Of a stretch of 64,000 nt of DNA, positions 1 to 64,000 are shown piece after piece. The translations under genes were made by a program, and so were the position numbers. The stretch's first letter is position 1; every line of letters starts with the position of its first letter. The stretch covers positions 368,173 through 432,172 of the forward strand of contig CAWHWS010000002.1 in assembly GCA_963833115.1 (NCBI GenBank). The letters are read 5' to 3'. The stretch is from an uncultured Alphaproteobacteria bacterium (GTDB lineage: Bacteria > Pseudomonadota > Alphaproteobacteria > Rhodobacterales > Rhodobacteraceae). The notes under the pieces were generated by a model. That model was not told the origin of the DNA and searched no databases. It saw nothing but the letters and a program-made list of their open reading frames with translations.

Positions 1-244
1 CCACGACGAGCTGGCGCAGCGGCGGGTCGTATTCGAAGCGCATCCGCCCGGGCCGCTGGAGACGCACCGTCCCGGTCGCGATCGAGCCGTCGTCCGCGAT
101 CTGGGTGAAGGGGGATTCGGCGCCGGTGAACCCGTTGAGGTAGGCGCTCGCCTCCGCCAGGGAGACGTCCGCCGCCGCCGGGGCGGCCAGCACGGAGAGG
201 GCGGCGGCCAGGGCGGCGCGACGTGGGGCGGCGGGTCGGGACAT
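1..244 (-). CDS. lolA: Outer-membrane lipoprotein carrier protein LolA (5' part; runs off window start)
   Basis: Manual translation from ATG at 244: signal peptide, then AYLNGF..FTQ..DGS..TGT..LQRPGRMRFEY, typical LolA N-terminus; lies downstream of ftsK. Confidence 0.85.
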   Translation of the reverse strand, partial: MSRPAAPRRAALAAALSVLAAPAAADVSLAEASAYLNGFTGAESPFTQIADDGSIATGTVRLQRPGRMRFEYDPPLRQLVV

Positions 245-377
245 CGGAGCTCCGGGTCGTGCCGCGCGGACATGGCGGCCCGGCGGACATAGGAACCGCG
301 CCCCGCCCCCGCCAGCGTCATCGCATTGCGACCGCGCCGTCATCGGGCGTCATCCGGGCGGCGCCCGGACCGCTCCC

Positions 378-533
378 TCACTCGTAGCAGCGGCCCTCGG
401 GCTCGCAGGGGCGAAGGCGGGCCTCGGTAGCGTCCTCGCGCGCCGCCTTCGCCGCCATCGCCACCAGGGCGATCGGCGCCAGGCCCTCGGGGGCGTAGGG
501 GAGCGGGGCGTGGGGGATGGGGCGGTTGGCCAT
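378..533 (-). CDS. Small hypothetical protein (51 aa)
   Basis: ATG at 533 preceded by GAGGA; MANRPIPHAPLPYAPEGLAP...; sits between ftsK and lolA. Confidence 0.4.
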   Translation of the reverse strand: MANRPIPHAPLPYAPEGLAPIALVAMAAKAAREDATEARLRPCEPEGRCYE

Positions 534-738
534 GGATCGGTCCTCGTGTGGGTCGACTGTCAATCGAACGCGGGACACCGGGGGCGATGTTCCGCGGGGC
601 GGCGGTGGGATGACCCGAACGTGACCGGTCCCTGGGGCGGGAATCGGGCGATCGCGCGGCCCGGGCCGGCCGATCGCGCCGACCTTCCGTCCATTCGCGC
701 CGATCCGCCGCCGACGCGGCGCCGTGCGGCCGCCGCCA

Positions 739-3462
739 TCAGGCCTGCTCGGGCACGAGCACCTCCCGCTTGCCGACATGGTTCGAGGAGCTGACCACGC
801 TCGCGTCCTCCATCTGCTCCACCAGGCGTGCGGCCTTGTTGTAGCCGATCCCGAGCTTGCGCTGGATGTAGGAGGTCGAGCACTTGCGGTCCCGGATCAC
901 GATCGCCACCGCCTGGTCGTAGAGCGCGTCCTCCCCGCCGGTGTTCCCGCCCAGGCCCAGCATCTCGTCCACGCTGGGGCCGTCGTCCGGCTCGTCGGGC
1001 CCGTCCTGCACCCCGCTGAGGTAGTCCGGCGGCCCGTAGGACTTGAGGTGGGCGACGATCTCCTCCACCTCCTCGTCCGAGCAGAAGGGGCCGTGCACGC
1101 GCGTGATCCTGGACCCGCCGGCCATGTAGAGCATGTCGCCCATGCCCAGGAGCTGCTCGGCGCCCTGCTCGCCCAGGATGGTGCGCGAATCGATCTTGGA
1201 CGTGACCTGGAAGCTGATGCGCGTCGGGAAGTTGGCCTTGATCGTGCCGGTGATCACGTCGACCGACGGCCGCTGCGTCGCCATGATGAGGTGGATGCCC
1301 GACGCCCGAGCCATCTGCGCCAGCCGCTGGATGCAGGCCTCGATCTCCTTGCCGGCGACCATCATCAGGTCGGCCATCTCGTCCACCACCACGACGATAT
1401 AGGGCAGCGCGACGGGCACGATCTCCTCGGTCTCGAAGGTGGGCTCGCCGGTGTCGTCGTCGAACCCCGTCTGCACCGTGCGGCTGAACAGCTCGCCGCG
1501 CGAGAGCGCCTCCTTCACCCGGCCGTTGTAGCCGTCGATGTTGCGCACGCCCATCTTGGACATCTTGCGGTAGCGGTCCTCCATCTCGCCCACGACCCAT
1601 TTGAGGGCGACGACCGCCTTCTTGGGGTCCGTCACCACCGGCGACAGGAGGTGCGGGATCCCGTCGTAGACCGAGAGCTCGAGCATCTTGGGGTCGATCA
1701 TGATGAGGCGGCACTCCTCGGGCGTGAGCCGGTAGAGGAGCGACAGGATCATCGTGTTGATCGCGACCGACTTGCCCGATCCCGTGGTGCCCGCGATCAG
1801 GAGGTGGGGCATCTTGGCGAGGTTCGCCACGACCGGGTCGCCCCCGATGTCCTTGCCGAGCGCGAGCGGCAGGCGCGCCGCGCCGTCCCCGAACGCGCGG
1901 GTGGAGAGGATCTCCCGCAGGACGCACATCTCCCGGTTCTCGTTCGGGAGCTCGATCCCGATCACCGAGCGGCCCGGCACCGTCGAGACGCGCGCCGAGA
2001 GCGCCGACATCGACCGCGCGATGTCGTCCGCCAGCCCGATCACGCGGGACGCCTTGAGGCCGGGCGCGGGCTCGAGCTCGTACATCGTGACGACCGGGCC
2101 GGGGCGGACGCTGACGATCTCGCCCTTCACCCCGTAATCGTCGAGCACGTTCTCCAGGAGGCGGGCGTTCTCCTCGAGCGCGGTGTCGGACAGGTGATGG
2201 CGCTCCACCGTGTCCGGATCGCGCAGGAGGCCGAGCGGGGGCAGCTCGTAGGCCGCCGCGTCCTCGCCCAGGGCGAGGGGCGGCTGCGCCTCGGCCCGGG
2301 CGCGCGCGGACGAACGCGGCGCGGGCCCGCCATGGCGCACCAGCGGCGCCTCCGCCTCCGGCGGGCCCTGCGCGCGCAGGACCGGCGGCGGGGGCGGCGG
2401 GCGCGTGCCCAGCCCCTCCGCCTCGGGCGCGCCCGCCCGGAACAGGGCCACCTCGTCGTCGTCCTCGTCCTCGTCCGGCTCCGGGGCCGGCTCCAGCACG
2501 TCCTCCTCGGCGGCGGCGCGGCGGCGGGCGGCGGCCCTGGCGACGAAATCGGGCGCGGCGCTCGCCCCGCCCTTCACCGGCGGCTCCGCGCGCTGCCCCG
2601 GGGCCTGCGTCCCCTGCCGCGCCCGGGCCCGGACCGCGTCGGCGATGCGGGCCTGGAGCCGGTGCTGGGCCCCGTCCTCCGCCGCGCCGTCCTCGTCCTC
2701 GTCCTCGGCGAAGGGGGCGTCCTCGTCCGCGGGCCGCGCGCGCCGCAGCGGGACGAGGTCCGCCAGCCGCCGGCGCGGGACCTCGCCCCGCGAGTCGCGC
2801 CTCGCCGCGCGCCGCGCGCGCAGCGCGCCCAGCCCCGCGAGCAGGCCCCCGCCGGTCCGCGCCAGCCCCGCGCCGCCGAAGCGCAGCGCCGCGCGCGCCT
2901 CGCCCCGGTCCAGCCCGAGCGCATGCAGCGTCACGAGCGCCATCGCCGCCGCCGAGGCCAACGCCGCCACCGCGAACGCCGTCGTGAGGGGCAGCGGCAG
3001 GAGGCCGATCATCGCCCCCAGGAACGTGTCCCCGACATGCCCGCCGAGTCCGAACCCGTGCGTCCACTCCGCCCCCGGCGGCACGCTCGAGAGGTGCACC
3101 GCCGTCGCCACCACCGCGACCGGCAGCGTCACCGTGCGCGCCATCGCCCGCCCCGATCCCAGGTGCAGAACGAAGCGCAGCCCCCAGACCAGCAGCGCCA
3201 GAGGCACCAGGAGGCACGCCCGCCCGAGCATCACGTGCGCCGGCGAGGCGACCGCCGCCCCCGGCGCGCCGAGCCAGTTCGCCACCGGCCCCCCGGCCGC
3301 GAACAGCCCCGGATCGGCGGGCGCGTAGGACCAGAGCGCCGCGCCCAGGAGCGCCCCCGCGCCCAGGAGGCCCAGGCCGATCGCCTCGCGCCCCCGCCGG
3401 GCGAGGGCCGCGGCGGTGGTCTCGTCGACGAGCGGCTCGCGGCGCCGTGTCTGATAGGCCAT
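739..3462 (-). CDS. ftsK: DNA translocase FtsK
   Basis: N-terminal TM helices, Walker [32 protein letters not shown]-terminal gamma domain ([17 protein letters not shown]). Confidence 0.97.
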
Positions 3463-3474
3463 CGGGCGTCCTTC

Positions 3475-4662
3475 CTATTCGTAGAGGCAGGCGCGCATCC
3501 GGCGCAGCCCGTCCTCGACCTCGTCCACCGGGCCGACCAGCGCGACCCGCAGCCGGTCGCGCCCCGGCGCGTGCCCGTCCACCTCGCGCCCGAGGTAATG
3601 GCCCGGCAGGACCTTGACCCCCGCCTCGCGCCAGAGCCGCAGCGCCGCCGCCTCCGCGTCCCCGCGCGCGGGCAGCCAGAGGAAGAACCCCGCGTCCGGC
3701 ATCGCGGCGCCCGGCACGCCGCCCAGCACCTTCGCCGCGACGGCCCGCTTCTCGGCATAGAGCTCGCGCGAGGCCTCCACATGCGTCTCGTCCGCCCAGA
3801 GCCGGGCGCTCACCGCCTGGATCGGCCCCGGCACCGGCGCGCCGCCATAGGCCCGGAGCTGCCGCATCGCGCGAACCGCCTCCGCCCCGCCCGCGACGAA
3901 GCCGGAGCGCAGCCCCGCCGCGCTCGACCGCTTGGAGAGGGAATGGAACGCCAGCGCCCGCTCCGGATCGGCCCCGGCGGCGCCCGCGACCTGGAGCAGG
4001 CCCGGCGGCGGCGCCCCGTACCAGATCTCCGAATAGCATTCGTCCGCCAGCACCCTGAAATCGTGCCGCTCCGCCAGCGCCAGCAGCTCGCCGAGGTAAT
4101 CCTCGGACGCCACCGCCCCCTGCGGGTTGGACGGCGAGCAGACATAGGCCAGCGTCACCCGGTCCAGGAGCTCGGGCGCCAGCCCCGCATAGTCCGGGAG
4201 CCAGCCCGTGCCTTCGGAGGTGGGCACGAAGACCGGCTCCGCCCCCGCGCCCAGCGCGCCCATGCCGTAGGCCTGATAGAACGGGTTGGGGATCAGGATC
4301 GCGGGCCGCCGGCCGCGCTTCTCCTCCGGCGAGAGCGCCATCGCGGCCGAGAACAGCCCCTCGCGCGTGCCGTTCAGGGCCATGATCCGCGAGGTCGGCA
4401 GACGCACCCCGTAACGCCGCGCGATCCAGTCCGAGATCGCGCCCAGGAGGTCCGCGTCGCCGTCGTTCTCCGGATAGCCGCCGAAGCCGCCCGCCCGCTC
4501 GGCCAGCATCGGGCCGACCCAGCCCGGCAGGCCGTGGCGCGGATCGCCGATGGTCATGGCGACCGGGTCCGCGCCGGGCGCCACGCCGTCCAGCAGCGCC
4601 CTCAATCGCGGGAACGCATAGAGCGGCAGATGCGCGAAGCGCTCGGGAAGGGATGGCGGCAT
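3475..4662 (-). CDS. Class I/II PLP aminotransferase (N-succinyldiaminopimelate aminotransferase DapC-like)
   Basis: ERFAHLPLYAFPRLR start, PNPFYQ, CSPSNPQG, DECYSEI, HSLSKRS..GLRSG PLP motif; start chosen at ATG 4662. Confidence 0.85.
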   Translation of the reverse strand: MPPSLPERFAHLPLYAFPRLRALLDGVAPGADPVAMTIGDPRHGLPGWVGPMLAERAGGFGGYPENDGDADLLGAISDWIARRYGVRLPTSRIMALNGTREGLFSAAMALSPEEKRGRRPAILIPNPFYQAYGMGALGAGAEPVFVPTSEGTGWLPDYAGLAPELLDRVTLAYVCSPSNPQGAVASEDYLGELLALAERHDFRVLADECYSEIWYGAPPPGLLQVAGAAGADPERALAFHSLSKRSSAAGLRSGFVAGGAEAVRAMRQLRAYGGAPVPGPIQAVSARLWADETHVEASRELYAEKRAVAAKVLGGVPGAAMPDAGFFLWLPARGDAEAAALRLWREAGVKVLPGHYLGREVDGHAPGRDRLRVALVGPVDEVEDGLRRMRACLYE

Positions 4663-4786
4663 GGCTGCGTCGACCTCGGGTCCCGGGGTCGTGGCGCCCC
4701 GCTTCGCCGCACAGGCTATCGCGCGCGCCCCGCCTCGGTCCATCCGGGCGCCCCGCGGCCGCGCCGGCCGTGGCAATCGTGCCGAG

Positions 4787-6112
4787 TCAGGCCATCGCCG
4801 CCTCGATCCCCGCGCCCAGCCGCAGGAGGCGCGCCTCCCCCCCGGACGGGGCCAGCACCTGCACCCCGCAGGACGGCGCCTCCACCGGCAGCGACAGGCC
4901 CGCGCAATCCATCAGGTTGCCGATCCGCGTGTTGCGCAGCGCCGCGAGGTTCGCCGCAGCATAGGCCGCGCCGTCCGCCAGCAGGTCCGCCACCACCGGC
5001 GGCAGGATCGGCGCGCTCGGCGTGATCACGGCGTCGAACCCCGCGAACGCGCGGCGCCAGTCCGCCCGCAGGCACTCCAGGGTGCGCCACGCGTCGATGA
5101 ACGCCGCCGCGGACAGCCCCTCGCCGCCCCTCATGCGCGCCTCGATCGGGCCCCAGACCGCGCCCGGCATCGCCTCGATCCGCGCGCCCCAGATCGCCCA
5201 GGCCTCCCCGGCATAGACCGGCACGGAGAGCCCCATCGCCTGCGCCGCCGCCGGCAGGTCCACCGTCTCGATGATCGCGCCCTTGGCGCGGAGGCGCGCG
5301 CAGGCCGCCTCGAACGCCGCCGCGGGCTCCGGGGCGAGGTCCTCCATCGCGACGGTGGCGAGCACCGCCAGCCGCGCGCCCGAGACGTCCGCGCCGCGCA
5401 GGTCCGGCGCCCGCGCGCCGCCCATCGCCTCGATCAGGGCGCCCGCGTCCTCCACCCGGCGCACCAGGGCCCCCACCGTGTCGAGCCGCTCGACCAGGGG
5501 CACCGCCCCGCGATTGGACAGCGCGCCGAAGCCGGGCTTGAACCCCACCAGGTCGTTCCAGGCCGCCGGCAGTCGCACCGAGCCGCCCGTGTCCGAGCCG
5601 ACCGCCGCCGCCGCCAGCCCCGCCGCGACCGACGCCGCCGCCCCCGAGGACGAGCCCCCGGGCGCCAGGCCCTCGCCCTGCGCGCCGGGCGCCGTCGCGG
5701 TGCTCGGGTTGATCCCCAGCCCCGAGAACGCGAGCTCGCTCATGTGGGTCTTGCCCACGCACACCGCGCCCGCCAGCGTCGCGGCCGACAGCACGTCCGC
5801 GTCCCGCTCCGGCACGCGCCCGGTCAGGAGCTTGGAGCCCGCCGCCGTCTCCACGCCGGCGCTGTCGTAGAGGTCCTTCCAGGAGATCGGCACCCCGTCG
5901 AGCGGCCCGCGTCGGCGCCCCGCCCTCGCCCGCTCGGACGCCGCCGCCGCCTCGGCCAGCGCGCGCTCGGGCGTGAGCCGCGCGAAGATACGGCGGCCGT
6001 GCGGATGCGCCTCGATCCGCTCGATCGCGGCCTCCGCGAGGTCCACGGGGTCGACCTCCCCCTCCGCGATCCGCCGGCCGAGCGCCGAGGCGCCGTTCAT
6101 CAGGTCCGTCAT
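4787..6112 (-). CDS. Amidase signature family protein
   Basis: GKTHMSELAFSGLG, PGGSSSG, GSDTGGSVRLPAAW Ser-Ser-Lys triad motifs. Confidence 0.9.
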   Translation of the reverse strand: MTDLMNGASALGRRIAEGEVDPVDLAEAAIERIEAHPHGRRIFARLTPERALAEAAAASERARAGRRRGPLDGVPISWKDLYDSAGVETAAGSKLLTGRVPERDADVLSAATLAGAVCVGKTHMSELAFSGLGINPSTATAPGAQGEGLAPGGSSSGAAASVAAGLAAAAVGSDTGGSVRLPAAWNDLVGFKPGFGALSNRGAVPLVERLDTVGALVRRVEDAGALIEAMGGARAPDLRGADVSGARLAVLATVAMEDLAPEPAAAFEAACARLRAKGAIIETVDLPAAAQAMGLSVPVYAGEAWAIWGARIEAMPGAVWGPIEARMRGGEGLSAAAFIDAWRTLECLRADWRRAFAGFDAVITPSAPILPPVVADLLADGAAYAAANLAALRNTRIGNLMDCAGLSLPVEAPSCGVQVLAPSGGEARLLRLGAGIEAAMA

Positions 6113-6191
6113 CGGCGCCCTCCCGTTCGCCGGCAGGCTAGCGCGCCGGCCGCGGCATGGACAACGCCGCCCGCCGGGGTATCTGCCCCCC

Positions 6192-7415
6192 ATGGCGGCG
6201 CACCCCCCCATACCGGACGCGGACGTCCTCATCGCCGGCGGTGGGCCCGCGGGGCAATGCCTCGCCCTCGCGCTGGCGCAGGCGGGGCTGCGCGCGATCC
6301 TCCTCGACCCGGCGGCGGCGGCGGCGGACGCGCGGTCCTACTCGCTCAACGTCGCGAGCGTGCGGATGCTCGGCGCCCTCGGCCTCTGGGACGGGCTCGC
6401 CCCGGACGCGCAGCCGATCCTCGACATCCGCGTGAGCGACGGGCGCCGCGGCCGGGGCGCGAGCCCCCTGCACCTGCATTTCGACCATGCCGAGATCGAG
6501 GAAGGCCCCATGGGCCACATGGTCGAGGACCGGCACCTTCGCCCCGCCCTCTCCGCCGCGCTCGGCGCCGCCGGCGTGGAGCGGCGCGCCGTCTCCGTGA
6601 CCGCGCAGGCCCCCGGCCCCGCCGGCATCGCGGTCACGACCGATGCCGGCACGCTCCACGCCCCCCTCCTCGTCGGCGCGGACGGGCGGGGCGGCGGCAC
6701 CGCGGCGCGCGCCGGCATCGCCCGCACCGTCAAGCGCTACGGCCAGACGTCCCTCGTCGCGATGCTCGGCATCGAGCGGGACCATCTCGGCACCGCGCAT
6801 CAGGTGTTCCTGCCGCCCGGGCCCCTCGCGCTCCTGCCGATGACCGGGCGCCGCGTCTCGATCGTCTGGACCGAGGCGCAGGAGGAGGCCGCCCGCGTCG
6901 CCGCCCTGCCGGACGACGCGTTCCTGGACCACCTGCGCCCGCTGGTCGGCGACCTCTACGGCGCGCTGGACCTGCTCGGCGGGCGCCATGCCTACCCCCT
7001 CACCCTGGTGCTGGCAGAGCGCCTGGTGTCCGAGCGCACGGCCCTCCTGGGCGATTCGGCCCATGGCGTGCACCCGATCGCGGGCCAGGGCCTGAACGCC
7101 GGGATGAAGGACGCCGCCGCCCTGGCGGAGACCCTGTCGGACGCCGCCCGCCGCGGCGAGGACATCGGCGCCGCCGCCCCGCTCGCCGCCTATCAGCGCT
7201 GGCGCCGCTTCGACGCGGCCAGCCTCGCCGCGGCGACCGATACGGTGAACCGCCTCTTCTCCAACGACGATCCGCTCCTGCGCGGGCTGCGGCGCCTCGG
7301 CCTCGGCGCGGCGAGCCGCCTGCCGGGCCTCCGGCGAGCGATGATCCGCGAGGCGGCGGGCCTGACCGGCGAGGTCCCGCGCCTCATGCGTGGCCGCGCC
7401 CTCGGAGGGGCTTGA
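6192..7415 (+). CDS. UbiH/UbiL/COQ6-family FAD-dependent monooxygenase (ubiquinone hydroxylase)
   Basis: IAGGGPAG, LVGADG, LLGDSAHGVHPIAGQGLNAG motifs. Confidence 0.88.
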   Translation: MAAHPPIPDADVLIAGGGPAGQCLALALAQAGLRAILLDPAAAAADARSYSLNVASVRMLGALGLWDGLAPDAQPILDIRVSDGRRGRGASPLHLHFDHAEIEEGPMGHMVEDRHLRPALSAALGAAGVERRAVSVTAQAPGPAGIAVTTDAGTLHAPLLVGADGRGGGTAARAGIARTVKRYGQTSLVAMLGIERDHLGTAHQVFLPPGPLALLPMTGRRVSIVWTEAQEEAARVAALPDDAFLDHLRPLVGDLYGALDLLGGRHAYPLTLVLAERLVSERTALLGDSAHGVHPIAGQGLNAGMKDAAALAETLSDAARRGEDIGAAAPLAAYQRWRRFDAASLAAATDTVNRLFSNDDPLLRGLRRLGLGAASRLPGLRRAMIREAAGLTGEVPRLMRGRALGGA

Positions 7416-7498
7416 GGCGCCGGCCTTAAGCCTCCCTCAATCCTCCTGCGCCACACAGGCGCCGCGCCGCGTGGACGGCGCCGATGCCGGAGGCGCGC

Positions 7499-7924
7499 AT
7501 GACATCCCTCGAGACCGCCCTGCGCCTCGCCGCCGCGACCGGCGCCGCGCTCCTGGCGCATTGGGCGATCACCCCCGGCCTCCTGCCGGCGCTCGCCGCG
7601 CTCGGCGGCACCGCCGCGGCGATGGCGCTCTGGACGGCGGCGGTCCTCGCGGCGGTGTCCGCGCCCTTCGCGCTGGGCGCGCCGCGCGGCCTGACCGGAA
7701 TCCTCGGCGCGGCGCTGGCGCTGCGCGGGGCCGGCGCGGCCGCGCCCCTGATGACGGGCCCCCCCGCGCCGATGGCCGATGCCGGCGCCCTGGTCGCCCC
7801 CCTCGCCCTCGCGGCGGCCGGCGCGGCCCTGCTGCTCTGGGCCACCGCCCCCCGCAGGGCTCAGCCCTCGAGCCGCCGCGCCTCGCTCTCGAGCATGATC
7901 GGGATCCCGCCCCGCACCGGATAG
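7499..7924 (+). CDS. Hypothetical Ala/Leu-rich membrane protein
   Basis: GGAGG RBS before ATG 7499; about four hydrophobic segments; 3' end overlaps the convergent Trm112 gene. Confidence 0.5.
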
Positions 7925-8061
7925 GCGAGCCCCGCCTTGCGGGAGACGAGCTCCGAGCGCGCCGCGTCCCAGTCGAGCCGTCCATGCGTCCGGGGACAGA
8001 TCAAAGCCTCGATCGCCCGCGGATCGAACGGCCTCTCCGCCGCCCCGCCCTTGCCCGCCAT
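7861..8061 (-). CDS. Trm112/YcaR family protein
   Basis: [30 protein letters not shown]; an alternative GTG start at 8073 overlaps the upstream stop. Confidence 0.88.
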
Positions 8062-8069
8062 CTCGTCGC

Positions 8070-8726
8070 TCACTGCAGCGTCCCCGCCGTCGCGGACCCC
8101 TTGGCCAGCGCGAACTCGATCAACGTCACCAGCGTCTCGCGCCGCGTCGAGAGGCTCGGCGCCTCCAGCAGGGCCTGCCGGTCCTCCGGCTCGAAGGGGA
8201 TCATTATCGACAGCGAGTTGATCAGCAGCTCGTCGCCCGCGTCCTTGAGCTCGCTCCAGTCCGGCGCGAGCCCCTCGGCCGCGAAATGCCGCGCGAGCAG
8301 CTTCATGAACGCCGGCCGGTCGAACGCCTCGTCCACCTCGGTGCGGCCCCGGTCGCGGGCGAACCCCTCCCAGTCCACGTCGCAACGGCGATAGGCGGCG
8401 AACCCCTCGACCTCGCGCAGGACGCGGAACCGGCTGATCCCCGTCAAGCTGATGAGGTAGCGCCCGTCCTCGGTCTCCGAGAACCCGGTCACGCGCCCGG
8501 CGCATCCGATCGCGTGCAGGCGCGCGCCCCCGGCGGCCGCCCCGCCCGGCACCTCGCGCGGCTGGACCATCCCGATCAGGCGCGCGGGCGATTTCAACGC
8601 GTCGTCCAGCATCGCCAGATAGCGCGGCTCGAAGATGTGGAGCGGCAGCCGCGCCCGCGGCAGGAGGAGCGCGCCAGGCAGCGGGAAGATCGGGATCGTG
8701 CGGGGCAGATCGGTCCGATTGGTCAT
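8070..8726 (-). CDS. Lon peptidase substrate-binding (N-domain-only) protein
   Basis: [37 protein letters not shown]. Confidence 0.9.
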
Positions 8727-8777
8727 CACGGCGACTTAATGCGCCCGCGCCCCGCATCAATGGGCGCCATGGCCATC

Positions 8778-9710
8778 TCAGGCCAGGATCATCGACCCCA
8801 GCCGCCGCCGCCCGCGCAGCGCCACGGGATCCTTCGGCCCCGCCGCCTCGAAGATCGTCAGGAGCTGCGCCTTGGCCGCGCCCTCGTTCCAGTCCCGGTC
8901 CCGCCGGAACAGCTCCAGGAGGTGGTCCACCGCCCCGTCCGCGTCCCCCGACGCCAGGAGCGCGGCCGCGAGGTCGAACCGCGCGCCGTGGTCGCCCGGC
9001 TCGGCCTCGACCTGCGCCGCCAGCGCGTCCACCGGCCCCGCAGCCGCCGCCTGCCGCGCCAGGGCGAGCTGCGCCCGCGCGGCCTCGATCTCGGGGGCGC
9101 CCGCGATCTCGGCCGGCACCGCGTCCAGGAGCTGCTGCGCCACCTCCACCTCGCCGATCGCGAGCTGCGCGCGGATCAGCCCGCCCTGCGCGCCGGCATG
9201 CCCCGGCTCCTCGCCCAGGATGCCGGCGAAGACCTGCGCCGCGTCCGCCGCCGCGCCCTCGGCCAGCATCGCCTCGGCCGCCTCCATCGCCTCGGCGAGA
9301 CCGCCGGCGCCGGCCATCGACACCAGCCGCCCGACGAAGGCGTCGATCTCCGAGGCCGGCTGCGCGCCCTGGAACATGTCCGCGATCTGCCCCTGCGCGA
9401 ACCCGACGACCGTCGGGATCGACTGCATCGGCAGGCCCTGCTGCGCGAGCATCTGCACCAGGCGGGGGTTCTGGTCGACGTCGATCTTGACCATCCGCAC
9501 CGCGCCGCCCGCCTTCTCGACCGCGGCCTCGAGCGCCGGGCCAAGCGTCTTGCACGGCCCGCACCAGGGCGCCCAGAAGTCCACGATCACCGGCTGCACC
9601 TGGCTCGCCTCGATCACGTCCCGCATGAACGTGGCCTCGGACCCGTCCGTCACCAGCCCGCTCGCGGGGCCCGCGCCGCTGTCCGCGTTGTTCGCACCGA
9701 ATTCGAGCAT
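8778..9710 (-). CDS. cnoX: Thioredoxin/TPR co-chaperone CnoX (YbbN)
   Basis: [13 protein letters not shown]-terminal TPR-like region ending [12 protein letters not shown]. Confidence 0.88.
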
Positions 9711-9770
9711 GTCGCCCTCCGAAAGATCGTTTTCGCGCATATGGGCGCCCCGGCCCGGCAGATCAAACGA

Positions 9771-10559
9771 CTAGAGGTCGAACGTCGTCAGGACCGGCAC
9801 GTGGTCGCTCGGCTTCTCCCAGCCGCGGATGTCCCGCAGGATGCGGCTCCCCCCCGCCGCGCCGGCGATGTCGGCCGTGGCCCAGACGTGATCGAGCCGC
9901 CGCCCCTTGTCCGCCGCGTCCCAGTCGCGCGCCCGGTAGGACCACCACGAGTAGAGCTTGCCCGCCGGATGGTCCGCCCGCACCGCGTCGACCCAGCCGC
10001 CGGCCGCGCGTATCTCCTCCAGGGCCGCGACCTCCACCGGCGTATGGCTCACGACCTTCAGAAGCTGCCTGTGGCTCCAGACGTCGTCCTCCTGGGGCGC
10101 GATGTTGAGATCGCCCACCAGGATCGAGCGCGCGGGCGGCGCGTCCCGGAACCAGTCCGTTAGCTCGGAGAGGACGTCGAGCTTGTGGCCGAACTTCTCG
10201 TTGACCTCCCGGTCGGGCACGTCGCCGCCCGCCGGCACGTAGAGATTGTGAATCACCACCCCGTTCTCAAGCCGCCCGGCGACATGGCGCGCGTCCTCCC
10301 GGCCCGCGAGGGGGCGCGCGCCGGCCTCCTCCATCGGCAGGCGCGACAGGATCGCGACGCCGTTGTAGCCCTTGAACCCGCGCGCCAGCACGTGCCCGTA
10401 GCCCAGCGCCGCGAACCGCTCGAGGGGAATCTTCTCGACCGGCGACTTCGTCTCCTGCAGGCACAGGACATCCGGCCCCTCGCGCTCCAGGAGGTCGCAG
10501 ACCAGCCCCTCGCGCAGGCGCACGGAGTTGATGTTCCAGGTGGCGACGGTGAACGGCAT
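9771..10559 (-). CDS. xth: Exodeoxyribonuclease III
   Basis: ATWNINSVRLR, LCLQETK, GDLNIAP, RLDHVW, SDHVP. Confidence 0.95.
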   Translation of the reverse strand: MPFTVATWNINSVRLREGLVCDLLEREGPDVLCLQETKSPVEKIPLERFAALGYGHVLARGFKGYNGVAILSRLPMEEAGARPLAGREDARHVAGRLENGVVIHNLYVPAGGDVPDREVNEKFGHKLDVLSELTDWFRDAPPARSILVGDLNIAPQEDDVWSHRQLLKVVSHTPVEVAALEEIRAAGGWVDAVRADHPAGKLYSWWSYRARDWDAADKGRRLDHVWATADIAGAAGGSRILRDIRGWEKPSDHVPVLTTFDL

Positions 10560-10621
10560 CGGCGGGCTCCTTCGCGGCGGGGCCTAACCCGGCCCGTCCC
10601 GCCCGGCCAGCGCCGCCCGGC

Positions 10622-10687
10622 CTACCGGCGCCGGCGGAACCGCTGGAACAGCTTCCAGATCGCGAAGAGCTTGATCAGGCGGCGCAT
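10622..10687 (-). CDS. Candidate 21-aa cationic amphipathic small protein MRRLIKLFAIWKLFQRFRRRR
   Basis: GGAGG 7 nt upstream of ATG; mostly G/C-ending codons; TAG stop. Confidence 0.5.
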   Translation of the reverse strand: MRRLIKLFAIWKLFQRFRRRR

Positions 10688-10801
10688 GGGGCATCCTCCG
10701 GGGCGGGTCGTTGCCGGACCGAACGCCGACCCCCCGCCGCCGGTTGCGCGCCACGCGGGGCCCGGCGATCGGGGGGAAAGCGAGACCCCGCGCCCGAGGC
10801 G

Positions 10802-10829
10802 AAAAAAGGCCCGAGCCGAGGCCCGGGCC
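10802..10829 (-). terminator. Rho-independent terminator of the cenR/SorX transcript
   Basis: GGCCCGGGCCTCGGCTCGGGCC hairpin followed by TTTTTT on minus strand. Confidence 0.85.
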
Positions 10830-10876
10830 AAGTCCAACAGGGAGGTGCCGCGACATGACCCCGTCGCGGCGAAGGG
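10802..10876 (-). ncRNA. sorX: SorX-like 3'UTR-derived small RNA downstream of cenR
   Basis: On the minus strand: 8-bp stem GCCGCGAC/GTCGCGGC (10847-10870), single-stranded anti-SD seed CCTCCCTGTTGGACTT, then GC hairpin plus T6. Same position as R. sphaeroides SorX behind RSP_0847 (from memory); the 5' end is estimated. Confidence 0.7.
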
Positions 10877-10960
10877 TTGGTGCGCCCATCATCGTCCGGG
10901 CGCTGGAACGACTCTAGGGCGAGAAGATTACCGAAGCGTCAACCATGACGGCTGTTGCCC

Positions 10961-11647
10961 TCACGCCACGAGGCGGTAGCCCCCGCTTTCGGTCACGAGG
11001 AGCCGCGCGTTGGACGGGTCCGGCTCGATCTTCTGCCGCAGGCGGTAGATATGCGTCTCGAGCGTGTGCGTGGTGACGCCCGCGTTGTAGCCCCAGACCT
11101 CGTGCAGGAGCGTGTCGCGCGCGACCACGCCGTCCTGCGCCCGGTAGAGGAACTTGAGGATCCCCGTCTCCTTCTCCGTCAGGCGCACCTTCCGGTCGTC
11201 CTCGGTGATCAGCATCTTCGCCGCCGGCTTGAACGTGTAGGGCCCGAGCTGAAAGATCGCGTCCTCGGACTGCTCGTGCGTGCGGAGCTGCGCCCGGATA
11301 CGCGCCAGGAGCACCGGGAACTTGAACGGCTTGGTCACGTAGTCGTTCGCGCCCGCGTCGAGGCCCAGGATCGTGTCCGCGTCCGAATCGTTGCCCGTGA
11401 GCATCATGATCGGGCACTTCACCCCCTGCCGCCGCATCAGCTTGCACAGCTCGCGCCCGTCCGTGTCCGGCAGGCCCACGTCCAGGATCACCAGGTCGTA
11501 GGATTGCTCCTTGGCCTTCTCGATCCCCTCGGCGCCGGTCCCGGCCTCGAAGGTATCGAAATCCTCGGTCATGATGAGCTGCTCGCTGAGCGCCTCGCGC
11601 AGGTCCTCGTCGTCGTCGACCAGGAGTATCTTCCTCAGAACCGCCAT
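10961..11647 (-). CDS. cenR: OmpR-family response regulator, CenR-like
   Basis: ILLVDDD..LVILDVGLPD..DYVTKPF receiver plus wHTH (THTLETHIYRLRQKIE); context xth / ribA / L,D-transpeptidase / yggS fits cenR. Confidence 0.8.
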   Translation of the reverse strand: MAVLRKILLVDDDEDLREALSEQLIMTEDFDTFEAGTGAEGIEKAKEQSYDLVILDVGLPDTDGRELCKLMRRQGVKCPIMMLTGNDSDADTILGLDAGANDYVTKPFKFPVLLARIRAQLRTHEQSEDAIFQLGPYTFKPAAKMLITEDDRKVRLTEKETGILKFLYRAQDGVVARDTLLHEVWGYNAGVTTHTLETHIYRLRQKIEPDPSNARLLVTESGGYRLVA

Positions 11648-11797
11648 CCGCGTCGTCCTCCGCCAAGTCCGCTTTTTCGATACGCTCGGCGCCGCGGGCC
11701 GCGCGGGCAACGGTCCGCCCGCCGCCCTCACGTGGTTGTGCCCGGGGCGGGCCCTATGTTTCATCCGCCCGCCCGCGCCCCGCGGCCCGGTGATGCG

Positions 11798-12847
11798 ATG
11801 TGCGACGACCCCCTTGCCCCGACCCCGGCCGAGCGCGCCGCCCGCGCCCGCGCGGACCTGCGCTGCGGCCTGCCGGTGGCGATCGGCGCCCATGCCGTCG
11901 CCGCGGTCGAGACGCTGCCCCCCGCGCGCTGGGCGGCCCTGGCGCCGGGCGCCGTCCTCGCCCTGACCGCCCGGCGCGCCGCCGTCCTCGCCCTGCGCCC
12001 CTATGATGGCGACCTCGCCCGCCTCGCGGTGCCGCCGGGGGCCGCGCCGGACTGGGCCCGCGCCATGGCGGACCCCGCCCGCGACCTCGCGACCCCGCTC
12101 AAGGCGCCGATGACCGCCCTGCGCGGCGGCGATCCCGGGGAGGCCGAGGCCGCCCGCATCGGCATCGCCCTGGCGAAGGCGGCGCATCTCCTGCCGGCGG
12201 TCCTGGTCGCGCCCCTGCCCCCCGGCGCCGATCTCACCCGCGTCGACGCGGCGCCCCCCGCCGCCGCCGCCGCCCGCATCGTCTCCGCCCGCGTCCCCCT
12301 CGCGGCGGCCGCGGCCTCGGCCGTCCACGTCTTCCGCCCCCCCGACGGGCGCGCCGAGCACGCCGCGATCCGGATCGGCGCCCCCGACCCCGAGGCCCCC
12401 GTCCTCGCCCGCCTGCATTCGGCCTGCTTCACCGGCGACGTCCTGGGCAGCCTCAAATGCGATTGCGGCCCGCAGCTCGACGCCGCCCTGCGCGCCATGG
12501 CCGGGCCCGGCGGCATCCTGCTCTACCTCAACCAGGAGGGGCGCGGCATCGGCCTCGCCAACAAGATGCGCGCCTACGCCCTCCAGGATCAGGGGTTCGA
12601 CACCGTCGAGGCCAACCACCGCACCGGGTTCGAGGACGACGAGCGCGACTTCTCCATCGCCGCGGGCCTCCTGCGCGCGATGGGCGCGCCCCGCGTGCGC
12701 CTCCTGACCAACAATCCGGCCAAGATCGCCGCCCTGGAGCGCCAGGGCATCGAGGTCGCCGAGCGCGTCCCCCTCCACGCCGGGCGCACGTCGTGGAACG
12801 CGGGCTACCTCGCGACCAAGCGCGCCCGGTCCGGGCATCTCGAATGA
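11798..12847 (+). CDS. ribA: GTP cyclohydrolase II
   Basis: RLHSACFTGD..SLKCDCGPQL, NQEGRGIGLANKMRAY, LLTNNPAK. Confidence 0.93.
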   Translation: MCDDPLAPTPAERAARARADLRCGLPVAIGAHAVAAVETLPPARWAALAPGAVLALTARRAAVLALRPYDGDLARLAVPPGAAPDWARAMADPARDLATPLKAPMTALRGGDPGEAEAARIGIALAKAAHLLPAVLVAPLPPGADLTRVDAAPPAAAAARIVSARVPLAAAAASAVHVFRPPDGRAEHAAIRIGAPDPEAPVLARLHSACFTGDVLGSLKCDCGPQLDAALRAMAGPGGILLYLNQEGRGIGLANKMRAYALQDQGFDTVEANHRTGFEDDERDFSIAAGLLRAMGAPRVRLLTNNPAKIAALERQGIEVAERVPLHAGRTSWNAGYLATKRARSGHLE

Positions 12848-13329
12848 CGCCTCTGGTCCTCACCCCCACCGGCCTGCGCCGAGGTCGTCGCACCTGGCCC
12901 TGCACCATCGGCCGCGGCGGGGTCCGAGACCCCAAGCGCGAGGGCGACGGCGCCACCCCCATGGGCACGCTGCGCATCACCGGCGCGCTCTGGCGCCCGG
13001 ACCGCCTGCCCCGCCCGGTCCCCTGGGCGCGCCCGATCCGGCCCGGCGACCTCTGGTGCGACGACCCCGGCCACCCGCTCTACAACCGCCCCGCTCGCGC
13101 GCCCCTCGCCGCCTCGGCCGAGGCGCTGCGCCGCGCCGACCCGCTCTACGACCTGATCCTGACGACCGACTGGAACGACGCGGGCGTGCCCGGCGCCGGC
13201 AGCGCCATCTTCCTCCACCGCTGGCGCCGCCCCGGCTTCCCCACCGAAGGCTGCATCGCCCTCGCCCCGGCGGACCTCCTCGCGGTCGCGCGCGCCGCCC
13301 CGCCCGGCACGCCCCTCCTCATCCCGTAG
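12844..13329 (+). CDS. L,D-transpeptidase (YkuD) family protein
   Basis: KREGDGATP, WCDDP, GSAIFLH..PTEGCIAL catalytic H/C motif. Confidence 0.88.
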   Translation: MTPLVLTPTGLRRGRRTWPCTIGRGGVRDPKREGDGATPMGTLRITGALWRPDRLPRPVPWARPIRPGDLWCDDPGHPLYNRPARAPLAASAEALRRADPLYDLILTTDWNDAGVPGAGSAIFLHRWRRPGFPTEGCIALAPADLLAVARAAPPGTPLLIP

Positions 13330-13963
13330 GCGGCACGCGCGCCCCGAAGATCGCGGAGCCCACGCGCACATGCGTGGCCCCGAGCCGGATCGCCGCCTCG
13401 AAATCCCCGCTCATCCCCATCGACAGGCCCGCCAGCCCGCAGCGCTCCGCGATCCTCCCCAGCAGCGCGAAATGCAGGGACGGCTCCTCCCCCTCCGGCG
13501 GGATGCACATCAGGCCCGCGACCGGCAGGTCCAGCGCCCGGCACTCCGCCACCAGCGCGTCCGCCTCCTCCGGCGCGCACCCCGCCTTCTGCGGCTCCTC
13601 CCCGGTGTTCACCTGCACGAACAGCTCCGGGCACGCGCCGCGCTCCTGCGCCAGCCGCGCCAGCGCCCGCGCCAGCTTGGCCCGGTCGACCGTGTGGATC
13701 GCGCCGAACAGCTCCACCGCGGCGCGCGCCTTGTTGGTCTGCAGCGGCCCGATCAGGTGCAGGCGCAGGTCCGGGTGCGCCTCCCGCCGCGGCTCCCAGC
13801 GCCCCTGCGCCTCCTGGACGCGGTTCTCCCCGAAGGACCGGTGGCCCTGCGCCAGCACCGCGTCGACGCGGTCCTCGGGCTGCACCTTGCTGACCGCGAT
13901 CACCTCCACGTCCCGGCCGCCCGCCGCGGCCGCCACGCGGCCCTCCACCTCCTCCAGGCTCAT
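13319..13963 (-). CDS. yggS: PLP homeostasis protein YggS
   Basis: IAVSKVQP, FGENRVQEA, HLIGPLQTNK, GLMCIPP, LSMGMSGDF, HVRVGSAIFG. Confidence 0.95.
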   Translation of the reverse strand: MSLEEVEGRVAAAAGGRDVEVIAVSKVQPEDRVDAVLAQGHRSFGENRVQEAQGRWEPRREAHPDLRLHLIGPLQTNKARAAVELFGAIHTVDRAKLARALARLAQERGACPELFVQVNTGEEPQKAGCAPEEADALVAECRALDLPVAGLMCIPPEGEEPSLHFALLGRIAERCGLAGLSMGMSGDFEAAIRLGATHVRVGSAIFGARVPPTG

Positions 13964-15589
13964 CGCTCCAGCTCCTCGATCAACGGCGCTAGCTCCGCCG
14001 CATAGCGCCGCCACCGCCCCGAGGACCCCCCATGCACCGGCGCGCGCGCCTGCGCCACGCTGAGCGTGCGCACCAGCCCGCCTTCGGCGTCGGGCCCCGA
14101 CAGCGCGCCGGGCGGCAGGCCCGCCGCCGCCGCCAGCCGCTCCGCCCCCGCGCCCGGGTCCGCGACCAGCGCGTCGTAGGACACCTCCTCGAACGCGCCC
14201 GGCGCCGTCTCGCGCCAATGCGCCACGCTCTCGTCGAAGAGGCGCAGCATCCGGCCGATGGCGCGCAGGTCGGTCGCGAATCGCTGCGTGCCCGGCGCGA
14301 AGGGCTGCTGGTAGATCGAGAGGCCCGTATCGCGCGGATCGCGCCGCACCAGGATCGTCCGCGCCCCCGGCAGCGCCGCCAGGAGCGGCACGATCTTCCA
14401 AAGCTGCATCGACTTGTCCGTGACCCGCGCCGCCCCCGGCCAGCGCCGCGCCAGCGCCGCGCCGTGCGCGGCCGCGATCTCGCGCAGCGCCCCCGCGGCC
14501 GGCGGCGCCGGCGGGCGCACCTGCCGCAGCACGATGGGCGCCAGGAGCCCCGTCTCCCCTCCGGCCGCCACGCCCGCTCCCCGCGCGAGGATCCGCTCGA
14601 TGAGCGTCGTGCCCGAGCGCGGCATCCCCGCGACGAAGAGGGGCCGCGGCCCCGGCGCGTCCCGAGGCGCGGGGATGGGCCCGCTCAGGGCGGCGCGCCA
14701 GGCGGCGACGTCGCGCGCCTCGGCATCGAGATCGGGCGCCGCCCCCCGCCCCGCGAGGCGGTTGGCCGCGTGCAGCACGTCGAACACCTCGTCCGTCCGG
14801 CCCGTATCCTCGAGCGCCTTGGCCAGGGCGAAGCCCAGCTCCGCCGCCGGGCGCGCGGACCACAGGCGCTCCATCCCGGCCAGGAGGGGATCGTCCGCCG
14901 CCACCCGCGCGCCCGTCGCCCAGAGGCGGTAGAGCGCGCCGTCGTCCGGATGCACCCCGATCAGGTCCCGCAGGAGGGCGTCCGCCCGCTCCAGCCGGCC
15001 CATCCGCTGCAAGAGGAGCGCCTTCGCCGCCACCGGCCCCGGCCCGGCGCGCGCGCCGGAGGCCGCGATATGCGCATCGTGCGCCGTCAGCGCCTCCTCC
15101 GCCCGCCCGTCCGCCTCGAGCGCCTCGGCCAGGAGCGCCGGGTCGCCCAGGTCCCCCGCGATGGCCGCCGCCTCGGCCGGCCGTCCGTCCTCGATCGCGT
15201 CCCGCGCGCGCCGGGGCGCCGGCGGCGCCGCCAGCGCGGCCTCGACCTTCGACAGGAGGGGCGGAGGAAGGCCCGCCCGGCGCGCGGCCTCCGCGATCTC
15301 CGCGCGCCCCTCCGGGGGCAGGTGCGCGGCTCCGAGCCGCGCCAGCGGCGTCCAGATCGCGGCGCTCGCTCGGTGATGTCGCAGCGCCCCGCGCAGGATC
15401 GCGACCGCCTCCAGGGGCCGCCCCCCGGCCGCGGCGATCTGCGCCAGGAGGATCTGCGGCTCGAGGGCCGTCGGCGCGGCGGCGCAGGATCTCCCGGCAG
15501 GCGCGCGCGGCCTCGGCCATGCGCCCGGCGCGCGCCGCCTCGCCCGCCGCCCGCATCCGCGCGGCGAGCGCGCCCGCCCCCCCGCTCAC
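13960..15589 (-). pseudogene. TPR-containing sulfotransferase, split by a +1 frameshift near 15482
   Basis: Sulfotransferase motifs GMPRSGTTLIE, DKS, RDPRD. The TPR frame is open to ~15482; the N-terminus (GTG 15589, AARACREIL) is in another frame. Removing one C restores ILRAAPTALEPQILLAQ. Confidence 0.7.
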
Positions 15590-15717
15590 CGCCGGTCCCG
15601 GCCGCGCCGCCCTGCGACGGGATTCCAGGCGCATCCGAAGCCCAGGCCGCCCGCGATCTCGGCGCGGCCCGCGCGGCCGGGCCCGCACGCGAGGTGGGCG
15701 CGACCCGCGAACGCGAA

Positions 15718-15740
15718 GGGGCGGGCCATTGGCCCGCCCC
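15718..15740 (-). terminator. Hairpin terminator after porin
   Basis: Perfect 10-bp stem GGGGCGGGCC-ATT-GGCCCGCCCC just downstream of the porin stop. Confidence 0.65.
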
Positions 15741-15767
15741 CCCGGTCGTCCTGTCGATCCGGCTGGA

Positions 15768-16721
15768 TCAGAAGGCCATCGAGAGGCCGAAGGAGTAGCC
15801 GTCGGCGTCGTTGCCGTCCTGGTCCTCGCCGTCGCCGTAGCCGAGCTGCAGCTCCGCGCCGCCGAGGTCGTAGTTGACCACGACGCCGTAACCTTCCGCG
15901 TCGCCGTCGTCGAATTCCTTGACGCCGTAGTTCATCGCCACGGTGTACTCCTGGAACTCGTAGCCCAGCGCGATGCCGTAGGCGTAGTCGCGGTCGGCCA
16001 CGTCGTCGAAGTCCGAGTAGTTCACGATCGCGCGGAAGCCGCTCGCGTTCACGTCGGCCGAGACGCCGATGACGCTGGAATCGCCGGCCTGCTGGTAGCC
16101 GGCGCCGAGGCCGAGGGTGAACGTGCCGAAGTCGCCGACATAGTTGCCGCCGAGGCCGTAGATGGGCGAGTCGTCGAAGTCGCCGTCCGTCTCGAGGTTC
16201 GCGCCGTCGTCGCCGATCTCGAAGGAGGCGGCCACGGTGAAGTCGCCGAAGGTGTAGTTGTAGCGCGCGACCTGGCCGTCCGAGTCGGAGAACCCGTCGA
16301 GGCCCGAGTTGCCCTCGTAGCCGGCATGTTCGGTGTGCACGTCGCCGATCGAGGAGCCGATGGCCGCTTCCTGCATCGCGAAGTCGAACGCGCCGTCCGT
16401 GTCGCCCATCGTCAGGGTGCCGTAGGTGCCGGTGACGAAGATGGTCTCGCCGCCCTGCGTGGAGCCCGAGAAGGCCTGCGAGGGATCGCCGTCCGATTCG
16501 TCGAGGTCGATGGACGCGCCGTAGGTCAGGCCGCCCTCGGTCGTGCCGGACAGGGTGAACGTCACGTCGATATCGGTGAAGAACTGGATTTCGTCGGAGC
16601 CGGACGTCGAGATATCGCCCCCGATGATGCCCATCTGGGCCGAGCCGGAGAGGGCGACCTCAGCCGACGCGATGCCAGCCGTCGCGATCAGCGCGGTCGT
16701 GGCGAAGAGAACCTTTTTCAT
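15768..16721 (-). CDS. Rhodobacter-type general porin
   Basis: MKKVLFATTALIATAGIASA signal peptide, FFTDIDVTF, GDTDGAFD, acidic strands, terminal Phe (SMAF); almost all codons end in G/C. Confidence 0.93.
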   Translation of the reverse strand: MKKVLFATTALIATAGIASAEVALSGSAQMGIIGGDISTSGSDEIQFFTDIDVTFTLSGTTEGGLTYGASIDLDESDGDPSQAFSGSTQGGETIFVTGTYGTLTMGDTDGAFDFAMQEAAIGSSIGDVHTEHAGYEGNSGLDGFSDSDGQVARYNYTFGDFTVAASFEIGDDGANLETDGDFDDSPIYGLGGNYVGDFGTFTLGLGAGYQQAGDSSVIGVSADVNASGFRAIVNYSDFDDVADRDYAYGIALGYEFQEYTVAMNYGVKEFDDGDAEGYGVVVNYDLGGAELQLGYGDGEDQDGNDADGYSFGLSMAF

Positions 16722-16998
16722 GTCGATCCCTCGATCTGGTGTTTCCGTGCATCCGCCCGGAAGCTCCGACCGGCACAATTGGACGTTTCGCCCCGGCCGT
16801 GCCGCCATGCAAGCCGACGCGCCGCCCCCGCGACGCCGCGGCGCCGACTTGATGCACGCGCGCCACAGTGGTGTGCGCCTGGCGGCACGCCCCGCCCGGC
16901 GCCTCGCCTCCGGAGGCGCCGGGGGCCAGGTTTTGCGGCGCTTGCCGCCCTGGGGCCCGTTCGCTACACCCCGCGCACGGGTCTCGAGGGGTTGCCGG

Positions 16999-17484
16999 AT
17001 GTCAGGTTCCACACGCGCCGCGCGCGCCGGCGTCGCCGCGCTCTGCGCCGCCCTGCTGGCGGGCTGCGGCGGCGCGGGCCGGCCCGCCTCCTCCGACGCC
17101 GCGCGCGCCCAGGCCGAGGCCGCCGGCCTCTTCGCCGAGCGCGACACGATCTGGGACCTCTTCGGCGCCGGCGGCGACGACGATGTCGACGTCGAGGTCA
17201 ACCGCTACCTCTGGAACGCCTCGCTCGACGTGCTGGACTTCCTGCCCGTCCAGGCGGTCGATCCCTTCTCCGGCGTCATCTCCTTCGGCTTCGGCACGCC
17301 GCCGGGCGGCGGGCGCGCCTACGCCGCCACCGTCTACGTCCAGGACCCCGCCCTCGACGCGCGCTCGCTCAACGTCGCGCTGCGCTCGCGCTCCGGCCCC
17401 GTCCCCGCCGCCACGCAGCGCGCGGTGGAGGACGCGATCCTCACCCGCGCGCGGCAGCTCCGCGTCGCCGCCGGCCGCTTCTAG
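16999..17484 (+). CDS. DUF3576 lipoprotein
   Basis: Lipobox LAGC, VNRYLWNASLDVLDFLP..DPFSGVI, AVEDAILTRARQLR. Confidence 0.85.
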   Translation: MSGSTRAARAGVAALCAALLAGCGGAGRPASSDAARAQAEAAGLFAERDTIWDLFGAGGDDDVDVEVNRYLWNASLDVLDFLPVQAVDPFSGVISFGFGTPPGGGRAYAATVYVQDPALDARSLNVALRSRSGPVPAATQRAVEDAILTRARQLRVAAGRF

Positions 17485-17535
17485 GCCCGCGCCGCCACAC
17501 GCGCCGCTCCCGTGCGGCCCCCCAGGACCGCCCCC

Positions 17536-20154
17536 ATGACCTACGATCCCGCCGCCGTAGAGGCCCGCTGGCAGTCCGCCTGGGACGAGGCCGGCCTGTT
17601 CCGCGCCGTCCGCGACGACCGCCCGAAATACTACGTGCTGGAGATGCTGCCCTACCCGTCGGGCCGCATCCACATCGGCCACGTGCGCAACTACACGATG
17701 GGCGACGTCATCGCCCGCTACAAGCGCGCCACCGGCCACTCGGTCCTGCATCCCATGGGGTTCGACGCGTTCGGCATGCCGGCCGAGAACGCGGCCATGG
17801 CCTCCGGCGGCCACCCCAAGGACTGGACCTACGCCAATATCGGCGAGATGGTCGCCCAGATGAAGCCGCTCGGCTTCTCGCTCGACTGGGACCGCATGTT
17901 CGCGACCTGCGACCCCGAATACTACGGCCAGCAGCAGGCCCTGTTCCTCGACATGCTCGCCGCCGGATTCGTCGACCGAAAGTCGGCGCAGGTGAACTGG
18001 GACCCGGTCGACATGACCGTCCTCGCCAACGAGCAGGTGGAGGACGGCCGCGGCTGGCGCTCGGGCGCCGAGGTCGAGCGCCGCGAGCTCACCCAGTGGT
18101 TCTTCAAGACGTCGGACATGGCCGGCGAGCTCCTGGACGCGCTGGACGGGCTCGACGACTGGCCCGTGCGCGTGAAGACGATGCAGGCCAACTGGATCGG
18201 CCGGAGCCGCGGGCTCCGCATGTCGTTCCGGTTTGAAAATAGTGCCCATGACAAGATGGCGAGTTTGAAGAACTTCCTAGCAACCAAAGATCTCGACGCG
18301 ATCGAGGTCTACACCACCCGCCCCGACACCCTGCGCGGCGCGTCCTTCGTAGCCGTCGCCCCCGAGCACCCGCTGGCGCGCGCCCTCGCCGCCGAGCGCC
18401 CCGAGGTCGCCGCCTTCGCCGTGGAGGCCCGCCGCGGCGGCACCACCGCCGAGGCGCTGGAGACCGCGCCCAAGCTCGGCCTCGACACCGGCCTGACGGT
18501 CCGGAACCCGCTCGGCGGCACCCTCCCGGTCTGGATCGCGAACTTCGTGCTGATGGACTACGGCACCGGCGCCGTCTTCGGCTGCCCGGCCCACGACCAG
18601 CGCGACCTCGACTTCGCGCGGAAGTACGGCCTGCCCGCCGAGCCCGCATTCGGCCCCGTCGGCGGCGACCCGGCCATCGGCGCGGAGGCCTACGTGCCGG
18701 CCAAGGACCTGCCCGTCGACTGGATCGACCAGCCCGCCGGCCTCACCCGCGCGACGGGCCAGGAGGCGATCGACGCCACCATCGACTGGGCCGAGGCGAA
18801 CGGCACCGGCACCGGGGAGACCCAGTACCGCCTGCGCGACTGGGGCCTCTCGCGGCAGCGCTACTGGGGCTGCCCGATCCCGGTCGTGCATTGCCCCGAT
18901 TGCGGCGTGGTCCCCGAATCCAAGGACAACCTGCCCATCGTGCTGCCGGACGACGTGACCTTCGACCAGCCCGGCAACCCGCTCGACCGCCACCCCACCT
19001 GGCGCGACGTGCCTTGCCCCGCCTGCGGAATCCCCGCCCGGCGGGAGACCGACACGATGGACACGTTCGTCGACAGCTCGTGGTACTACGCCCGCTACAC
19101 CGCGCCGCGCGCGACCACCCCGACCGACATGGCCGAGGCCGGCTACTGGATGCCCGTCGACCAGTACATCGGCGGGGTCGAGCACGCGATCCTGCACCTC
19201 CTCTACGCGCGCTTCTTCGCCCGCGCGATGATCGCGACCGGCCACCTTCCGACGGGCTGCGAGGAGCCGTTCCGCGCCCTCTTCACCCAAGGCATGGTCA
19301 CGCACGAGATCTACGCGACCACCCGCGCCCAGGACGGCCGGACCGAGTACCACTTCCCCGAGGAGGTCGAGTGGCGGGAGGGCGCCGCGGTCCTGCGCGA
19401 GGACGGCCGCGCGGTGGACGTGATCCCCTCGGCCAAGATGTCGAAGTCGAAGAGGAACGTCGTCGACCCCGACGACATCCTCGCCCGCTTCGGCGCCGAC
19501 ACCGCGCGCTGGTTCGTCCTCTCCGATTCCCCTCCCGAACGGGACGTGGAATGGACCGCCTCGGGCGCCGAGGCCGCGCACAAGTTCCTCGCCCGCGTCC
19601 ACGCCCTCTCCGCCCGCATCGCCGCCATGGACCCCGGCGCGACCGGCACCGGCGACGGGGCCGACGGGGCCGACGGGGCCGACGGGGCCCTCCGCCGCGC
19701 CACCGCCGAAGCGATCCGCGACGTGACCCTCGGCATCGAGAGCTTCGGCTTCAACCGCGCCATCGCCCGCCTCTACGAGTTCGCGAACGCCCTGTCGAAA
19801 TCCGCCGCCGGCCACGACGCCCGACGCGACGCCGCCCTCGCCCTGGCGCAGCTCATGGCCCCCTTCGTGCCCCACCTCGCCGAGGAGGTCTGGGAGGCGC
19901 AGGGCGCCCCTGGCCTGTGCGCCGCCGCCCCCTGGCCCGTGGCCGACGAGGGTCTCCTCGTCTCGGACGAGGTGACGATGCCGGTCCAGGTCAACGGCAA
20001 GCGCCGCGGCGAGATCACCGTGCCCAAGTCCATGCCCGCCCCCGAGGTCGAGGCCCTCGCCCTCGCCGAGGACGGCGTGATCCGCTCCCTGGCCGGCGCC
20101 GCCCCGCGCAAGGTCATCGTCGTGCCCGGCCGCATCGTCAACGTCGTCGCGTGA
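17536..20154 (+). CDS. leuS: Leucine--tRNA ligase
   Basis: [11 protein letters not shown] (HIGH), [24 protein letters not shown]-terminal VPGRIVNVV. Confidence 0.98.
19654..19689 (+). repeat. In-frame 9-bp tandem repeat (GACGGGGCC)x4 in leuS
   Basis: Four exact copies encoding (DGA)4. Confidence 0.9.
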
Positions 20155-20669
20155 CGGGGGCCCGGCCCCCCCGGACCCGCCGGACGACGGCCGCGGCCGC
20201 CCTCGCCCTCCTGGCGCTCGCCGCCTGCGGCTTCTCCCCCGCCCTCGCCCCCGGGGGACTCGCCCCCGGGGGACCCGTCCCAGGCGGGGCCGCGCCGCGG
20301 GCCGTCCGCCTCGCCGAGCCCGCCACCCGCATCGACTTCGAGTACCGCTCGGCGATCGAGGACCGTCTCGGCCCCGCCGCCCCCGGCGCGCCGCTCCTCG
20401 CCTGGACCCTGACGACCCGGGACCGCATCGTCGCCACCACCGACGCCGAGGAGACGCGCCGCGTCCAGATCGCCGGCACCGCCGACTGGACCCTGACGGA
20501 CGCCGCCGGCCGCGCCCTCGCCTCGGGAACCGAGCGCGGCCTCACCTCGTGGTCCGCCACCGGCACGACCGTGTCCGTGCGCGCCGCCGAACGGGACGCG
20601 CAGGAGCGGCTCGCCGCCATCCTCGCCGACCGCACCATCGCGCGCCTGATCCTCCTGGACGCGCCGTGA
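20151..20669 (+). CDS. lptE: LPS assembly lipoprotein LptE
   Basis: GTGA overlap with leuS stop, lipobox [16 protein letters not shown]; leuS-lptE-holA order. Confidence 0.85.
20244..20273 (+). repeat. 15-bp duplication CTCGCCCCCGGGGGA x2 in lptE linker
   Basis: Two exact copies giving [10 protein letters not shown] after the lipid cysteine. Confidence 0.8.
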
Positions 20670-21670
20670 AGCTCTCCGGCGCCGCCGCCGCCCGCGCCCT
20701 GAGCGCGCCCGACCCCGCCCGCGCCGGCCTCCTCGTCTACGGCGCCGACGCGGTGCGCGTCTCCGAGGCCCGGCGCCGCCTGCTGCCCGCCCTCCTCGGC
20801 GACGGCGCCGAGGAGGAGATGCGCCTCACGCGCCTGCCCGCCGCGGATCTGCGCCGCGACCCCGCCGCGCTCCAGGACGCGATGACCACCGCCGGCTTCT
20901 TCCCCGGCCCCCGCGCCGTCCTGGTGGAGGACGCCGCCGACGGCCTCGCCCCCGTCCTCGCGGACGCGCTCGCCGCGCACCGCCCGGGCGACGCGCAGGT
21001 CGTCGTCACCGCCGGCGCCCTGCCCGCCAAGTCCAAGCTGCGCCGCGCGTTCGAGGCGCACCCCGCCGCCGCCGCCCTCCCCCTCTACGACGACCCCCCC
21101 GGCCGCCCCGAGGTCGAGGCGATGCTCGCCGGACGCGGCATCCGGGCCACCCCGGACGCCCTCGCCATGCTGGAGGCCATCGCCCGCGACGGCGGCCCGG
21201 CCGCCTTGCGCGACTGCGCCGAGAAGCTCGCCCTCTACCGCCGCGGCGCGGACGGCCCCGCCGGGCCCGAGGACGTCGCCGCCATCGCCCCCCTCCCCCC
21301 CGAGGCCGAGATCGACGCCGTGCTGGACGCCGCCGCCGCCGGCGACGCGGCCGCCCTCGCGCCCCTCCTGCGCCGCCTGCCCGCCCGCTCCGGCGCGGCC
21401 ACGGGCCTCCTCATCGGCGCCGCGCGCCATTTCCGCACCCTGCACGCGGCGGCCACGCTCGGCGCCGCCGGCCTGCGCCCGCCCCTCTTCGGCCCCCGCA
21501 AGTCCCGGGTCGAGCGGCAGGCCCGCGCCTGGGGCGCGCCCCGGCTGGAGGAGGCGATCTCCATCCTGATCGAGGCCGACCTCGCGCTGCGCGCCCCCGG
21601 CGCCCGCGCCCCCGCCATGCCCGTGGCCGAGCGCGCGCTGGTGCGCCTCGCCATGCTCGCCCGCCGCTAG
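20666..21670 (+). CDS. holA: DNA polymerase III delta subunit
   Basis: LLVYGAD, GFFPGPRAVLVE, SKLRRAFE, EKLALY; GTG start overlapping lptE stop. Confidence 0.9.
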   Translation: MKLSGAAAARALSAPDPARAGLLVYGADAVRVSEARRRLLPALLGDGAEEEMRLTRLPAADLRRDPAALQDAMTTAGFFPGPRAVLVEDAADGLAPVLADALAAHRPGDAQVVVTAGALPAKSKLRRAFEAHPAAAALPLYDDPPGRPEVEAMLAGRGIRATPDALAMLEAIARDGGPAALRDCAEKLALYRRGADGPAGPEDVAAIAPLPPEAEIDAVLDAAAAGDAAALAPLLRRLPARSGAATGLLIGAARHFRTLHAAATLGAAGLRPPLFGPRKSRVERQARAWGAPRLEEAISILIEADLALRAPGARAPAMPVAERALVRLAMLARR

Positions 21671-21678
21671 GAGGCCCC

Positions 21679-22269
21679 ATGCAGATCACCGTCGTCGGCA
21701 CGAAGGCGTCCCGCGCCATGCGCGTCCTCTGGGCGCTGGAGGAGCTGGGCCTCCCCTACGAGCACGTCCCCTCCAGGCCCCGCGACGAGCGCACGCTGGC
21801 CGCGAACCCGGCGGGCCGCATCCCCGCCCTGATCGCGGACGGCGAGACCCTGACCGACAGCGTCGCCATCATGGCTTTCCTCGCCGACGCGCACGGGCGG
21901 CTGACGCACCCCGCCGGCACCCCCGCCCGCGCCCGGCAGGACGCCGCGACGAACGCGGTGCTGGAGATGATGGACGCCCCCCTCTGGGCCTACGCGCAGA
22001 ACGCCTTCGTCCTGCCCGAGGCGGACCGCGTCCCCGAGGCCAAGCCCGCCGCCCGCGCCGCCTTCGGCCGGGGGGCCGCGGCGGTCGCGGGACTGCTGGA
22101 CGGCCCCTGGCTCGCCGGCGAGACCTTCACCGTGGCCGACATCCTCCTCGCCCACTGCGCCGGCTGGTCCCGCATCGCGAAGATGGACCCCCTTCCGGAC
22201 GCCCTCGCGGATCACATGGCCCGCGCCCGCGCCCGCCCGGCCTTCGGGCGCGCCGCCGCCCGGGAGTAG
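21679..22269 (+). CDS. Glutathione S-transferase family protein
   Basis: SRAMRVLWALEELGLPY, NPAGRIPAL, TDSVAI, FTVADI. Confidence 0.92.
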   Translation: MQITVVGTKASRAMRVLWALEELGLPYEHVPSRPRDERTLAANPAGRIPALIADGETLTDSVAIMAFLADAHGRLTHPAGTPARARQDAATNAVLEMMDAPLWAYAQNAFVLPEADRVPEAKPAARAAFGRGAAAVAGLLDGPWLAGETFTVADILLAHCAGWSRIAKMDPLPDALADHMARARARPAFGRAAARE

Positions 22270-22371
22270 GACGCGGCCGGCGCCGCCGGGCGCCGTGGAC
22301 CGGCCGGACAGGACCGGCCAGGGCCGGCCGAAGCGCCGCGCGGGACCGTCCGCCCCGCGCGGCGGGCCGCG

Positions 22372-22944
22372 TCAGGCGCGGCGGCGGACCGCCCCGGCCC
22401 CGGCCAGCCCGGCCAGCCCGGCGAGCAGCATCGGCAGCCCCGCCGGAAGCGGGATCGGCGCCACGGCGTCCGCGAGCCGCGTGATCTCCACCGTGCCGGT
22501 CAGGAGGGCCGAGCCCGGCGCGAACGGGTCCGCCAGCTGGAAGTCGGCGTTGAAGACGCCCTCCTGCCCGATGATCCCAGTGAGCGCGCGCGTCTCCCCG
22601 ACCGCGAGGCCGCTATCGGCCACGTCCAACCCCGTGGGCGAGAACTGGAGCTCCACCCCGCCCGAGGCGAACCGGAACAGCCCGTCGTCGAACGCCCCAG
22701 ACCCCGCGATCTCGGCGCCCGGCAGGAACACGCCCGACCCGGCGCCGTAGGTGGCCGACAGGCCGCCGATGTCGATGGCGCCGAACGTCCCGGCCCCGCC
22801 GTCGAAGTCGAACCCGCCCGTGACCGCGCCGCCGAAGAAGGCGTCCGCCAGCCCCGATAGGTCGAACGACAGCGCGTCGGCCTGCGCCTGCCCCGCCAGG
22901 ATGCAGGCCGCGACGACCGCGCCCGCCTTGAGTCTCTTCGTCAT
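22372..22944 (-). CDS. VPLPA-CTERM (PEP-CTERM-like) exosortase-targeted surface protein
   Basis: Signal peptide (AQA/D), C-terminal IPLPAGLPMLLAGLAGLAGAGAVRRRA. Confidence 0.85.
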   Translation of the reverse strand: MTKRLKAGAVVAACILAGQAQADALSFDLSGLADAFFGGAVTGGFDFDGGAGTFGAIDIGGLSATYGAGSGVFLPGAEIAGSGAFDDGLFRFASGGVELQFSPTGLDVADSGLAVGETRALTGIIGQEGVFNADFQLADPFAPGSALLTGTVEITRLADAVAPIPLPAGLPMLLAGLAGLAGAGAVRRRA

Positions 22945-22960
22945 CCTATCGCTCCCCTCG

Positions 22961-22976
22961 GTTGATGATTCGTTAA
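22961..22976 (-). promoter_or_regulatory. Candidate CtrA box upstream of VPLPA-CTERM gene
   Basis: Minus strand TTAA-CGAATCA-TCAAC, one mismatch to TTAA-N7-TTAAC. Confidence 0.5.
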
Positions 22977-23002
22977 GACACGCCCGGCATCGCCCCGAAG
23001 TT

Positions 23003-24184
23003 TCACGCGCCGTCACCGTCCGGCCCGCCCGCCGCGACCCGCAGCCCGTGCCCCGGCCCAGCCCACGCCGCCGCCGCCGCGCCCGCCCGGCGCCCCGTCG
23101 ACAGGCACCCGGTCAGAAGCCAGCCCCCCGTCGGCGCCTCCCAGTCGAGCATCTCGCCGCAGGCGAAGACGCCTGGCACCGCCCGCAGCATCAGCCCCTC
23201 GTCGACCCCGTCCCAGGCCACGCCGCCCGCCGTGCTGATCGCCTCGTCCATCGGCCGCGGTCCCGCGTGCCGCACCGGCAGGGCCTTCACCGCCTCGGCC
23301 ACCGGCACGTCCCCCCGCCACTCGTGCAGCAGCGCCACCTTCACCGGCGCCATCCGCAGCCCCTTGCGCAGCCGGCTCGCGAGGCTGTCCCCCTTCCGCC
23401 CCCCGGCCAGCGCCGTCGCCACCTCCGCGCGGCTCCGCCCCGGCGCCAGGTCCAGCATCAGGGGCGCCCCCGCCCGCACCATCGCGCCCACCGCGTAGAC
23501 CGCGCCGCCCTCGATCCCGCGCGCGGACACCGCGAACTCCCCGCGCGACCGCAGGTCCCCGGCCGTCAGGGCCACGTCCTTCACCGGGCTTCCGAAATGC
23601 CGCGCCATGTGCGCCGACCACTCGACCCGCAGCCCCCCGTTCGCCCCCTCGAACGGTGCCACGGGCACGCCGCGCGCCGCGAGCCAAGGGGCCCACGCCC
23701 CGTCCGATCCCAGCCGCCGCCAGGACGCGCCCCCCAGCGCCAGCACCACCGCCCGCGCCGCCGGCCACCCCGCCCCGAGCGCCCCCCCGTCCCAGCGCAG
23801 GCCCGTCCGCATCTCCACCCCCGCCGCCGCCAGCCGCGCCCGCCACGCGCGCAGCAGGGGCGAGGCCTTCATCGCCCGCGGGAACACCCGCCCCGTCGGC
23901 CCGGCATGGGTCTCCTGCCCCAGGGCCTCGGCCCAGGCGCGCACGTCCCGCGCCCCGAACGCGGCGAGCATCGGCGCCATCCGCCCCGCGCTCGCCCCGA
24001 ACCAGCGCGGATCGCCGTCCACGTTCGTCAGGTTCAGGCCCGACTTCCCCGCCATGAGCAGTTTGCGCCCGACCGTCGGCATCGCCTCGGCCACCACCAC
24101 CCGCGCGCCGGCCTCCGCCGCCGCCTCCGCCGCCATCAGGCCCGCGGGCCCGCCCCCGATCACCAGGACGTCGCAAAGGGACAC
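23003..24184 (-). CDS. HI0933/TIGR03862-family flavoprotein
   Basis: VIGGGPAG, GRKLLMAGKSGLNLTN, AISTAGGV, GEMLDWEAPTGGWLL. Confidence 0.9.
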   Translation of the reverse strand: MSLCDVLVIGGGPAGLMAAEAAAEAGARVVVAEAMPTVGRKLLMAGKSGLNLTNVDGDPRWFGASAGRMAPMLAAFGARDVRAWAEALGQETHAGPTGRVFPRAMKASPLLRAWRARLAAAGVEMRTGLRWDGGALGAGWPAARAVVLALGGASWRRLGSDGAWAPWLAARGVPVAPFEGANGGLRVEWSAHMARHFGSPVKDVALTAGDLRSRGEFAVSARGIEGGAVYAVGAMVRAGAPLMLDLAPGRSRAEVATALAGGRKGDSLASRLRKGLRMAPVKVALLHEWRGDVPVAEAVKALPVRHAGPRPMDEAISTAGGVAWDGVDEGLMLRAVPGVFACGEMLDWEAPTGGWLLTGCLSTGRRAGAAAAAWAGPGHGLRVAAGGPDGDGA

Positions 24185-24245
24185 GTCGCCCCCGCCGCCG
24201 AACGTGCCGCCGGATCCGCCGCCGGCCGCCCAATGCTCCACGCCC

Positions 24246-24540
24246 ATGCCCGGCGATCCCATCTGCCCGCTCCGCCTCCGCCCGATCCCGCCCCACGCGC
24301 GCCCGAGCCCGCACCACCTCGTCCCCGAGCGGCGCGGCGGCAAGGGCGGGCCCACCGTCCTCGTCCACCAGATCCGCCAGGGCGAGGTCCACGCCGCCCG
24401 GGCCGAGACCGAGCTCGCGCGGTGGCGGAAGACGCCCGAGCGGCGGCGCGTCCAGCCGGACCTCGCGCACGCCTTCGCCTGGCTCGCGCGCCGCCCGCCG
24501 GACGTCCACGCGCCGAGCCGCCGCCGCTGGCGGCCCGCTA
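24246..24540 (+). pseudogene. Degenerate small HNH endonuclease
   Basis: PICPLRLRPIP..HHLVPERRGGKGGPTVLVHQIRQGEVH: recognisable HNH frame, but the expected second Cys and the C/H/N residues are replaced; no stop before the convergent SDR. Confidence 0.6.
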
Positions 24541-25311
24541 GCCGAGCCCGATCGCCGCCCGCACGCCCTCGTCCCGGAGCGACACCTCCTCGCCGAGGAA
24601 CCCGTCCCCCGCCGGCCCGGCCATCCACACCAGCGCCCGCCCGACCCATTCGGGCGCGATGTGCGCCTCCCATGGCAGCCGGCTCACCGGGTTCACCCCC
24701 GAGGCCGCGATCTCCCGCTGCATCCGCGTCGCCACCGTGCCGGGCGAGAGGCTCATCGCGCGGATGCCGTTAGCGCCGTTCTCCAGGTGCAGCACCTTGG
24801 TGAGCATCAGCGCCGCCGCCTTGGACGCGCAGTAATGCGACCACCCCTCCACCGGCCCGTGCGCCGCCCCCGACCCGATCGTCAGGATCGTGCCCCCCCC
24901 GGCCTCCAGCATCACCGGCAGGGCCGCCGCCATCCCGTTGAACACGCCCTTGAGGTTCACGTCGATCACCCGGCCCCAGGCCTCGGGGTCGGCCGCCTCC
25001 ATGCGGGCCACCGGCTCTATCGCGCCGGCGTTGTTCACCAGCACGTCGAGGCCGCCATAGGTCGCGACCGCCGCCTGCACCGCCGTGCCCACCTGGAGGG
25101 GCCGCGTCACGTCGCAGGGCACCGCCAGGGCGCGCTCCCCGATCTCCCCCGCGAGGTCCGCCAGCGCCGAGGCGTCGCGCGCGCACACGACCACGTTCGC
25201 CCCCGCCGCCGCGAAGGCGCGCGCCGCCGCCGCCCCGATCCCCCGGCTGGCCCCGGTGATCATCGCCGTGCGCCCCGCCAGGGGCCCCGCCCCCTCCCGA
25301 TCCGCGTCCAT
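24538..25311 (-). CDS. SDR family oxidoreductase
   Basis: TGASRGIG, NNAG, YCASK, PGTVAT. Confidence 0.93.
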   Translation of the reverse strand: MDADREGAGPLAGRTAMITGASRGIGAAAARAFAAAGANVVVCARDASALADLAGEIGERALAVPCDVTRPLQVGTAVQAAVATYGGLDVLVNNAGAIEPVARMEAADPEAWGRVIDVNLKGVFNGMAAALPVMLEAGGGTILTIGSGAAHGPVEGWSHYCASKAAALMLTKVLHLENGANGIRAMSLSPGTVATRMQREIAASGVNPVSRLPWEAHIAPEWVGRALVWMAGPAGDGFLGEEVSLRDEGVRAAIGLG

Positions 25312-25394
25312 GCCCGTGTCCTTCCCGCCGCCGCGCGCCGGCCCGGCGCTCCGGGCCCATGATGCCGCACCGCCCGGCACCCGGCCAGCCCCGC

Positions 25395-25422
25395 TTGACC
25401 CACGGGGCCGCTGGCTTAGGGT
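25395..25422 (+). promoter_or_regulatory. Sigma70-like promoter
   Basis: TTGACC-N16-TAGGGT ~35 nt upstream of ATG 25458. Confidence 0.5.
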
Positions 25423-25457
25423 CCGCCCGCAGCCCCCGAGATCCCCGGAGCCCCACC

Positions 25458-27071
25458 ATGCCCGCCACCCCCACCGGCGACCGCCGCGACGGGACCGCCG
25501 CCCGCGCCCTCCTCTGCGCGGCCCTCGCCCTCGCCCTCGCCGCCGCCCCCGCCGCCGCCGCCCCCGAGGCCGCCGACATCTGGACCGACCTCAGGGCCGC
25601 GCTCGCCGCCGGCGGCTACGAGCTCGCCATCGCCGAGGAGGAGATCGGCGACGACGCCGTGCGCCTCGCGGGCGTCACCCTGACCTCCCTCACGGAGGGC
25701 CGCGCGATGGACGAGGTCGGCGCCATGGTCCCCTCGACCACCCGCGCCACCGTCGAGATCGCCGAGATGACCCTGACCGAGGCCGGCGAGCGCGTGGAGA
25801 TCGCCCTGTCCGAGACCCTGCCCGTGCGCGTCGAGACCCGGACGGGGGGCGAGGATCCGGTCACGATCTCCGCCCGGATCCTGCTGGACGGGTTCGAGGC
25901 CGCGGTGGAGGAGGACGGGCCGGGCCTCCTCTACACCTATGGCGGCGCCTCGCAGCGCGTCGTCCTCGACGAGGTCACCGGCGGCGACGGCGCGCTCGCG
26001 GGCGACCTGCGCGTCGAGGGCCTCACCGGCACCGCCGCCACCCGGCCGGCCGCGGACGGCGCCCCCCGCCGCACCGAGCAGAGCCAGGAGGCGGGCGCCC
26101 TCACCGTGGAGATGTCGTTCGAGGACCCGGACCCCGCCGGCGGCGGCAGCCTCGCCCTGGCGCTCGCCGTCTCGGACCTCTCGGGCACCTCGCGGACGCT
26201 CTCGCCGGAGGAGGCGGAGATGGCCGACCTCGCCGCCTTCGCCCGCGCCGGCGGGGAGCTCGCCGGCACGTTCGCCTACGGCCCCGCCCGGATCGAGGTC
26301 GCGGTCACCGGCGCGAGCGGCGATTTCGACCTCTCCACCGCCTCCTCCGGCGGCGCGATCGAGGTCTCGATCGACGAGGGCGGGCTCGCCTACGCCCTCT
26401 CCGCCACCGGCTCGCGGGCCAGCGTGCGCGGCGGCGGCCTGCCCGTGCCCGAGCTCTCCTACGCCCTGGAGAGCAGCGCGATCGACATCCTGGTGCCCAT
26501 CCTCGCCGGCGCGGGCGCGCAGCCCTTCGCCCTCTCCGTCGCGCTCCAGGGCCTCGTCCTCGACGACGCGGTCTGGGCCCTCTTCGATCCCGGCACGATC
26601 CTGCCGCGCGACCCCGCCTCCGTGACCCTCGACCTGGCAGGGACCGCCACCCTCCCGCAGGACCTCCTGCCCGCCCCCGACGGGGACGGGGACGACACCG
26701 ACACCGGCGCCGGCGTCCCCGAGCCGGAGGCCGAGGCCCCCACCCTGCGCACCCTGACCGTCGAGGCGCTCTCGCTCTCCGCCGCCGGCGCGCGCCTGGA
26801 CGCCTCCGGCGCCTTCGACGCGCCGGAGGACGGCACCCCGGCCCTGCCCGGCCTGCCGGCCCTCGCCGGCACCCTCTCCATCGACCTCGCCGGCGCCGAG
26901 GGCCTCCTCGACGCGCTCGTGACCATGGGCGTCCTGCCGCAGGAGCAGGCCGCCTTCGCCCGCGGCATGCTCGGCTTCGTCGCCCGCCCCACCGGCGCGG
27001 ATTCCTACGCCACCGAGCTGGACCTCGGCGCCGACGGCTCGGTCACCGCCAACGGCATGGCCCTGCGCTAG
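25458..27071 (+). CDS. Exported acidic protein, DUF2125-like
   Basis: Signal peptide, beta-rich acidic body ending GSVTANGMALR; position next to pmbA. Confidence 0.6.
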   Translation: MPATPTGDRRDGTAARALLCAALALALAAAPAAAAPEAADIWTDLRAALAAGGYELAIAEEEIGDDAVRLAGVTLTSLTEGRAMDEVGAMVPSTTRATVEIAEMTLTEAGERVEIALSETLPVRVETRTGGEDPVTISARILLDGFEAAVEEDGPGLLYTYGGASQRVVLDEVTGGDGALAGDLRVEGLTGTAATRPAADGAPRRTEQSQEAGALTVEMSFEDPDPAGGGSLALALAVSDLSGTSRTLSPEEAEMADLAAFARAGGELAGTFAYGPARIEVAVTGASGDFDLSTASSGGAIEVSIDEGGLAYALSATGSRASVRGGGLPVPELSYALESSAIDILVPILAGAGAQPFALSVALQGLVLDDAVWALFDPGTILPRDPASVTLDLAGTATLPQDLLPAPDGDGDDTDTGAGVPEPEAEAPTLRTLTVEALSLSAAGARLDASGAFDAPEDGTPALPGLPALAGTLSIDLAGAEGLLDALVTMGVLPQEQAAFARGMLGFVARPTGADSYATELDLGADGSVTANGMALR

Positions 27072-27150
27072 GGGGAGGGCTCGCCCCCCGCCCGCCCCGC
27101 CCGCGCGGCCCGCCCCCCGGCGCTCGGCATCGCCCGGCGGCCGCAGGGCG

Positions 27151-27186
27151 GCGGCGTCGGGGGCGGCGTCGGGGGCGGCATCGGGG
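27151..27186 (+). repeat. 12-bp tandem repeat GCGGCGTCGGGG x3 (third copy with one change)
   Basis: Direct reading of the intergenic sequence upstream of pmbA. Confidence 0.75.
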
Positions 27187-27250
27187 CGGCTTGCCCGTCG
27201 GCGCCGCCCGCCTTACGCCCTTAGGCTCCGCCCACGCCCCGGAGGCCCCC

Positions 27251-28597
27251 ATGCCGCAGCCCCTCGCCGACCTGGCCGCGCGCGCGCTCGACGCCGCCCG
27301 CGCCGCGGGGGCGGACGCCGCCGACGCTCTCGTGGTCCGCGACGCCGCCACCAACGTGGACGTGCGCGCCGGCACCCTCGAGGAGGCCCAGCGCGCCGAG
27401 AGCACCGAGATCGGCCTGCGCGTCCTCGTCGGCCGGCGCCAGGCCTGCGTCGCCCTGTCGGACTTCGCCCCCGCCACCCTGGCCGAGGCCGCGAGCCGCG
27501 CCGTCGCCATGGCCCGCCTCGCCCCGGAGGACCCGGCCGTCGGCCTCGCGGACCCCGCGCAGCTCGCCCGCGCCGCCGACTTCGCCGGCCTCGACCTCGT
27601 CGACGACGCGCCCCCCCTCGCCCCCGCCGCGCTCGAGGAGATGGCCCGCCGCGCCGAGGCCGCCGCCGCCGGGCGCCGTGGCATCACCCAGATCGAGAGC
27701 GCCGGCGCCGGCCAGTCCCGGCGGGAGGTCCACGTCGCCGCCACCAACGGGCTGGACGGCGGCTATGCCCGCACCTCCACCTCCCTGGCCTGCGTCGCCA
27801 TCACCGGCGCCGGCACCGGGATGGAGCGCGACTACGCCTTCGACGCCCGCACCCACCTCGCCGATCTCGACGGCCCCGAGGCCATCGGCGCCCTCGCCGC
27901 GGCCCGCACCCTCGCCCGCGCGAACCCCAGGAAGCCGCCCACCGGCACCTGGCCCGTCCTCTACGACGAGCGCGTCGCCGCCTCCCTGATCGGCCACCTC
28001 CTCGCGGCGGCCAACGGCGCCTCGATCGCGCGGGGCGCCTCCTGGCTGCGCGATCGCATGGGGACGCGCGTCCTGCCCGCCGGCCTCGCGATCCTCGAGG
28101 AGCCGCACCGCCCCCGCACCTCCGGCGCCCGCCCGATCGACGCCGAGGGCCTGCCCACCGCCACGAGCGCCATCGTCGAGGACGGCACCCTCGCGCGCTG
28201 GATCCTCGACCTCGGCTCCGCCCGCCGCCTCGGGCTCCAGAGCACCGCCAACGCCGCCCGCGGCACCGGCGGGCCGCCCTCGCCCTCGGTCACCAACGTC
28301 TCCCTGACCCAGGGGGACCGCACGCCCGCCGACCTCATGCGCGACATGGGCACCGGCCTCCTGGTCACCTCGATGATCGGCTCCACCATCAGCGCCACCA
28401 CCGGCGACTATTCGCGCGGCGCCTCCGGCATGTGGATCGAGAACGGCGAGCCCGCCTATCCGGTCGCCGAATGCACCATCGCCGGCAACCTCCTGGAGAT
28501 GCTGGCCGCCCTCGTGCCCGCGAACGACGCGCGCGCCCACCTCTCCCGCGTGGTCCCCTCCCTCCTCGTGGACGGCATGACCGTTGCCGGGGACTAG
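27251..28597 (+). CDS. pmbA: TldD/PmbA family protein (PmbA/TldE)
   Basis: GGAGG RBS; IGLRVLVG, PIDAEGLP, TGDYSRGASGMWIENGE, ECTIAGNL. Confidence 0.9.
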   Translation: MPQPLADLAARALDAARAAGADAADALVVRDAATNVDVRAGTLEEAQRAESTEIGLRVLVGRRQACVALSDFAPATLAEAASRAVAMARLAPEDPAVGLADPAQLARAADFAGLDLVDDAPPLAPAALEEMARRAEAAAAGRRGITQIESAGAGQSRREVHVAATNGLDGGYARTSTSLACVAITGAGTGMERDYAFDARTHLADLDGPEAIGALAAARTLARANPRKPPTGTWPVLYDERVAASLIGHLLAAANGASIARGASWLRDRMGTRVLPAGLAILEEPHRPRTSGARPIDAEGLPTATSAIVEDGTLARWILDLGSARRLGLQSTANAARGTGGPPSPSVTNVSLTQGDRTPADLMRDMGTGLLVTSMIGSTISATTGDYSRGASGMWIENGEPAYPVAECTIAGNLLEMLAALVPANDARAHLSRVVPSLLVDGMTVAGD

Positions 28598-29382
28598 CGC
28601 CGCCGCGCCGGGGGCGGCGGACGACGCCGGCGCCCTCGCCCTCCTCCTCGCCGCCACCCGGGAGGCCGGGCGCATCGCCCTCTCCCACTGGCGCCGGGAC
28701 CCCGCCCACCACGAGAAGCCCGGCGGCGCCGGCCCCGTCTCCGTGGCCGACCTCGCGGTCGACGCCTACCTGCGCGAGACCCTCGCCGCCGCGCGCCCCG
28801 GCGCCGCCTGGCTCTCGGAGGAGACGCCCGACGACCCCGCCGCCCGCCGCGCCGCCACCGAGGTCTGGATCGTCGACCCGATCGACGGCACCCGCCCGTT
28901 CCTCGCCGGCGAGGACGCGTGGAACGTGGCGGCCGCCCTCACCCGCGGCGGCGTGCCGGTCGCCGCCGTCGTCCACCTGCCCGCGCGCGGCGAGACCTAC
29001 GCCGCCACGCATCGCGGCGGCGCCACCCTGAACGGCGCGCCGCTGCGCGTGGCCGCGCCCGCGGGGCGACCCCGCCTCCTCGCCTCCCGGCAGTCGATGG
29101 CGCCGGGGCGATGGCCCCGAGGGGCCCCGGACGCCTCGCTCCACTGGCGCCATGCCCTCGCCTGGCGCTTCTGCCTCGTCGCGGCGGGCCGCTACGACGC
29201 GCTCCTGACCCATCGCCCGGCCTGGTACTGGGACGTCTGCGCCGGCTCCCTCATCGCGTCCGAGGCCGGCTGCGCCGTCACCGACGCGGCCGGCGCGCCC
29301 ATGCGCTTCGACGCCGAGCACCCCCAGACCGCCGGCGCCCTCGCCGCGCCCCCGCCCCTGCACGCCGCGCCTGATCCCCTAG
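28584..29382 (+). CDS. Inositol monophosphatase / CysQ-like phosphatase (3' end ambiguous)
   Basis: PVSVADLAVD, WLSEE, WIVDPIDGTRPF, WDVCAGSLI. The frame runs on to 29594, but the +1 frame gives LHAA-LIP-stop at 29382. Confidence 0.85.
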
Positions 29383-29700
29383 GCGCGCAGCCGCAGACCG
29401 CGCCGCCGCGCGGGCCAGGATCGCGCCCGCCCCGCCCGCGGCGATCCAGAACGGCGGCCGCAACGCCGCCTGCCGCCCCAGCGCGGGCTCCGCCGCCGCC
29501 AGCGCGCCCAGCGGCAGCGCCCCCCAGGCGATCAAGCGGTAGACCGAGTTCACCCGCCCCAGCAGCGCCCCGCAGAAGTTCGCCGCCCCGGTGATCGACG
29601 CGCGCTGCATCACCCGCCGGTGCGCCGCCATCCACCGCAGGCCCTCCACCGCCTCGGCCAGCGCGCCCCGCGCGGCCCCCCCGCGGCGGCGCCATCGCCG
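29379..29700 (-). pseudogene. Collapsed MFS transporter remnant
   Basis: EGLRWMAAHR joined directly to LLGRVNSVYRLIAWGALPLGA..LRPPFWIAA: mid-protein and C-terminal MFS motifs in ~100 codons. Confidence 0.65.
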
Positions 29701-29751
29701 GCAGCGCCCATTGCCCGCCTCGCCCCGTCAACCTGGACCGTCCGCTTGCCC

Positions 29752-30279
29752 ATGCATCAGCCCACCCTCGCCGACAGGGGCATGAAGGGTGGACCCGCGT
29801 TCCGCGACCCGGAGACCCTGACCGACGTCGCGCAGAGTCTCGTCGGTTGCGGCGCGGCCGGCGCGAGCCTCGCGGCTGGCGTCCCGATCCCGCCCGGCAT
29901 GATCGAAGCCGCGGGGGCAGGCGCTTCCTTCTTCGGCCGGCTCCTGGGCGAACGGCGGCGTTCGGTCGAGACGGTCGTCGACGTTTTCGAGCCTGACCTC
30001 GAACGGCGATGGCGCGATCGTGGTGCGCAGTCCTCGAACGCCGACGACGGCGCCCGCGCCGATGCTCTCCTGAACATCGAAGAGGTCTACAATGCCGCCG
30101 CCCTTCCCCCGGACGCGCTCGCCGTCGTTCGCCTCGATCCCGAACGGACGGCCCGAGACGTCCTCGAACGGGCGCAGGCCATGCGTCCCAATGCCTACGG
30201 TGCGCTCGGCTCGGGCACGGACGCCGAACACCCTGACGCGAACGTGCGCCCGTCGCGGACGTTCCTCCTCGCCCACGCC
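29752..30279 (+). pseudogene. Hypothetical ORF truncated by miniature element copy A
   Basis: Lower GC than flanks; its last codons and stop (30294) come from the element end at 30280. Confidence 0.45.
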
Positions 30280-30657
30280 GGCGTTGTCGCTTGACGCGCC
30301 TGGAGGCCGGCCTTTCCCTTTCCCCATGGGGGATCAGGCGACGGGCCGCGTGACGGGGGTGTTTGGGGCGATGGCGCGGCGATGACGACGGGCCCGAAGC
30401 GGGCCTCGATCTTCGGGCACGCCTGGATCGCCGCGTCCCGGAAAGGTCCGCCGCCGGCCGCGCTTGCCCGGCGGCCTCGCATACCAGGTCATGCCGGGAT
30501 CGAACCGGACCGCCCGCGACCCGCGCTCACGCGGCGACGCGTCCTAGGCGGCCCAGTTCAGGGTGCGGTGGCGGGTGGGCGTGGGCTCGGACAGGCCGCC
30601 CGGCCATGCCGCTGAAGCCCCGACGCGCCTCCCAGGCAGGCCTCGCGCGACGGGGCC
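30280..30657 (-). mobile_element. IS5-family (IS903-type) miniature non-autonomous element, copy A
   Basis: Homologous along its length to 41271-41645 and 56243-56618; imperfect terminal inverted repeats; residual transposase N- and C-terminal peptides. Confidence 0.8.
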
Positions 30658-30721
30658 GAGCGCCTCCACGCATATGGACCTTTTCCGGGCGGACGGGCCG
30701 ATCTGAAGGGTGAGAACGATA

Positions 30722-31987
30722 TTACGTATTCACGCGCATCTCGGCTGCGCGGGCATGGCCCTCCATTCCCTCGAGGCGGCTGATCCTCGCCGAGACGGCG
30801 GCGATGGGGCCCGCGCCGCCCGCGGTCGCGCGCTGCCACGTGACGGTCTTGAGGAACTTGTGGACCGAAAGCCCGCCCGTGTAGCGCGCCGCACCCGAGG
30901 TCGGCAGGACGTGGTTGGGCCCGGCGGCCTTGTCGCCCAGTGCCACGGTCGTCTCCGCGCCCAGGAACAGCGAGCCGTAGACCCGCAGCCGCCCCAACCA
31001 CCAGTCGAGGTTCACGGCCATGACCTGAAGGTGCTCGGGCCCGATGCGGTCGGCCTGGGCGGCCATCTCCTCGCGCCCCTCGCAGAGCATCACCTCGCCC
31101 AGGTCGCGCCAGGCGGCCTCGGCGGCATGTCGGCCGTTCTCCGGCAGGGTGGCGATCAGACGGGGGACGGCGGCCATCACGGCCCCGGCAAGGGCTCTGT
31201 CGTCGGTGACGAGCCAGACGGGCGAGGTCGCGCCGTGCTCGGCCTGGCTGACGAGATCGGCGGCGACGGTGGCGGGATCGGCGGTACGGTCGGCGATCAC
31301 CATGGAGTCCGTCGGGCCCGCCACCATGTCGATCCCGACGCGGCCGAAGAGCTGACGCTTGGCCTCGGCGACATAGGCATTGCCCGGGCCGACGAGGATG
31401 TCCGCCGGCGGCAGGCCGAAGAGGCCGAAGGCCATCGCCGCGATTCCCTGGACCCCGCCGAGGGACAGGACCGCGTCGACCTGTGCCAGGTGCAGCGCGT
31501 AGAGGATTGCCGGCGGCACGCCTTCCGGACCGGCGGGCGTGGTGGCGGCGACATGCCCGACGCCCGCGACGCGCGCCGTCGCGGCCGTCATCAGAGCGCT
31601 GGTGACGTGGGCATAGCGCCCGCCCGGCACGTAGCAGCCCGCGCTGCCCAGGGGGATCTGCCTCTGGCCGGCGCGAAAGCCCGGGACGATCTCGATCTCG
31701 GTGTCGCTGGCGGTGGCCCGCTGAGCTTCGGCGAAGCGGCGGATGTTGTCGTGCGCGAACCGGATGTCGGACCGCTCGGCCGGCGTCAGCCGCTCCCCGG
31801 CGGCGGCGACCTCCTCCGGCGGGACGCGGGCCGGGCCGGTGCGGCCGTCCAGTTCCGCGGCCAGGGCCGAGGCGGCGTCCTCGCCCCCCGCCTCGACGCG
31901 TGCGAGAAGCTCGGCGACGCGGGCCCGCAGGGCCGCATCGTGCTGCGGGACGGCGGGGACGGCGGTCTTGAGATACTCCATGGTCAT
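30722..31987 (-). CDS. hpsN: HisD-fold sulfopropanediol 3-dehydrogenase HpsN-like
   Basis: DIRFAHDNIRRFAEAQ, GCYVPGGRY, GRVGIDMVAGPTDS, SQAEHG, PEHL, GGLSVHKF..TWQR match the HpsN branch of HisD; operon with cuyA. Confidence 0.75.
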   Translation of the reverse strand: MTMEYLKTAVPAVPQHDAALRARVAELLARVEAGGEDAASALAAELDGRTGPARVPPEEVAAAGERLTPAERSDIRFAHDNIRRFAEAQRATASDTEIEIVPGFRAGQRQIPLGSAGCYVPGGRYAHVTSALMTAATARVAGVGHVAATTPAGPEGVPPAILYALHLAQVDAVLSLGGVQGIAAMAFGLFGLPPADILVGPGNAYVAEAKRQLFGRVGIDMVAGPTDSMVIADRTADPATVAADLVSQAEHGATSPVWLVTDDRALAGAVMAAVPRLIATLPENGRHAAEAAWRDLGEVMLCEGREEMAAQADRIGPEHLQVMAVNLDWWLGRLRVYGSLFLGAETTVALGDKAAGPNHVLPTSGAARYTGGLSVHKFLKTVTWQRATAGGAGPIAAVSARISRLEGMEGHARAAEMRVNT

Positions 31988-32631
31988 CCTTCCCGTGAGA
32001 ACGCCGCGCAGGCGGCGACCAGCACGTCGAGCGTGTCGAGAGCGCCCGCCGCCTCGTCCGCGATGGCGCTGAACTCCGAGCAGGCGATCAGGACGGTCTC
32101 CGCGCCTCCTGCCCTGAGCTCCGCTGCGGCGGCGGCGAGGGGCGCGCGGGCCGCGGCCGGATCGCCGCGCTTCACGGCGCGGATGGCGGCGAGCATCGCG
32201 CCTTCGTCCTCCGGCCAGAGGGTGTCGTCCAGCGCCCGCTCCCATACGCCCACCCGGCGCATGGCGGGCGAGGCCAGCAGCCCCGTGCGCCCCGCGCAGC
32301 GCGCGGCCGAGAGCGCGACCATGTCGATCAACGGCACGCTCGCGGCGGCACGGATGGCCGGCGCGTAGTGGTGCGCGGTGTTGCAGGGCATCGCCAGGGC
32401 CCGCGCCCCCGCTGCCTCCAGCCGGGCCGCCATCGCGGCGAGGGTGGGGGCGGGATCGGGCCCGGTGCCGTCGATCAGGTGCGCGATGCGGCTGGGCACC
32501 TGGGGGTTCATGTCGATCAGCAGCGGGACGTGATCGGCATCGTCCGCCGCCGGCACCGCCGCGATCAGGCGGGACTGGAACAGCACGGTCGCCTCCGGCC
32601 CCATCCCGCCCAGGACGCCGATGGTCCTCAT
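31984..32631 (-). CDS. Asp/Glu racemase family, cysteate racemase CuyB-like
   Basis: IGVLGGMGPEAT, MPCNTAH and IACSE two-Cys motifs; coupled in the cuyA operon. Confidence 0.8.
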   Translation of the reverse strand: MRTIGVLGGMGPEATVLFQSRLIAAVPAADDADHVPLLIDMNPQVPSRIAHLIDGTGPDPAPTLAAMAARLEAAGARALAMPCNTAHHYAPAIRAAASVPLIDMVALSAARCAGRTGLLASPAMRRVGVWERALDDTLWPEDEGAMLAAIRAVKRGDPAAARAPLAAAAAELRAGGAETVLIACSEFSAIADEAAGALDTLDVLVAACAAFSREG

Positions 32632-33821
32632 GCCGGCAGGCAGTCGCGCACGATCGCGGCGATGGCGCGCGCGTCGCCCTCCTCGAAGGTCAGCGGCAGG
32701 CGCAGGTCGAACAGGCTCGCCAGCACCGCGTCGGTGCGCGGCAGCGACTGCGCGGGCACGTAGCGCCAGGAGGCGTGGGCCGAGGTGAAGCCTTCGGGCT
32801 CCGCCGCCCCGAACCATTTGAGGACGACGCCGCGCGCCCCGGCGCTCTCCATCAGCGCCCGGCACCCTTTGGGCGCGAGCCCCGGCACGCGGAACTGGAA
32901 GGACGATCCCACCGGCGTCTCGCAATCCGGCCGGCGCGGCAGGGCCACCCCTGGCGCGCCCTCCATCGCCGCCGTCATCGCGCCATGCAGCGCGCGCCAG
33001 CGGGCGCAGGCGGCATTCAGCCCCGCCAGCTGGGGCCGCAGGATCGCGGCTCGCAGCTCGTCCATCCGCGCGCTCGTGTTGGGCATGTCCCAGCGCGCGT
33101 CCTCGAACGCGGACGCAGGCGGCGGCGCGCCGTGACGGTCGTGAAGCATGTAGGAGCCCGAGAGCAGGATCGCGCGGGCCATGAACTCGGGGTCCGAGGA
33201 CGTCAGCAGCCCCCCCTCGCCCGAGTTGAGGTGCTTGTAGGTCTGCGTCGAGAAGCAACCCGCGAGGCCGAGATTGCCAGATCGCACGCCTCGCCATTCG
33301 GCGCCCATCGTATGCGCGCAGTCCTCGATGAGGATGACGTCGCGCTCGGCGCAGATCGCCGCCATCCGGTCCATGTCCGGCAGATGCCCGCGCATGTGCG
33401 AGAGCATCAGCGCCTTCGCCCCCGGCGCCTTGGCCGCGAGGTCGCCCGCGTCGATCCGCAGGTCCTCGCCGATCTCCACCAGCACCGCTTGCGCGCCCAC
33501 GGCCGCGATGGCGCCCGGCACCGGCGCCAGGGTGAAGGCGTTGGTCAGCACCCGGTCGCCCGGCGCCACGCCCGCCGCGCGCAGGGCGATCTGCATCGCC
33601 TGCCCGCCCGAGGCGACGGCGAGGCAATGCGCCGCGCCCTGCCAGGCCGCGAACTCCCGCTCCAGGGCCGCGGCCTCCGACGGCTCCGCGCCGTAGCGGT
33701 GGAGCGCGCCCGAGCGCAGCACGCGGTCCGCGGCCGCGAGGCTCGCCTCCGGCAGCGGCGCCTGGGCGGTGAAGGACTTCTCGAAGCGGGCCGGGGCGAG
33801 GGGCGCCCCCTGGCGACCCAC
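32628..33821 (-). CDS. DegT/DnrJ/EryC1/StrS family PLP aminotransferase
   Basis: LAVASGG, IEDCAH, STQTYKHLNSGEGG; GTG start overlaps cuyA TAG. Confidence 0.85.
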   Translation of the reverse strand: MGRQGAPLAPARFEKSFTAQAPLPEASLAAADRVLRSGALHRYGAEPSEAAALEREFAAWQGAAHCLAVASGGQAMQIALRAAGVAPGDRVLTNAFTLAPVPGAIAAVGAQAVLVEIGEDLRIDAGDLAAKAPGAKALMLSHMRGHLPDMDRMAAICAERDVILIEDCAHTMGAEWRGVRSGNLGLAGCFSTQTYKHLNSGEGGLLTSSDPEFMARAILLSGSYMLHDRHGAPPPASAFEDARWDMPNTSARMDELRAAILRPQLAGLNAACARWRALHGAMTAAMEGAPGVALPRRPDCETPVGSSFQFRVPGLAPKGCRALMESAGARGVVLKWFGAAEPEGFTSAHASWRYVPAQSLPRTDAVLASLFDLRLPLTFEEGDARAIAAIVRDCLPA

Positions 33822-34816
33822 TAGCCGTCCCCGAAGGCGAAGTCGTAGCCGAAGAGACCGACCGACCCGCCGGTATGCAGGAACAGGGTCCGCTCGCCCG
33901 CCAGCGTGCCGTTGCCGATCAGGTCGATCAGCCCCGCCGCGCCCTTGGCCGAATAGACCGGATCGAGGAGGATCCCCTCCAGCTCCGCGAAGAGACGGAT
34001 CGCGGCGAGACCGCCCTTGGTCGGGATGCCGTAGCCCTCGCCCACGTAGTCGGTGTTGGCCACCACGTCGGCCTCGCCGACGCAGCCCGCCGCCCCGATC
34101 CGCTCGGCCGTGCGCTCGGCCAGATCGCGCACCATCCGCTCCTGCTTCTCCTTCGGCGCGCGCGTGCCGATCCCCAGGACCGGCAGCCCCGCGCGCATCG
34201 CCGTCAGCCCCGCGACCAAGCCCGCCTGCGTGCCGGACGACCCCGTCGCGTGGACCAGCCGGTCGAAGGCCACCCCGGCCTCGGCGCATTGCGCCATCAC
34301 CTCCAGCGCGCAGTTGACGTAGCCCAGCGCGCCGGTGGGGTTCGAGCCGCCGCCGGGGATGGTGTAGACCGTGCGCCCCTCGGCCCTCGCCCGTTCGGCC
34401 GCGGCCTCCATCAGCTCGGGCATGTCGGCGCCGTTCGGATGCCGCTCGACGCTCGCGCCGTGCAGGCGGTCCAGCAGGACGTTGCCGTTGCTAAGGTAGT
34501 TGTCGTTCGCATAGCCCGCCCGGTCCTCCAGCAGGACGTGGCACCCCATCCCCATCCGTGCCGCCGCGGCGGCGGTCTGGCGGGCGTGGTTGGACTGCAC
34601 GGCGCCTTGGGTCATCACCATGTCCGCCCCCGCCTCGCGCGCCTCGGCCATGAGGTATTCGAGCTTGCGGGTCTTGTTGCCCCCCGTCGACAGGCCCGTG
34701 CAGTCGTCGCGCTTGATCCAGATCTCGGCGCCCAACGCCTCCGACAGACGCGGCATCGGCTCCAGGGGCGTGGGCAGATGGCCGAGGCGGACGCGGGGAA
34801 ACTTCGCGATGTTCAT
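33821..34816 (-). CDS. cuyA: Cysteate sulfo-lyase CuyA (D-cysteine desulfhydrase family)
   Basis: [58 protein letters not shown]; closely resembles Roseobacter CuyA as I recall it. Confidence 0.85.
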
Positions 34817-34826
34817 GGCAAATCCA

Positions 34827-35405
34827 TCAATGGCAGGTGATCGGCAGGGTGGCCCCGCGGACGGCGAAGAGCTTCGATCCGCAGACGAAGGGCGGTGCGC
34901 CATAGCGGTCGGTGAAGACGCGGGAGGAATGCGGCGTGCCGGTGAAGCCGCATCCCGGAGCGATATCGGGAACGCTCCGGTCCGTCGATCCCAGGAGGAG
35001 CCGCGTCCGTTCGGGACGCGAGGAACGGTGATGCGACGAGGGAGCGGCGGCGCAGAGAGCGGCGGCGCCCATTCGGGGCGGAGCGATCGATCTGAGGAGG
35101 GACAGCGCCGGACCGCCCCATGCGGCCGATGCGCGGCAGGATCCGCCTTGCGTGGTCCTCGACCCCCGATCCGCCTGGAACGACGAGGAGATCGGGGTCC
35201 TCTTCGGCCGGCGCGCATCGCGCGGACGATCCTCCGAGCGTTTCGACGAGGGCGCGCCGTCCGCCGAAATGAATCGGCAGCGCGCGAATGCGGTGCCGGA
35301 CAGGCGGCGCGCGATGCCGATCACGTCCGAGACGAGAGCGACCTCCGTCGCCACGAAACCCGGCGCGACGTGGATCTCGACGGCGCGGGCGCGGGCGCGG
35401 ATCAT
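34827..35405 (-). pseudogene. Collapsed GlxA/AraC-family regulator
   Basis: N-terminal EIHVAPGFVATEVALVSDV and C-terminal [33 protein letters not shown] in only 192 codons with a scrambled middle. Confidence 0.7.
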
Positions 35406-37807
35406 CGGCGGAGGCGATCGAAGCCCGGATCGTAGGGGGCGGGCGCGATCACCTCGGCCGTGTGGGGCGCGCCGATCACGTCGACGGTCAGCGCGGTACC
35501 CGTCTCGGCGAGGTCGGGCCGCACGAAGGCCAAGGCGAGGTTGCGGCCGGTCCTGTGCCCCATGGCCGCCGAGCTCACCGTGCCGACGACGGCCCCGTCC
35601 AGGCGGACCGAAGCGCCGCCATGGCTGGGGGCGTGATCGGCGTCGACGGCCAGCGTGACCAACCGGGCCGTCGGCCCGCTCTCCCGTCGCGCAGCGAGCG
35701 CATCGGCCCCGACATAGCCGCCGCCGGGCCGCACGAAGCGCCCGAGGCCGGTCTCGTAGGGGTCGAACTCGGTGAGGATGTCGGCCTTCCAGTGCAGGAA
35801 GCTCTTCTCCAGCCGCATGGACTCCACGGCGCGCGAGCCGAAGAGGGTGTCCGCGCCGGCCGCGCGCAGGGCGCGCCACGCCGCGACCAGGCTTTCGTTG
35901 GGCACGTGGATCTCGTAGGCGAGCTCGCCCGAGAAGCTCACCGCCATCACCGTGGCGGGCGCGATGCCGATCTCCGCCTCGCGCACCGACAGCCAGGAGA
36001 AGCCCGCCGCCGACCAGTCGCCCCGCGCCGCACGCGAGAGGACCTCGCGCGAGCGGGGCCCCGCCAGCAGCAGGATCGTGTGCGAGCTCGTCAGGTCGTG
36101 GATCGCCACGTCCTCGTCGGCGCGCAGATGGGCGCGCATCCAGTCGTGGTCGTGCCGCTGCGCCGCCGCCGCCGAGCCCAGCCAGACCCGGCCGGGGGCG
36201 AGGTTGGCGACCGTGACCTCGGACTTCAGGCAGCCATGGTCGTTGAGCCAGTAGGTGAGGCCGACCCGGCCCGCCCTCTTGGGGATGCGCGAGCACGACA
36301 GCCGCTCGAGGAAGCCGTGCGCGTCCGCCCCCCGCAGCTCGAAACGCGAGAAGCCCGACACCTCGGTGATCGCGACGTTCTCGGCCACCGCGCGAACCTC
36401 GGCGGCGATGATCGGCTCGGCGTTCGTGAAGCGGAAGGAATGGGCTTCGACGAAGCCCTCCGGCGCGGCGTACTCGGCCCGCTCCCAGCCTGCGACGGTC
36501 CCCATGTGGGCGCCTGCGGCCTCCAGGGACGCGGTCAGAGGCGTGGTCCGCACGGGGCGCCCTGCCGGGCGATGCTCGTGCGGGAAGTGGAATCGGAACT
36601 CGTTTCGGTAGTCCTCGACGGCCTTGAGCGCCGTGTAGCCCACCGTCCCGTGCGCGAGGAAGCGGCGCGGATCGATGCACCACGTGTCGTATTGCGCCTC
36701 GCCGTGCACGATCTGCTGGGCGAGGAGCCAGCCATGCCCCCCGCCCTCGCCGAGCCCCGCCCTGAGGCCGGTGATGCAGAACGCGTTCCGCAAGCCCGGG
36801 ATCGGGCCCACGAGGGGGGCGCCGTCGATGGTGTAGGTGATCGGCCCGTTGACGATCTGCTTGATCCCGGCCGTCTCCAGCGCCGGCATCCGGGCCGTCG
36901 CGCCCTCGATCACCGGCATCACGCGGTCGAGGTCGTCGGGGCAGAGGTCCATGGTGAATCCGGGGTCGATCCCGTCCATGCCCCAGGGCCGGCAGTCCTG
37001 CTCGTAGAAGCCGACCAGCAGACCGTCCCGCTCCTGGCGCGAGTAATAGTCGGAGATCGGGCAGCGCAGGAGCGGGATGCGGCGCCCGGCCTGGGCGACC
37101 TCCGGCATGGCTTCCGTCACGAAATACTGGTGCTCCATCGACGCGACGGGCAGACGATGGCCCATCATCTCGGCGATCTCGTTGCAACGGTAGCCGCCGG
37201 CGTTGACCACGATCTCCGCCTCGATCTCGCCCTCGGGGGTGGTGATCGTCCAGGTGCCGTCCGGCCGCCGTGCGATTCCCGTCACGGGGCATTTGCGCAC
37301 GACTTCGGCCCCCGCCTTGCGCGCACGGGCCAGGAGGGCGGCGCAGAGCTGCGAGGGGTCGATGTGCCCGTCATGCGGGTCCCAGAGCCCGCCGGCGAGC
37401 CCGTCCGTGGAGATCAACGGATGCCGCCGCGCGCATTCGGCCGCATCGATCACCTCCCAGTGCTGATCCATCCCCTCGGCCATGGAGGCGAAGTGGCGAT
37501 AGCCCTCCATGGTGCGCTCGTCGCCGGCCAGCCGGATGCCGCCGTCGCCGTAATTGTATCCGACGGGATGATCGGGATCGGCGGCGAGGTCGCGGTAGAG
37601 CGCGATCGAGTGGGCCTTCAGGGCGACCATCGTCTGGTTCATTCCGAAGGACGTCACCTGCGCCGCCGAGTGCCACGTCGTGCCGGACGTGATCTCGTCG
37701 CGCTCGAGGAGCACGACGTCGGACCATCCCTCTCGCGTCAGGTGGTAGAGGGCGGAGCACCCGGCGATGCCGCCGCCTATCACCACCACCTTCGCCGTGC
37801 CGCGCAT
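35402..37807 (-). CDS. GcvT-family FAD oxidoreductase (dimethylglycine/sarcosine dehydrogenase-like)
   Basis: VIGGGIAG, GTTWHSA, GPITYTIDG, ESMRLEKSF, C-terminal aminomethyltransferase domain. Confidence 0.92.
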   Translation of the reverse strand: MRGTAKVVVIGGGIAGCSALYHLTREGWSDVVLLERDEITSGTTWHSAAQVTSFGMNQTMVALKAHSIALYRDLAADPDHPVGYNYGDGGIRLAGDERTMEGYRHFASMAEGMDQHWEVIDAAECARRHPLISTDGLAGGLWDPHDGHIDPSQLCAALLARARKAGAEVVRKCPVTGIARRPDGTWTITTPEGEIEAEIVVNAGGYRCNEIAEMMGHRLPVASMEHQYFVTEAMPEVAQAGRRIPLLRCPISDYYSRQERDGLLVGFYEQDCRPWGMDGIDPGFTMDLCPDDLDRVMPVIEGATARMPALETAGIKQIVNGPITYTIDGAPLVGPIPGLRNAFCITGLRAGLGEGGGHGWLLAQQIVHGEAQYDTWCIDPRRFLAHGTVGYTALKAVEDYRNEFRFHFPHEHRPAGRPVRTTPLTASLEAAGAHMGTVAGWERAEYAAPEGFVEAHSFRFTNAEPIIAAEVRAVAENVAITEVSGFSRFELRGADAHGFLERLSCSRIPKRAGRVGLTYWLNDHGCLKSEVTVANLAPGRVWLGSAAAAQRHDHDWMRAHLRADEDVAIHDLTSSHTILLLAGPRSREVLSRAARGDWSAAGFSWLSVREAEIGIAPATVMAVSFSGELAYEIHVPNESLVAAWRALRAAGADTLFGSRAVESMRLEKSFLHWKADILTEFDPYETGLGRFVRPGGGYVGADALAARRESGPTARLVTLAVDADHAPSHGGASVRLDGAVVGTVSSAAMGHRTGRNLALAFVRPDLAETGTALTVDVIGAPHTAEVIAPAPYDPGFDRLRR

Positions 37808-37875
37808 CCGCCTCTCCTCCTGGGCACGGACGTGTTCCGGGGGACGGCGCGCATCGTCAATCGGACCGTCGCCGT

Positions 37876-37890
37876 TTCAACGTTTTAGAA
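37876..37890. promoter_or_regulatory. Candidate LysR site TTC-N9-GAA in divergent promoter
   Basis: TTCAACGTTTTAGAA, same geometry as the site at 40482-40496. Confidence 0.35.
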
Positions 37891-37992
37891 GCCCTCGTTC
37901 CGATTTCTCGCGTCGGCCCGGAACGCTTGCGGCGCGCCGGCCCGGGAGAACACAACCGTGGGCAGGCGCCACGTCGACGCCAGGGACACGCG

Positions 37993-39513
37993 ATGACCGA
38001 ATCGGCGCGGCGAAGGAGCGGAGGGCGGCGCGAGCGCGTCGCGAAGCGGGCCGCCCCCCCGGTGCACGACCCCTGTCCTCCCGGACAGCCCGGGGGCACG
38101 TATCGCCCGCTCACCGAGCCTCAGCTCGATGCCATCGTCGACACCGCCCTGCGGCTCCTGGAGGAGCTGGGCATGGGCGAGGTGCCCGGCCGGCTGCGCG
38201 CCGACCTGATCGAGGCGGGCGCCGTCGACGCGGGCGACCGAATCCTGATCCCGCGTGCCATGGCGCAAAGGGCCATCGACCGCGCCCCCAAGCGCTTCGT
38301 CCTCCATGGCAGGGATCCGGCGCGCTCGATCGAGGTCGGCGGCGACCGGGTGTATTTCGGGACCGGCGGCGCCGCGGTGCAGACGCTCGATCTCGACACC
38401 GGCCTCTACCGGCCGTCGTCCCTCGCCGACCTGCGGGACTTCACGCGGCTGCAGGACACGCTGGCGAACGTCTCGTGGTTCACGCGCTGCTGCGTGGCGA
38501 CCGACATGCCCACCGATCTGGAGCTCGACGCGAACACGCTCCACGCGCTGCTGGCGAACACCACCAAGCCGATCGCGACGTCCTTCACCACCGCGCTGAC
38601 CGTCCCGCCGCTGCTGGAGATGCTCGACATCGCGGCGGGCGGCGCGGGCAGGTTCGCCGAGCGACCCTTCCTCAAGGTCCATATCAGCCCCGTGATCTCC
38701 CCGCTGCGCTTCGGGGAGGACGCGATCGACGTGCTCTACGCCTGCCTGGACGCGAACATCCCCGTCTCGTGCATCACCGCCGCGCAATCGGGCGCGACCG
38801 CTCCGGCCGCGCTGGCCGGCTTCCTCGCGCAGTCGCTCGCCGAGACCCTCGCGAGCCTCGTGGCGGTGAACGTCATCCGTCCCGGCCATCCGATGGTGTT
38901 CTCGAACTGGCCGCTCGTGATCGACCTCCGCACGGGCGCCTTCGCGGGCGGGGGCGGTGAGATCGCCGTCCTCAACGCGGCCTCCGCGCAGCTCTCGAAC
39001 CATCTGGGCCTGCCCTCGGGCGTCGCCTCCTCGATGACCGACGCCAAGTCGATCGATGCCCAGCACGGGGCCGAGAAGGCGCTGACGGCGCTGGCCGCGG
39101 GGCTCGCCGGGGGGAACCTCGTCTACGAATCGTCGGGCATGACCGCCTCGCTCCTGGGCGCGTCCTTCGAGGCGTTCCTGCTCGACGACGAGATGCACAG
39201 CGCGATCTACCGGATCCTGCGCGGGATCGAGGTCGACGAGACGACGCTGGGTTTCGACACGATCCGCGAGGCGGTGCTGGGCGAGGGTCATTTCCTGGGC
39301 CATCCGCAGACCTATGCCGCGATGGAGCGGGACTACCACTACCCCGTCCTCGCCGACCGCGTCCCGCCCTCGCAATGGGAGGAGGAAGGCGCGCGGGATG
39401 CCTGGTCCCGCGCCCGCGCCCGGGCGCGCCAGATCCTCGCCACCCACCGCCCGGCCTACTTGTCGCCCGAGCAGGACGCGGCGATGCGGGACGTCGCGCC
39501 GCTCAGGGACTGA
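37993..39513 (+). CDS. Non-pyrrolysine trimethylamine methyltransferase (MttB/MtgB) family protein
   Basis: YFGTGGAA, ISPVISPLRFG, GGNLVYESSGM, GEGHFLGHPQT; no in-frame TAG. Confidence 0.9.
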   Translation: MTESARRRSGGRRERVAKRAAPPVHDPCPPGQPGGTYRPLTEPQLDAIVDTALRLLEELGMGEVPGRLRADLIEAGAVDAGDRILIPRAMAQRAIDRAPKRFVLHGRDPARSIEVGGDRVYFGTGGAAVQTLDLDTGLYRPSSLADLRDFTRLQDTLANVSWFTRCCVATDMPTDLELDANTLHALLANTTKPIATSFTTALTVPPLLEMLDIAAGGAGRFAERPFLKVHISPVISPLRFGEDAIDVLYACLDANIPVSCITAAQSGATAPAALAGFLAQSLAETLASLVAVNVIRPGHPMVFSNWPLVIDLRTGAFAGGGGEIAVLNAASAQLSNHLGLPSGVASSMTDAKSIDAQHGAEKALTALAAGLAGGNLVYESSGMTASLLGASFEAFLLDDEMHSAIYRILRGIEVDETTLGFDTIREAVLGEGHFLGHPQTYAAMERDYHYPVLADRVPPSQWEEEGARDAWSRARARARQILATHRPAYLSPEQDAAMRDVAPLRD

Positions 39514-40468
39514 GCCCCTCCAGACGGACCTGGCCGTCGAGCCATGGGAAGCGGGTCACCACCGGCGCCACGCAGGCCTCCGAGACGAGCTGCCTCAGGA
39601 TGCCTATGATCCGCCCCGCGATCTCGGGAGGCGCGTCGGAGCGCCCATAGAGCGCGACGGAGCGGGAGAACGCCGGGATCGGCAGCGGCTGCAGGCGGAC
39701 GGCCTCGCGGAAGCGCCAGGCCCGCTCATAGGCGAGCGGCGTCACGATGGCCCAGCCCTGCGCCGCCCCGACCAGGGCCATGATCGACGCGGCATCGTCG
39801 AACTCGTAGCGCGGTCGCGGAACGATGGCGCTGCGACGGAGATGGGCATCGATCTGCTGGCCGAGCAGATGGCGCCGCGAGTACCGCACCATCGGCAAGC
39901 CCTCGTCGCGCAGGTGCATCATCGGGTCGAGGGCGTCGGCATGGTGCGTGGCCATCACGAAGGGATCGCGCAGGATCGGCTGGACGGTCAGGCCGGGGGG
40001 GACGGAGCCCGACTCGGCGGCGACGGCGAAGTCGATCTCGTGGGCGGCGAGCTGCTCGAGCGCGTCGAGGCTCGTCAAGCTGCGCACCGAGAGCGACGCC
40101 TTGGGCATCGCCCGCGTCAGGGCGAGCGCGATGTCCGGACCGATGCGGCCCTCGAACTCGTCGATCAAGCCCAGCCTCAGGGCCCGCGTCGATGAGATCG
40201 CGCCGATCTCGGTCTCGCTCTTTGCCAGGCGGATCTGGCGCAGCCCCTCCTCGATGCGGATGAGGAAGTTCTGCCCCTGGCCGGTCACCCGGATGGGCCG
40301 TCGCGATCGATCGAGAAGCGTCGTCCCGAGCTCCTGCTCCAGCCGCCCGAGGTGGTGGAAGACCGAGCTGATCGACATGTCGAGCTCGCGGGCGGCATCG
40401 CGCAGCGACAGCGTCCGCGCCACCGTCTCGAAGACCTCCAGCGCCTGCATGGAAAGCCGTGACCTCAT
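39503..40468 (-). CDS. LysR family transcriptional regulator
   Basis: ALEVFETVARTLSLRDAARELDMSISSV HTH, LLDRSRRPIRVT. Confidence 0.92.
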   Translation of the reverse strand: MRSRLSMQALEVFETVARTLSLRDAARELDMSISSVFHHLGRLEQELGTTLLDRSRRPIRVTGQGQNFLIRIEEGLRQIRLAKSETEIGAISSTRALRLGLIDEFEGRIGPDIALALTRAMPKASLSVRSLTSLDALEQLAAHEIDFAVAAESGSVPPGLTVQPILRDPFVMATHHADALDPMMHLRDEGLPMVRYSRRHLLGQQIDAHLRRSAIVPRPRYEFDDAASIMALVGAAQGWAIVTPLAYERAWRFREAVRLQPLPIPAFSRSVALYGRSDAPPEIAGRIIGILRQLVSEACVAPVVTRFPWLDGQVRLEGLSP

Positions 40469-40480
40469 CCGTCGCCCCGT

Positions 40481-40497
40481 TTTCGCTCGTGGCGAAA
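40481..40497. promoter_or_regulatory. Inverted repeat / LysR T-N11-A site upstream of lysR
   Basis: TTTCGC-TCGTG-GCGAAA perfect 6-bp arms. Confidence 0.5.
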
Positions 40498-40649
40498 CGT
40501 AGATTTCGGATTGTCGAACGTGTCAATGCACGGTCCCTATCGAGGGGCCGACCTCCGGACGGCGATGGTGCTCGGCGTCACGGGAGGCCGGCCGAACGGA
40601 AGAGACGACTGCGATATTCGAGTTTCCCGGAGCGGGCCTCGCGGTCGGA

Positions 40650-41270
40650 ATGGCCGGGACCGCGGCGCAGCCCGATCGCGACGAGGTCTTGATCGCGGAG
40701 ATGGGCCGGGCCCCCTCGGCGGTCGTCGCCGCCGTCTCGAAGGTCCTGATGCGGGAGGGGTATGGCGGCACCGTCCAGTTCACCCACGCCCAGATGGGTG
40801 AGATCCCGGCCTGGCAGGAGGACGACCCGGCCTCGCCCGACGAGCGGGCCGTGGGCGTGACGGTCTTCGTGGCGGTCGCGCTGCTGTTCCTGGCCTTCAT
40901 CGACCATCACGAGGTCGCCATCCAGACGCTCTTCATCATCGCCGTGCGCACCCGGCTGTCGGTGCTGCGGGGCGGGCCCATCGGCATCTTGATCGCCCGG
41001 TCCAACCCGCTCCGGCGCGGCATGATCCCCGTGCCGGACCTGCTCCAGATCCTGCCCGGCTTCGTCCACCTCATTCCGCCGATCCTCCTCTTCTCGGCGG
41101 CGGGGTCGACGCTCCACGGGATCGCGATCATCCTCTACGCCATCGCCCCCGTCATCCGCGTGACCGACCTCGGCATCCGCCTCGTCGACGAGGACGTGAT
41201 CGAGCCGGCCGACGCCTTCGGCATGACCGACCGTCAGAAGCTCTTCGGCGCGCGGATACCGCTGGCGCTC
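40650..41270 (+). pseudogene. Fused ProX/ProW-type (betaine/TMAO ABC transporter) remnant, truncated by element copy B
   Basis: Binding-protein start (EVLIAEM..AVSKVLMREGYG) joined to permease core (IRVTDLGIRLVDEDVIEPADAFGMTDRQKLFG..IPLAL), ending exactly at the element end. Confidence 0.75.
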
Positions 41271-41645
41271 GGCCTCGTCGCGCGAGGCCTGCCTGGGAGG
41301 CGCCTCGGGGCTTCAGCGGCATGGCCGGGCGGCATGTCCGAGCCCGCGCCCACCCGCCACCGCACCCTGAACTGGTCCGCCTACGACGCGTCGCCGCGTG
41401 AGCGCGGGTCGCTGGCGGTCCGGTTCGACCCGGCATGACCTGGTATGCGAGGCCGCCGGGCAAGCGCGGCCGGCCGCAGACCTTTCCGGGACGCGGCGAT
41501 CCAGGCGTGCCCGACGATCGAGGTCCTCTTCGGGCCGGTCGTCATCGCCGCCTCACCGCCCCGAGCACCCCGTCACGCGGCCCGTCGGCCGATCCCCATG
41601 GGGAAAGGGAAAGTCCGGCCTCCAGGCGCGTCAAGCGACAGCGCC
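41271..41645 (+). mobile_element. IS5-family (IS903-type) miniature element, copy B
   Basis: Residual MSEPAPTRHRTLNWSAYD..RGSLAVRFDP / TWYARPPGKRGRPQTF / DAAIQAC..VLFG, then C-terminal PVTRPVG; ends GGCCTCGTCGCGCG and CAAGCGACAGCGCC. Confidence 0.85.
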
Positions 41646-41844
41646 GGCGTGGTCGATGCCGTCCTCCCGCTCCTCCGGCGGTCCGTCCGGAGGAGCGGTG
41701 GGCGAGGCCCGGCAGCACGGACCGGACGATGCGCTCGGCGAGGCGATCCGGCATCTCAACACTCGAGCGCGGAGGGCGGCGGGACGCAGCGCGCCGGTCC
41801 GGCGGCACCAGGCGAGCGGAGCCGCAGGACGTGGCGACGGCCCG

Positions 41845-42630
41845 CTACCTGACCCCCAGCGCCTCGTCCGCCGGGGCCGCGGCGTCGGCCGACGCCCCTC
41901 CCCAGAGGTCGGCGCGCGCCCTGTCGAGGTCCGCCGCCGTGGTGATCTTGTAGTTCCGCTCGGACCCCTGGACCATCCGGACCGCCATGCCGGCCTCTCG
42001 GGCGACCGCGACGTCGTCCGCGCCGCTGCCGTCATGAGCCGCATGGGCCGCGCGGATCAGCTCGAACGCGAAGCCTTGCGGCGTCTGTGCCCGCCAGAGG
42101 CCGCCGCGCGGGACCGACCCGTCCGCCCAGCCGCCCTTGGCGGACCAGATCGCGTCGATCACCGGCAGCCCCGCGCAGGCGCCGTCGGCCTCCTGGAGCG
42201 CCGAGAGCACGCCTTCGATCACCCAGCGCGGCACGAACGGACGCGCCGCGTCGTGGATCAGGACGAGGTCGGGTCGATGGGCGCGCAGCGCCTCGAGCCC
42301 TCGGCGCACCGACAGGGCGCGGGTCGCGCCGCCCGCGACCGGCTCCAGCGCGCGCGCATCGACGAGCCCGTCGATCGAGCGCGCGCAGAGCACGGCGTCG
42401 TCGGGATGGATCACCGGCAGGACGAACCGCACGGCGTCGACGGCGAGGAACGCCTCGATCGAGCGGCGCAGGGCGCAGACGCCGTCGAGGGGGATGTACT
42501 GCTTCGGGACCTCCCCGCCGAGACGTCGTCCCCGGCCGGCGGCCACGAGCAATGTCGCGACGGAGGGCGGGCGTCCCGGCGCGGGGCTCGGCACGGGGCT
42601 CGGCGCGGGGAGCGCGCGGGGCCTAGTCAA
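41845..42630 (-). CDS. ispD: Stand-alone IspD-family (MEP/polyol-phosphate) cytidylyltransferase
   Basis: AAGRGRRLGGEVPKQY, LIHDAARPF, RAQTPQGF, NYKITT; no IspF domain follows. Confidence 0.82.
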   Translation of the reverse strand: MTRPRALPAPSPVPSPAPGRPPSVATLLVAAGRGRRLGGEVPKQYIPLDGVCALRRSIEAFLAVDAVRFVLPVIHPDDAVLCARSIDGLVDARALEPVAGGATRALSVRRGLEALRAHRPDLVLIHDAARPFVPRWVIEGVLSALQEADGACAGLPVIDAIWSAKGGWADGSVPRGGLWRAQTPQGFAFELIRAAHAAHDGSGADDVAVAREAGMAVRMVQGSERNYKITTAADLDRARADLWGGASADAAAPADEALGVR

Positions 42631-43228
42631 CGGACTGGATGGGCCGGGCGCTGCCGGACCGCTGGCCGGACGGGCGCGCGTGCGGCGGCCGGAAGAGCTG
42701 CGGCGCGAACCAGTCCGGCTCCTCGCCGGCGAAGAGGTCGAGGAAGCCGATCGCCCGGGACGGATCCTCCTCCACGTTCTCGCGAAAGCTCCACCAGGTC
42801 CGCAGGTCCCGGACCGATGGCGCGACGCGCTGCATCCCGTCGAAATCGGCCGAGATCACCAGCCCCCGGACATCGAGGCAGAACGCGACGTAGAGGTGCC
42901 CCTCGGGCCAGAACTGCGCGGGGTCGGCCGCGTCCCCGGGCCCCCGGACGCCGAGCCGGGCCGGCATTCCCACGATCAAGGCGCGCAGCATGAGACCGGC
43001 CGCGAACCCCACATAGGCGCGCTTGTCCCCGATGCTGACGGGCTTCTGCGCCTGAAAATCGGCGAGCCAGGCGGTGAACACGCCGGCGAGCGCCTCGCGG
43101 TCCACGGCGAAGCGATGCCCGGTCTCGGCCTCGATGCGCGCGACCTCGTCCTCGAACGCCCGGACGAACCATCGCAGGCGCTGCGCGGACTTCCGGAACG
43201 GCGTCTCTGGGGCGATCGGCGTCGTCAT
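42623..43228 (-). CDS. Hypothetical protein (201 aa)
   Basis: Good ORF coupled to neighbours; WPEGHLYVAFCL and TWWSFRENVEEDP look conserved; family not recognised. Confidence 0.7.
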   Translation of the reverse strand: MTTPIAPETPFRKSAQRLRWFVRAFEDEVARIEAETGHRFAVDREALAGVFTAWLADFQAQKPVSIGDKRAYVGFAAGLMLRALIVGMPARLGVRGPGDAADPAQFWPEGHLYVAFCLDVRGLVISADFDGMQRVAPSVRDLRTWWSFRENVEEDPSRAIGFLDLFAGEEPDWFAPQLFRPPHARPSGQRSGSARPIQSVD

Positions 43229-43237
43229 CGCGCACCG

Positions 43238-43912
43238 CTATAGATGGTCGGCCAGGGCCTGCAAATAGCGGGCCAGCCCCGCGGCGTCCTCCATCCGGTC
43301 CGGCACGCCGTCCCGCGTGGCCGCCACGAGCGCCGACGAAAGGCCGAGGATCGTCTCCTCCTCGGCCATCCCCGGCGCCCTCGCCGCGAGGAGCCAGAGG
43401 GCGATGGCGATCAGCGCCTGGTCGATCCGGGCCTGTTCGACCCCCCGGTCGGCATCGGCCAGTCCGGGCCTACGGGCGATGATCGCAGACGTGCGGATGT
43501 CGGCGATGAGGCGGGCGGCGCGCTCGGCCGGAGCCCGGCCCGTGAGCGGCCGCGTCGACAATCGTCCCGCGAGCAGCGTCTCGCTCATGAAATCCCCGTG
43601 TCGTCCGCCGGGCAGGTGCTCCCACGCGTAGACGACCACCGTCGCCAGCGTCTCCGGCGCGGCGGCGCGATCCGCCAGCGTGTCGGCGGCCGCACGCACG
43701 GCGCCCGGGTCGATCGGCGCCGCCTTGAGACGCCGTCCGACGGAGTGGACGGCCCGGAGACCCGCTCGGAACCCATCACGGATGGGCTCGGGCAGGAGGG
43801 CGACCGCCGGCTCGATGGTCTCCTCGGTCGCATCGGCCAGCGAGGAGACGCCCCGGAGGGCATCACGGAGCGGCATCTGCAGCGTCGAGAAGAGGTGGGG
43901 CGCCGATCGCAT
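43238..43912 (-). CDS. Hypothetical helical protein (224 aa)
   Basis: ORF in operon between pfkB and the 201-aa gene; family not recognised. Confidence 0.65.
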   Translation of the reverse strand: MRSAPHLFSTLQMPLRDALRGVSSLADATEETIEPAVALLPEPIRDGFRAGLRAVHSVGRRLKAAPIDPGAVRAAADTLADRAAAPETLATVVVYAWEHLPGGRHGDFMSETLLAGRLSTRPLTGRAPAERAARLIADIRTSAIIARRPGLADADRGVEQARIDQALIAIALWLLAARAPGMAEEETILGLSSALVAATRDGVPDRMEDAAGLARYLQALADHL

Positions 43913-43941
43913 GTCGCACTCCGAGGCGGATGACCGAGAGA

Positions 43942-44886
43942 CTATCCCCGATGCGGGGTCGTTGCCATGAAATCCAGCGTCGCCTCGAGCGAGACGACCC
44001 CCGCCTGCGAGCCCAGCCCGGTGGCGTTCTGGGCCGAGGCCGCCTGCCCCAGTCGCAGGCAGTCCGCCATCCGGCGGCCCAGATGCAGGCCGGTGGCGAA
44101 GCCGGCGTTGAAGCAGTCGCCGCAGCCGCAGGTGCACAGCACGTCCACGTCGAAGGCGGGCGAGTCGATCCGCGCGCCCGAGCGGTCGCGCAGCATCGCC
44201 CCCTGCGCCCCGAGCGTCAGGATCACGGCGCCGGCCCCGAGGTCCAGCAGGAAGGCCGCGATGTCGTCGAGATCCGTCAGCCCCGACAGCGCCATCGCCT
44301 CCTCCTCGGAGGGCATGAAGTAATCGGTGTTCGGCAGCAGCGACCGGACCAGGTCCAGGTCGGCGGCGGTAGAGGCGAAGACGTCGAGCGTGGTCGTGAC
44401 GCCCCGGGATCGCGCCTCGGCCAGCACCTCGGCGGTGCGACCCGCGTCCATCCGGTCCATCAGCCCCACGCCGCCGACATGCAGGATGCGCGTGTCCAGC
44501 ACGCTCTCCAACGCGGCGTCGTCCACCCAGAAGCCCGCCGTCGCGCCGCGCTTGTGCAGCGCCGGGCGCGCGCCGTCCGGGCGCGTGGTCACGATGCTCG
44601 AGGAGGTCGAGAAGCCCGGGCAGCGCTGCATGTGCCGCGTGTCCACGCCGAAATCGCCCAGCCGGCGCAGCACCCAGTCGCCCATCAGGTCCTCGCCCAC
44701 CCCGCCGACCGCCTGCACGCTGAGGCCGTGCCTGGCTGCGACGATGGCGGCCGATCCGGCCGCGCCGGACACCGCGAGCGCGAAATCCTCCACGAAATGG
44801 GTGCCGCCGCCGGCCGGTATCTCGGTCACCGGGCGGCACAGCGCGTCGAACGTGTAGAACCCCATCGAGGTGTAGTCGAAGGTCAT
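43942..44886 (-). CDS. PfkB/ribokinase-family carbohydrate kinase
   Basis: GAAGSAAIVAAR, FMPSEEEA, ILTLGAQG, TCGCGDCFNAGF anion-hole motif. Confidence 0.92.
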   Translation of the reverse strand: MTFDYTSMGFYTFDALCRPVTEIPAGGGTHFVEDFALAVSGAAGSAAIVAARHGLSVQAVGGVGEDLMGDWVLRRLGDFGVDTRHMQRCPGFSTSSSIVTTRPDGARPALHKRGATAGFWVDDAALESVLDTRILHVGGVGLMDRMDAGRTAEVLAEARSRGVTTTLDVFASTAADLDLVRSLLPNTDYFMPSEEEAMALSGLTDLDDIAAFLLDLGAGAVILTLGAQGAMLRDRSGARIDSPAFDVDVLCTCGCGDCFNAGFATGLHLGRRMADCLRLGQAASAQNATGLGSQAGVVSLEATLDFMATTPHRG

Positions 44887-44893
44887 GGCATCC

Positions 44894-45943
44894 TCAGCGT
44901 AGCCGCTCGCCGCTGGCATGGTCGAAGAGGTAGAGCCGGGCGGGATCGAAGCGCACGCTCTGCGTGCCGCCCAGCTCCGCGCGGTAGGCGCGGTCGGCCT
45001 TGATCTCGACCAGCGTCTCTCCGGTCCGCAGCGTGAGGAACGTCATGTCGCCGGTGGGCTCCAGCCCGTAGATCTCGCCCGTCAGGTCGCCCCCGCCCGG
45101 CGATACCGCGCAGTCCTCGGGGCGCACGCCGAGCGTGACCGGCCCCGCGTGCCGGCTCGGCAGTCCCGCGACCTCGACCCCCGGCGCGGAGAAGCGACCG
45201 CCCTCCAGCCGCCCCTCGATCAGGTTCATGGGCGGCGATCCGATGAAGTTCGCGACGAACGTGTTGGCCGGATCGGTGTAGATGTCGTCGGGCGTGCCGA
45301 TCTGCTGTATCCGCCCGGCGCGCATGACGACGATCCGGTCCGCCAGGGTCATCGCCTCGATCTGGTCGTGGGTGACGTAGACGGTGGTGATGCGCAGCTC
45401 GCGCTGGATGTGCTTGATCTGCACCCGCATCGCCTGGCGCAGCTTGGCGTCCAGGTTCGAGAGCGGCTCGTCCATCAGGAAGACCTGCGGCTGGCGCACG
45501 ATGGCGCGGGCCAACGCCGCGCGCTGGCGCTGCCCGCCCGAGAGCGCGCCGGGCTTGCGATCCAGGTAGTCGGCCAGCTCCACCAGCCCGGCGGCGCGGC
45601 GCACCTGCGCGTCCTGCTCGGCGCGCGGCACGCCGCGCATCCTGAGCGGGAAGCGGATGTTCTCGTAGACGGTCATGTTCGGGTAGAGCGCGTAGCCCTG
45701 GAACACCATCGCCACGTCGCGGTCGCGCGGATCGACCTCGTTCATCAGCTCGCCGTCCATGCGGATCTCGCCCGCCGTCGGCTCCTCCAGGCCCGCGATC
45801 ATCCGCATCGTCGTGGTCTTGCCGCAGCCCGAAGGGCCGAGGAAGACGACGAACTCCTCGTCGGCGATGTCCATGTCGACGTCCCGCACGCCGTGGACGT
45901 CGCCCCAGCTCTTCTGGATGCCCGAAAGCTCGATCCGCGCCAT
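44894..45943 (-). CDS. CUT1 carbohydrate ABC transporter ATP-binding protein
   Basis: GPSGCGKTT, LSGGQRQR, FLMDEPLSNLDAKLR. Confidence 0.96.
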   Translation of the reverse strand: MARIELSGIQKSWGDVHGVRDVDMDIADEEFVVFLGPSGCGKTTTMRMIAGLEEPTAGEIRMDGELMNEVDPRDRDVAMVFQGYALYPNMTVYENIRFPLRMRGVPRAEQDAQVRRAAGLVELADYLDRKPGALSGGQRQRAALARAIVRQPQVFLMDEPLSNLDAKLRQAMRVQIKHIQRELRITTVYVTHDQIEAMTLADRIVVMRAGRIQQIGTPDDIYTDPANTFVANFIGSPPMNLIEGRLEGGRFSAPGVEVAGLPSRHAGPVTLGVRPEDCAVSPGGGDLTGEIYGLEPTGDMTFLTLRTGETLVEIKADRAYRAELGGTQSVRFDPARLYLFDHASGERLR

Positions 45944-45945
45944 CG

Positions 45946-46788
45946 CTACCCCTTCACCGCGCCCATGGTCAGCCCGCGGCTCAGGTGCTTCTGGATCGCG
46001 ACCACCACGAGGAACACCGGCAGGAACGCGAGGAAGGCGACCAGCGCGATGGCGTTGTAGATCACGCCGTCCGAGCCGCCGGTGAAGTTCGCGAGCGCGA
46101 CCGACATCGTGTAGGCGTCCGGCGTCGAGGCGATCAGCAGCGTGAACAGGAACTCGTTGATCGCGAAGATCATCGCGATGACCGCCGCGGTGATGATGCC
46201 GGGCAGGATCGCCGGCACGATGATCTCCCACAGGATGCGCAGGTCCGACGCGCCGTCGGTGCGCGCCGCGTCCTCGAGCTCGTGCGGGATGTCGAGCATG
46301 TAGGACCGGATGATCCACGTCACGAAGGAGAGGTTGATGGCGGCGTAGATCAGCATCAGGGCCCAGATCGTGTCGAGGAGGCCCATGTTGCGGAACAGGA
46401 AGAAGATCGGGATCGCCACGATCGCCGGCGCCATCATCCGCGTCGACAGGATGTAGAACCCGATGTCGTCGCGCCCCCGGTACTCGTAGCGCGCCAGGGA
46501 GTAGGCCGCCGGGATCGCGAGGACGAGGTCGATCACCACCGATCCGAGGACCGCCAGGACCGAGTTGCGCAGGTACTTCGCCATCGGCCAGTCCGACCAG
46601 ATCATGTGCCAGGCGTCGAGCGAGAGCGTGGGCAGGTAGATCGGGCGCGGGGTGATGATCTCGGTCCGCGGGCGCAGGCCGATCGAGAGGAACCACAGCA
46701 CCGGCACCAGGCAGAACAGCGCCCATCCTCCCAGGATCAGGTAGCGCAGCGCGCGCGACTCGCCGCGCCGGCGTCTGGCGGACGCCAT
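45946..46788 (-). CDS. Carbohydrate ABC permease (MalG-like)
   Basis: ELEDAARTDGA EAA motif, six TM segments. Confidence 0.95.
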   Translation of the reverse strand: MASARRRRGESRALRYLILGGWALFCLVPVLWFLSIGLRPRTEIITPRPIYLPTLSLDAWHMIWSDWPMAKYLRNSVLAVLGSVVIDLVLAIPAAYSLARYEYRGRDDIGFYILSTRMMAPAIVAIPIFFLFRNMGLLDTIWALMLIYAAINLSFVTWIIRSYMLDIPHELEDAARTDGASDLRILWEIIVPAILPGIITAAVIAMIFAINEFLFTLLIASTPDAYTMSVALANFTGGSDGVIYNAIALVAFLAFLPVFLVVVAIQKHLSRGLTMGAVKG

Positions 46789-46791
46789 GCC

Positions 46792-47709
46792 CTAGTCCCT
46801 CGACGAGACGAAGGCGCGCTTCACCACGAGCTGCGCGACGAGGATGGTGATGACCAGCATGACGACCGAGGCCGCCGAGGCGTAGCCGAAGTCGAAGAAC
46901 TTGAAGCCCGTCCGGTAGATGAAGTAGCTGATCGTCTCGGTCCCGAAGGCCGGGCCGCCCTTGGTGATGATGAAGACGTTGGCGAACATCGTCGTGATGT
47001 CGATCCCCCGCAGGATCAGGGCGACCGCGATCACCGGCTTCATCAGGGGCAGCGACACGTTCCAGAAGATCGCGAACCAGGACGCGCCGTCGAGCCGGGC
47101 GGCCTCCTCCACCTCCTCGTCCTGGCCCTGCAGGGCGGCGACGAAGATGATGAAGAGGAACGGCGTCCACTGCCAGACGTCCGCCGCGATCAGCAGCGCC
47201 CGGCTGCCCCAGATCGAGGACTGGATCGCGAGGTTCCCATCGATCAGCCCGAGCCGCATGAGCACGTCGGCGAAGACGCGCCCGTCCAGCACCGCCAGCT
47301 TGTAGATGAAGGCGACCGCCGAGGGCATGAACAGCATCGGCACCAGGAACGCGATCCGCCAGCCGCGCACCCACGGATCGCGGTAGGCGTGATAGGCCAG
47401 CGTCAGCGCGATCAGGCACTGCAACGTGAGGGCGATCGAGCCGATCACGAACGTGTTCCAGAGCGCGCCCCAGAACTGCGCGTCGCCCATCAGCTTGGCG
47501 TAGTTGGCGAAGCCGACCGGGTTCCATGGCCCGAACTTCACCGCGTGGAAGCTCTGCACGATGGCGTAGACGCCGGGGTAGAGCGTGATCCCGAAGAGGT
47601 AGATCACCGCCGGCGCGACCAGCAGGTAGGGGAACGCCGCCCGCATCCGCCTTGAGCGCCGCCGCCGGACGGGGCGCGCGGCCGCGCCGGGTGCCGCGAG
47701 GTCGCTCAC
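46792..47709 (-). CDS. Carbohydrate ABC permease (MalF-like)
   Basis: WQWTPF, EEAARLDGA, GGPAFGTET. Confidence 0.95.
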   Translation of the reverse strand: MSDLAAPGAAARPVRRRRSRRMRAAFPYLLVAPAVIYLFGITLYPGVYAIVQSFHAVKFGPWNPVGFANYAKLMGDAQFWGALWNTFVIGSIALTLQCLIALTLAYHAYRDPWVRGWRIAFLVPMLFMPSAVAFIYKLAVLDGRVFADVLMRLGLIDGNLAIQSSIWGSRALLIAADVWQWTPFLFIIFVAALQGQDEEVEEAARLDGASWFAIFWNVSLPLMKPVIAVALILRGIDITTMFANVFIITKGGPAFGTETISYFIYRTGFKFFDFGYASAASVVMLVITILVAQLVVKRAFVSSRD

Positions 47710-47725
47710 GCGGCGGCGCTCCGGC

Positions 47726-48466
47726 TCACTCGGCCATCCCCGCGATCTCGCCGGCGACGGCCTCGCCCAGGTCGCGGTTGCCCTGCACCAGGAGGTGGAT
47801 GCCGTCCGGGCCCACGTCCTCCTTGCCCACGACCGTCGCCGCGTCGAAGAAGGCCGCCCCCGCCGCCTTGGCGATGGCCTCGTAGACCTCCGGCAGCGCC
47901 TCGATCTTCTCCTGCGAGCCGGCGAATATCTCCGCCGCGCCGGGGTCGATCTCGTCGCCGAGCGGCGGCGGGCTGATGACGAGCACTCGGGGCGGCTCCT
48001 CCTCGTAGGTGTACCAGCCGAGCCCGCTGCCCCGCTGCACGATGTCGATGAGCTCGCCCATGCCCAGCCCGATCTCCAGCGGGGAGCGGTCGAGATAGGT
48101 CTTGGTGTCGTTGGTCCCGAGCATGATCACCACGACGTCCAGCGGCGCGTGGCTCATCAGGGCGGAGTCGAGGTACTCCGCCCCGTTCATGAGGCCCGGC
48201 GCCGATCCGTCCTCCACGTTGGTCGTGCGCCCGCTCAGGCCCTCGGTCACGACGTGGTAGCCCTCGCCCAGCGCCGCCTGGAGGATCCGGGGCCAGCGGT
48301 CGGCCTCGGCGTGGCGCTCGGTCGGGGTGATCGGGTCCTTGGGCACCCAGCCCCAGGTGATGGAATCGCCGAAGACCATGACGTTGACGGGGTCCTCCGC
48401 CTCCTGGGCGGCGGCGGGGACGGCGAGCGCCGCGGCGAGCGCGGCCGTGAGGATCGTGCGGGTCAT
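47726..48466 (-). CDS. Secreted SGNH/GDSL hydrolase
   Basis: Signal peptide, FGDSITWG, EGLSGRTT, MLGTNDTK, DGIH catalytic motifs. Confidence 0.92.
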   Translation of the reverse strand: MTRTILTAALAAALAVPAAAQEAEDPVNVMVFGDSITWGWVPKDPITPTERHAEADRWPRILQAALGEGYHVVTEGLSGRTTNVEDGSAPGLMNGAEYLDSALMSHAPLDVVVIMLGTNDTKTYLDRSPLEIGLGMGELIDIVQRGSGLGWYTYEEEPPRVLVISPPPLGDEIDPGAAEIFAGSQEKIEALPEVYEAIAKAAGAAFFDAATVVGKEDVGPDGIHLLVQGNRDLGEAVAGEIAGMAE

Positions 48467-48521
48467 CGGAACCTCCGGGGGCGGGGGGACGGACGGCGCG
48501 CCATGCGCCGCCCGTTCGGAT

Positions 48522-50081
48522 TCAGAACGGCAGGTCCTTGCCCTCGCCGACATAGAGCCCCGGCGCGGCCTGGGCGTACTCGACCGGATCGGCGCCCTGG
48601 TAGAACCCGTTCTGCGACATGATCTCCCGCACCGCCGCGGCGGCGTTGTCGAGCGCCTCCTGCCCGGTGATCTGCCCGACCACGGCGCGGTTGATCTCGT
48701 TGCCGATGGCCTGCTCGATCGGGAACGCGCCCGGCAGCCGCGGCGAGCACCAGGCGTGCTCGAGGCTGTCGGACCACACCTTCGCCGGCTGGCTGACCTG
48801 CTGCAGGTTGGGGTTGGTCAGGACCGAGCGGTAGCCCGGCGCCACGCCGTTGGCGTTGGCCTCGTTCATCGCCATGATCGACGCGGTCGTGAGGAACGCC
48901 AGCATCAGGAACGCCCCCTCGGGGTTCTGCGCGCTGGCCGCGACGCAGGAGGTGGAGCCCGCGATGTTGGGCGGCGCGAAGCGGCCCCCCTCGATGCGGG
49001 GCTCGTAGATGGTCGTGAACTGATCGACGATCTGGCTCTGGTCGGGGCGCATCGCCTGCGTGCCCGAGTCCTGCCAGGAGATGTTGGTCGCGACCTGCCC
49101 GCCGAGCCACGCGGCGCGGTTCTCGGGCCAGCCGGCACCGGCGAAGCCCTCGTTGGCATTGGGCGCCAGCGCCAGGATGATCTCCATCCCCTTCATGCCC
49201 TCGGGCCCGTTGAAGATCGGCTCCCAGCCCTCGTCGAAGAGCATCATGCCGGCCTGCGCGGCGATGTGCTCCCACGTGTAGGTCGACCAGAACCCGGGCG
49301 CGGCCATCATGCCCACGCCCGACACGCCCGGCCGCACGCGGTTCAGCTCGCCGGAGACCCGGATCAGCTCGTCATAGGTCGGGATCGTGGAGACCCGGTC
49401 GACCTCCCCGCCCAGGACCTCGCGCATGAGGTCGGTGCGGACGTGGACCATCTGCACGTCGCAGTCGAACGGAATGCCGTACATCTTGCCGTTGAAGAAG
49501 CCGTAGTTGAGCCGGTACGTATCGTAGAAGTCGTCGAGCGGCAGGTTCCACTTCTCGGCGTAGTCGTCGAGCTCGGCGAGGAAGCCGGGCGCCGCGAAAT
49601 CCCCCATCCAGGGCGAGAAGAACTGCAGCGCGTCGAAGCTCGCGTTGCCCGAGATGAACTCCGTCAGCGCCTTGTCGTAGAAGCTGTCGTCGGGGATCGG
49701 CACCAGCTCGACGGTGATGCCGGAGAGCTCCTCGAACGGGGTCAGGCCCTCCGCGGCGGATTCCGCGTCGGCCGCGCCGATGGCGAAGCGCACGGTGGTG
49801 CCGCCCAGCTCGGAGCGGACCTTCTCCCAGTCGACGGTGCGGATCCAGTCCCTCGCCGGATCCCACATCCTGTCCTCGTCGGTCAGCCCGTAGAGCTCGC
49901 GGTAGTCGGCGCGCACGTACTGCTCGATCGAGATGCGGTCGAGGACGCTCTGCGGATCGGGAAGCTGCGACTGCGCGAACGCGGGCATCGCCAGCCCGCC
50001 GCCGGCGCCGGCCGCGATCAGGCCGCCGGCCGAGCTTCGCTGCAGGAACGACCGTCTGGATAGGTGTCCGCCGATCTTCAT
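48522..50081 (-). CDS. Tat-exported carbohydrate ABC substrate-binding protein
   Basis: SRRSFL twin-arginine signal; GIPFDCD; heads the CUT1 operon. Confidence 0.88.
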   Translation of the reverse strand: MKIGGHLSRRSFLQRSSAGGLIAAGAGGGLAMPAFAQSQLPDPQSVLDRISIEQYVRADYRELYGLTDEDRMWDPARDWIRTVDWEKVRSELGGTTVRFAIGAADAESAAEGLTPFEELSGITVELVPIPDDSFYDKALTEFISGNASFDALQFFSPWMGDFAAPGFLAELDDYAEKWNLPLDDFYDTYRLNYGFFNGKMYGIPFDCDVQMVHVRTDLMREVLGGEVDRVSTIPTYDELIRVSGELNRVRPGVSGVGMMAAPGFWSTYTWEHIAAQAGMMLFDEGWEPIFNGPEGMKGMEIILALAPNANEGFAGAGWPENRAAWLGGQVATNISWQDSGTQAMRPDQSQIVDQFTTIYEPRIEGGRFAPPNIAGSTSCVAASAQNPEGAFLMLAFLTTASIMAMNEANANGVAPGYRSVLTNPNLQQVSQPAKVWSDSLEHAWCSPRLPGAFPIEQAIGNEINRAVVGQITGQEALDNAAAAVREIMSQNGFYQGADPVEYAQAAPGLYVGEGKDLPF

Positions 50082-50146
50082 GATGTGGTTCCTCCCTTGG
50101 ATCCGACGCCGTCCGATCCCGCCCGGATCGTGATGCCCGGTGCGGC

Positions 50147-50274
50147 GTGAACATATGGACTGCTCCCGTCACGTTTGTACGCCGCCGGCATCCTGTCAAG
50201 CGATGGATACGCCGCGCTGCGGCGAGACCGTCGCGGGGCGCCGGCGATCATGACCGCTGGACGGTGAACAATTG
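50147..50274. promoter_or_regulatory. Divergent promoter with two GTGAACAWWTG direct repeats and a minus-strand TTGACA
   Basis: GTGAACATATG at 50147-50157, GTGAACAATTG at 50264-50274, TGTCAA at 50194-50199. Confidence 0.5.
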
Positions 50275-50332
50275 CGTTGGTACGACTGCAAGGGTTCAGG
50301 ACCACCGGGACGCCGCCCAACGGAGGAGCGCC

Positions 50333-51664
50333 ATGTCATCCAACGTCGCCCTGACCGGGCTCGCCCGCGACCTCGCGGCCCGTGCGGATGCCGGACGGCC
50401 GGTGCGGATCGGCCTCGTCGGCTCGGGCGAGATGGGGACCGACATCGTCACCCGCGCCGGGCTGATGGACGGGGTCGAGGTCGCCGCCATCGCCGACATC
50501 GACCCCGCCGCCGCGCATCGCGCGGTGGAGATCGCGCGGCGCGCGGGGGGGTGCAGCCGCGACGCGCCGGACGCGGGCGCCGTGAACGCCGCGATCGAGG
50601 CCGGGCTGACCGCCGTGACGACCGCCGACGCGATGCTGGACTCCGGCCTGATCGACGTGGTGATCGACGCGACCGGCGTGCCCGCGGTCGGCGCCGAGAT
50701 CGGGCTCGCGGCGATGGAGCGGGGCAAGCACCTGGTGATGATGAACGTCGAGGCCGACGTGACCATCGGCGTCTATCTCGCGGCCGAGGCCGAGCGCCTG
50801 GGCGTGGTCTACTCCCTCGGCGCGGGCGACGAGCCGTCCTCCTGCATGGAGCTGATCGAGTTCGCCTCCGCGATGGGCCATCGCATCGTGTGTGCGGGCA
50901 AGGGCAAGAACAATCCCCTGAACTTCGACGCCCTGCCGGACGACTACGCCGACGAGGCCGCCGCCCGGCACATGAACCCCCGGATGCTGGTGGAGTTCGT
51001 GGACGGATCGAAGACGATGGTGGAGATGGTCGCCATCGCCAACGCGACCGGGCTGGTCCCCGACGTGGACGGCATGCACGGCCCCGCCGCCGGGCCGAAG
51101 GACCTGTCCCGCGTGCTGGTCCCAGAGCGGGACGGCGGCATCCTGTCGGGCGCCGGCCGGGTGGACTACTCGGTGGGCCAGGGCCTCGCGCCCGGCGTCT
51201 TCGTCGTGATCGAGGCGGAGCATCCTCGCATCCGCGAGCGCCTGCGCGACCTCAAGATGGGCGACGGGCCCTACTTCACGTTCATCCGCCCCTACCACCT
51301 GACCTCCCTGGAGGTTCCCCTGACCTGCGCGCGCGCGGTGCTCCACGGCCGCGCGGACATGGTGCCGATGGCGCGGCCGGTGGCCGAGGTCGCGGCCGTC
51401 GCCAAGCGCGACCTCGCCCCCGGCGACACGCTCGACCTGCTCGGCGAGTACACCTACCGCGCCTGGGCGATGGAGGCCGGCCGCGCGCGCGGCCTCGGCG
51501 CGCGGCCGGCGGGGCTCCTGCCCGGCTGCACCGTGACGGCGGCGATCGCGAAGGGCGAGCTCCTGACGGACCGCAACACCGCCCTGCCCCCGGGCTCGCG
51601 CATCGCCGCCCTGCGCGCCCGCCAGGACGCCATGGTGCACGGCCGGGAGCCCGCCCATGCCTGA
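50333..51664 (+). CDS. Type II DXP reductoisomerase (DRL/DXR-II; NAD-binding homoserine-dehydrogenase-like domain plus C-terminal SAF domain)
   Basis: [84 protein letters not shown]: long stretches match Brucella abortus DRL as I recall it, including the GDE, KGK and KTMVE metal/substrate residues. Confidence 0.85.
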
Positions 51665-52667
51665 CGGCCCCGACGCCAACCTGCCCTACGCGGTCCGCGC
51701 CTACGCGCCCGAGCGGCTGGTGGAGGCCCTGCGCCGGATGCGCCTCATCCGCGCCTTCGAGGAGGGCGCCGAGGAGAGCTACACGCGCGGCCTGATCCAC
51801 GGGACCATGCACCTGAGCATCGGCCAGGAGGCGTCGGCGGTCGGCTCGTGCATGGCGCTGACGGACGAGGACAAGATCACCTCGACCCATCGGGGCCACG
51901 GGCACTGCATCGCCAAGGGCGCCGACCTCGGCCGGATGTTCGCGGAGTTCTTCGGCAAGGAGACGGGCTATTGCAGGGGCCGGGGCGGCTCGATGCACAT
52001 CGCCGACGTGGCCAAGGGCAATCTCGGCGCCAACGGCATCGTCGGCGGCGGCCTGCCCATCGCGGTCGGGGCCGCGCTCTCGGCCAGGCGGCTCGGGACG
52101 GGGGCGGTCACGGTCTGCTTCTTCGGCGACGGGGCGGGCAACGAGGGCGCGTTCCACGAGGCGCTGAACATGGCGTCGATCTGGCGGCTGCCGGTCGTCT
52201 TCGTCTGCGAGAACAACCTCTACGGCATGTCCACGTCGACCGAGCGTTCGACCGCGGTGCGCCATGTCGCCGACCGGGCCGCCGCGTACTCGATGCCGGG
52301 CGTCACCGTCGACGGCAACGACTTCTCGGCCGTGACCGAGGCCGTCGACGCCGCCGTCGCCCGCGCGCGGGCCGGCGACGGGCCGAGCCTGGTCGAGAAC
52401 CTGACCTATCGCTGGCGCGGGCACTCCAAGTCCGACCGCAACCGCTACCGAACCAAGGAGGAGATCGCCGAATGGCAGGGGCGCGACCCCATCGCGCGGA
52501 TGACGGACATGCTGCGCGCCCACGGGATCGTCGATGACGACGCCGTGGCCGGGATCGAGGCCGAGGTGGCCGAGACGGTCGCCGCCGCCATCGCCTTCGC
52601 GAAGGACAGCCCCGCGCCCGACACCGCCGAGGCCGCGCGCGACGTCGACACCGGGGCGGCCGCGTGA
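51657..52667 (+). CDS. acoA: TPP-dependent dehydrogenase E1 alpha (AcoA-like)
   Basis: [36 protein letters not shown] motif, YRWRGHS. Confidence 0.88.
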
Positions 52668-53674
52668 ACGCGCCCGCCGGGGCGATGCTCCGCGAGCTGA
52701 GCTATGCCGAGGCGATCCGCGAGGCGATGGACATCGCGCTCGGCGAGGACCCGCGCGTGATCCTGATGGGCGAGGACATCGGCGTCTACGGCGGCGCCTT
52801 CGGCGTGACCGGCGACCTGGTGGCCAAGTACGGCGAGGAGCGGGTGATGGACACGCCCATCTCCGAGCTGGGCGGCGCCGGGGTGGCGGTGGGCGCGGCG
52901 CTCACGGGGCTGCGCCCGATCTTCGAGTTCCAGTTCTCCGACTTCGCGGCGCTGGCGATGGAGCAGATCGTCAACCAGGCCGCCAAGCTGCGCTACATGC
53001 TGGGCGGCGCGGTGTCCGTGCCCCTGGTGATGCGCTTTCCGGCCGGGTCCGGGACCGGCGCGGCCGCGCAGCATTCCCAGAGCCTCGAGGCGTGGTTCGG
53101 CCACGTGCCGGGCCTGAAGGTGGTGCAGCCCTCCACCCCCGAGGACGCCAAGGGCCTCCTGCTGGCCGCGCTGGACGATCCCGACCCGGTGATGATCTTC
53201 GAGCACAAGATCCTCTACAAGATGCGCGGCCCCGTGCCCGAGGGGCGCTACGTGACGCCCATCGGCCGCGCGGCGGTGCGGCGCGAGGGGCGGGATCTGA
53301 CGATCGTGGCCACCGCGATCATGGTGCACAAGGCGCTGGAGGCCGCCGGCACGCTGGCCGAGGACGGCATCGAGGCCGAGGTGATCGACCTGCGCACCGT
53401 GCGCCCGATGGACCGGGAGACGGTGCTGGCCTCGGTCCGTCGCACGGGCCGTCTGCTCGTGGTCTACGAGGGGGTCAAGACGCTGGGCGTGGGCGCCGAG
53501 GTCAGCGCGATGGTCGCCGAGAGCGACGCGTTCGACTTCCTCGACGCGCCCATCGTGCGGCTCGGCGGGGCCGAGAGCCCGATCCCCTACAATCCCGAGC
53601 TCGAGCGCGCGGTCGTCCCGCAGGTGCCGGACATCCTCGAGGCCGCGCGGGCCTTGGCACGGGGCCGCGTCTGA
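52664..53674 (+). CDS. acoB: TPP-dependent dehydrogenase E1 beta (AcoB-like)
   Basis: [37 protein letters not shown]. Confidence 0.88.
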
Positions 53675-55026
53675 TGCCGACCGAGGTCATCATGCCCAAG
53701 GTCGACATGGACATGGCGACCGGCCGCATCGTGGCCTGGCATTGCGAGGACGGGGCGCCGGTGGAGAAGGGCATGCCCCTCTTCGACATCGAGACCGACA
53801 AGGCCGCGATGGAGATCGAGGCGCCCGCGAGCGGGCTGCTCCGCCACCGCGTCCCAGAAGGGACCGAGCGGCCCATCGGCGCGCCGGTCGCCTGGCTCTA
53901 CGCGCCGGACGAGCCGGTCGGAGACGCGCCGCCGGATGGCGAGGGGGCCGCGGCCGGCCCCGGACCGTCGCGGAGCGGCGCCCGGCCCGGCGGCGCGCCG
54001 GCCGACGATGCCCTGGCGGATGCGGGGACGGCCGCGCCCCCGGTCGCGGACGGGCCGACCTCGTCCCATCCGCCGGACCGCCCGCGCGCCACGCCCAGAG
54101 CCAGGCGCCGCGCCCGGGAGGCGGGGATCGACCTCGCGGGGCTGCCTGGCACGGGCCCGAGGGGGCGCGTCCAGGCGCGCGACGTCCCCGGCGCCCGGCA
54201 CGAGGATCCCGAGGCGACCGAAGGCCGGAGGTCCCGGGCGCGCGCGCCCGCGGCCCCCGCCGGGACGCCGGCCGCGGACGGTCCCCTGCGCGTCCTCCGC
54301 AGCGGCGCCGGCACCGGCACGCCCGTCGTCCTGCTGCACGGGTTCGCCTCCGACGCCGCCATCTGGACGCCCCTGGAGGAGCACCTCGACCGCCCCCCCC
54401 TGATCCGGATCGAGCTGCCGGGCCATGGCGGCTCGCCGCGCCGCGCCCCGGCGACCTTCGCGGCCCTGGCCAAGGCGCTGCGCGAGGCCTTCGACGACCT
54501 GCACCTCGAGGCCGCGCACCTGGTCGGGCACAGCCTGGGCGGCGCCCTCGCCCTCGCGATCGCCGACACCCGTCCCAGGTGCGTCCGCAGCGTCAGCCTG
54601 ATCGCGCCCGCCGGGCTGGGCCCGCAGGTCAACGGCGAGGCGCTGTCGGGCATCTGCCGCGCCGCCCGGGCCGAGAGCCTCGCGCCCTGGCTGCGCGTGC
54701 TGGTCGCCGACGAGCGGATCGTGACCGACGGCTACGCCCGGGCCGCCATGGCCGCACGGCGCGATCCGGACCTGCGCGCGGCGCAGGCCGCCATGGCGGA
54801 CGCGCTCTTCCCCGACGGCGTCCAGGCCTTCGACCTCCGCGCCGCCCTGCGCCGGCTGGAGGTGCCGTCCCGCATCGTCTGGGGGAAACGCGACCGGATC
54901 CTGCCATGGCGGCAGGCCCTGTGCGCGGGCGGCGGCACCGCGCTGCACCTCTTCGAGGGGATCGGGCACATGCCGCAGATCGAGGCGCCGGAGGCGATCG
55001 GCCGCCTCCTCGCGGCCGGATTCTGA
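53674..55026 (+). CDS. acoC: AcoC-type E2: lipoyl domain, subunit-binding domain and alpha/beta-hydrolase acetyltransferase
   Basis: [10 protein letters not shown] lipoyl Lys, [36 protein letters not shown]. Confidence 0.85.
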
Positions 55027-55038
55027 GGCGGACGGCCC

Positions 55039-56019
55039 GTGGACCAGGACATCGCCCTGGGGGCCCGGGGCATCTCCGGCCGCCACCGGTCGCTGCGCGT
55101 GCGGGCCGCGTGGCTCTACCATGTCGAGGGGATGACCCAGACCGAGGTGGCGGCGACCCTGGGCGTGAGCCGCGTCATGATCACGCGCCTGCTGGCCGAA
55201 GCCCGCGCGCGGGGCGAGGTCGTCATCCGCGTGCGCTCGGAGATCGCCCCGATCGTGGAGCTGGAACGCGACCTCGAGGGGCGCTTCGCCCTGCGCCGCG
55301 CGGTCGTCGCGCCCTTCGAGGCCATGGGGGGCGATCCGGTCCGGTCGATCGCCGCGGCCGCCGGCGCGCACGTCTCGGGGCTGATGGCCAACAACCTCAC
55401 GATCGGCGTCGGCTGGGGGCGCACGCTGCAGGCGATGCTGCCGCACCTCGAGGGCCGGGCGCTGAACGGCGTGCGCGTCGTGTCCCTGCTGGGCGGGATC
55501 GCGCAGGCGCGCCGCTTCAATCCGGCCGAGTTCGCCTGGCAGTTCGCGGAGCTGTTCGACGCCGAGGGCTACCTCATCCCCGCGCCCGCGATCGTCGACT
55601 CGCCCAGGACGCGCCATGCTCTGCTGGAGCACTGCGGGCTCGACCAGATATTCGAGATGGCGGCGACCTGCGACGTCGCTCTGCTGTCCTGCGGCGGGAT
55701 CGACGCGCTGACGACCTCCTACAGGGTCGGCTACGTCTCGGAGGCCGAGCGGCAGTCGATGATCCGGGCGGGCGTCGTCGGCGACGTGCTCTACAACTTC
55801 CTCGATGCCGAAGGGCGGCTCGTCGATCATCCGGTGAACGAGCGCGTGATCGGCATGTCGCCCGCCCGCCTCGGCCGCGTCGAGAACAAGATCCTCGTCT
55901 CCGGCGGACGGGAGAAGCTCGACATCCTGCGCGGCGCCCTGAAGTCGGTGCGGCCGCAGACCCTGATCACCGATGAGGTCACCGGCCGATCGCTGATGGA
56001 CGGACCGGACGGCGACTGA
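55039..56019 (+). CDS. SorC/DeoR-family sugar-phosphate-binding transcriptional regulator
   Basis: AAWLYHVEGMTQTEVAATLGVSRVMITRLL HTH; GVGWGRT; AGVVGDVL. Confidence 0.92.
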   Translation: MDQDIALGARGISGRHRSLRVRAAWLYHVEGMTQTEVAATLGVSRVMITRLLAEARARGEVVIRVRSEIAPIVELERDLEGRFALRRAVVAPFEAMGGDPVRSIAAAAGAHVSGLMANNLTIGVGWGRTLQAMLPHLEGRALNGVRVVSLLGGIAQARRFNPAEFAWQFAELFDAEGYLIPAPAIVDSPRTRHALLEHCGLDQIFEMAATCDVALLSCGGIDALTTSYRVGYVSEAERQSMIRAGVVGDVLYNFLDAEGRLVDHPVNERVIGMSPARLGRVENKILVSGGREKLDILRGALKSVRPQTLITDEVTGRSLMDGPDGD

Positions 56020-56242
56020 CCGCATCGGGCCGGTGACGGTCCCTGCGAGCGGGGCCGGATCGGCGACGCGACCGAGGATGATGGCTGAGCCGGAGGCAGC
56101 CGAAGACATCCGCAAGGGTCCGATGGATGGGTGTCCCGCCTGGTCCAGGATTTCGTACGTGGCGAGGAGAGACGCCGCGACGACCGAGACGCGGCCATGA
56201 TGCGGCACCTTGGATGCGCTCGGCGATGAAGGCGATGGAGGG

Positions 56243-56618
56243 GGCCCTGTCGCTCGACGCGCCTGAAGGCCGGACCTCCCCTTTCCCCATGGGGATCGGC
56301 CGACGGGCCGCGTGACGGGGGCGCTCGGGGCGGTGAGGCGGCGATGACGACCGGCCCGAAGAGGACCTCGATCGTCGGGCACGCCTGGATCGCCGCGTCC
56401 CGGAAAGGTCCGCCGCCGGCCGCGCTTGCCCGGCGGCCTCCCATACCAGGTCATGCCGGGTCGAACCGGACCGTCCGCGACCCGCGCTCACGCGGCGACG
56501 CCTCGTACGCGGCCCAGTTCAGGGTGCGGTGGCGGGTGGGCGCGGGCTTGGACAGGCCGCCCGGCCATGTCGCTGAAGCCCCGATGCGCCTCCCAGGCAG
56601 GCCTCGCGCGACAGGGCC
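56243..56618 (-). mobile_element. IS5-family (IS903-type) miniature element, copy C
   Basis: Terminal inverted repeats GGCCCTGTCGCTCG / GGCCCTGTCGCGCG (13 of 14 match); colinear with copies A and B. Confidence 0.85.
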
Positions 56619-56711
56619 GTTCGTGGACGGTTATGCGTCTGCGACCGCGCTCCGGATCGCGCCGCCTGTCGCGCCCGTGCGTTGCGCGGGCGGGCCCTCC
56701 GGCGCGCGGTC

Positions 56712-56755
56712 CATGCGCATGGGATGTGCATGCGATGTGCACCCGTTGTGCATCC
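56712..56755 (+). repeat. Four 11-bp direct repeats (consensus GATGTGCATSC)
   Basis: CATGCGCATGG, GATGTGCATGC, GATGTGCACCC, GTTGTGCATCC in tandem upstream of the DUF4170 gene. Confidence 0.7.
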
Positions 56756-56796
56756 CCCGTGCGGGCCGATATCAGGGGCGCGAAGGAGGCCCGCCC

Positions 56797-57042
56797 ATGA
56801 CCCAGCGCCTGCACCTCGTCTTCGGCGGCGAGCTCGTCGATCCCGCGAAGAACGTGTTCAAGGACCCGTCCGCCATCCACATGGTCGGCATGTTCCCGGA
56901 CTACGCGACGGCCTATTCGGCCTGGAAATCCGAGGCCCAGCGCACCGTGGACAACGCCCACATGCGCTACTTCATCGCCCATATCCACCGCCTCAGGGAC
57001 GAGGAGCAGCCCGCCTCCCCGACCGAGGAGCTCGGCCACTGA
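56797..57042 (+). CDS. DUF4170 family protein
   Basis: AAGGAGG RBS; LHLVFGGEL..VGMFPDY..AWKSEAQRTVDNAHMRYFI. Confidence 0.9.
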   Translation: MTQRLHLVFGGELVDPAKNVFKDPSAIHMVGMFPDYATAYSAWKSEAQRTVDNAHMRYFIAHIHRLRDEEQPASPTEELGH

Positions 57043-57104
57043 CCAAGCCCCCCGAGGGGGCGGCGCGCGGGCAGGGACGCGGGGGGGCATCGCCCTCCAT
57101 CGCC

Positions 57105-58208
57105 TTGCGCGCGCTGCGATTCTGGCAGGGCACCGGCCCCGCGGCGCGCGCCCCCGTCGCCGAGCCCGCGACCGACGAGCTGCGCCTGTGGGTCCATCTG
57201 GGCGCCCGCTCGGCCGGCCTTCTGCCGCCCCTGATCGCCAGGATCGAGGCGCTCGCCGAGATGCCGGTGCGCGCGGTCCTGACCGGCGCCGCGCAGCCCC
57301 TCGACCCGGCGCCGCGCCTGCCCCTGCCAGAGGCCGACGACATCCCCGCCTTCCTCGCCGCGCACGGCGTCGCCGCGGTCCTGTGGGCCGCGCCCCCGCT
57401 CGGCCCCGTGCGCCTGGACGCCGCCCTAGCGCGGCCGGTCATCGTCCTGCCCATGCCCGATCCCGCCGCCGCGGTTCCCGGCGGGCCGCTCCGCCGGCGC
57501 GCGGCGGGCGACGCCCTCGGCCGCTGCACGCTCCTCGCCGCCGGCGCCGAGGAGGCTCGCGCCCTGCGACGTATCGTCCGGCCGGGCCTGCGCGTCACCG
57601 CCATCGGCGCGCTGCAGGACGGGGTCGCCGTCCCGGCGCACGACGAGGCCCGCCGCGCCGCGCTCGCCGCGGTCCTCGCCGGCCGGCCGGTCTGGTTCGC
57701 CGCCGCCTGCCCGCCCGACGCGCGGGGTGCGGTGCTGTCGGCGCACGCCGCCCTCATGGCGCGCATCCACCGCGCCGTCCTCGTCATGGAGACGCCCGAC
57801 GCGGCCGGGGGCGCGAGGCCGGACCCGCAGGATGGCGTGATCCGCGTGCCCGAAGGCGCCGAGCGGGGCCTGTGGTACCGCATCGCGCCGCTCACCCTGA
57901 TGGCCGACACGTTCCGCCCCGGCGGCACCGCCGATCCCCTCGAGCCCGCGGCCCTCGGCTCGGCGGTGCTGCACGGGCCGGCCCCCTCGGGGCGGGACGG
58001 GGCCTACGCCCGGCTCGCCGCCGCCGGCGCCGCCCGGCGGGTTCCCGGGCCGGGCGCGATCGCCGCCGCGGTGGAGGACATGCTCCAGCCCGAGGCCGCC
58101 GCCCGCCAGGCCGGCGCCGCCTGGGCCGAGGTCACCCTCGGCGCCGGAGGCACGGACCGCGCCGCCGCCGCCGTGGTGGAGGCGCTCGAGGACGCCGGGA
58201 TCCTGTGA
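57105..58208 (+). CDS. waaA: Divergent Kdo transferase KdtA/WaaA
   Basis: LWVH, PVWFAA, LWYRIAP, DPLEPAALGSAVLHGP; upstream of lpxK; start uncertain (first canonical start is TTG 57105). Confidence 0.7.
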   Translation: MRALRFWQGTGPAARAPVAEPATDELRLWVHLGARSAGLLPPLIARIEALAEMPVRAVLTGAAQPLDPAPRLPLPEADDIPAFLAAHGVAAVLWAAPPLGPVRLDAALARPVIVLPMPDPAAAVPGGPLRRRAAGDALGRCTLLAAGAEEARALRRIVRPGLRVTAIGALQDGVAVPAHDEARRAALAAVLAGRPVWFAAACPPDARGAVLSAHAALMARIHRAVLVMETPDAAGGARPDPQDGVIRVPEGAERGLWYRIAPLTLMADTFRPGGTADPLEPAALGSAVLHGPAPSGRDGAYARLAAAGAARRVPGPGAIAAAVEDMLQPEAAARQAGAAWAEVTLGAGGTDRAAAAVVEALEDAGIL

Positions 58209-59170
58209 AGGCGCCCGCGTTCTGGCAGGCCGGCGGCCCGCTCGCCGCGGCCCTCGCGCCGCTGGGCGCCGTCTACGCCGCGGCGACGGCCCGGCGCGTC
58301 GCCAGGCCTGGCCAGCGCCTCGGCGTGCCGGTGATCTGCGCGGGCAACCTGACCGCGGGCGGCGCCGGCAAGACGCCGACCGTTCTGTACCTCCTCGGAC
58401 GCCTCGCGGCGCGGGGCTCCACCGCGCATGTCGTCCTGCGCGGCCATGGCGGCACGGAGCGCGGCCCCCTGCGCGTCGATCCCGAGCGGCACGGCCCGGG
58501 CCGCGTCGGCGACGAGGCGCTCCTCCTCGCCGCCCTCGCCCCGACCTGGGTGTCGCGGAACCGCGCGGCCGGCGGGCGGGCGGCCGAGGCGGCAGGCGCG
58601 GACGCGGTCCTGCTCGACGACGGGTTCCAGAACCCGTCGCTCGCCAAGGACCTCTCGATCCTGGTGATCGACGCGCAGGCCGGCTTCGGCAACGGCCGAT
58701 GCCTCCCCGCCGGGCCGCTCCGCGAGCCGCCGGAGGCCGGGCGCGCCCGCGCGGACCTCGCGCTGCTGATCGGCCCGCCGGACGCCCGCGCCGCCGCTCG
58801 CGGCCTCGCCGGACGCCTGCCCGTGGCGGAGGGCGAGATCGCGCCGCTGCGCACCGGGATGGGCTGGGCCGGCCTGCGCGTCCTGGCTTTCGCGGGCATC
58901 GGGCGGCCGGAGAAGTTCTTCGCCACCCTGCGCGCCCTCGGGGCCGAGATCGTCGGCGCCGTCCCGCTGGCGGACCACGCCCCCCTGACCCCGGCCCTGA
59001 TGCGCCGCCTGACCGCGCGGGCCGGCGCCGCGCACGCGCGCCTGGTGTGCACGGAGAAGGACGCCGTGCGCCTGCCGGAGGCCTGGCGCGGCGAGGTCCT
59101 GATCCTGCCCGTCCGGCTCGAGATGGCCGACGACGCGGCGCTCGAGGCGGCGCTGGACGCGCTCTTCTAG
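58205..59170 (+). CDS. lpxK: Tetraacyldisaccharide 4'-kinase
   Basis: GNLTAGGAGKTP, VGDEALLL, LDDGFQNP, FAGIGRPEKFF, CTEKDAVR. Confidence 0.95.
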   Translation: MKAPAFWQAGGPLAAALAPLGAVYAAATARRVARPGQRLGVPVICAGNLTAGGAGKTPTVLYLLGRLAARGSTAHVVLRGHGGTERGPLRVDPERHGPGRVGDEALLLAALAPTWVSRNRAAGGRAAEAAGADAVLLDDGFQNPSLAKDLSILVIDAQAGFGNGRCLPAGPLREPPEAGRARADLALLIGPPDARAAARGLAGRLPVAEGEIAPLRTGMGWAGLRVLAFAGIGRPEKFFATLRALGAEIVGAVPLADHAPLTPALMRRLTARAGAAHARLVCTEKDAVRLPEAWRGEVLILPVRLEMADDAALEAALDALF

Positions 59171-60414
59171 GCGGCGGTCAGGCGGCCCCGCGCCGCGCCG
59201 GTGATGGTCACCCGCTGGAGCGAGCCCACGGGTCGGTCCTCCGGCACGGCCGCTTCCGCGAACCCCTCCGTCCGGCCCATGCGCGGGCTCTCCATCAGGA
59301 GGGTCGCGGACGCCCCGCGCATCGCCGCCATGTGGCGCGCGCGCGCGGCCTCCCCGGCGGCGCGCAGCTCGGCGGCGCGGGCGCGGATGGTGGCGCCGTC
59401 CACCTGTGGCATGCGCGCGGCGGGCGTGCCCGGGCGGGGCGAATACGGGAAGACGTGCAACCAGGTCAGGCCGCACTCCTCGACCAGCGCGAGGGAGCGG
59501 GCGTGCGCGGCCGCGTCCTCCGTCGGGAAGCCGGCGATGAGGTCGGCCCCGAGCACGAGGTCCGGGCGCAGCGCGCGCGCCTCCTCGGCGAAGGCGATCG
59601 CGTCGTCCCGCAGGTGCCGTCGCTTCATGCGCTTGAGGATCAGGTCGTCCCCGTGCTGCAGCGACAGGTGCAGGTGCGGCATGAGCCTGGGCTCGGCCGC
59701 CAGCGCCTCCATCAGGTCGGGGTCCGCCTCGATCCCGTCGATCGAGGAGATGCGCAGCCGCGGCAGGTCCGGCACCAGGCGAAGCACCCGGCGCACGAGG
59801 TTGCCCAGCCGCGGCCGGCCGGGCAGGTCAGCGCCCCAGCCGGTCATGTCCACGCCGGTCAGGACCACCTCGGCGTAGCCGGCGCCGACGAGGCGCCTCA
59901 CCTGCTCCACCACCGCGCCCGCCGGCACCGAGCGCGAGTTGCCGCGTCCGTAGGGGATCACGCAGAAGGTGCAGCGGTGGTCGCAGCCGTTCTGCACCTG
60001 CACGTAGGCGCGCGCGCGGGCGCCGAACCCGTCAAGTAGGTGCGGCGCGGTCTCGGTCACGGCCATGATGTCGTCCACCACGACGCGCTCGCCGCCGGGG
60101 GCCAGGGCGGCCCAGGTCGCGGCGCGCATCTTATCGGCATTGCCGAGCACGTGGTCGACCTCGCCCATCGCGGCGAAGCTCGCGGGGTCGATCTGCGCGG
60201 CGCAGCCGGTGACGATGAGGCGGGCAGCCGGGTTCTCGCGGCGCAGGCGGCGGATGTCCTTCCGGGCCTTGCGCACCGCCTCGGCGGTGACGGCGCAGGT
60301 GTTTACGATCACCGACGGGCCCAGACCGGCACCGGCCGCGAGCCCGCGCATCGCCTCGGCCTCGTAGGCGTTCAGGCGGCAGCCGTGGTTCGACAGGATC
60401 GGCGCCTCAGCCAT
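59167..60414 (-). CDS. mtaB: tRNA t6A37 methylthiotransferase MtaB
   Basis: [15 protein letters not shown], radical [34 protein letters not shown]. Confidence 0.93.
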
Positions 60415-61222
60415 GCCAGACCCCGTCGAAGACGTGCGCCGTCGGCCCGGTCATCCACAGCCCGTCCTCGCGCCAGTCCACCTCCAGCGCGCCGCCGTCG
60501 AGATCGACCGTCACGCGCCGCCCGGTCAGCCCGCGCCGCGCGGCGGCCGACGCCGCGGCGCAGGCCGAGGAGCCGCTCGCCAGCGTGATGCCGACGCCCC
60601 GCTCCCAGACGCGCATCCGGATGCGTGCCGGCCCGGTGACCTGGGCGACCTGCACGTTGGCGCGCTCGGGGAAGAGCGGGTGGCCCTCGTGCGCCGGGCC
60701 GAACGCCGCGAGGTCCACGGCCTCGGCATCCGCCACGAAGAAGGTGCAGTGCGGGTTGCCCATGCCCGTCGCGACCGGATCGCCGGGGATGGGCAAGTGG
60801 AGCGTGTCCGCCGCCTCCGCCAGGGGCACGTCCCGCCAGCCGGTCAGGGGGGCGCCCATGTCGACCGAGGTCATCTCGCCGCCCGCGTCCCGGCAGCGCA
60901 GCAGGCCCCGCGCCGTCCGCAGGGTCAGGGCGCCCGAAGGCGGCATCAGGTGCCGCGCGACGCAGCGCGTGGCGTTGCCGCAGGCGCCGGCGGTGGTGCC
61001 ATCGGCGTTGAGGAAGGTCAGCGCCGCGTCCGCATCCGGCGCGTCCCCGATGACGGCGAGCTGGTCGAAGCCGACGCCGCGGCGCCGATCCCCCATCGCC
61101 CGGGCCAGGGGCGCGTCGATGCGGGCGACGAGCGCGGGGTCGCCGCGCGCGTCGACGACGACGAAATCGTTGCCGAGCCCGTGCATCTTGAGGAACGGGA
61201 TGGGGGCGGCGCGCGCGGGCAT
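60407..61222 (-). CDS. dapF: Diaminopimelate epimerase
   Basis: [42 protein letters not shown]. Confidence 0.93.
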
Positions 61223-61377
61223 GGGCGCGCGTATAGGCGTGGGCGGCGAGAGGGGGAAGCCGGCGCCGTCCGGGCGCCCGCGTGGGTCCGGGCGGGCGGC
61301 GGGCGGGCCCGTCGCCGCGCCGCGCGAGGGGCCCCGGAGGGTCCCGCCGCGCGGCGCCCTCCCTCGGCGGTTCGCGC

Positions 61378-61406
61378 TTGACCCTTCGGGGACGCGCCGC
61401 TACCTC
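61378..61406 (+). promoter_or_regulatory. Sigma70 promoter of tRNA-Lys
   Basis: TTGACC-N17-TACCTC ending 9 nt before the tRNA. Confidence 0.7.
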
Positions 61407-61415
61407 GCCCCGCGT

Positions 61416-61491
61416 GGGCCGTTAGCTCAGTCGGTAGAGCAACTGACTTTTAATCAGTGGGTCGCTGGTTCGATCCCAGCACGGCTCACCA
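61416..61491 (+). tRNA. tRNA-Lys(UUU)
   Basis: 76 nt cloverleaf, loop CT-TTT-AA, GTTCGA T-arm, encoded CCA. Confidence 0.97.
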
Positions 61492-61526
61492 CTGAACCCC
61501 CCTCGTGCCGTGCCACCGATGGGCGA

Positions 61527-62570
61527 TCACCGCGCCGGGCGCAGGGTGTCACCGGGCTGCAGGACCGGCGACAGCTCCACCATCTCGCCGCGCGCATCCG
61601 CCTCCCCGGCCTCGCCCGCCGCCGCGCGCTCCGCCACGATCCGCGCCGCACGGCGCCCGATCTCCCGGCGGCACGCGTCCATCGTCGCCAGCCGCCGGGG
61701 CAGGCCGTCGAGGAGCTCGACCCCGTTGAATCCCGCGAGCCCCATGCCCTCGCCGACCTTGATGCGGTGCTCGAGGCACCATAGCAGGCCGCCCGCGCCG
61801 ATCATGTCGTTCGAGTAGTAGATCATGTCGAGGTCGGGCGTCCGGTTGAGGAGCGTCTGCGTCATCTCGCGGCCCTTGGCGAGGGCGCTGCCGCCCTCGT
61901 AGAACTCGAAATCCGCGACCTCGATCCCGCCCTTGGCGAGCGCCTCGGTGAAGCCTTCGAACCGCTTTCGCGCCCGGTGGTCGAGCGGCATCTTCGTGCC
62001 GGCGAAGGCCACCCGCTCGTAGCCCCGCTCGACGATGGCCGCGCCCATGAGGCGCCCCGCCCGCCGGTGGCTGATCCCGACGCAGGCGTCGACCGGGCTG
62101 CCGTCCGTGTCCATGATCTCCACCACCGGGACGCCCGCGCCCTCCAGCATGGCGCGCGCCGCCGGGGTGTGCTCGAGACCCGCGACGATCACCCCCGAGG
62201 GCCGCCAGGAGATCATCTCGTAGAGCACGCGCTCCTCGCGCTCGGGCGTGTAGCCGGTGACCCCGAACACCGGCTGCAAGGGCGTGCCGTCGAGGACCTC
62301 CGAGATGCCGGCGAGCACCTCGGGGAACACCATGTTCGACAGCGACGGAATGATCACCGCGACTAGGTTCACCCGGCTGGAGGCGAGCCCTCCCGCGATC
62401 CGGTTGGGCACGTAGCCGAGCCGCTCCGCCGCCTCCCGCACCTTCGCGCGGGTCGCCTCCGAGACGTCGCCCCGCCCGCGCAGCACGCGGCTCACGGTCA
62501 TCTCGCTCACCCCCGCGGCTTCGGACACGTCGCGGAGCGTCAGGGGGCGGCGCGGCGGGACGTCGGTCAT
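61527..62570 (-). CDS. LacI-family regulator (GntR/gluconate type)
   Basis: TLRDVSEAAGVSEMTVSRVL, LGYVPN, YYSNDMIGAG. Confidence 0.93.
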   Translation of the reverse strand: MTDVPPRRPLTLRDVSEAAGVSEMTVSRVLRGRGDVSEATRAKVREAAERLGYVPNRIAGGLASSRVNLVAVIIPSLSNMVFPEVLAGISEVLDGTPLQPVFGVTGYTPEREERVLYEMISWRPSGVIVAGLEHTPAARAMLEGAGVPVVEIMDTDGSPVDACVGISHRRAGRLMGAAIVERGYERVAFAGTKMPLDHRARKRFEGFTEALAKGGIEVADFEFYEGGSALAKGREMTQTLLNRTPDLDMIYYSNDMIGAGGLLWCLEHRIKVGEGMGLAGFNGVELLDGLPRRLATMDACRREIGRRAARIVAERAAAGEAGEADARGEMVELSPVLQPGDTLRPAR

Positions 62571-62647
62571 GGCATCGGCTCCAATGCGGCGGCCCGCGGG
62601 GCGCGGACCTTGCGCGGGGCCGGCGGGCGCGCGATGACGAGTTCGCC

Positions 62648-62724
62648 GGCCCCGTAGCTCAGCAGGATAGAGCGACCGCCTCCTAAGCGGTAGGTCACAG
62701 GTTCGAATCCTGTCGGGGTCACCA
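62648..62724 (+). tRNA. tRNA-Arg(CCU)
   Basis: 77 nt cloverleaf, loop CT-CCT-AA, GTTCGAATCC, encoded CCA. Confidence 0.97.
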
Positions 62725-62803
62725 CCGCCCGCGGCGGGGCCGGAGCGGGGCGGAGCGCCCCGCGGGAATGGCCGTCGTCGTCATGCCGGCCAAGCCCGGT
62801 CGC

Positions 62804-63544
62804 TCAACGCAGGCTGATGGCGCGGGGCTCGACCGAGAGGGAGTACCCTTTCTTGGCGACCGTGCGCACCAGGAGGGCGGCGACCATCTGACCTCCGAGC
62901 GCGTCGCGCAGCCGCTTGATCCGGGTCACGCCGGAGCCCTCGTCGCAATCGGCCGCGTCCCGCCCGGTGATCATCGCCTCGATCTCCGCGCCCGAGAGGA
63001 GGTCGCCGTCGATCCGCGCCTCGGCGAGGACGGACAGGGTCTCCATCGCCGCGGCGGTGAGCTGGAACTCCATGTCGTTGATCTGCACCGTGCGCGTCTC
63101 GCGCTCCAGCGCGAGGGAGGTCACGCGGATGCCCTGACGCTCGACCTGCCGCAGGCGCCGCGCCTGGGTCAGCAGGATCACCAGGAACGCCAACGAGGTG
63201 ACGAGAAGCGCCGTGGACGACAGCAGCAGCACGAAGATCACCAGCCGGTAGCTCGCGAGGGTGTCCGAGAAGGCGGTGCCGGACTGGGCCAGGATCTCCA
63301 GGAGCTTGATCTCGGCCTGCGAGGTCAGGTCCGCGTTGTCCATGAACAGGCGCTCGACGCGCGCGTCGAAGGCGCCGGCGTCCGGCAGCGCGCCGATCAG
63401 GACGATTCCCGCGACCAGCAGCACGGCCACCAGCGCCCCCAGGCCGATGGTCACGACCCGGCGGGAGGGCTCGATCGCCGCCAGCGCGCCGGCCCCCTCC
63501 GCCTCGGGGGGGCGCGCCCCCTCAGTAGCGGAGGTGGAACTCAC
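62804..63544 (-). CDS. Two-TM membrane protein with C-terminal winged-helix DNA-binding domain
   Basis: Two hydrophobic helices around a short periplasmic loop, then FQLT..METLSVLAEA..TRIKRLRDAL..RTVAKKGY (OmpR/ToxR-type wHTH); no receiver domain. Confidence 0.7.
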   Translation of the reverse strand: MSSTSATEGARPPEAEGAGALAAIEPSRRVVTIGLGALVAVLLVAGIVLIGALPDAGAFDARVERLFMDNADLTSQAEIKLLEILAQSGTAFSDTLASYRLVIFVLLLSSTALLVTSLAFLVILLTQARRLRQVERQGIRVTSLALERETRTVQINDMEFQLTAAAMETLSVLAEARIDGDLLSGAEIEAMITGRDAADCDEGSGVTRIKRLRDALGGQMVAALLVRTVAKKGYSLSVEPRAISLR

Positions 63545-63827
63545 CGGCGTCGCCCTCCCTGGCGCTCAGATCCTCGGCCCCGAACACCGACAGGACGTCG
63601 ACCAGCGTCCAGCCCGCGGCCGTCAGGCGCGGCGCCAGCGCCTCGGTCGCGGCCGGGATCGTGCACTCCCCCGGCACCTCCGCGGTGCCGTAATGCAGGC
63701 GGAGCGGCGCGTCCTGCTTGGCGCGGTAGTCGGCGAAGCAGGGGTCCTGCGCCGCGGCCGGCCCGGGGGCGGCCGCGCAAAGCGCCAGGGCGAGGGCGAC
63801 GAGCGGACGGGAGACGGCGATGCGCAT
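63522..63827 (-). CDS. Small secreted hypothetical protein
   Basis: Signal peptide then CFADYRAKQDAPLRLHYG..C..GWTLVDVLSVF. Confidence 0.7.
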   Translation of the reverse strand: MRIAVSRPLVALALALCAAAPGPAAAQDPCFADYRAKQDAPLRLHYGTAEVPGECTIPAATEALAPRLTAAGWTLVDVLSVFGAEDLSAREGDAGEFHLRY

Positions 63828-63873
63828 GCGGCAGACGTAGCGGAGGAACGCCCCATGATGCAACGTCCCGCGG

Positions 63874-64000
63874 ATGACCGGGCCGGACCTCACCCATGAG
63901 CGCGCGCTGCTGGCCGAGGCGGGGGCCTGGCCGCTCGGGATCGACGAGGTCGGCCGCGGCCCGCTCGCCGGCCCGGTCGTCGCCGCGGCGGTGCGCCTGG
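63874..64000 (+). CDS. rnhB: Ribonuclease HII (5' part; runs off window end)
   Basis: [19 protein letters not shown]. Confidence 0.93.

Follow-up and report, generated by a model that had tools for sequence, protein, structure and literature searches.

A DXR-II-linked gene cluster that probably consumes methylerythritol by reversing the opening steps of the MEP pathway

The gene cluster at positions 41845-56019 of the window (the whole 64-kb stretch of DNA analyzed here) probably consumes methylerythritol by reversing the opening steps of the MEP pathway, a reading made probable by the recurrence of its gene linkage in four bacterial phyla. We consider it reasonably likely that the locus serves the catabolism and salvage of 2-C-methyl-D-erythritol (ME), or of a very close analogue, via the route ME -> MEP -> DXP -> acetyl-CoA + glyceraldehyde-3-phosphate (GAP), with a salvage branch through IspD. 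Such a reversal had been put forward in a first-pass annotation, and comparative inference now speaks for it, the linkage being conserved with non-homologous uptake modules. The annotation knew of no pathway of this kind; likewise, a literature search found no prior description of a reverse-MEP route for methylerythritol breakdown.

In the proposed pathway, ME would be imported by a Tat-type solute-binding protein (SBP) and a CUT1 ABC transporter, and phosphorylated to MEP by a PfkB kinase. DXR-II, operating opposite to its biosynthetic direction, would convert MEP and NADP+ to DXP and NADPH, after which the methyl-acyloin DXP would be oxidatively cleaved to acetyl-CoA and GAP by an E1alpha/beta-E2 complex with a host E3. 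The DXR equilibrium lies toward MEP, and reverse flux therefore requires an irreversible step to be coupled to it; DXP cleavage by E1/E2 would pull the unfavorable DXR reaction. Part of the MEP may be diverted by IspD to isoprenoid synthesis. A SorC-type regulator would bind the palindrome TGAAC-N24-GTTCA and be released by a sugar phosphate, MEP or DXP. ME itself is available in the environment, as MEcDP is exported under stress and then converted to ME and ME-glucosides (PMC11192765).

Organization and regulation of the locus

GC3-based gene calling with Pfam and NCBIfam resolved 14 genes in two tightly packed divergent operons, and every gene listed in the first-pass annotation was recovered. 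The left operon comprises nine minus-strand genes, from the SBP to IspD, and the right operon five plus-strand genes, from DXR-II to SorC. Within the operons, genes overlap or are separated by at most 29 nt, with the possible exception of IspD if it starts at 42552. The flanking genes (betaine/dimethylglycine genes, LysR, lpxK/kdtA-like and miaB-like) are unrelated to the cluster. When sequencing runs were searched, the locus was present only in metagenome DNA from sediment, rock and hypolith, and in no RNA run.

The idea that both operons share one promoter was not borne out, as the 251-bp region between them contains no match to the sigma-70 consensus. This region holds the palindrome TGAAC-N24-GTTCA (50265-50298), located 35 bp ahead of the DXR-II start codon, which is the single match in the 64-kb window (0.00 expected). 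At least 37 alphaproteobacterial loci have this palindrome 35-100 bp upstream of DXR-II; stand-alone DXR-II loci do not have it. The palindrome is a candidate operator of the SorC/DeoR-type regulator encoded at the end of the right operon (55039-56019, plus strand; PF04198, 173 bits, plus an HTH), which is of the sugar-phosphate-sensing type. A SorC-family regulator also heads Firmicutes and Chloroflexia clusters.

Identity of the DXR-II enzyme

The first gene of the right operon (50333-51664, plus strand; PF21135, 226 bits) encodes DXR-II, or DRL, a reductoisomerase interconverting DXP and MEP. It matches the Brucella DRL structures 3UPL and 3UPY (E 1e-176 over the full length for 3UPL), with 63% identity to 3UPL in pairwise alignment, and retains K191, K193, T229, H250, R320, Y322, E174, F178 and G121 (B. 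abortus numbering), signature residues whose roles have been described (PMC3847144). In the alignment, no cluster-linked copy departs from the signature and substrate-anchoring residues. Mesorhizobium loti and Ochrobactrum anthropi each have two DXR-II paralogues, both of which complement E. coli dxr (PMC3847144). Functional DXR-II also occurs in organisms without the rest of the MEP pathway, namely Chloroflexus, Finegoldia and Anaerococcus, a published puzzle that a catabolic role would explain (PMC3847144). One consideration counts against the catabolic reading: DXR-I is preferentially lost in alphaproteobacteria with DXR-II (PMC3847144), and a cluster-linked DXR-II that is the sole DXR, co-transcribed with a DXP consumer, would see its biosynthetic pool drained.

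Recurrence of the linkage

All compared loci were collected by searching with DXR-II, and counts are thus shares of DXR-II loci. E1alpha and E1beta immediately follow DXR-II in 94 of 126 alphaproteobacterial loci, making this the majority context. The first-pass annotation had named lack of conservation of the gene combination in other DXR-II genomes as grounds for refuting its proposal, and the proposal survives this check. Cluster-bearing strains include Sinorhizobium americanum CCGM7, S. fredii NGR234, Roseobacter litoralis Och 149 and Pannonibacter phragmitetus DSM 14782. Around DXR-II-E1ab there is usually an E2, sometimes an E3, and a SorC regulator, and beside it stands one of three interchangeable modules: a CUT1 ABC transporter with PfkB, a CUT2 ABC transporter with PfkB, or a glucitol (Gut)-type PTS. 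Among loci with DXR-II and E1alpha, PfkB is found in 30, a Gut-type PTS in 17 and both together in none, a mutual exclusion expected if each provides the single phosphorylation step. No recognizable transporter was present within the fetched flanks of 30 of 86 such loci.

The linkage spans four phyla (alphaproteobacteria, Firmicutes, Chloroflexota and Dormibacterota), and its recurrence in more than 100 loci places the arrangement far beyond chance. In Firmicutes, Chloroflexota and Dormibacterota, DXR-II-E1ab is paired with a glucitol-type PTS, non-homologous to the ABC transporter and PfkB, and ispD/ispF are often neighbors. The order in Firmicutes is SorC-GutM-SrlA-SrlE-SrlB-DXR-II-E1ab-E2-E3-HPr-EI, and in Chloroflexia, Caldilineaceae and Dormibacterota IspF-GutM-PTS-DXR-II-E1ab-E2-IspD-SorC; ispD and ispF bracket the cluster in Geosporobacter and Maledivibacter. 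The sorbitol/glucitol PTS has been reported as responsible for transporting ME into Salmonella and, as far as the citing papers relate, is the one system with reported ME import (Testa et al. 2004, cited in PMC3994034, PMC4082188). In about ten Firmicutes loci, the genes after DXR-II are not E1ab but encode a class-II aldolase, a TIM-like protein and UPF0047; these variants do not fit simple DXP cleavage.

Uptake, phosphorylation and accessory genes

The left operon begins with a periplasmic SBP_bac_1 protein (48522-50081, minus strand; PF01547, 103 bits), proposed here as the methylerythritol binder. The first-pass assignment as a Tat SBP stands in that an RR signal is present, but the TAT model scores just under its cutoff (16.6 vs 16.7) and is thus borderline. 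The closest solved SBPs bind sugars (E 1e-13 to 1e-16), one chain among them having been deposited as a sorbitol SBP (4RYA), and identity is 71-82% in about 36 related loci. The two CUT1 permeases are UgpA/MalF-like (46792-47709, minus strand; weak NCBIfam match to UgpA; 64-87% identity in related loci) and MalG/UgpE-like (45946-46788, minus strand; weak matches to GlcU, MalG and UgpE; 79-91%). They are accompanied by a UgpC/MalK-type ATPase with ABC_tran and OB_MalK/TOBE domains (44894-45943, minus strand; NF008653, 430 bits). The PfkB-family sugar/polyol kinase (43942-44919, minus strand; PF00294, 130 bits), for which no NCBIfam equivalog was found at or above its cutoff, is proposed to be a methylerythritol 4-kinase.

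Because no equivalog model for the kinase or SBP reaches its cutoff, specificity is left wide, and the same architecture might serve another 1-deoxy or methyl-branched polyol, for example an isomeric 2-C-methyl-tetritol, a 1-deoxy-pentitol, or a 6-deoxy-hexitol such as L-fucitol or L-rhamnitol. In that case, the role of polyol-phosphate dehydrogenase would fall to the DXR-II homologue, with E1/E2 cleaving a 1-deoxy-2-ketose phosphate to acetyl-CoA and an aldose phosphate. Gut-type PTSs accept several polyols, some clusters carry an extra EryB/GlpD-like FAD dehydrogenase and Zn-ADH that suggest a broader tetritol/polyol range, and the Firmicutes variants with a downstream aldolase imply different products. 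We nevertheless consider this alternative unlikely, given the invariant DXR-II signature and substrate-anchoring residues, the complementation of dxr by clade members (both paralogues in two species; PMC3847144), and the repeated co-localization with ispD/ispF in three phyla, a specific pointer to MEP.

The remaining left-operon genes are less uniform in distribution. The predicted secreted GDSL/SGNH esterase (47726-48553, minus strand, start possibly 48466; PF13472, 74 bits) has an N-terminus resembling a signal peptide. No orthologue was found in the first 80 related loci, and one relative (39%) adjoins the cluster in locus L131; adjacent to the cluster only in the window and that locus, the esterase is an accessory insertion and not a core component. 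Two helical proteins without Pfam or NCBIfam matches follow: unk2 (224 aa; 43238-43912, minus strand), with 29 relatives, is conserved less widely than unk1 (201 aa; 42623-43228, minus strand), which has 509, all named ones being labeled "hypothetical protein", and accompanies both ABC-type and PTS-type clusters. AF2 models of unk1 (pLDDT 85.7) and unk2 (pLDDT 81.9) gave no match in a PDB fold search. The last gene encodes a stand-alone IspD, the MEP cytidylyltransferase (41845-42630, minus strand, alternative start 42552; PF01128, 183 bits; TIGR00453, 186 bits, cutoff 181.3). Its orthologues lie within the cluster only in loci L001, L032 and, more weakly, L131; with IspD in 3-4 of about 100 alphaproteobacterial clusters, the gene is accessory within alphaproteobacteria. 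IspD-like genes flank Chloroflexia, Dormibacterota and Firmicutes clusters.

The presence of IspD within the same operon set would also suit salvage at the DXP node, in which imported 1-deoxy-D-xylulose is phosphorylated to DXP, converted forward to MEP by DXR-II and passed to IspD, while E1/E2 burns surplus DXP. This scheme, whose E1 step is identical to that of the main model, uses DXR-II in its proven, thermodynamically favored direction; we nonetheless rate it as improbable. The closest solved relatives of the SBP handle sugars/polyols rather than free ketoses, as do Gut-type PTSs. The sole PTS-Gut link reported, going by the citing papers, is with ME (Testa et al. 2004, via PMC3994034, PMC4082188). 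Moreover, salvage from DXP would leave catabolism with no need of DXR-II, although in 94 of 126 loci this gene comes first and is translationally coupled to E1alpha, and it is retained where no MEP pathway exists to feed (PMC3847144).

Comparison with acetoin and pyruvate dehydrogenases

Downstream of DXR-II lie genes for a TPP-dependent E1alpha (51657-52667, plus strand; TIGR03182, 376 bits, below the cutoff of 393.85), E1beta (52664-53674, plus strand; NF006667, 390 bits) and an AcoC-type E2 (53674-55026, plus strand; NF011457, 353 bits, cutoff 307; PF00364, PF02817 and PF12697) with lipoyl, E3-binding and alpha/beta-hydrolase domains. In Rhizobiales and Firmicutes, its place is taken by a classical 2-oxoacid_dh E2, which may or may not come with an E3.

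That the E2 scores above the cutoff of the AcoC equivalog, and that E1alpha comes close to the PDH E1alpha model (376 vs 394 bits), could indicate that this is simply an acetoin/2,3-butanediol or pyruvate dehydrogenase operon which merely has a housekeeping DXR-II and a sugar transporter of unrelated function as neighbors. We find this very hard to credit, as the adjacency is kept in four phyla with overlapping stop/start codons, the palindrome is confined to DXR-II genes linked to the cluster, and a PTS or kinase and a SorC regulator would be pointless companions for acetoin use. Context-verified aco operons instead have AcoR, AcoX or butanediol dehydrogenase, and their E1alpha signature differs.

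Alternatively, E1alpha/beta might act as an alternative DXP synthase, carboligating pyruvate and GAP to feed DXR-II as a second entry to the MEP pathway. E1beta is weakly similar to DXS models, PDH E1 mutants are described as supplying dxs-deleted E. coli with DXP (PMC3424233), and many genomes apparently lack Dxs (PMC10663253). Such a biosynthetic role is highly unlikely, however: a lipoyl-E2, and often E3, is conserved in the cluster, implying oxidative acyl transfer and not carboligation; biosynthesis needs no transporters, kinases/PTS or sugar-phosphate regulators; and the module is present in Firmicutes without the rest of the MEP pathway (PMC3847144).

The catabolic reading, in which E1 cleaves DXP, must be set against two points: two active-site loops of DXR-II-linked E1 resemble PDH rather than Aco, and we know of no E1 of this type that accepts DXP. 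DXR-II-linked E1alpha also has a conserved Lys/Arg adjoining the catalytic His-Ser loop, a position held by Met in human PDHA1; such a residue is consistent with a substrate whose tail is anionic (phosphate).

Stand-alone DXR-II of the Brucella type occupies a syntenic site from which E1ab/E2 seem to have disappeared. Among linked copies, the window E1alpha shares 54% identity with that of the Geosporobacter cluster, and E1beta copies share 55-64% across phyla, as against 44-55% with aco E1beta. The DXR-II-linked E1alpha signature, HGTxHL / YGMS / GHSKSD, differs from that of aco operons, PGFxHLY / (G/A)E(G/A)T / GHFEGD, with Met and Lys at the positions of two Glu in context-verified aco E1alpha. 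Thus, of the AcoABC-like complex originally proposed, the AcoC-type E2 stands, but the E1, judged by sequence, is a subfamily of its own across three phyla and not a typical acetoin E1 (AcoA).

Gene Content of the Locus

The G+C content of the window is ~72%, so that a simple listing of ORFs is dominated by spurious frames. Codon-position GC analysis, manual translation, and a suffix-score gene caller nevertheless agreed on 14 genes in 41845–56019, which were assigned to families with Pfam and NCBIfam. The minus-strand operon encodes a binding protein of the SBP_bac_1 family that bears an RR motif (48522–50081), a secreted GDSL/SGNH esterase (47726–48553), two CUT1 permeases, a UgpC/MalK-type ATPase, a PfkB kinase (43942–44919), two proteins without a family hit, designated unk2 (43238–43912) and unk1 (42623–43228), and a stand-alone IspD (41845–42630; TIGR00453, 186 bits, marginally above the equivalog-domain cutoff of 181.3). 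The divergent plus-strand operon begins with DRL/DXR-II (50333–51664), followed by E1α, E1β, an AcoC-type E2, and a SorC/DeoR-type regulator. Adjoining genes overlap or are separated by at most 29 nt. The first-pass annotation had listed the content of both operons correctly in every item. Matches to the locus came solely from metagenome DNA runs, sampled from sediment, rock, and hypolith.

The locus is flanked by unrelated housekeeping and betaine-catabolism genes. Among the latter, at 35402–39513, a dimethylglycine/sarcosine-dehydrogenase-like protein (DAO and GCV_T domains) and an MttB-family methyltransferase are divergently oriented next to a LysR regulator; these genes probably form a module for the demethylation of glycine betaine that has no connection with the DXR-II cluster. 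Elsewhere in the window, 10802–10877 (minus strand) matches the Rfam family of the singlet-oxygen resistance RNA SorX (64 bits; gathering score 46.6), which is described in Rhodobacter; the host is accordingly likely to be a Rhodobacterales member of very high G+C content.

Identity and Distribution of DXR-II

The DXR-II call of the first-pass annotation was upheld on several grounds. The protein carries the DRL catalytic domain (PF21135, 226 bits) and matches structures 3UPL and 3UPY over its full length (E = 1e-176). True DXR-II enzymes have been set apart from the look-alike families DLO1 and DLO2, with K191, K193, and T229 anchoring fosmidomycin or substrate (PMC3847144). All of the anchoring residues (K191, K193, T229, H250, and G121) and the dimer-cavity residues R320, Y322, E174, and F178 are identical in the window protein, and the signature residues are likewise identical in cluster-linked copies from three phyla. 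Eleven members of the DXR-II clade have been functionally verified, including both of the paralogues present in Mesorhizobium loti and in Ochrobactrum anthropi (PMC3847144). By homology, the window enzyme is expected to interconvert DXP and MEP.

The distribution of the family has been puzzling. Functional DXR-II occurs in the mevalonate-only Chloroflexus and in Finegoldia, which has neither isoprenoid pathway, and the gene is also present in Anaerococcus, which likewise has neither (PMC3847144). Both the family survey of 2013 and a review of 2026, which saw "no defining pattern," left this scatter unexplained, and the family paper includes no analysis of genomic context. Relatives with <60% identity, whose status as true DXR-II is only putative, lie on plasmids of Listeria, Ligilactobacillus, and Deinococcus.

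Conservation in Alphaproteobacteria

Genomic context was compared across 155 alphaproteobacterial loci retrieved by two genome scans, one with the window DXR-II and one with the Brucella protein as query, and was scored by tblastn with the window proteins and by family clustering of called genes. Among the 126 non-redundant loci with sufficient flank, 94 carry E1α and E1β directly downstream of DXR-II; because every locus was found via DXR-II, this count describes linkage from DXR-II to E1 only. The gene combination on whose conservation in other genomes the first-pass annotation had staked its reading is therefore recurrent. The linked loci belong to Rhodobacterales, Rhizobiales, Stappia, Pannonibacter, and one Geminicoccales MAG. 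The E2 that follows is either of the AcoC type or of the classical 2-oxoacid_dh type, E3 (lpdA) comes next in Sinorhizobium, Ensifer, and Rhizobium, and a SorC regulator is usual. In a complete plasmid-borne copy, the PGAP names are only generic ("NAD(P)H-dependent oxidoreductase," "TPP-dependent dehydrogenase E1," "sugar kinase," "hypothetical protein"). The cluster often resides on plasmids or chromids (Sinorhizobium, Rhizobium, Phyllobacterium, Aminobacter), and the pathway may therefore be horizontally mobile.

Not every gene of the window belongs to this conserved core. The stand-alone IspD reported in the first-pass annotation is confirmed as a gene; within Alphaproteobacteria, however, it is accessory, being present only in the clusters L001 and L032 and, more weakly, in L131, a locus from a Hyphomicrobiales MAG. 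The GDSL esterase is accessory as well: no orthologue was found in the first 80 loci, and a relative with 39% identity follows E2 in L131 (from about 10019 onward). Among the fetched loci, the window alone has a GDSL/SGNH esterase between the binding-protein and permease genes, where it may provide a de-esterification step for an acylated substrate. By contrast, unk1 has 509 relatives and, like unk2, is a conserved helical protein; neither has a Pfam family, and their AF2 models, although confident (pLDDT 86 for unk1 and 82 for unk2), gave no significant Foldseek match to the PDB.

Several clusters contain additional oxidoreductases beside DXR-II, namely a Zn-dependent alcohol dehydrogenase and a GlpD/EryB-like FAD dehydrogenase (L072:7277–8260, L043:17187–18872; also L039, L054, L060, and L146), hinting that further tetritol-like substrates are fed into the same pathway.

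Uptake and Phosphorylation Modules

Three kinds of front end adjoin the DXR-II–E1αβ core: a CUT1 ABC importer with PfkB, a CUT2 (ribose-type) ABC importer with PfkB, and a glucitol-type PTS (GutM, EII-GUT, EIIBC-GUT), the last in Mesorhizobium, Shinella, and others. All three occur beside unk1. The window has the first kind, with its SBP_bac_1 protein, two MalFG-type permeases, and a MalK/UgpC-type ATPase. Of the 86 loci with DXR-II and E1α, 30 contain PfkB and 17 the PTS, and no locus contains both. Such mutual exclusion would be expected if either module provided the only phosphorylation step of one pathway.

Sugar-transporting PTSs are unusual in Alphaproteobacteria. Complete glucitol PTS genes were nonetheless seen in five loci from Mesorhizobium, Shinella, and related Rhizobiales (L103, L105, L116, L121, and L142; e.g., L142:5279–6277 and L116:17703–18140), where they diverge from genes for a HAD phosphatase and unk1. 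Uptake of 2-C-methyl-D-erythritol (ME) into Salmonella has been attributed to the sorbitol PTS (Testa 2004, as cited in PMC3994034 and PMC4082188).

The window kinase itself has a clear PfkB domain (130 bits), with every equivalog model scoring far under its cutoff. The most serious rival to ME utilization is that another 1-deoxy or branched polyol is the true substrate of the locus; a further rival is that the locus serves deoxyxylulose salvage.

The E1/E2 Complex

Aco/butanediol operons recognized by their context served as the comparison set: L254 from Acinetobacter, L256 from Enterococcus faecium, and L259 from Mycetohabitans, which carry AcoR, AcoX, butanediol dehydrogenase, or acetoin reductase. 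None of these four partners, including the sigma-54 regulator AcoR, was found within the 64-kb window. DXR-II-linked E1β proteins share 55–64% identity across phyla, as against 44–55% with aco E1β, and E1α shows the same tendency more weakly.

A signature of the linked E1α was defined as positions invariant in 21 DXR-II-linked proteins and different in all three aco proteins. It comprises HGTxHL in place of the aco motif PGFxHLY, YGMS in place of (G/A)E(G/A)T, and GHS(K/R)SD (GHSKSD in the window) in place of GHFEGD. The second and third motifs align to the human PDHA1 loops YGMGTS and GHSMSD, which we take to be the two phosphorylation loops lining the active-site channel, the His being catalytic. 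The linked E1 alone has a basic residue next to the catalytic His-Ser; in the window this is a Lys, where human GHSMSD has Met. In addition, two Glu of aco E1α correspond to Met and Lys in the linked E1. These differences would be compatible with an anionic tail on the substrate, such as the phosphate of DXP.

An ordinary aco or PDH operon is another rival. The linked E1α shares THRGHGH with Aco and is otherwise PDH-like, and the E2 is of the AcoC type, with lipoyl, E3-binding, and alpha/beta hydrolase domains (NF011457, 353 bits; cutoff 307). The window E1α falls below the cutoff of the PDH E1α equivalog (TIGR03182, 376.4 bits against 393.85). A plain acetoin dehydrogenase we reject on the basis of the operon context and the E1 signatures. 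Of the acetoin-dehydrogenase-like complex proposed in the first-pass annotation, the AcoC-type E2 stands, whereas the E1α lacks the aco signature and the locus the aco operon context. It is also conceivable that the complex makes DXP as an alternative synthase, yet conservation of the lipoyl E2 and of E3 makes this unlikely. A complex that cleaves DXP is the reading pursued below.

Regulation

The regulator combines an HTH with a SorC domain (PF04198, 173 bits). The two operons are separated by 251 bp, in which a scan found no sigma-70 consensus and no terminators. This region contains the palindrome TGAAC-N24-GTTCA (50265–50298), ending 35 bp before the DXR-II start and unique within the 64-kb window (0.00 expected). 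At least 37 alphaproteobacterial loci, including Rhizobiales without a divergent transporter, have the same palindrome 35–100 bp upstream of DXR-II, and it is absent from all stand-alone DXR-II loci. It is thus a good candidate for the operator of the SorC-type regulator.

Clusters in Other Phyla

More distant DXR-II relatives were sought in 1.8 billion representative proteins. A Clostridia-type representative, used as query, yielded 80 loci and revealed a conserved, Pfam-confirmed Firmicutes operon with the order SorC, GutM, SrlA, SrlE, SrlB, DXR-II, (HAD phosphatase), E1α, E1β, E2, E3, HPr, EI. Where at least 4 kb was available on each side, the Gut-PTS adjoins DXR-II in 35 of 45 loci, 13 of the 45 having E1αβ as well. 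A third query uncovered the arrangement IspF-GutM-PTS-DXR-II-E1α-E1β-(E2)-IspD-like-SorC in MAGs of Chloroflexia, Caldilineaceae, and Dormibacterota. In four phyla, then, and repeatedly beside MEP-pathway genes, either of two non-homologous routes of polyol import and phosphorylation is coupled to DXR-II and the same E1. In Maledivibacter and Geosporobacter (L170, L191, L193), the whole SorC-PTS-DXR-II-E1αβ-E2-E3-HPr cluster sits between otherwise adjacent housekeeping ispD and ispF genes.

A variant was observed in about 10 Firmicutes loci, in which a class-II FBP-type aldolase, a TIM-like protein, and a UPF0047 (YjbQ-like) protein follow DXR-II and replace E1αβ/E2/E3 (L186:9501–11586; also L190, L192, L196, L203, L220, L223, L230, L232, and L233). 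It suggests a second downstream route for the DXR-II product, or another substrate. The proposed model leaves this variant unexplained.

Evolution of DXR-II

Stand-alone DXR-II genes are a minority and are dispersed across a similarity tree of DXR-II. Gene order in Phyllobacterium phragmitis and P. salinisoli (L100, L109) is fam43, fam44, DXR-II, E1α, E1β, E2, fam45, where fam43–45 are flanking gene families; in Brucella and Ochrobactrum (L082, L086, L087, L090), the same flanks surround DXR-II alone. These common flanks indicate that E1αβ and E2 were lost at a syntenic site in the very lineage whose enzyme defined the DXR-II family. A primarily catabolic role would account both for DXR-II in MEP-less bacteria and for its patchy distribution.

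We give an even chance to a more far-reaching joint reading: DXR-II would act as MEP dehydrogenase in a widespread, hitherto unrecognized ME utilization pathway that includes a new DXP-cleaving complex, and the Brucella-type enzymes would be secondarily biosynthetic. DXR-II of Alphaproteobacteria, Firmicutes, Chloroflexota, and Dormibacterota would then not be primarily an "alternative isoprenoid enzyme." Cleavage, as the committed step, would represent a novel enzyme activity, that of a TPP/lipoyl-dependent "DXP dehydrogenase (acetyl-transferring)" complex whose E1 forms a separate subfamily. Brucella, putatively Bartonella, and similar lineages would have lost DXR-I, recruited the catabolic DXR-II, and then lost E1/E2.

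Proposed Pathway and Its Significance

We infer the substrates and the direction of flux from sequence. In the proposed pathway, the ABC system would import ME and PfkB would phosphorylate it to MEP, which DXR-II would oxidize and rearrange to DXP. Cleavage of DXP to acetyl-CoA and glyceraldehyde-3-phosphate would then fall to the E1/E2 complex together with a host E3. IspD would form a salvage branch into isoprenoids, and the SorC regulator would sense a pathway phosphate. The model has weak points: the DXR equilibrium favors MEP, and where a cluster-linked DXR-II is the only DXR, its co-expression with a DXP-consuming complex is awkward. Plants and microbes under stress export MEcDP, from which ME and ME-glucosides are formed (PMC11192765), so that ME is plausible as a nutrient.

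A full-text literature search found no described catabolism of ME or DXP and no link between DXR-II and an E1 complex, in agreement with the first-pass annotation, which knew of no described pathway of this kind. The component families and the locus type, a polyol utilization operon, are known; the predicted enzyme activity and the reinterpretation of DXR-II are new. If correct, the model would provide a catabolic route for an isoprenoid-pathway intermediate released by plants and microbes under oxidative stress, tying the export of MEcDP/ME to bacterial carbon foraging. Phosphorylated 1-deoxy-ketoses would become a new substrate class for complexes of the 2-oxoacid/acetoin-dehydrogenase type, and the scattered occurrence of DXR-II would gain a physiological reason. 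In pathogens of the Brucella type, DXR-II would be a recruited catabolic enzyme, which bears on how targets of fosmidomycin-type inhibitors are interpreted.

Comparison With Known Systems

The closest enzyme is the DRL of Brucella abortus (Sangari 2010; 3UPL, 3UPY; PMC3847144), of the same family and clade and 63% identical to the window DXR-II. The Brucella enzyme is stand-alone and biosynthetic, whereas in the window DXR-II opens a SorC-regulated operon that includes E1αβ/E2, and the enzyme is proposed to run in reverse.

With AcoABC(L), the window complex shares the TPP-dependent heterotetrameric E1, the THRGHGH motif, and the AcoC-type lipoyl E2. The chemistry proposed is also the same, namely oxidative cleavage of a methyl-acyloin to acetyl-CoA and an aldehyde, although the proposed substrate is phosphorylated (DXP) and the gene partners are polyol transport, phosphorylation, and DXR-II rather than AcoR, AcoX, and butanediol dehydrogenase. 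DXS and the MTA-isoprenoid shunt likewise tie DXP to central metabolism through TPP chemistry or alternative routes; they make DXP, however, whereas the window complex is proposed to destroy it oxidatively, with C2 released as acetyl-CoA.

At the level of the locus, the gut/srl operon (PTS-Gut, the polyol-phosphate dehydrogenase SrlD, GutM, and a regulator) follows the same logic of importing, phosphorylating, and then oxidizing a polyol phosphate, and its GutM-SrlA-SrlE-SrlB-dehydrogenase layout is matched exactly by the Firmicutes, Chloroflexota, and some Rhizobiales clusters. It uses a PTS and the SDR SrlD where the window has an ABC importer with a PfkB kinase and DXR-II, and its product enters glycolysis as fructose-6-P, whereas that of the window would be cleaved by a TPP/lipoyl complex. 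The erythritol loci of Brucella and Rhizobium (EryA–D, with the SorC-type EryD) resemble the window locus in that a kinase and a polyol-phosphate dehydrogenase are combined with an ABC importer and a SorC-family repressor, and an EryB/GlpD-like dehydrogenase even occurs in some DXR-II clusters. They rely on an FGGY kinase, another dehydrogenase, and isomerases, and lead to erythrose-4-P; the window locus has PfkB, DXR-II, and no isomerases, and would lead to acetyl-CoA and glyceraldehyde-3-phosphate.

Follow-up and report, generated by a model that had tools for sequence, protein, structure and literature searches.

The window analysed here, a stretch of 64,000 nucleotides, contains two genes, termed P1 and P2, which lie on the minus strand between genes for a PfkB-family sugar/polyol kinase and the MEP cytidylyltransferase IspD. 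P1 (43238..43912, minus strand, 224 aa) begins with an ATG with GGAG ahead of it, 29 nt behind the stop of the PfkB gene (43942..44919, minus strand; PF00294, 129.8 bits), and is followed after 9 nt by P2 (42623..43228, minus strand, 201 aa). The stop codon of P2 overlaps by 8 nt with the TTG start listed for IspD (41845..42630, minus strand; PF01128, 183 bits), the last gene of the operon, which scored 186 bits against TIGR00453 with a cut-off of 181.3. The PfkB kinase scored under every NCBIfam equivalog cut-off. Since the P1 frame is open further in 5′ direction into the PfkB gene (43238..44839), the ATG at 43912 was taken as the sensible start. The coordinates bear out the tight operon packing of both ORFs between PfkB and IspD that had been described in the first-pass annotation. 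Upstream on the same strand lies a block (44894..50081) assigned by Pfam and synteny, with genes for an SBP (48522-50081), a GDSL hydrolase (47726-48553), two permeases (46792-47709 and 45946-46788) and a MalK-like ATPase (44894-45943). A divergent operon on the plus strand (50333..56019) encodes DXR-II/DRL (50333-51664; PF21135 DRL_cat, 226 bits), E1 alpha (51657-52667), E1 beta (52664-53674), an AcoC-type E2 with lipoyl, E3-binding and alpha/beta-hydrolase domains (about 53692-55026) and a SorC-family regulator (55039-56019), with the E1 subunits and the regulator assigned by Pfam matches.

P1 and P2 are genuine genes, far beyond chance ORFs. We found 509 homologues of P2 at E<=0.001, in 207 representative clusters out of 1.84 billion, and 29 homologues of P1 by word search. 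That no family could be recognised for either ORF holds in Pfam, NCBIfam, PADLOC and PDB sequences. Searches of both proteins against Pfam and NCBIfam at E<=0.1 gave no match, including the models of the MEP pathway (IspD, IspE, IspF) and the HAD models, and Pfam searches at E<=10 over 120 and 29 family members revealed no consistent family. PADLOC gave no match with P1, P2 and one P1-P2 fusion, and a sequence profile search of the PDB returned nothing for P2 and one match at E 0.1 for P1. Queries of the ESM Atlas yielded nothing for P1 and for P2 just weak leads below 0.9 (DUF3806, DUF6278, YwmA).

P2 is predicted to be a six-helix protein (AF2 model with pLDDT 85.9, pTM 0.82) with the signatures RRLRWF, GLML, FWPEG, WWSFREN and F.G..P.W. 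The blocks WPEGHLYVAFCL and TWWSFRENV both sit in P2 and rank as its best-conserved blocks family-wide; they had been pointed out before as aromatic and Cys-rich, of which the aromatic character stands (6 W, 15 F and 2 Y) and the richness in Cys does not, as the protein contains one Cys. Near-invariant residues in the deep alignment are F21, F51, W54, G78, W107, P108, G110, W145, G168, P171 and W173, mainly aromatic or structural positions. A few polar residues are nearly invariant too (E109, S147, E150 and N151), and judged from their conservation these could form an active site or a ligand site alike. No invariant candidate for a catalytic His, Cys or Asp was found across the deep family alignment, and a Cys117-x3-Arg121 active site was rejected, with both residues unconserved. 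The conservation of P2 is about that of some pathway enzymes, which counts against a non-catalytic reading.

P1 shows a helical hairpin at its N-terminus with the conserved pattern MPLRDALRG...ADATE..LEPA..LLPEP, followed by a helical bundle (residues ~77-222) that ends in a conserved HL at the C-terminus (AF2 model with pLDDT 83.8, pTM 0.82). With identities of 29-47% across loci, vs 50-62% for P2, it is the faster-evolving partner. Faster evolution is common among adaptor subunits.

The two genes form a conserved pair. HMM searches placed P1 upstream of P2 at 102 of the 119 unique P2 loci, with 0-30 nt between the P1 stop and the projected P2 start in 93 of these 102 loci (median 17 nt), and four natural P1-P2 fusion proteins were detected (P0158, P0159, P0162 and P0184). 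A complex prediction for P1 and P2 gave a score of 0.00; it was run without controls and no weight was placed on it. P1 and P2 as paralogues are unsupported (hhalign of the P2 alignment A1 vs the P1 alignment A2, probability 0.3%). Among 28 long P2 proteins the additional part was a HAD-like domain in 18, P1 in four and another uncharacterised domain in six; the label 'ROK-like' for the latter was dropped, as it relied on a single match at E 1.1e-3 that was gone at E<=0.001. The HAD-like domain is located C-terminal to P2. Its DxD nucleophile motif is degenerate in eight of ten aligned P2-HAD fusions and the cap region is still conserved, which fits binding rather than catalysis. In Rhizobiales clusters, stand-alone HAD genes adjoin P2 that have intact catalytic residues of the sugar/polyol-phosphate phosphatase type, and the P1-P2 module may therefore belong to a true enzyme. 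The NCBIfam models nearest to the HAD partners were 6-phosphogluconate phosphatase and hexitol phosphatase HxpB, all matches being under equivalog cut-offs. By tblastn no HAD-like partner was found in the source genome or in the first 80 loci, and a related-locus search with the fusion protein P0161 alone returned no locus.

Structure comparison gave an indication of a fold. The best VIA-align match of the P2 model was Doc (3dd7_A; Z 9.6, rmsd 2.7 A, 116/123 residues), which exceeds the next row by 3.4 Z, and since Z values below about 13 can mean a common arrangement in helical models, the relation of P2 to the Doc fold is only moderately supported. About 20 of the top 34 rows for P2 are Fic domains, among them AnkX and one Fic with bound CDP, at Z 4.2-6.0, and the best match of the P1 model, in its C-terminal bundle, is also Doc 3dd7_A (Z 6.1, 109 aligned); these values likewise lie in the range that can mean a common arrangement. 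Foldseek searches against PDB and BFVD returned nothing at E<=0.001. The catalytic motif of Fic/Doc proteins is HxFx(D/E)(G/A)N(G/K)R. Searched as a regular expression, it was found in none of the members of our alignments A1 (0/120) and A4 (0/54) for P2, A2 (0/29) for P1, and A3 (0/10), and as a control it was present in 27 Fic/Doc segments from 30 fetched loci. Alignment of A4, A1 and A2 with these 27 Fic/Doc domains by hhalign gave probabilities of 0.2-0.6%. In the model, the FWPEG block of P2 appears to lie in the loop that leads into the fourth long helix, which is roughly the position of the Fic/Doc motif. Fido-fold proteins without the canonical motif may still be enzymes, e.g. AvrB. 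The Fic inhibitory-helix motif [ST]xxxE[GN] was considered for P1 and is not conserved, occurring in four of 29 members.

P1 and P2 belong to a gene cluster that consists of DXR-II (DRL), E1ab/E2, the SorC regulator and a polyol importer. Co-occurrence with DXR-II, which had been proposed as a check in the first-pass annotation, is strong: of 119 unique P2 loci, 89 also encoded DXR-II, and it was within 10 kb of P2 in 70 of the 82 well-flanked loci, i.e. those flanked on either side by 8 kb or more. Three genomes in an even sample of 300 other Alphaproteobacteria contained P2, and these were exactly the three that encode a DXR-II with 68% identity or more, in each case at a distance of 4-8 kb from P2. 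The genome collection holds at least 593 DXR-II stretches, and among the best 80 of these at least 593 loci P2 was found next to none of nine solitary DXR-II genes and in 36 of 46 loci with DXR-II and E1 overall (18 of 20 with the SBP of the cluster, 18 of 26 with another importer). Where a genome had a DXR-II/E1 locus without P2, P2 was encoded elsewhere in six of ten cases. The PfkB gene was found at 78 of 119 P2 loci, and P2 is still present where a glucitol-type PTS takes the place of the ABC importer and PfkB. P2 therefore belongs to the core of the cluster, not to one importer. It accompanies canonical as well as AcoC-type E2, and the place of the pair in the metabolic cluster is fixed across more than 100 genomes from several orders. 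P2 occurs away from DXR-II in 12 of 82 well-flanked loci, and of 11 such genomes checked four were without any DXR-II; the role of P1-P2 is thus not strictly tied to DXR-II. None of these minority contexts had a known unrelated function.

A link of the pair to IspD is not supported. IspD is the next gene after P2 in 11 of 119 loci, which come from several orders, and is absent beside P2 in 108. In the source genome the IspD of the operon is the only complete one, and in the ispDF elsewhere in this genome the IspD domain is reduced to its C-terminal half. Because the P2-adjacent copy is the only full-length IspD in the source genome and in four of five such genomes checked, it represents the housekeeping enzyme. 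The trio P1-P2-IspD is retained in one genome without DXR-II (L045).

The cluster is probably dedicated to the breakdown of a branched sugar alcohol. It would import a branched polyol, most likely 2-C-methyl-D-erythritol, which would be phosphorylated by the PfkB kinase or by the glucitol-type PTS, and the phosphorylated polyol might then be converted via MEP and DXP to acetyl-CoA and glyceraldehyde-3-phosphate. Our preferred reading of P1-P2, to which we assign a probability of about 0.35, is a complex that acts at the phosphorylated-polyol step by binding or regulation and without catalysis, with a mechanism that we infer from the context. P1 and P2 would be two subunits of an all-helical accessory pair, possibly pseudo-enzyme-like, with a Doc/Fic-like fold minus the Fic/Doc active site. 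Tentatively, the ligand of such a complex might be MEP or DXP as a phosphorylated intermediate, and the complex might control that step, e.g. by setting the balance among kinase, HAD phosphatase, breakdown and IspD. It would perform no chemistry on CDP- or cyclodiphosphate-methylerythritol.

The first-pass annotation had seen in the two proteins the most likely carriers of new chemistry in the locus, for example on cyclic or CDP-linked methylerythritol. We found no direct support for such methylerythritol chemistry: both proteins are without a catalytic motif or enzyme-family match, and the HAD-like domain that is most often fused to P2 is mostly degenerate. We regard it as rather less likely than the preferred reading that P1-P2, together with HAD where present, constitute a new enzyme of Fido-like fold for phosphoryl/nucleotidyl transfer or hydrolysis on MEP, CDP-ME or MEcPP, a proposal that takes in the CDP/cyclic-methylerythritol idea. 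The nearest structural matches are indeed phosphoryl/nucleotidyl transferases (Doc at Z 9.6, Fic at Z 4.2-6.0, with the limit for helical models given above), the secondary structure appears to place FWPEG roughly where the Fic/Doc motif would be, some of the HAD phosphatase-type domains fused to or adjoining P2 are intact, and IspD directly follows P2 in 11 loci and, in the trio, even in L045. However, the Fic/Doc motif occurs in no member and hhalign probabilities stay below 1%, the deep P2 family offers no invariant catalytic His, Cys or Asp candidate, most fused HAD domains have lost the catalytic Asp, IspD is missing beside P2 in 108 of 119 loci and is the housekeeping copy where it is present, and the reconstructed pathway requires no additional step. 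A more specific version, which we consider rather doubtful, would see P1-P2 as founders of a new family of enzymes whose Doc/Fic-like scaffold carries FWPEG/WWSFREN in place of the His motif; hitherto unknown chemistry on methylerythritol phosphate, a phosphoryl or cytidylyl transfer carried out in some lineages together with the HAD partner, would decide between burning salvaged methylerythritol via DXR-II and E1/E2 and channelling it to isoprenoids via IspD.

The association of P2 with DXR-II plus E1, being found in 36 of 46 DXR-II+E1 loci and never with a solitary DXR-II (0/9) among the best 80 of at least 593 loci, might also be explained by a scaffold or assembly factor. Such a factor could tie DXR-II to E1/E2, so that channelling pulls the unfavourable oxidation of MEP to DXP, or could be required for assembly of the AcoC-type complex. 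The independence of P2 from the importer type and the aromatic-rich surface residues of the P2 family are in line with this idea, but it leaves the fusions to HAD-like and other domains and the pair in four genomes without DXR-II unexplained, and P2 is found with both the canonical and the AcoC-type E2; we therefore hold it to be improbable. Two small neighbouring genes, of which the second is predicted to have a Doc-like fold, also resemble a Phd/Doc-like toxin-antitoxin or defence module riding in the operon. This is most improbable given that the Doc motif is absent, PADLOC gave no match, the pair has its fixed place in one metabolic cluster in over 100 genomes that represent several orders, the 224-aa upstream partner, which in some species is fused to P2, shows no antitoxin domain for DNA binding that could be recognised, and there is a single copy in the source genome (G000).

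The cluster of DXR-II and E1/E2 looks like an undescribed route that uses a branched sugar alcohol by running the MEP isoprenoid pathway in reverse through its first steps, and numerous marine Rhodobacterales and soil Rhizobiales possess this cluster. In the publications covered by our literature search, as far as their text was available, there was no description of P1, P2, their cluster or methylerythritol breakdown. The available part of the text of the DXR-II family paper (PMC3847144) does not discuss gene neighbourhood, with no occurrence of 'genomic context' or 'transporter'. P1 and P2 are the sole near-universal members of the cluster without assignable function, and the pathway reconstruction is incomplete without them. 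If P1-P2 control or convert MEP/DXP, they would offer a new handle on the entry flux of the MEP pathway, a target for both drugs and engineering, and would also be the first case of Fido-like proteins integrated in a catabolic operon. If they are mere accessory binders, our analysis would still provide a useful annotation, that of two new protein families whose partners are defined (P1, the HAD-like domain and DXR-II/E1).

Among known systems, P1-P2 show the closest likeness to Phd/Doc of bacteriophage P1 (PDB 3DD7). In the models, Doc is the best match of the six-helix core of P2, with the moderate support stated above, and also of the bundle of P1, and two genes with the partner upstream are found in both systems. 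In contrast to Doc and Fic proteins, the P1 and P2 families are devoid of the HxFx(D/E)(G/A)N(G/K)R motif and of any profile match, and unlike Phd/Doc the pair keeps its place within a metabolic cluster and is not mobile. HAD-IA sugar/polyol-phosphate phosphatases of the beta-phosphoglucomutase family resemble the HAD partner, not P1 or P2 themselves, which differ from the HAD superfamily by lacking HAD motifs; in fusions, HAD matches are confined to the C-terminal halves of other proteins. The remainder of the cluster can be compared to better described systems, since its E1ab and AcoC-type E2 share the acetoin-dehydrogenase architecture of acetoin-cleaving AcoABC systems, and its DXR-II, with the PF21135 DRL_cat domain, resembles DRL/DXR-II of Brucella abortus.

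Our analysis did confirm the two adjacent genes that the first-pass annotation had set between PfkB and IspD, here P1 (43238-43912, minus strand, 224 aa) and P2 (42623-43228, minus strand, 201 aa), by ORF calling, translation and conservation. They belong to a minus-strand operon with, according to Pfam, the order SBP, GDSL hydrolase, two permeases, MalK-like ATPase, PfkB, P1, P2 and IspD. The stop of the PfkB kinase gene (PF00294) lies 29 nt from the start of P1, which has GGAG directly on its 5′ side, the gap between P1 and P2 is 9 nt, and the P2 stop overlaps the assigned start of IspD (41845-42630, minus strand; PF01128, 183 bits; TIGR00453, 186 bits against a cut-off of 181.3). Diverging from this operon on the plus strand are DXR-II (also DRL; 50333-51664; PF21135, 226 bits), E1 alpha, E1 beta, an AcoC-type E2 with lipoyl, E3-binding and alpha/beta-hydrolase domains, and a SorC-family regulator.

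Some features of this region deserve separate mention. The GDSL/SGNH hydrolase (47726-48553, minus strand), with its signal-like N-terminus, interrupts the importer genes between SBP and permeases and occurs in only three of 119 related loci; this rarity points to an acylated substrate form in a few lineages. Compared with loci L001-L080, the importer (44894-50081) is unusually conserved across orders (permease 2 84-94%, SBP 71-86% identity, against 29-47% for P1), a pattern consistent with the importer being under very strong constraint or with the cluster having spread horizontally. An ORF between a LysR gene and IspD (40650-41438, plus strand) matches the BPD_transp_1 permease model only in part (positions 1-115 of its 184) and could be left over from a permease gene. 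Antisense to DXR-II, in DNA of about 72% G+C, runs an open frame of 447 aa (50336-51679, minus strand), and all related loci give conserved "shadow" tblastn matches to it (30-54% identity, interrupted by stops), which can mislead annotation that relies on ORFs.

The lack of a recognised family held up, as neither protein had a Pfam or NCBIfam match at E≤0.1, and no family recurred when 120 relatives of P2 and 29 of P1 were scanned against Pfam at E≤10. Profile searches of PDB sequences returned none for P2 and one at E 0.1 for P1, and the ESM Atlas gave leads for P2 that were all below 0.9 and none for P1. Relatives numbered 509 at E≤0.001 for P2 (1212 candidates) and at least 29 for P1 (among the 8000 scored candidates sharing most words); those with names were all alphaproteobacterial "hypothetical proteins". 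The P2 family is small: a profile of 120 sequences (the query and 119 of 120 listed matches), run against 1.84 billion proteins, matched 207 representative clusters at E≤0.001. The sequence motifs quoted earlier for P2 are present and the protein is indeed aromatic-rich (6 W, 15 F), but it contains a single Cys and is not Cys-rich. In a deep alignment of the query with 53 of 150 listed representatives, the signatures RRLRWF, GLML, FWPEG, WWSFREN and F.G..P.W run through the family, and E109, S147, E150 and N151 are nearly invariant.

P1 and P2 form a conserved two-gene module. Two scans of the genome collection gave, after de-duplication, 119 unique P2 loci, and a P1 HMM placed P1 directly upstream of P2 in 102 of them, with 0-30 nt between the P1 stop and the projected P2 start in 93 of the 102 (median 17 nt). 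Rhizobiales loci without a P1-HMM match carry an unassigned ORF of 250-290 aa in the same position, whose N-terminal motif is related and whose C-terminus ends similarly. P1 diverges faster from the window's proteins than P2 does (29-47% versus 50-62% identity). Among 28 proteins with a P2 domain and a length of 330 aa or more, four are natural P1-P2 fusions, so that the two are physically joined in some species, 18 join P2 to a HAD-like domain and six to another uncharacterised C-terminal domain. The gene order P1, P2, HAD is also the order in both fusion types. In eight of ten aligned P2-HAD fusions the DxD nucleophile motif is lost and the cap segment PMTYVAE.TGRICP.HF kept; Rhizobiales have separate HAD genes next to P2 that are intact, with 6-phosphogluconate phosphatase, the beta-phosphoglucomutase family and hexitol phosphatase as nearest NCBIfam models, all below cut-off. 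The partner domains of the module resemble sugar/polyol-phosphate phosphatases and are often dead.

The module is specific to the DXR-II+E1 cluster. With a true DXR-II protein as query, DXR-II was present in 89 of the 119 P2 loci (70/82 of those with at least 8 kb on both flanks), at a median distance of 6.4 kb from P2 and with 54-83% identity. An even sample of 300 other alphaproteobacterial genomes contained P2 in three. These three, and no others, had a DXR-II with 68% identity or more, in each case 4-8 kb from P2; one further genome had a 60% DXR-II and no P2, and about 70 had paralogues of roughly 40%. Starting from DXR-II, 55 loci flanked by 8 kb or more on each side were obtained from the best 80 of at least 593 stretches; P2 was found in 0/9 solitary DXR-II loci, in 18/20 with DXR-II, E1 and the cluster's SBP, and in 18/26 with DXR-II, E1 and another importer. 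In ten genomes whose DXR-II/E1 locus lacked P2, it was encoded elsewhere in six. Loci of Mesorhizobium, Shinella and Phyllobacterium (L214, L161, L177) retain P2 with a glucitol-type PTS (EII-GUT, EIIBC-GUT and an HPr-EI fusion) replacing the ABC importer and PfkB, and with an E2 of canonical 2-oxoacid-dehydrogenase or AcoC type. This variant argues for a polyol as substrate, and the retention of P2 across importer swaps, together with its co-occurrence with DXR-II/E1, ties P2 to the core (DXR-II, E1 alpha and beta, E2, SorC) rather than to one importer or kinase.

Twelve well-flanked P2 loci lacked DXR-II, and a search of 11 of their genomes found it elsewhere in seven and, at E≤1e-20, not in the other four (L045, L060, L064, L133). 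The pair stands as P1-P2-IspD in L045 and behind a SorC regulator in L133. In L060 and L064 (1-14200) a LysR regulator, two type I phosphodiesterase/nucleotide pyrophosphatase genes and an SBP_bac_5/Opp-type ABC importer are followed by a P1-like gene, P2, a DeoR regulator, a PdxA-like dehydrogenase and an aldehyde dehydrogenase. Three Paracoccaceae genomes have the pair apart from the DXR-II cluster, which sits elsewhere, and in L074 and L080 (7080-9990) it lies directly 3′ of a three-domain thiamine-diphosphate enzyme of acetolactate-synthase type.

The link of P2 to IspD is weak. IspD follows P2 in only 11 of 119 loci, with spacing from a 32 nt overlap to a 145 nt gap. The window's genome, which also has a normal DXR-I, encodes an ispDF elsewhere (C2:2158774-2159067; locus L082, 1489-2292), abutting a divergent dus gene, in which IspD-model positions 120-220 alone are fused to an intact-looking IspF. 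Since this ispDF keeps only the C-terminal IspD half, the stand-alone copy is the only complete IspD of the genome. The same holds for full-length IspD in four of five other genomes with IspD beside P2, so the operon-end IspD is a housekeeping enzyme. Five genomes without IspD beside P2 encode it in long ispDF-like frames or, in one case, as a separate copy. The recurrent placement after PfkB-P1-P2 would fit salvage of MEP into isoprenoids. The first-pass interpretation is partly supported: co-occurrence with DXR-II is borne out, but the data do not support coupling to ispD or action of P1 and P2 on CDP-linked or cyclic methylerythritol.

For the cluster as a whole, gene content, the DRL domain and conservation are confirmed, and we infer a pathway in which a branched polyol would be phosphorylated, passed on by way of MEP and DXP and cleaved in an acetoin-dehydrogenase-like step. 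No paper on P1, P2 or methylerythritol breakdown turned up among titles and abstract openings; passages of PMC3847144 give a DXR-II phylogeny without gene context, and passages of PMC3424233 contain nothing on P1 or P2. Our best guess, with a probability of about 0.35, is that P1 and P2 form a complex that would act at the phosphorylated-polyol step by binding or regulation rather than catalysis; no catalytic signature was found in the pair. Against this speak the near-invariance of E109, S147, E150 and N151, which could be catalytic, and the intact HAD partners, which suggest real chemistry nearby; a new enzyme on a Fido-like scaffold is a somewhat less likely reading. The persistence of the pair in four genomes without DXR-II also speaks against the binding or regulatory complex. 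That P1-P2 serve as a scaffold for DXR-II and E1, with which they co-occur, we regard as improbable. PADLOC returned nothing for P1 or P2, and a toxin-antitoxin pair is very hard to credit.

AF2 gave confident models for P2 (pLDDT 85.9, pTM 0.82) and P1 (pLDDT 83.8, pTM 0.82), for which Foldseek found nothing at E≤0.001 in PDB and BFVD. In exhaustive VIA-align comparisons, where helical models often give Z values below about 13, Doc (3dd7_A) ranked first for P2 (Z 9.6, rmsd 2.7 Å, 116 of 123 residues; next row Z 6.2), followed by about 20 Fic-domain proteins (Z 4.2-6.0), and a second look agreed. For residues 77-222 of P1, its C-terminal bundle, Doc again came first (Z 6.1), on a par with sigma-factor region 2 domains (Z about 5). 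The Fic/Doc motif occurred in 0/120, 0/29 and 0/54 family members, and hhalign against 27 Fic/Doc domains from 30 fetched loci gave probabilities of 0.2-0.6%. Because these sequence tests failed, P1 and P2 are not placed in the Fic/Doc family, and "Doc/Fic-like scaffold" is the most that applies. Their predicted folds may resemble Doc, without the motif or profile similarity of Fic/Doc proteins, and the two represent new protein families, perhaps of Fido-like fold, that occur in a new setting.

Follow-up and report, generated by a model that had tools for sequence, protein, structure and literature searches.

The stretch of DNA analysed here (64,000 nucleotides, hereafter the 64-kb window) has a GC content of 74.5%, and its sequence occurs in three sediment-metagenome DNA runs only. 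On its plus strand an open reading frame at 50333-51664 encodes a protein of 443 amino acids; the ATG is located 6 nt past a GGAGGA Shine-Dalgarno sequence, and the GC3 of the gene is 0.93. It is the first gene of an operon that continues with the subunits of a TPP-dependent dehydrogenase and ends with a regulator gene, and a second operon with genes for uptake and phosphorylation is oriented divergently. The features of the locus are as follows:

41845..42630, minus strand: IspD (MEP cytidylyltransferase), last gene of the divergent operon (Pfam IspD, 9e-54)
42623..43228, minus strand: conserved gene 2, 201 aa, a cluster-specific family without Pfam match
43238..43915, minus strand: conserved gene 1, about 225 aa, helical, without Pfam or NCBIfam match
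43942..44919, minus strand: PfkB-family sugar/polyol kinase (Pfam PfkB, 2e-37), true start probably near 44886
44894..45943, minus strand: ABC ATPase, UgpC/MalK type (Pfam ABC_tran and OB_MalK; NCBIfam UgpC-like, 426.7 bits)
45946..47709, minus strand: two ABC permeases, 46792-47709 and 45946-46788 (Pfam BPD_transp_1)
47726..48553, minus strand: GDSL/SGNH hydrolase (Pfam Lipase_GDSL_2, 2e-20)
48522..50081, minus strand: ABC solute-binding protein, first gene of the divergent operon (Pfam SBP_bac_1, 4e-29)
50265..50298, no strand: candidate operator, TGAAC-N24-GTTCA inverted repeat lying 35 nt before the DXR-II start codon
50333..51664, plus strand: DXR-II / DRL (type II 1-deoxy-D-xylulose-5-phosphate reductoisomerase family), 443 aa, heading its operon
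51657..52667, plus strand: TPP-dependent dehydrogenase E1alpha, acetoin-dehydrogenase type (Pfam E1_dh, 1e-90)
52664..53674, plus strand: E1beta (Pfam Transket_pyr and Transketolase_C; NCBIfam NF006667)
53674..55026, plus strand: AcoC-type E2 (Pfam Biotin_lipoyl, E3_binding and Abhydrolase; NCBIfam NF011457)
55039..56019, plus strand: SorC/DeoR-family sugar-phosphate-sensing regulator, last gene of the operon (Pfam Sugar-bind, 1e-50, and HTH)

A scan for promoter and terminator consensus sequences between 49900 and 56500 gave zero sites, such a scan being uninformative at 74.5% GC.

Identity of the first gene

Judged from its sequence, the first gene almost certainly encodes a member of the DXR-II family. 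The protein matches the Pfam model DRL_cat (PF21135; 3e-67, 226 bits) over 164 of 164 model positions, and its N-terminal part shows a weak match to NAD_binding_3 (PF03447, 28.7 bits). With HMMER it aligns over the full length with the DRL of Brucella abortus (3UPL/3UPY, E about 1e-176), residues 1-439 pairing with residues 1-440 at 63% identity over 439 residues; the two proteins share family and fold. The four motifs that the initial annotation had quoted for the Brucella protein are all present, letter-for-letter as in 3UPL/3UPY. They agree at every published position of the active site, the fosmidomycin anchor, the dimer interface and functional divergence, and 28 of 28 published diagnostic and active-site positions are identical, among them H250, the substrate and fosmidomycin anchors K191, K193 and T229 and the dimer residues E174, F178, R320 and Y322 (PMC3847144). 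DLO-like outgroups, which show only 33-38% identity, deviate at K193, T229 and H250. In a neighbour-joining tree with 100 bootstraps and few outgroup sequences, the window protein and the functionally verified B. abortus DRL fall into one alphaproteobacterial clade in 100 of 100 replicates, apart from the DLO1/DLO2-type proteins. On sequence criteria, the DRL_cat domain, the 28 positions and this clade set the protein apart from DLO-type oxidoreductases and, together with the full-length match to 3UPL/3UPY, bear out the earlier reading of the gene as a bona fide DXR-II. A homoserine dehydrogenase, as homologs are called in many databases, was likewise rejected, since the Homoserine_dh catalytic domain is absent, the catalytic part is DRL_cat and the protein reaches none of the NCBIfam models.

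The class I DXR (IspC) domains DXP_reductoisom and DXP_redisom_C gave no match in the open reading frame (Pfam, NCBIfam), and with the same databases no class I dxr was found among the major open reading frames of the 64-kb window. By analogy with relatives tested by complementation, the protein very probably interconverts DXP and MEP with NADP(H) as cofactor. The suggestion that it could confer fosmidomycin tolerance fails, because K191, K193 and T229 are all conserved; these residues hold fosmidomycin, a competitive inhibitor of DXR-II, in the structure 3UPY (PMC3847144).

The two operons and their conservation

DXR-II and E1alpha share 8 nt at their stop and start (ATGCCTGA), E1alpha and E1beta overlap in GTGA, and E1beta and AcoC overlap in TGATG. 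The E1alpha stays below the cut-off of the PDH E1alpha equivalog (376 versus 394) and shows 52% identity to the E1alpha of the canonical Enterococcus aco operon versus about 40% to PdhA of S. meliloti. The E1alphas linked to DXR-II are a tight group with at least 68% mutual identity and about 50% identity to aco E1. AcoC passes the acetoin dehydrogenase E2 equivalog NF011457 (347.7 bits, cut-off 307), and the score of the dxs model remains far under its cut-off. The top NCBIfam matches of the regulator are DeoR and LsrR, each under the cut-off (for LsrR 120 bits versus 486). No E3 gene is part of the operon in the window, and neither a sigma-54 AcoR nor an E3 (AcoL) nor a 2,3-butanediol dehydrogenase was found in the cluster.

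In the divergent operon, the solute-binding protein finds only distant sugar/sorbitol-binding proteins in the PDB, and its position is kept in related loci, where the permeases have counterparts with 74-91% identity. The PfkB kinase gives only generic ribokinase-family matches among solved structures and reaches zero NCBIfam equivalogs. The GDSL/SGNH hydrolase is unique to the version of the cluster in the window; all 80 related loci lack a counterpart. Conserved gene 1 is weakly conserved across related loci, and its single-sequence model (pLDDT 47) was too poor for a structure search. Conserved gene 2 has 495 homologs, every one named hypothetical, and occurs in a PTS-type cluster as well as in 41 of 49 related loci; its AF2 model (pLDDT 84, pTM 0.80) found zero matches with E < 1 in the PDB (Foldseek). 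IspD, which abuts or overlaps the stop of conserved gene 2, scores 186 bits with TIGR00453 (cut-off 181.3) and is equally placed only in the related loci L001 and L032, giving three lineages with IspD in the operon. The initial annotation had described an operon with a TPP dehydrogenase rather than isoprenoid genes: E1alpha, E1beta and AcoC do follow DXR-II with overlapping stop and start codons, but isoprenoid genes are not entirely missing from the vicinity, with IspD being located in the divergent operon.

The inverted repeat TGAAC-N24-GTTCA has a single match in the 64-kb window, with 0.17 expected, and at least 25 related loci, PTS-type clusters included, carry it directly ahead of DXR-II. 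We infer that it is a candidate site for the SorC-family regulator.

E1alpha adjacency is counted over 78 related alphaproteobacterial loci and the presence of the other genes over 49 well-covered ones. E1alpha directly follows DXR-II in 67 of the 78 loci, across orders, and this adjacency persists in Priestia and Pseudoroseomonas at 42-57% identity. The regulator is present in 43, the PfkB kinase in 38 and the ABC transporter in 30 of the 49 loci. The module for uptake and phosphorylation varies by lineage, being ABC transporter and PfkB kinase, a GAT- or Gut-type PTS without kinase or, in Priestia, MFS transporter and FGGY kinase. These modules are interchangeable, and therefore the substrate of DXR-II should be a phosphorylated imported polyol or sugar.

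Two functional DXR-II paralogs each have been found by complementation in O. anthropi and M. loti (PMC3847144, citing Sangari 2010). The O. anthropi-type paralog 2 (439 aa), which shares 68.5% identity with the window protein, is located in an operon DXR-II-E1alpha-E1beta-AcoC with gene lengths that agree with Table S4 of PMC3847144, and the Mesorhizobium copies are likewise operon-linked; the operon context of these paralogs is not discussed in that paper. Paralog 2 and the M. loti paralogs (68-70% identity) share the E1/E2 operon, SorC and the upstream inverted repeat with the window, whereas O. anthropi has PTS uptake without kinase instead of ABC transporter and PfkB, and in Mesorhizobium a classical E2 replaces the AcoC-type E2. 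The cluster is located on a conjugative accessory plasmid, with lpdA and lipA, in S. meliloti Rm41 and on pNGR234b in S. fredii NGR234. R. litoralis and NGR234 carry a class I DXR besides, and Mesorhizobium with operon-linked copies has none (Table S3, PMC3847144), so that in such hosts the operon-linked gene may also serve biosynthesis.

The Brucella-type gene is monocistronic, is flanked by a HAD hydrolase gene and by pntAB and provides the sole DXR, whereas the window gene heads the E1/E2 operon and adjoins importer and kinase genes. The accessory plasmids, the co-occurrence with class I DXR and the monocistronic Brucella-type housekeeping copy argue against a housekeeping function of the operon-linked DXR-II. 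In the neighbour-joining tree standalone copies emerge repeatedly inside the operon-linked clade, and the Brucella branch is placed outside this clade in 42 and nested in it in 56 of 100 bootstraps. A single housekeeping clade of all standalone copies was rejected (0 of 100 bootstraps, with neighbourhoods unrelated to one another), as was a difference between standalone and operon-linked copies at the diagnostic positions, which are invariant across both sets. Taken as a whole, it is quite probable that DXR-II belongs to a catabolic module together with the E1/E2 complex, and the catabolic or salvage role proposed earlier is backed by an operon context that is conserved far outside the window.

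A proposed route of methylerythritol catabolism

The arrangement suggests that an inducible catabolic operon begins with DXR-II and that the enzyme runs backwards for methylerythritol breakdown, not for the making of isoprenoids. Gene content and chemistry point to a specific route, to which we assign a probability of about 0.5. Free 2-C-methyl-D-erythritol (ME) would be taken up via the ABC transporter and phosphorylated to MEP by the PfkB kinase, and DXR-II would then oxidise MEP with NADP+ to DXP in the reverse direction. DXP, like acetoin a methyl-ketone acyloin (CH3-CO-CHOH-R), would be split at C2-C3 by the acetoin-dehydrogenase-type E1alpha/beta, freeing D-glyceraldehyde-3-phosphate (GAP), and the acetyl unit would reach CoA on the lipoyl arm of AcoC, with a housekeeping E3. 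The equilibrium of DXR reportedly lies on the MEP side, with a Keq of about 45; therefore, the reverse direction needs a pull from the E1 step. The regulator would repress both divergent operons at TGAAC-N24-GTTCA until the phosphorylated intermediate builds up, and the co-transcribed IspD could send part of the MEP to isoprenoid synthesis as a salvage branch. The connection to ME and MEP is made because three lineages have IspD within the operon and Gut-type PTS are common among DXR-II neighbours. The sorbitol PTS of Salmonella is a known importer of ME (Testa et al. 2004, as far as relayed in PMC3994034). It might also be possible that E1 prefers another acyloin or a 2-oxo acid. Conserved genes 1 and 2 (43238-43915 and 42623-43228) have no role in the model. 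No description of methylerythritol catabolism or of a cluster of DXR-II with acetoin dehydrogenase was found in the literature searchable as full text; Sangari 2010, Perez-Gil 2012 and Testa 2004 may mention the operon.

The proposed scheme resembles several known systems. Lsr (LsrACDB, LsrK, LsrG, LsrF, LsrR) processes autoinducer-2 by ABC import and subsequent phosphorylation, splits a phosphate of the 1-deoxy-pentulose type into acetyl-CoA plus triose phosphate and is controlled by a SorC-family repressor that senses a phosphorylated intermediate. This is the same working scheme, but the enzymes are unrelated, with an FGGY kinase, an isomerase and the thiolase-like LsrF in place of PfkB, DXR-II and the TPP E1/E2. 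DXS is also a TPP enzyme acting at the C2-C3 bond of DXP, and the proposed E1 step would be its carboligation reversed; however, DXS is a single, non-lipoyl chain that decarboxylates pyruvate, whereas the complex in the window has an alpha/beta E1 and a lipoyl E2 and would transfer the acetyl unit to CoA. AcoA/AcoB/AcoC share with the window a TPP E1alpha/beta and an E2 with lipoyl and alpha/beta-hydrolase domains, and the expected chemistry is alike, a methyl-ketone acyloin being split oxidatively into acetyl-CoA and an aldehyde. This aldehyde is acetaldehyde from acetoin in the aco system and would be GAP from DXP here.

Ordinary catabolism of acetoin or 2,3-butanediol, with the DXR-II-like protein as diol dehydrogenase, would explain why AcoC passes the acetoin-dehydrogenase equivalog and why the E1alpha is nearest to aco-type E1. 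It is nevertheless scarcely credible: canonical aco operons have the sigma-54 AcoR, an E3 and a 2,3-butanediol dehydrogenase, all missing from this cluster, the E1alphas of the DXR-II operons are a group apart with about 50% identity to aco E1, and the sugar ABC importer or PTS, the sugar kinase and the sugar-phosphate-type SorC regulator would be unneeded for acetoin. That a plain housekeeping DXR-II making MEP for isoprenoids is a chance neighbour of an acetoin-dehydrogenase operon also appears quite improbable. The protein is a genuine DXR-II with IspD nearby, and several alphaproteobacteria without class I DXR rely on DXR-II (PMC3847144), but the stop/start overlap with E1alpha, an adjacency kept in 67 of 78 loci and in Priestia and Pseudoroseomonas, and the operator-like repeat recurring across loci argue against chance. 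The location on accessory plasmids, the genomes already equipped with class I DXR and the repeated derivation of standalone copies within the operon-linked clade likewise speak against it.

The two remaining explanations keep a catabolic function and change the substrate. Transporter and kinase could use 1-deoxy-D-xylulose (DX) and yield DXP directly, which E1/E2 would burn to acetyl-CoA and GAP, while DXR-II in forward direction and IspD would salvage part of the DXP; the two enzymes would then share a substrate instead of acting in series. The chemistry of the E1 step is unchanged, DXR-II works in its usual direction, IspD suits a salvage branch, and the generic matches of kinase and solute-binding protein leave room for DX. 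Still, we consider the use of DX unlikely. Free DX is less common in nature than ME, the uptake systems found in place of the ABC transporter belong to the polyol-type PTS (glucitol and galactitol families), and ME uptake by the glucitol PTS is documented, as cited in PMC3994034. DXR-II opens the E1 operon and is translationally coupled to it in 67 of 78 loci, which exceeds the need of a side branch. Alternatively, DXR-II might be a dehydrogenase/isomerase of a polyol phosphate or branched-sugar phosphate derived from a different imported compound, with another acyloin or a 2-oxo product feeding E1 and the DXP/MEP conversion as a side activity. This would fit the presence of DXR-II in organisms without MEP pathway (PMC3847144), the distant DXR-II of Listeria (about 40% identity) beside a Gut PTS without any E1, and the arrangement ADH-GlpD-like-DXR-II in the related locus L072, and the two conserved genes may then be missing enzymes. 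Against this rather unlikely explanation, the residues that anchor the substrate do not differ between housekeeping and operon-linked copies, operon-linked paralogs complement dxr (PMC3847144), IspD ties the operon to MEP, and kinase, DXR-II and E1/E2 already complete a route from ME to central metabolites.

Meaning for the DXR-II family

The patchy occurrence of DXR-II assumed in the initial annotation agrees with PMC3847144, in which the scattered and often redundant distribution is left without explanation. With slightly less confidence than in the route itself, we tentatively propose that DXR-II is primarily catabolic, as the MEP-oxidising first step of an undescribed ME utilisation pathway (ME to MEP to DXP to acetyl-CoA and GAP) that would be widespread in plant- and alga-associated Alphaproteobacteria and some Bacillota, and that the Brucella-type alternative DXR is a copy recruited from the operon, possibly several times. 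Methylerythritol is a stress metabolite of plants, algae and bacteria. If DXR-II is primarily catabolic, this would explain its patchiness, its frequent redundancy with class I DXR, its frequent carriage on plasmids and its presence in organisms without the MEP pathway.

To our knowledge, DXR-II has hitherto been treated solely as a non-homologous substitute of class I DXR in isoprenoid biosynthesis. A catabolic setting that is both conserved and regulated gives its distribution a concrete explanation, and one that is easy to test. Bacterial consumption of methylerythritol, a DXP-cleaving TPP/lipoyl complex and a SorC-type regulon are predictions new to the searchable literature. The finding also concerns annotation, with hundreds of such genes being labelled 'homoserine dehydrogenase', 'SAF domain protein' or 'acetoin dehydrogenase'. 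Operon-linked copies may be non-essential, which therefore bears on DXR-II as a drug target.

Family assignment of the DXR-II protein

The open reading frame at 50333-51664 (+) is a genuine gene: its ATG start is preceded by GGAGGA, and it encodes 443 amino acids with coding-type codon-position GC. The GC content of the window is 74.5%, which is why very long stop-free frames lie antisense or out of frame over real genes; a 447-aa frame antisense to the DXR-II gene (50336-51679, -) was rejected as a high-GC artefact, and a stop-free 877-aa overlapping frame across the ATPase region is likewise an artefact and not a gene.

The protein aligns end to end with the Brucella abortus DRL chains 3UPL/3UPY (E 9e-177), and the four motifs quoted in the initial annotation were all found, identical to those chains. 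Pfam recognised the DRL catalytic domain (3e-67) and, weakly, a homoserine-dehydrogenase-type NAD-binding domain; none of the NCBIfam models was reached. The earlier label 'homoserine dehydrogenase/SAF' goes back to homologs, which the databases name 'homoserine dehydrogenase', 'SAF domain-containing protein' or 'NAD(P)H-dependent oxidoreductase'. At NCBI, the Brucella/Ochrobactrum housekeeping type (loci L084-L086; proteins P0121, P0124, P0125, P0129 and others) is called '1-deoxy-D-ribulose 5-phosphate reductoisomerase' (ribulose, not xylulose); the name given to the operon-linked paralogs of these genomes is no more than 'NAD(P)H-dependent oxidoreductase'.

The DRL family comprises the DXR-II clade, with 11 complementation-verified members, alongside DLO1 and DLO2, which are not DXR clades; positions distinguishing the clades include those that anchor fosmidomycin and the substrate (K191, K193 and T229) and those of the dimer (E174, F178, R320 and Y322) (Carretero-Paulet et al. 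2013, PMC3847144). When 94 sequences were aligned with MAFFT, with B. abortus DRL as reference and positions taken from PMC3847144, the window protein equalled B. abortus DRL at 28 of the 28 listed positions, and K193, T229, H250 and others were changed in two DLO-like outgroups. The window protein is 63% identical to B. abortus DRL; its identity to the second Ochrobactrum and Mesorhizobium paralogs is 68-70%, and to the nearest genome relative 81%. It was united with B. abortus DRL in an alphaproteobacterial clade in 100/100 NJ bootstraps. Thus, membership in the DXR-II family is established as firmly as sequence data allow; the protein adds a new member to this known family. The suggested fosmidomycin tolerance is unsupported, since fosmidomycin inhibits DXR-II competitively and the window protein retains the residues that anchor the drug. 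No class I dxr was found within the 64-kb window.

Gene organisation around the DXR-II gene

The operon with a TPP dehydrogenase described initially is real, with overlapping stop and start codons along DXR-II-E1alpha-E1beta-E2 (ATGCCTGA, GTGA and TGATG, respectively).

Features of the DXR-II locus
Downstream of DXR-II, +: E1alpha, TPP-dependent
Downstream of E1alpha, +: E1beta, TPP-dependent dehydrogenase subunit
Downstream of E1beta, +: E2 with lipoyl, E3-binding and alpha/beta-hydrolase domains
12 nt past E2, +: SorC/DeoR-family regulator (family match)
Divergent operon, -: solute-binding protein (SBP), GDSL hydrolase, two permeases, UgpC-type ATPase, PfkB kinase, two unknowns, IspD
47726-48553, -: GDSL/SGNH hydrolase gene, inserted between SBP and permease genes
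42623-43228, -: unknown gene 2, 201 aa, cluster-specific family
41845-42630, -: monofunctional IspD, last in the transporter/kinase operon, slightly above the TIGR00453 cut-off

The GDSL/SGNH hydrolase has no counterpart in 80 related loci. The 495 homologs of unknown gene 2 are all named 'hypothetical', and its protein has no Pfam match; its AF2 model is confident (pLDDT 84, pTM 0.80) and all-alpha, and Foldseek returned no PDB match at E < 1. In Mesorhizobium and Pseudoroseomonas a homolog immediately precedes the DXR-II gene, and the family is represented twice in S. meliloti Rm41. IspF is absent beside the window IspD gene; beyond the window, IspD occurs in the same operon only in the Oceaniradius (L001) and Geminicoccales (L032) loci.

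The exact repeat TGAAC-N24-GTTCA occurs once in the window (0.17 expected), at 50265-50298, 35 nt upstream of the DXR-II start codon. Its recurrence at the corresponding position of at least 25 related loci, PTS-type clusters included, points to a candidate operator common to these loci. A second half-site, TGAACATA, is located at 50148-50155, closer to the SBP gene, and several related loci have two full repeats, one by each divergent promoter.

Elsewhere in the window, the SorX sRNA (RF02784), a singlet-oxygen-stress sRNA described in Rhodobacter, matches at 10802-10877 (-) with 64.3 bits (Rfam gathering score 46.6), a hint that the organism belongs to the Rhodobacterales or is closely related to them. 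Demethylation of methylamine or betaine is the suggested role of a gene group at 35402-40468, which comprises a DMG-oxidase/GcvT fusion-type protein, a methyltransferase of the MttB family and a LysR regulator. Three frames have a strong coding GC3 signal and no Pfam match: 20549-21670 (+, 373 aa), 25359-27071 (+, 570 aa) and 22372-23016 (-, 214 aa).

Conservation of the cluster

Scanning one genome per species yielded 80 alphaproteobacterial loci with DXR-II 67-82% identical. Of the 78 loci whose sequence extends far enough, 67 have E1alpha directly downstream of DXR-II; 57 loci reach 4 kb or more in that direction, and 42 of these have an AcoC-type E2, 14 a classical one. The 49 well-covered loci contain the SorC regulator (43), unknown gene 2 (41), PfkB kinase (38), ABC importer (30) and glucitol-type PTS (7). 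The O. anthropi and B. intermedia clusters lack a kinase and carry PTS of the galactitol and glucitol types, that of Pseudoroseomonas has two PTS systems, and a Priestia plasmid (DXR-II 41% identical) carries an MFS transporter and FGGY kinase adjoining E1beta-E2-LpdA; the uptake and phosphorylation part is interchangeable between lineages. Listeria has SorC-DXR-II-GutM-Gut PTS without E1. In Aestuariivirga (L072 7229-11320), a zinc alcohol dehydrogenase (ADH), a GlpD-like FAD oxidase and DXR-II form one operon without E1, with a TGAAC-N24-GTTCA site upstream of ADH; the same ADH and GlpD-like gene pair lies beside the S. meliloti Rm41 cluster (L082 19675-22379). These genes may represent a variant pathway branch.

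Proposed pathway and its alternatives

What is conserved at a minimum is a means of uptake and of phosphorylation, DXR-II, a TPP E1/E2 that depends on lipoyl groups, and a repressor of the sugar-phosphate type. DXR-II interconverts 2-C-methyl-D-erythritol phosphate (MEP) and DXP (1-deoxy-D-xylulose 5-phosphate), which is a methyl-ketone acyloin like acetoin. The aco-type E1 would cleave DXP into an acetyl unit, yielding acetyl-CoA, and D-glyceraldehyde-3-phosphate, so that 2-C-methyl-D-erythritol (ME), if it is the imported compound, would reach central metabolism in three enzymatic steps, further enzymes being unneeded. The DXR equilibrium reportedly favours MEP (Koppisch et al. 2002), and flux would therefore depend on the irreversible E1 step.

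The pointers to ME/MEP come from gene content, namely the IspD in the operon and the polyol-type PTS neighbours, which are common among DXR-II clusters; Salmonella is known to take up ME through its sorbitol PTS (Testa et al. 2004, as cited in PMC3994034). The window IspD may be a cluster-specific extra copy salvaging MEP. The cluster might instead, though less probably, serve the utilisation of 1-deoxy-D-xylulose, or of a substrate other than these two. Ordinary acetoin catabolism is a further, unlikely rival: the window E2 exceeds the NCBIfam equivalog cut-off for acetoin-dehydrogenase E2 AcoC (347.7 vs 307), and the E1alpha is 52% identical to that of a canonical Enterococcus aco operon and only ~40% to housekeeping PdhA of S. 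meliloti. The canonical operon, however, comes with a sigma-54 regulator, lpdA and butanediol dehydrogenase. We found no description of the conserved operon and the implied pathway in the searchable literature, and an earlier mention is possible.

Less probably, the window DXR-II could have a plain housekeeping role. The Brucella-type gene, whose product is 96% identical to the protein of the crystal structures, is monocistronic and flanked by a HAD hydrolase gene and pntAB, and Ochrobactrum genomes with this gene also carry an operon-linked 439-aa paralog. Both O. anthropi paralogs are described as functional in PMC3847144, whose Table S4 lists gene lengths of 1317 and 1320 nt, in agreement with the two gene types. 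In S. meliloti Rm41 the cluster is carried, along with lpdA and lipA, on a conjugative accessory plasmid, and it also occurs on pNGR234b; class I DXR is also present in S. fredii NGR234 and R. litoralis Och 149 (PMC3847144 Table S3), and the R. litoralis cluster has exactly the architecture of the window.

Standalone DXR-II copies were monophyletic in 0/100 NJ bootstraps, and their gene neighbourhoods bear no relation to one another. Five of the seven standalone lineages adjoin operon-linked relatives in the NJ tree (95-100% support), which gives the Brucella branch no firm placement; in Aminobacter, standalone and operon-linked copies are ~99% identical. The plasmid location, the co-occurrence with class I DXR and the scattered standalone copies of this NJ tree would fit a scenario in which biosynthesis recruited a catabolic gene more than once. 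The most far-reaching reading, a DXR-II whose primary role is catabolic, we hold to be slightly short of an even chance (about 0.45).
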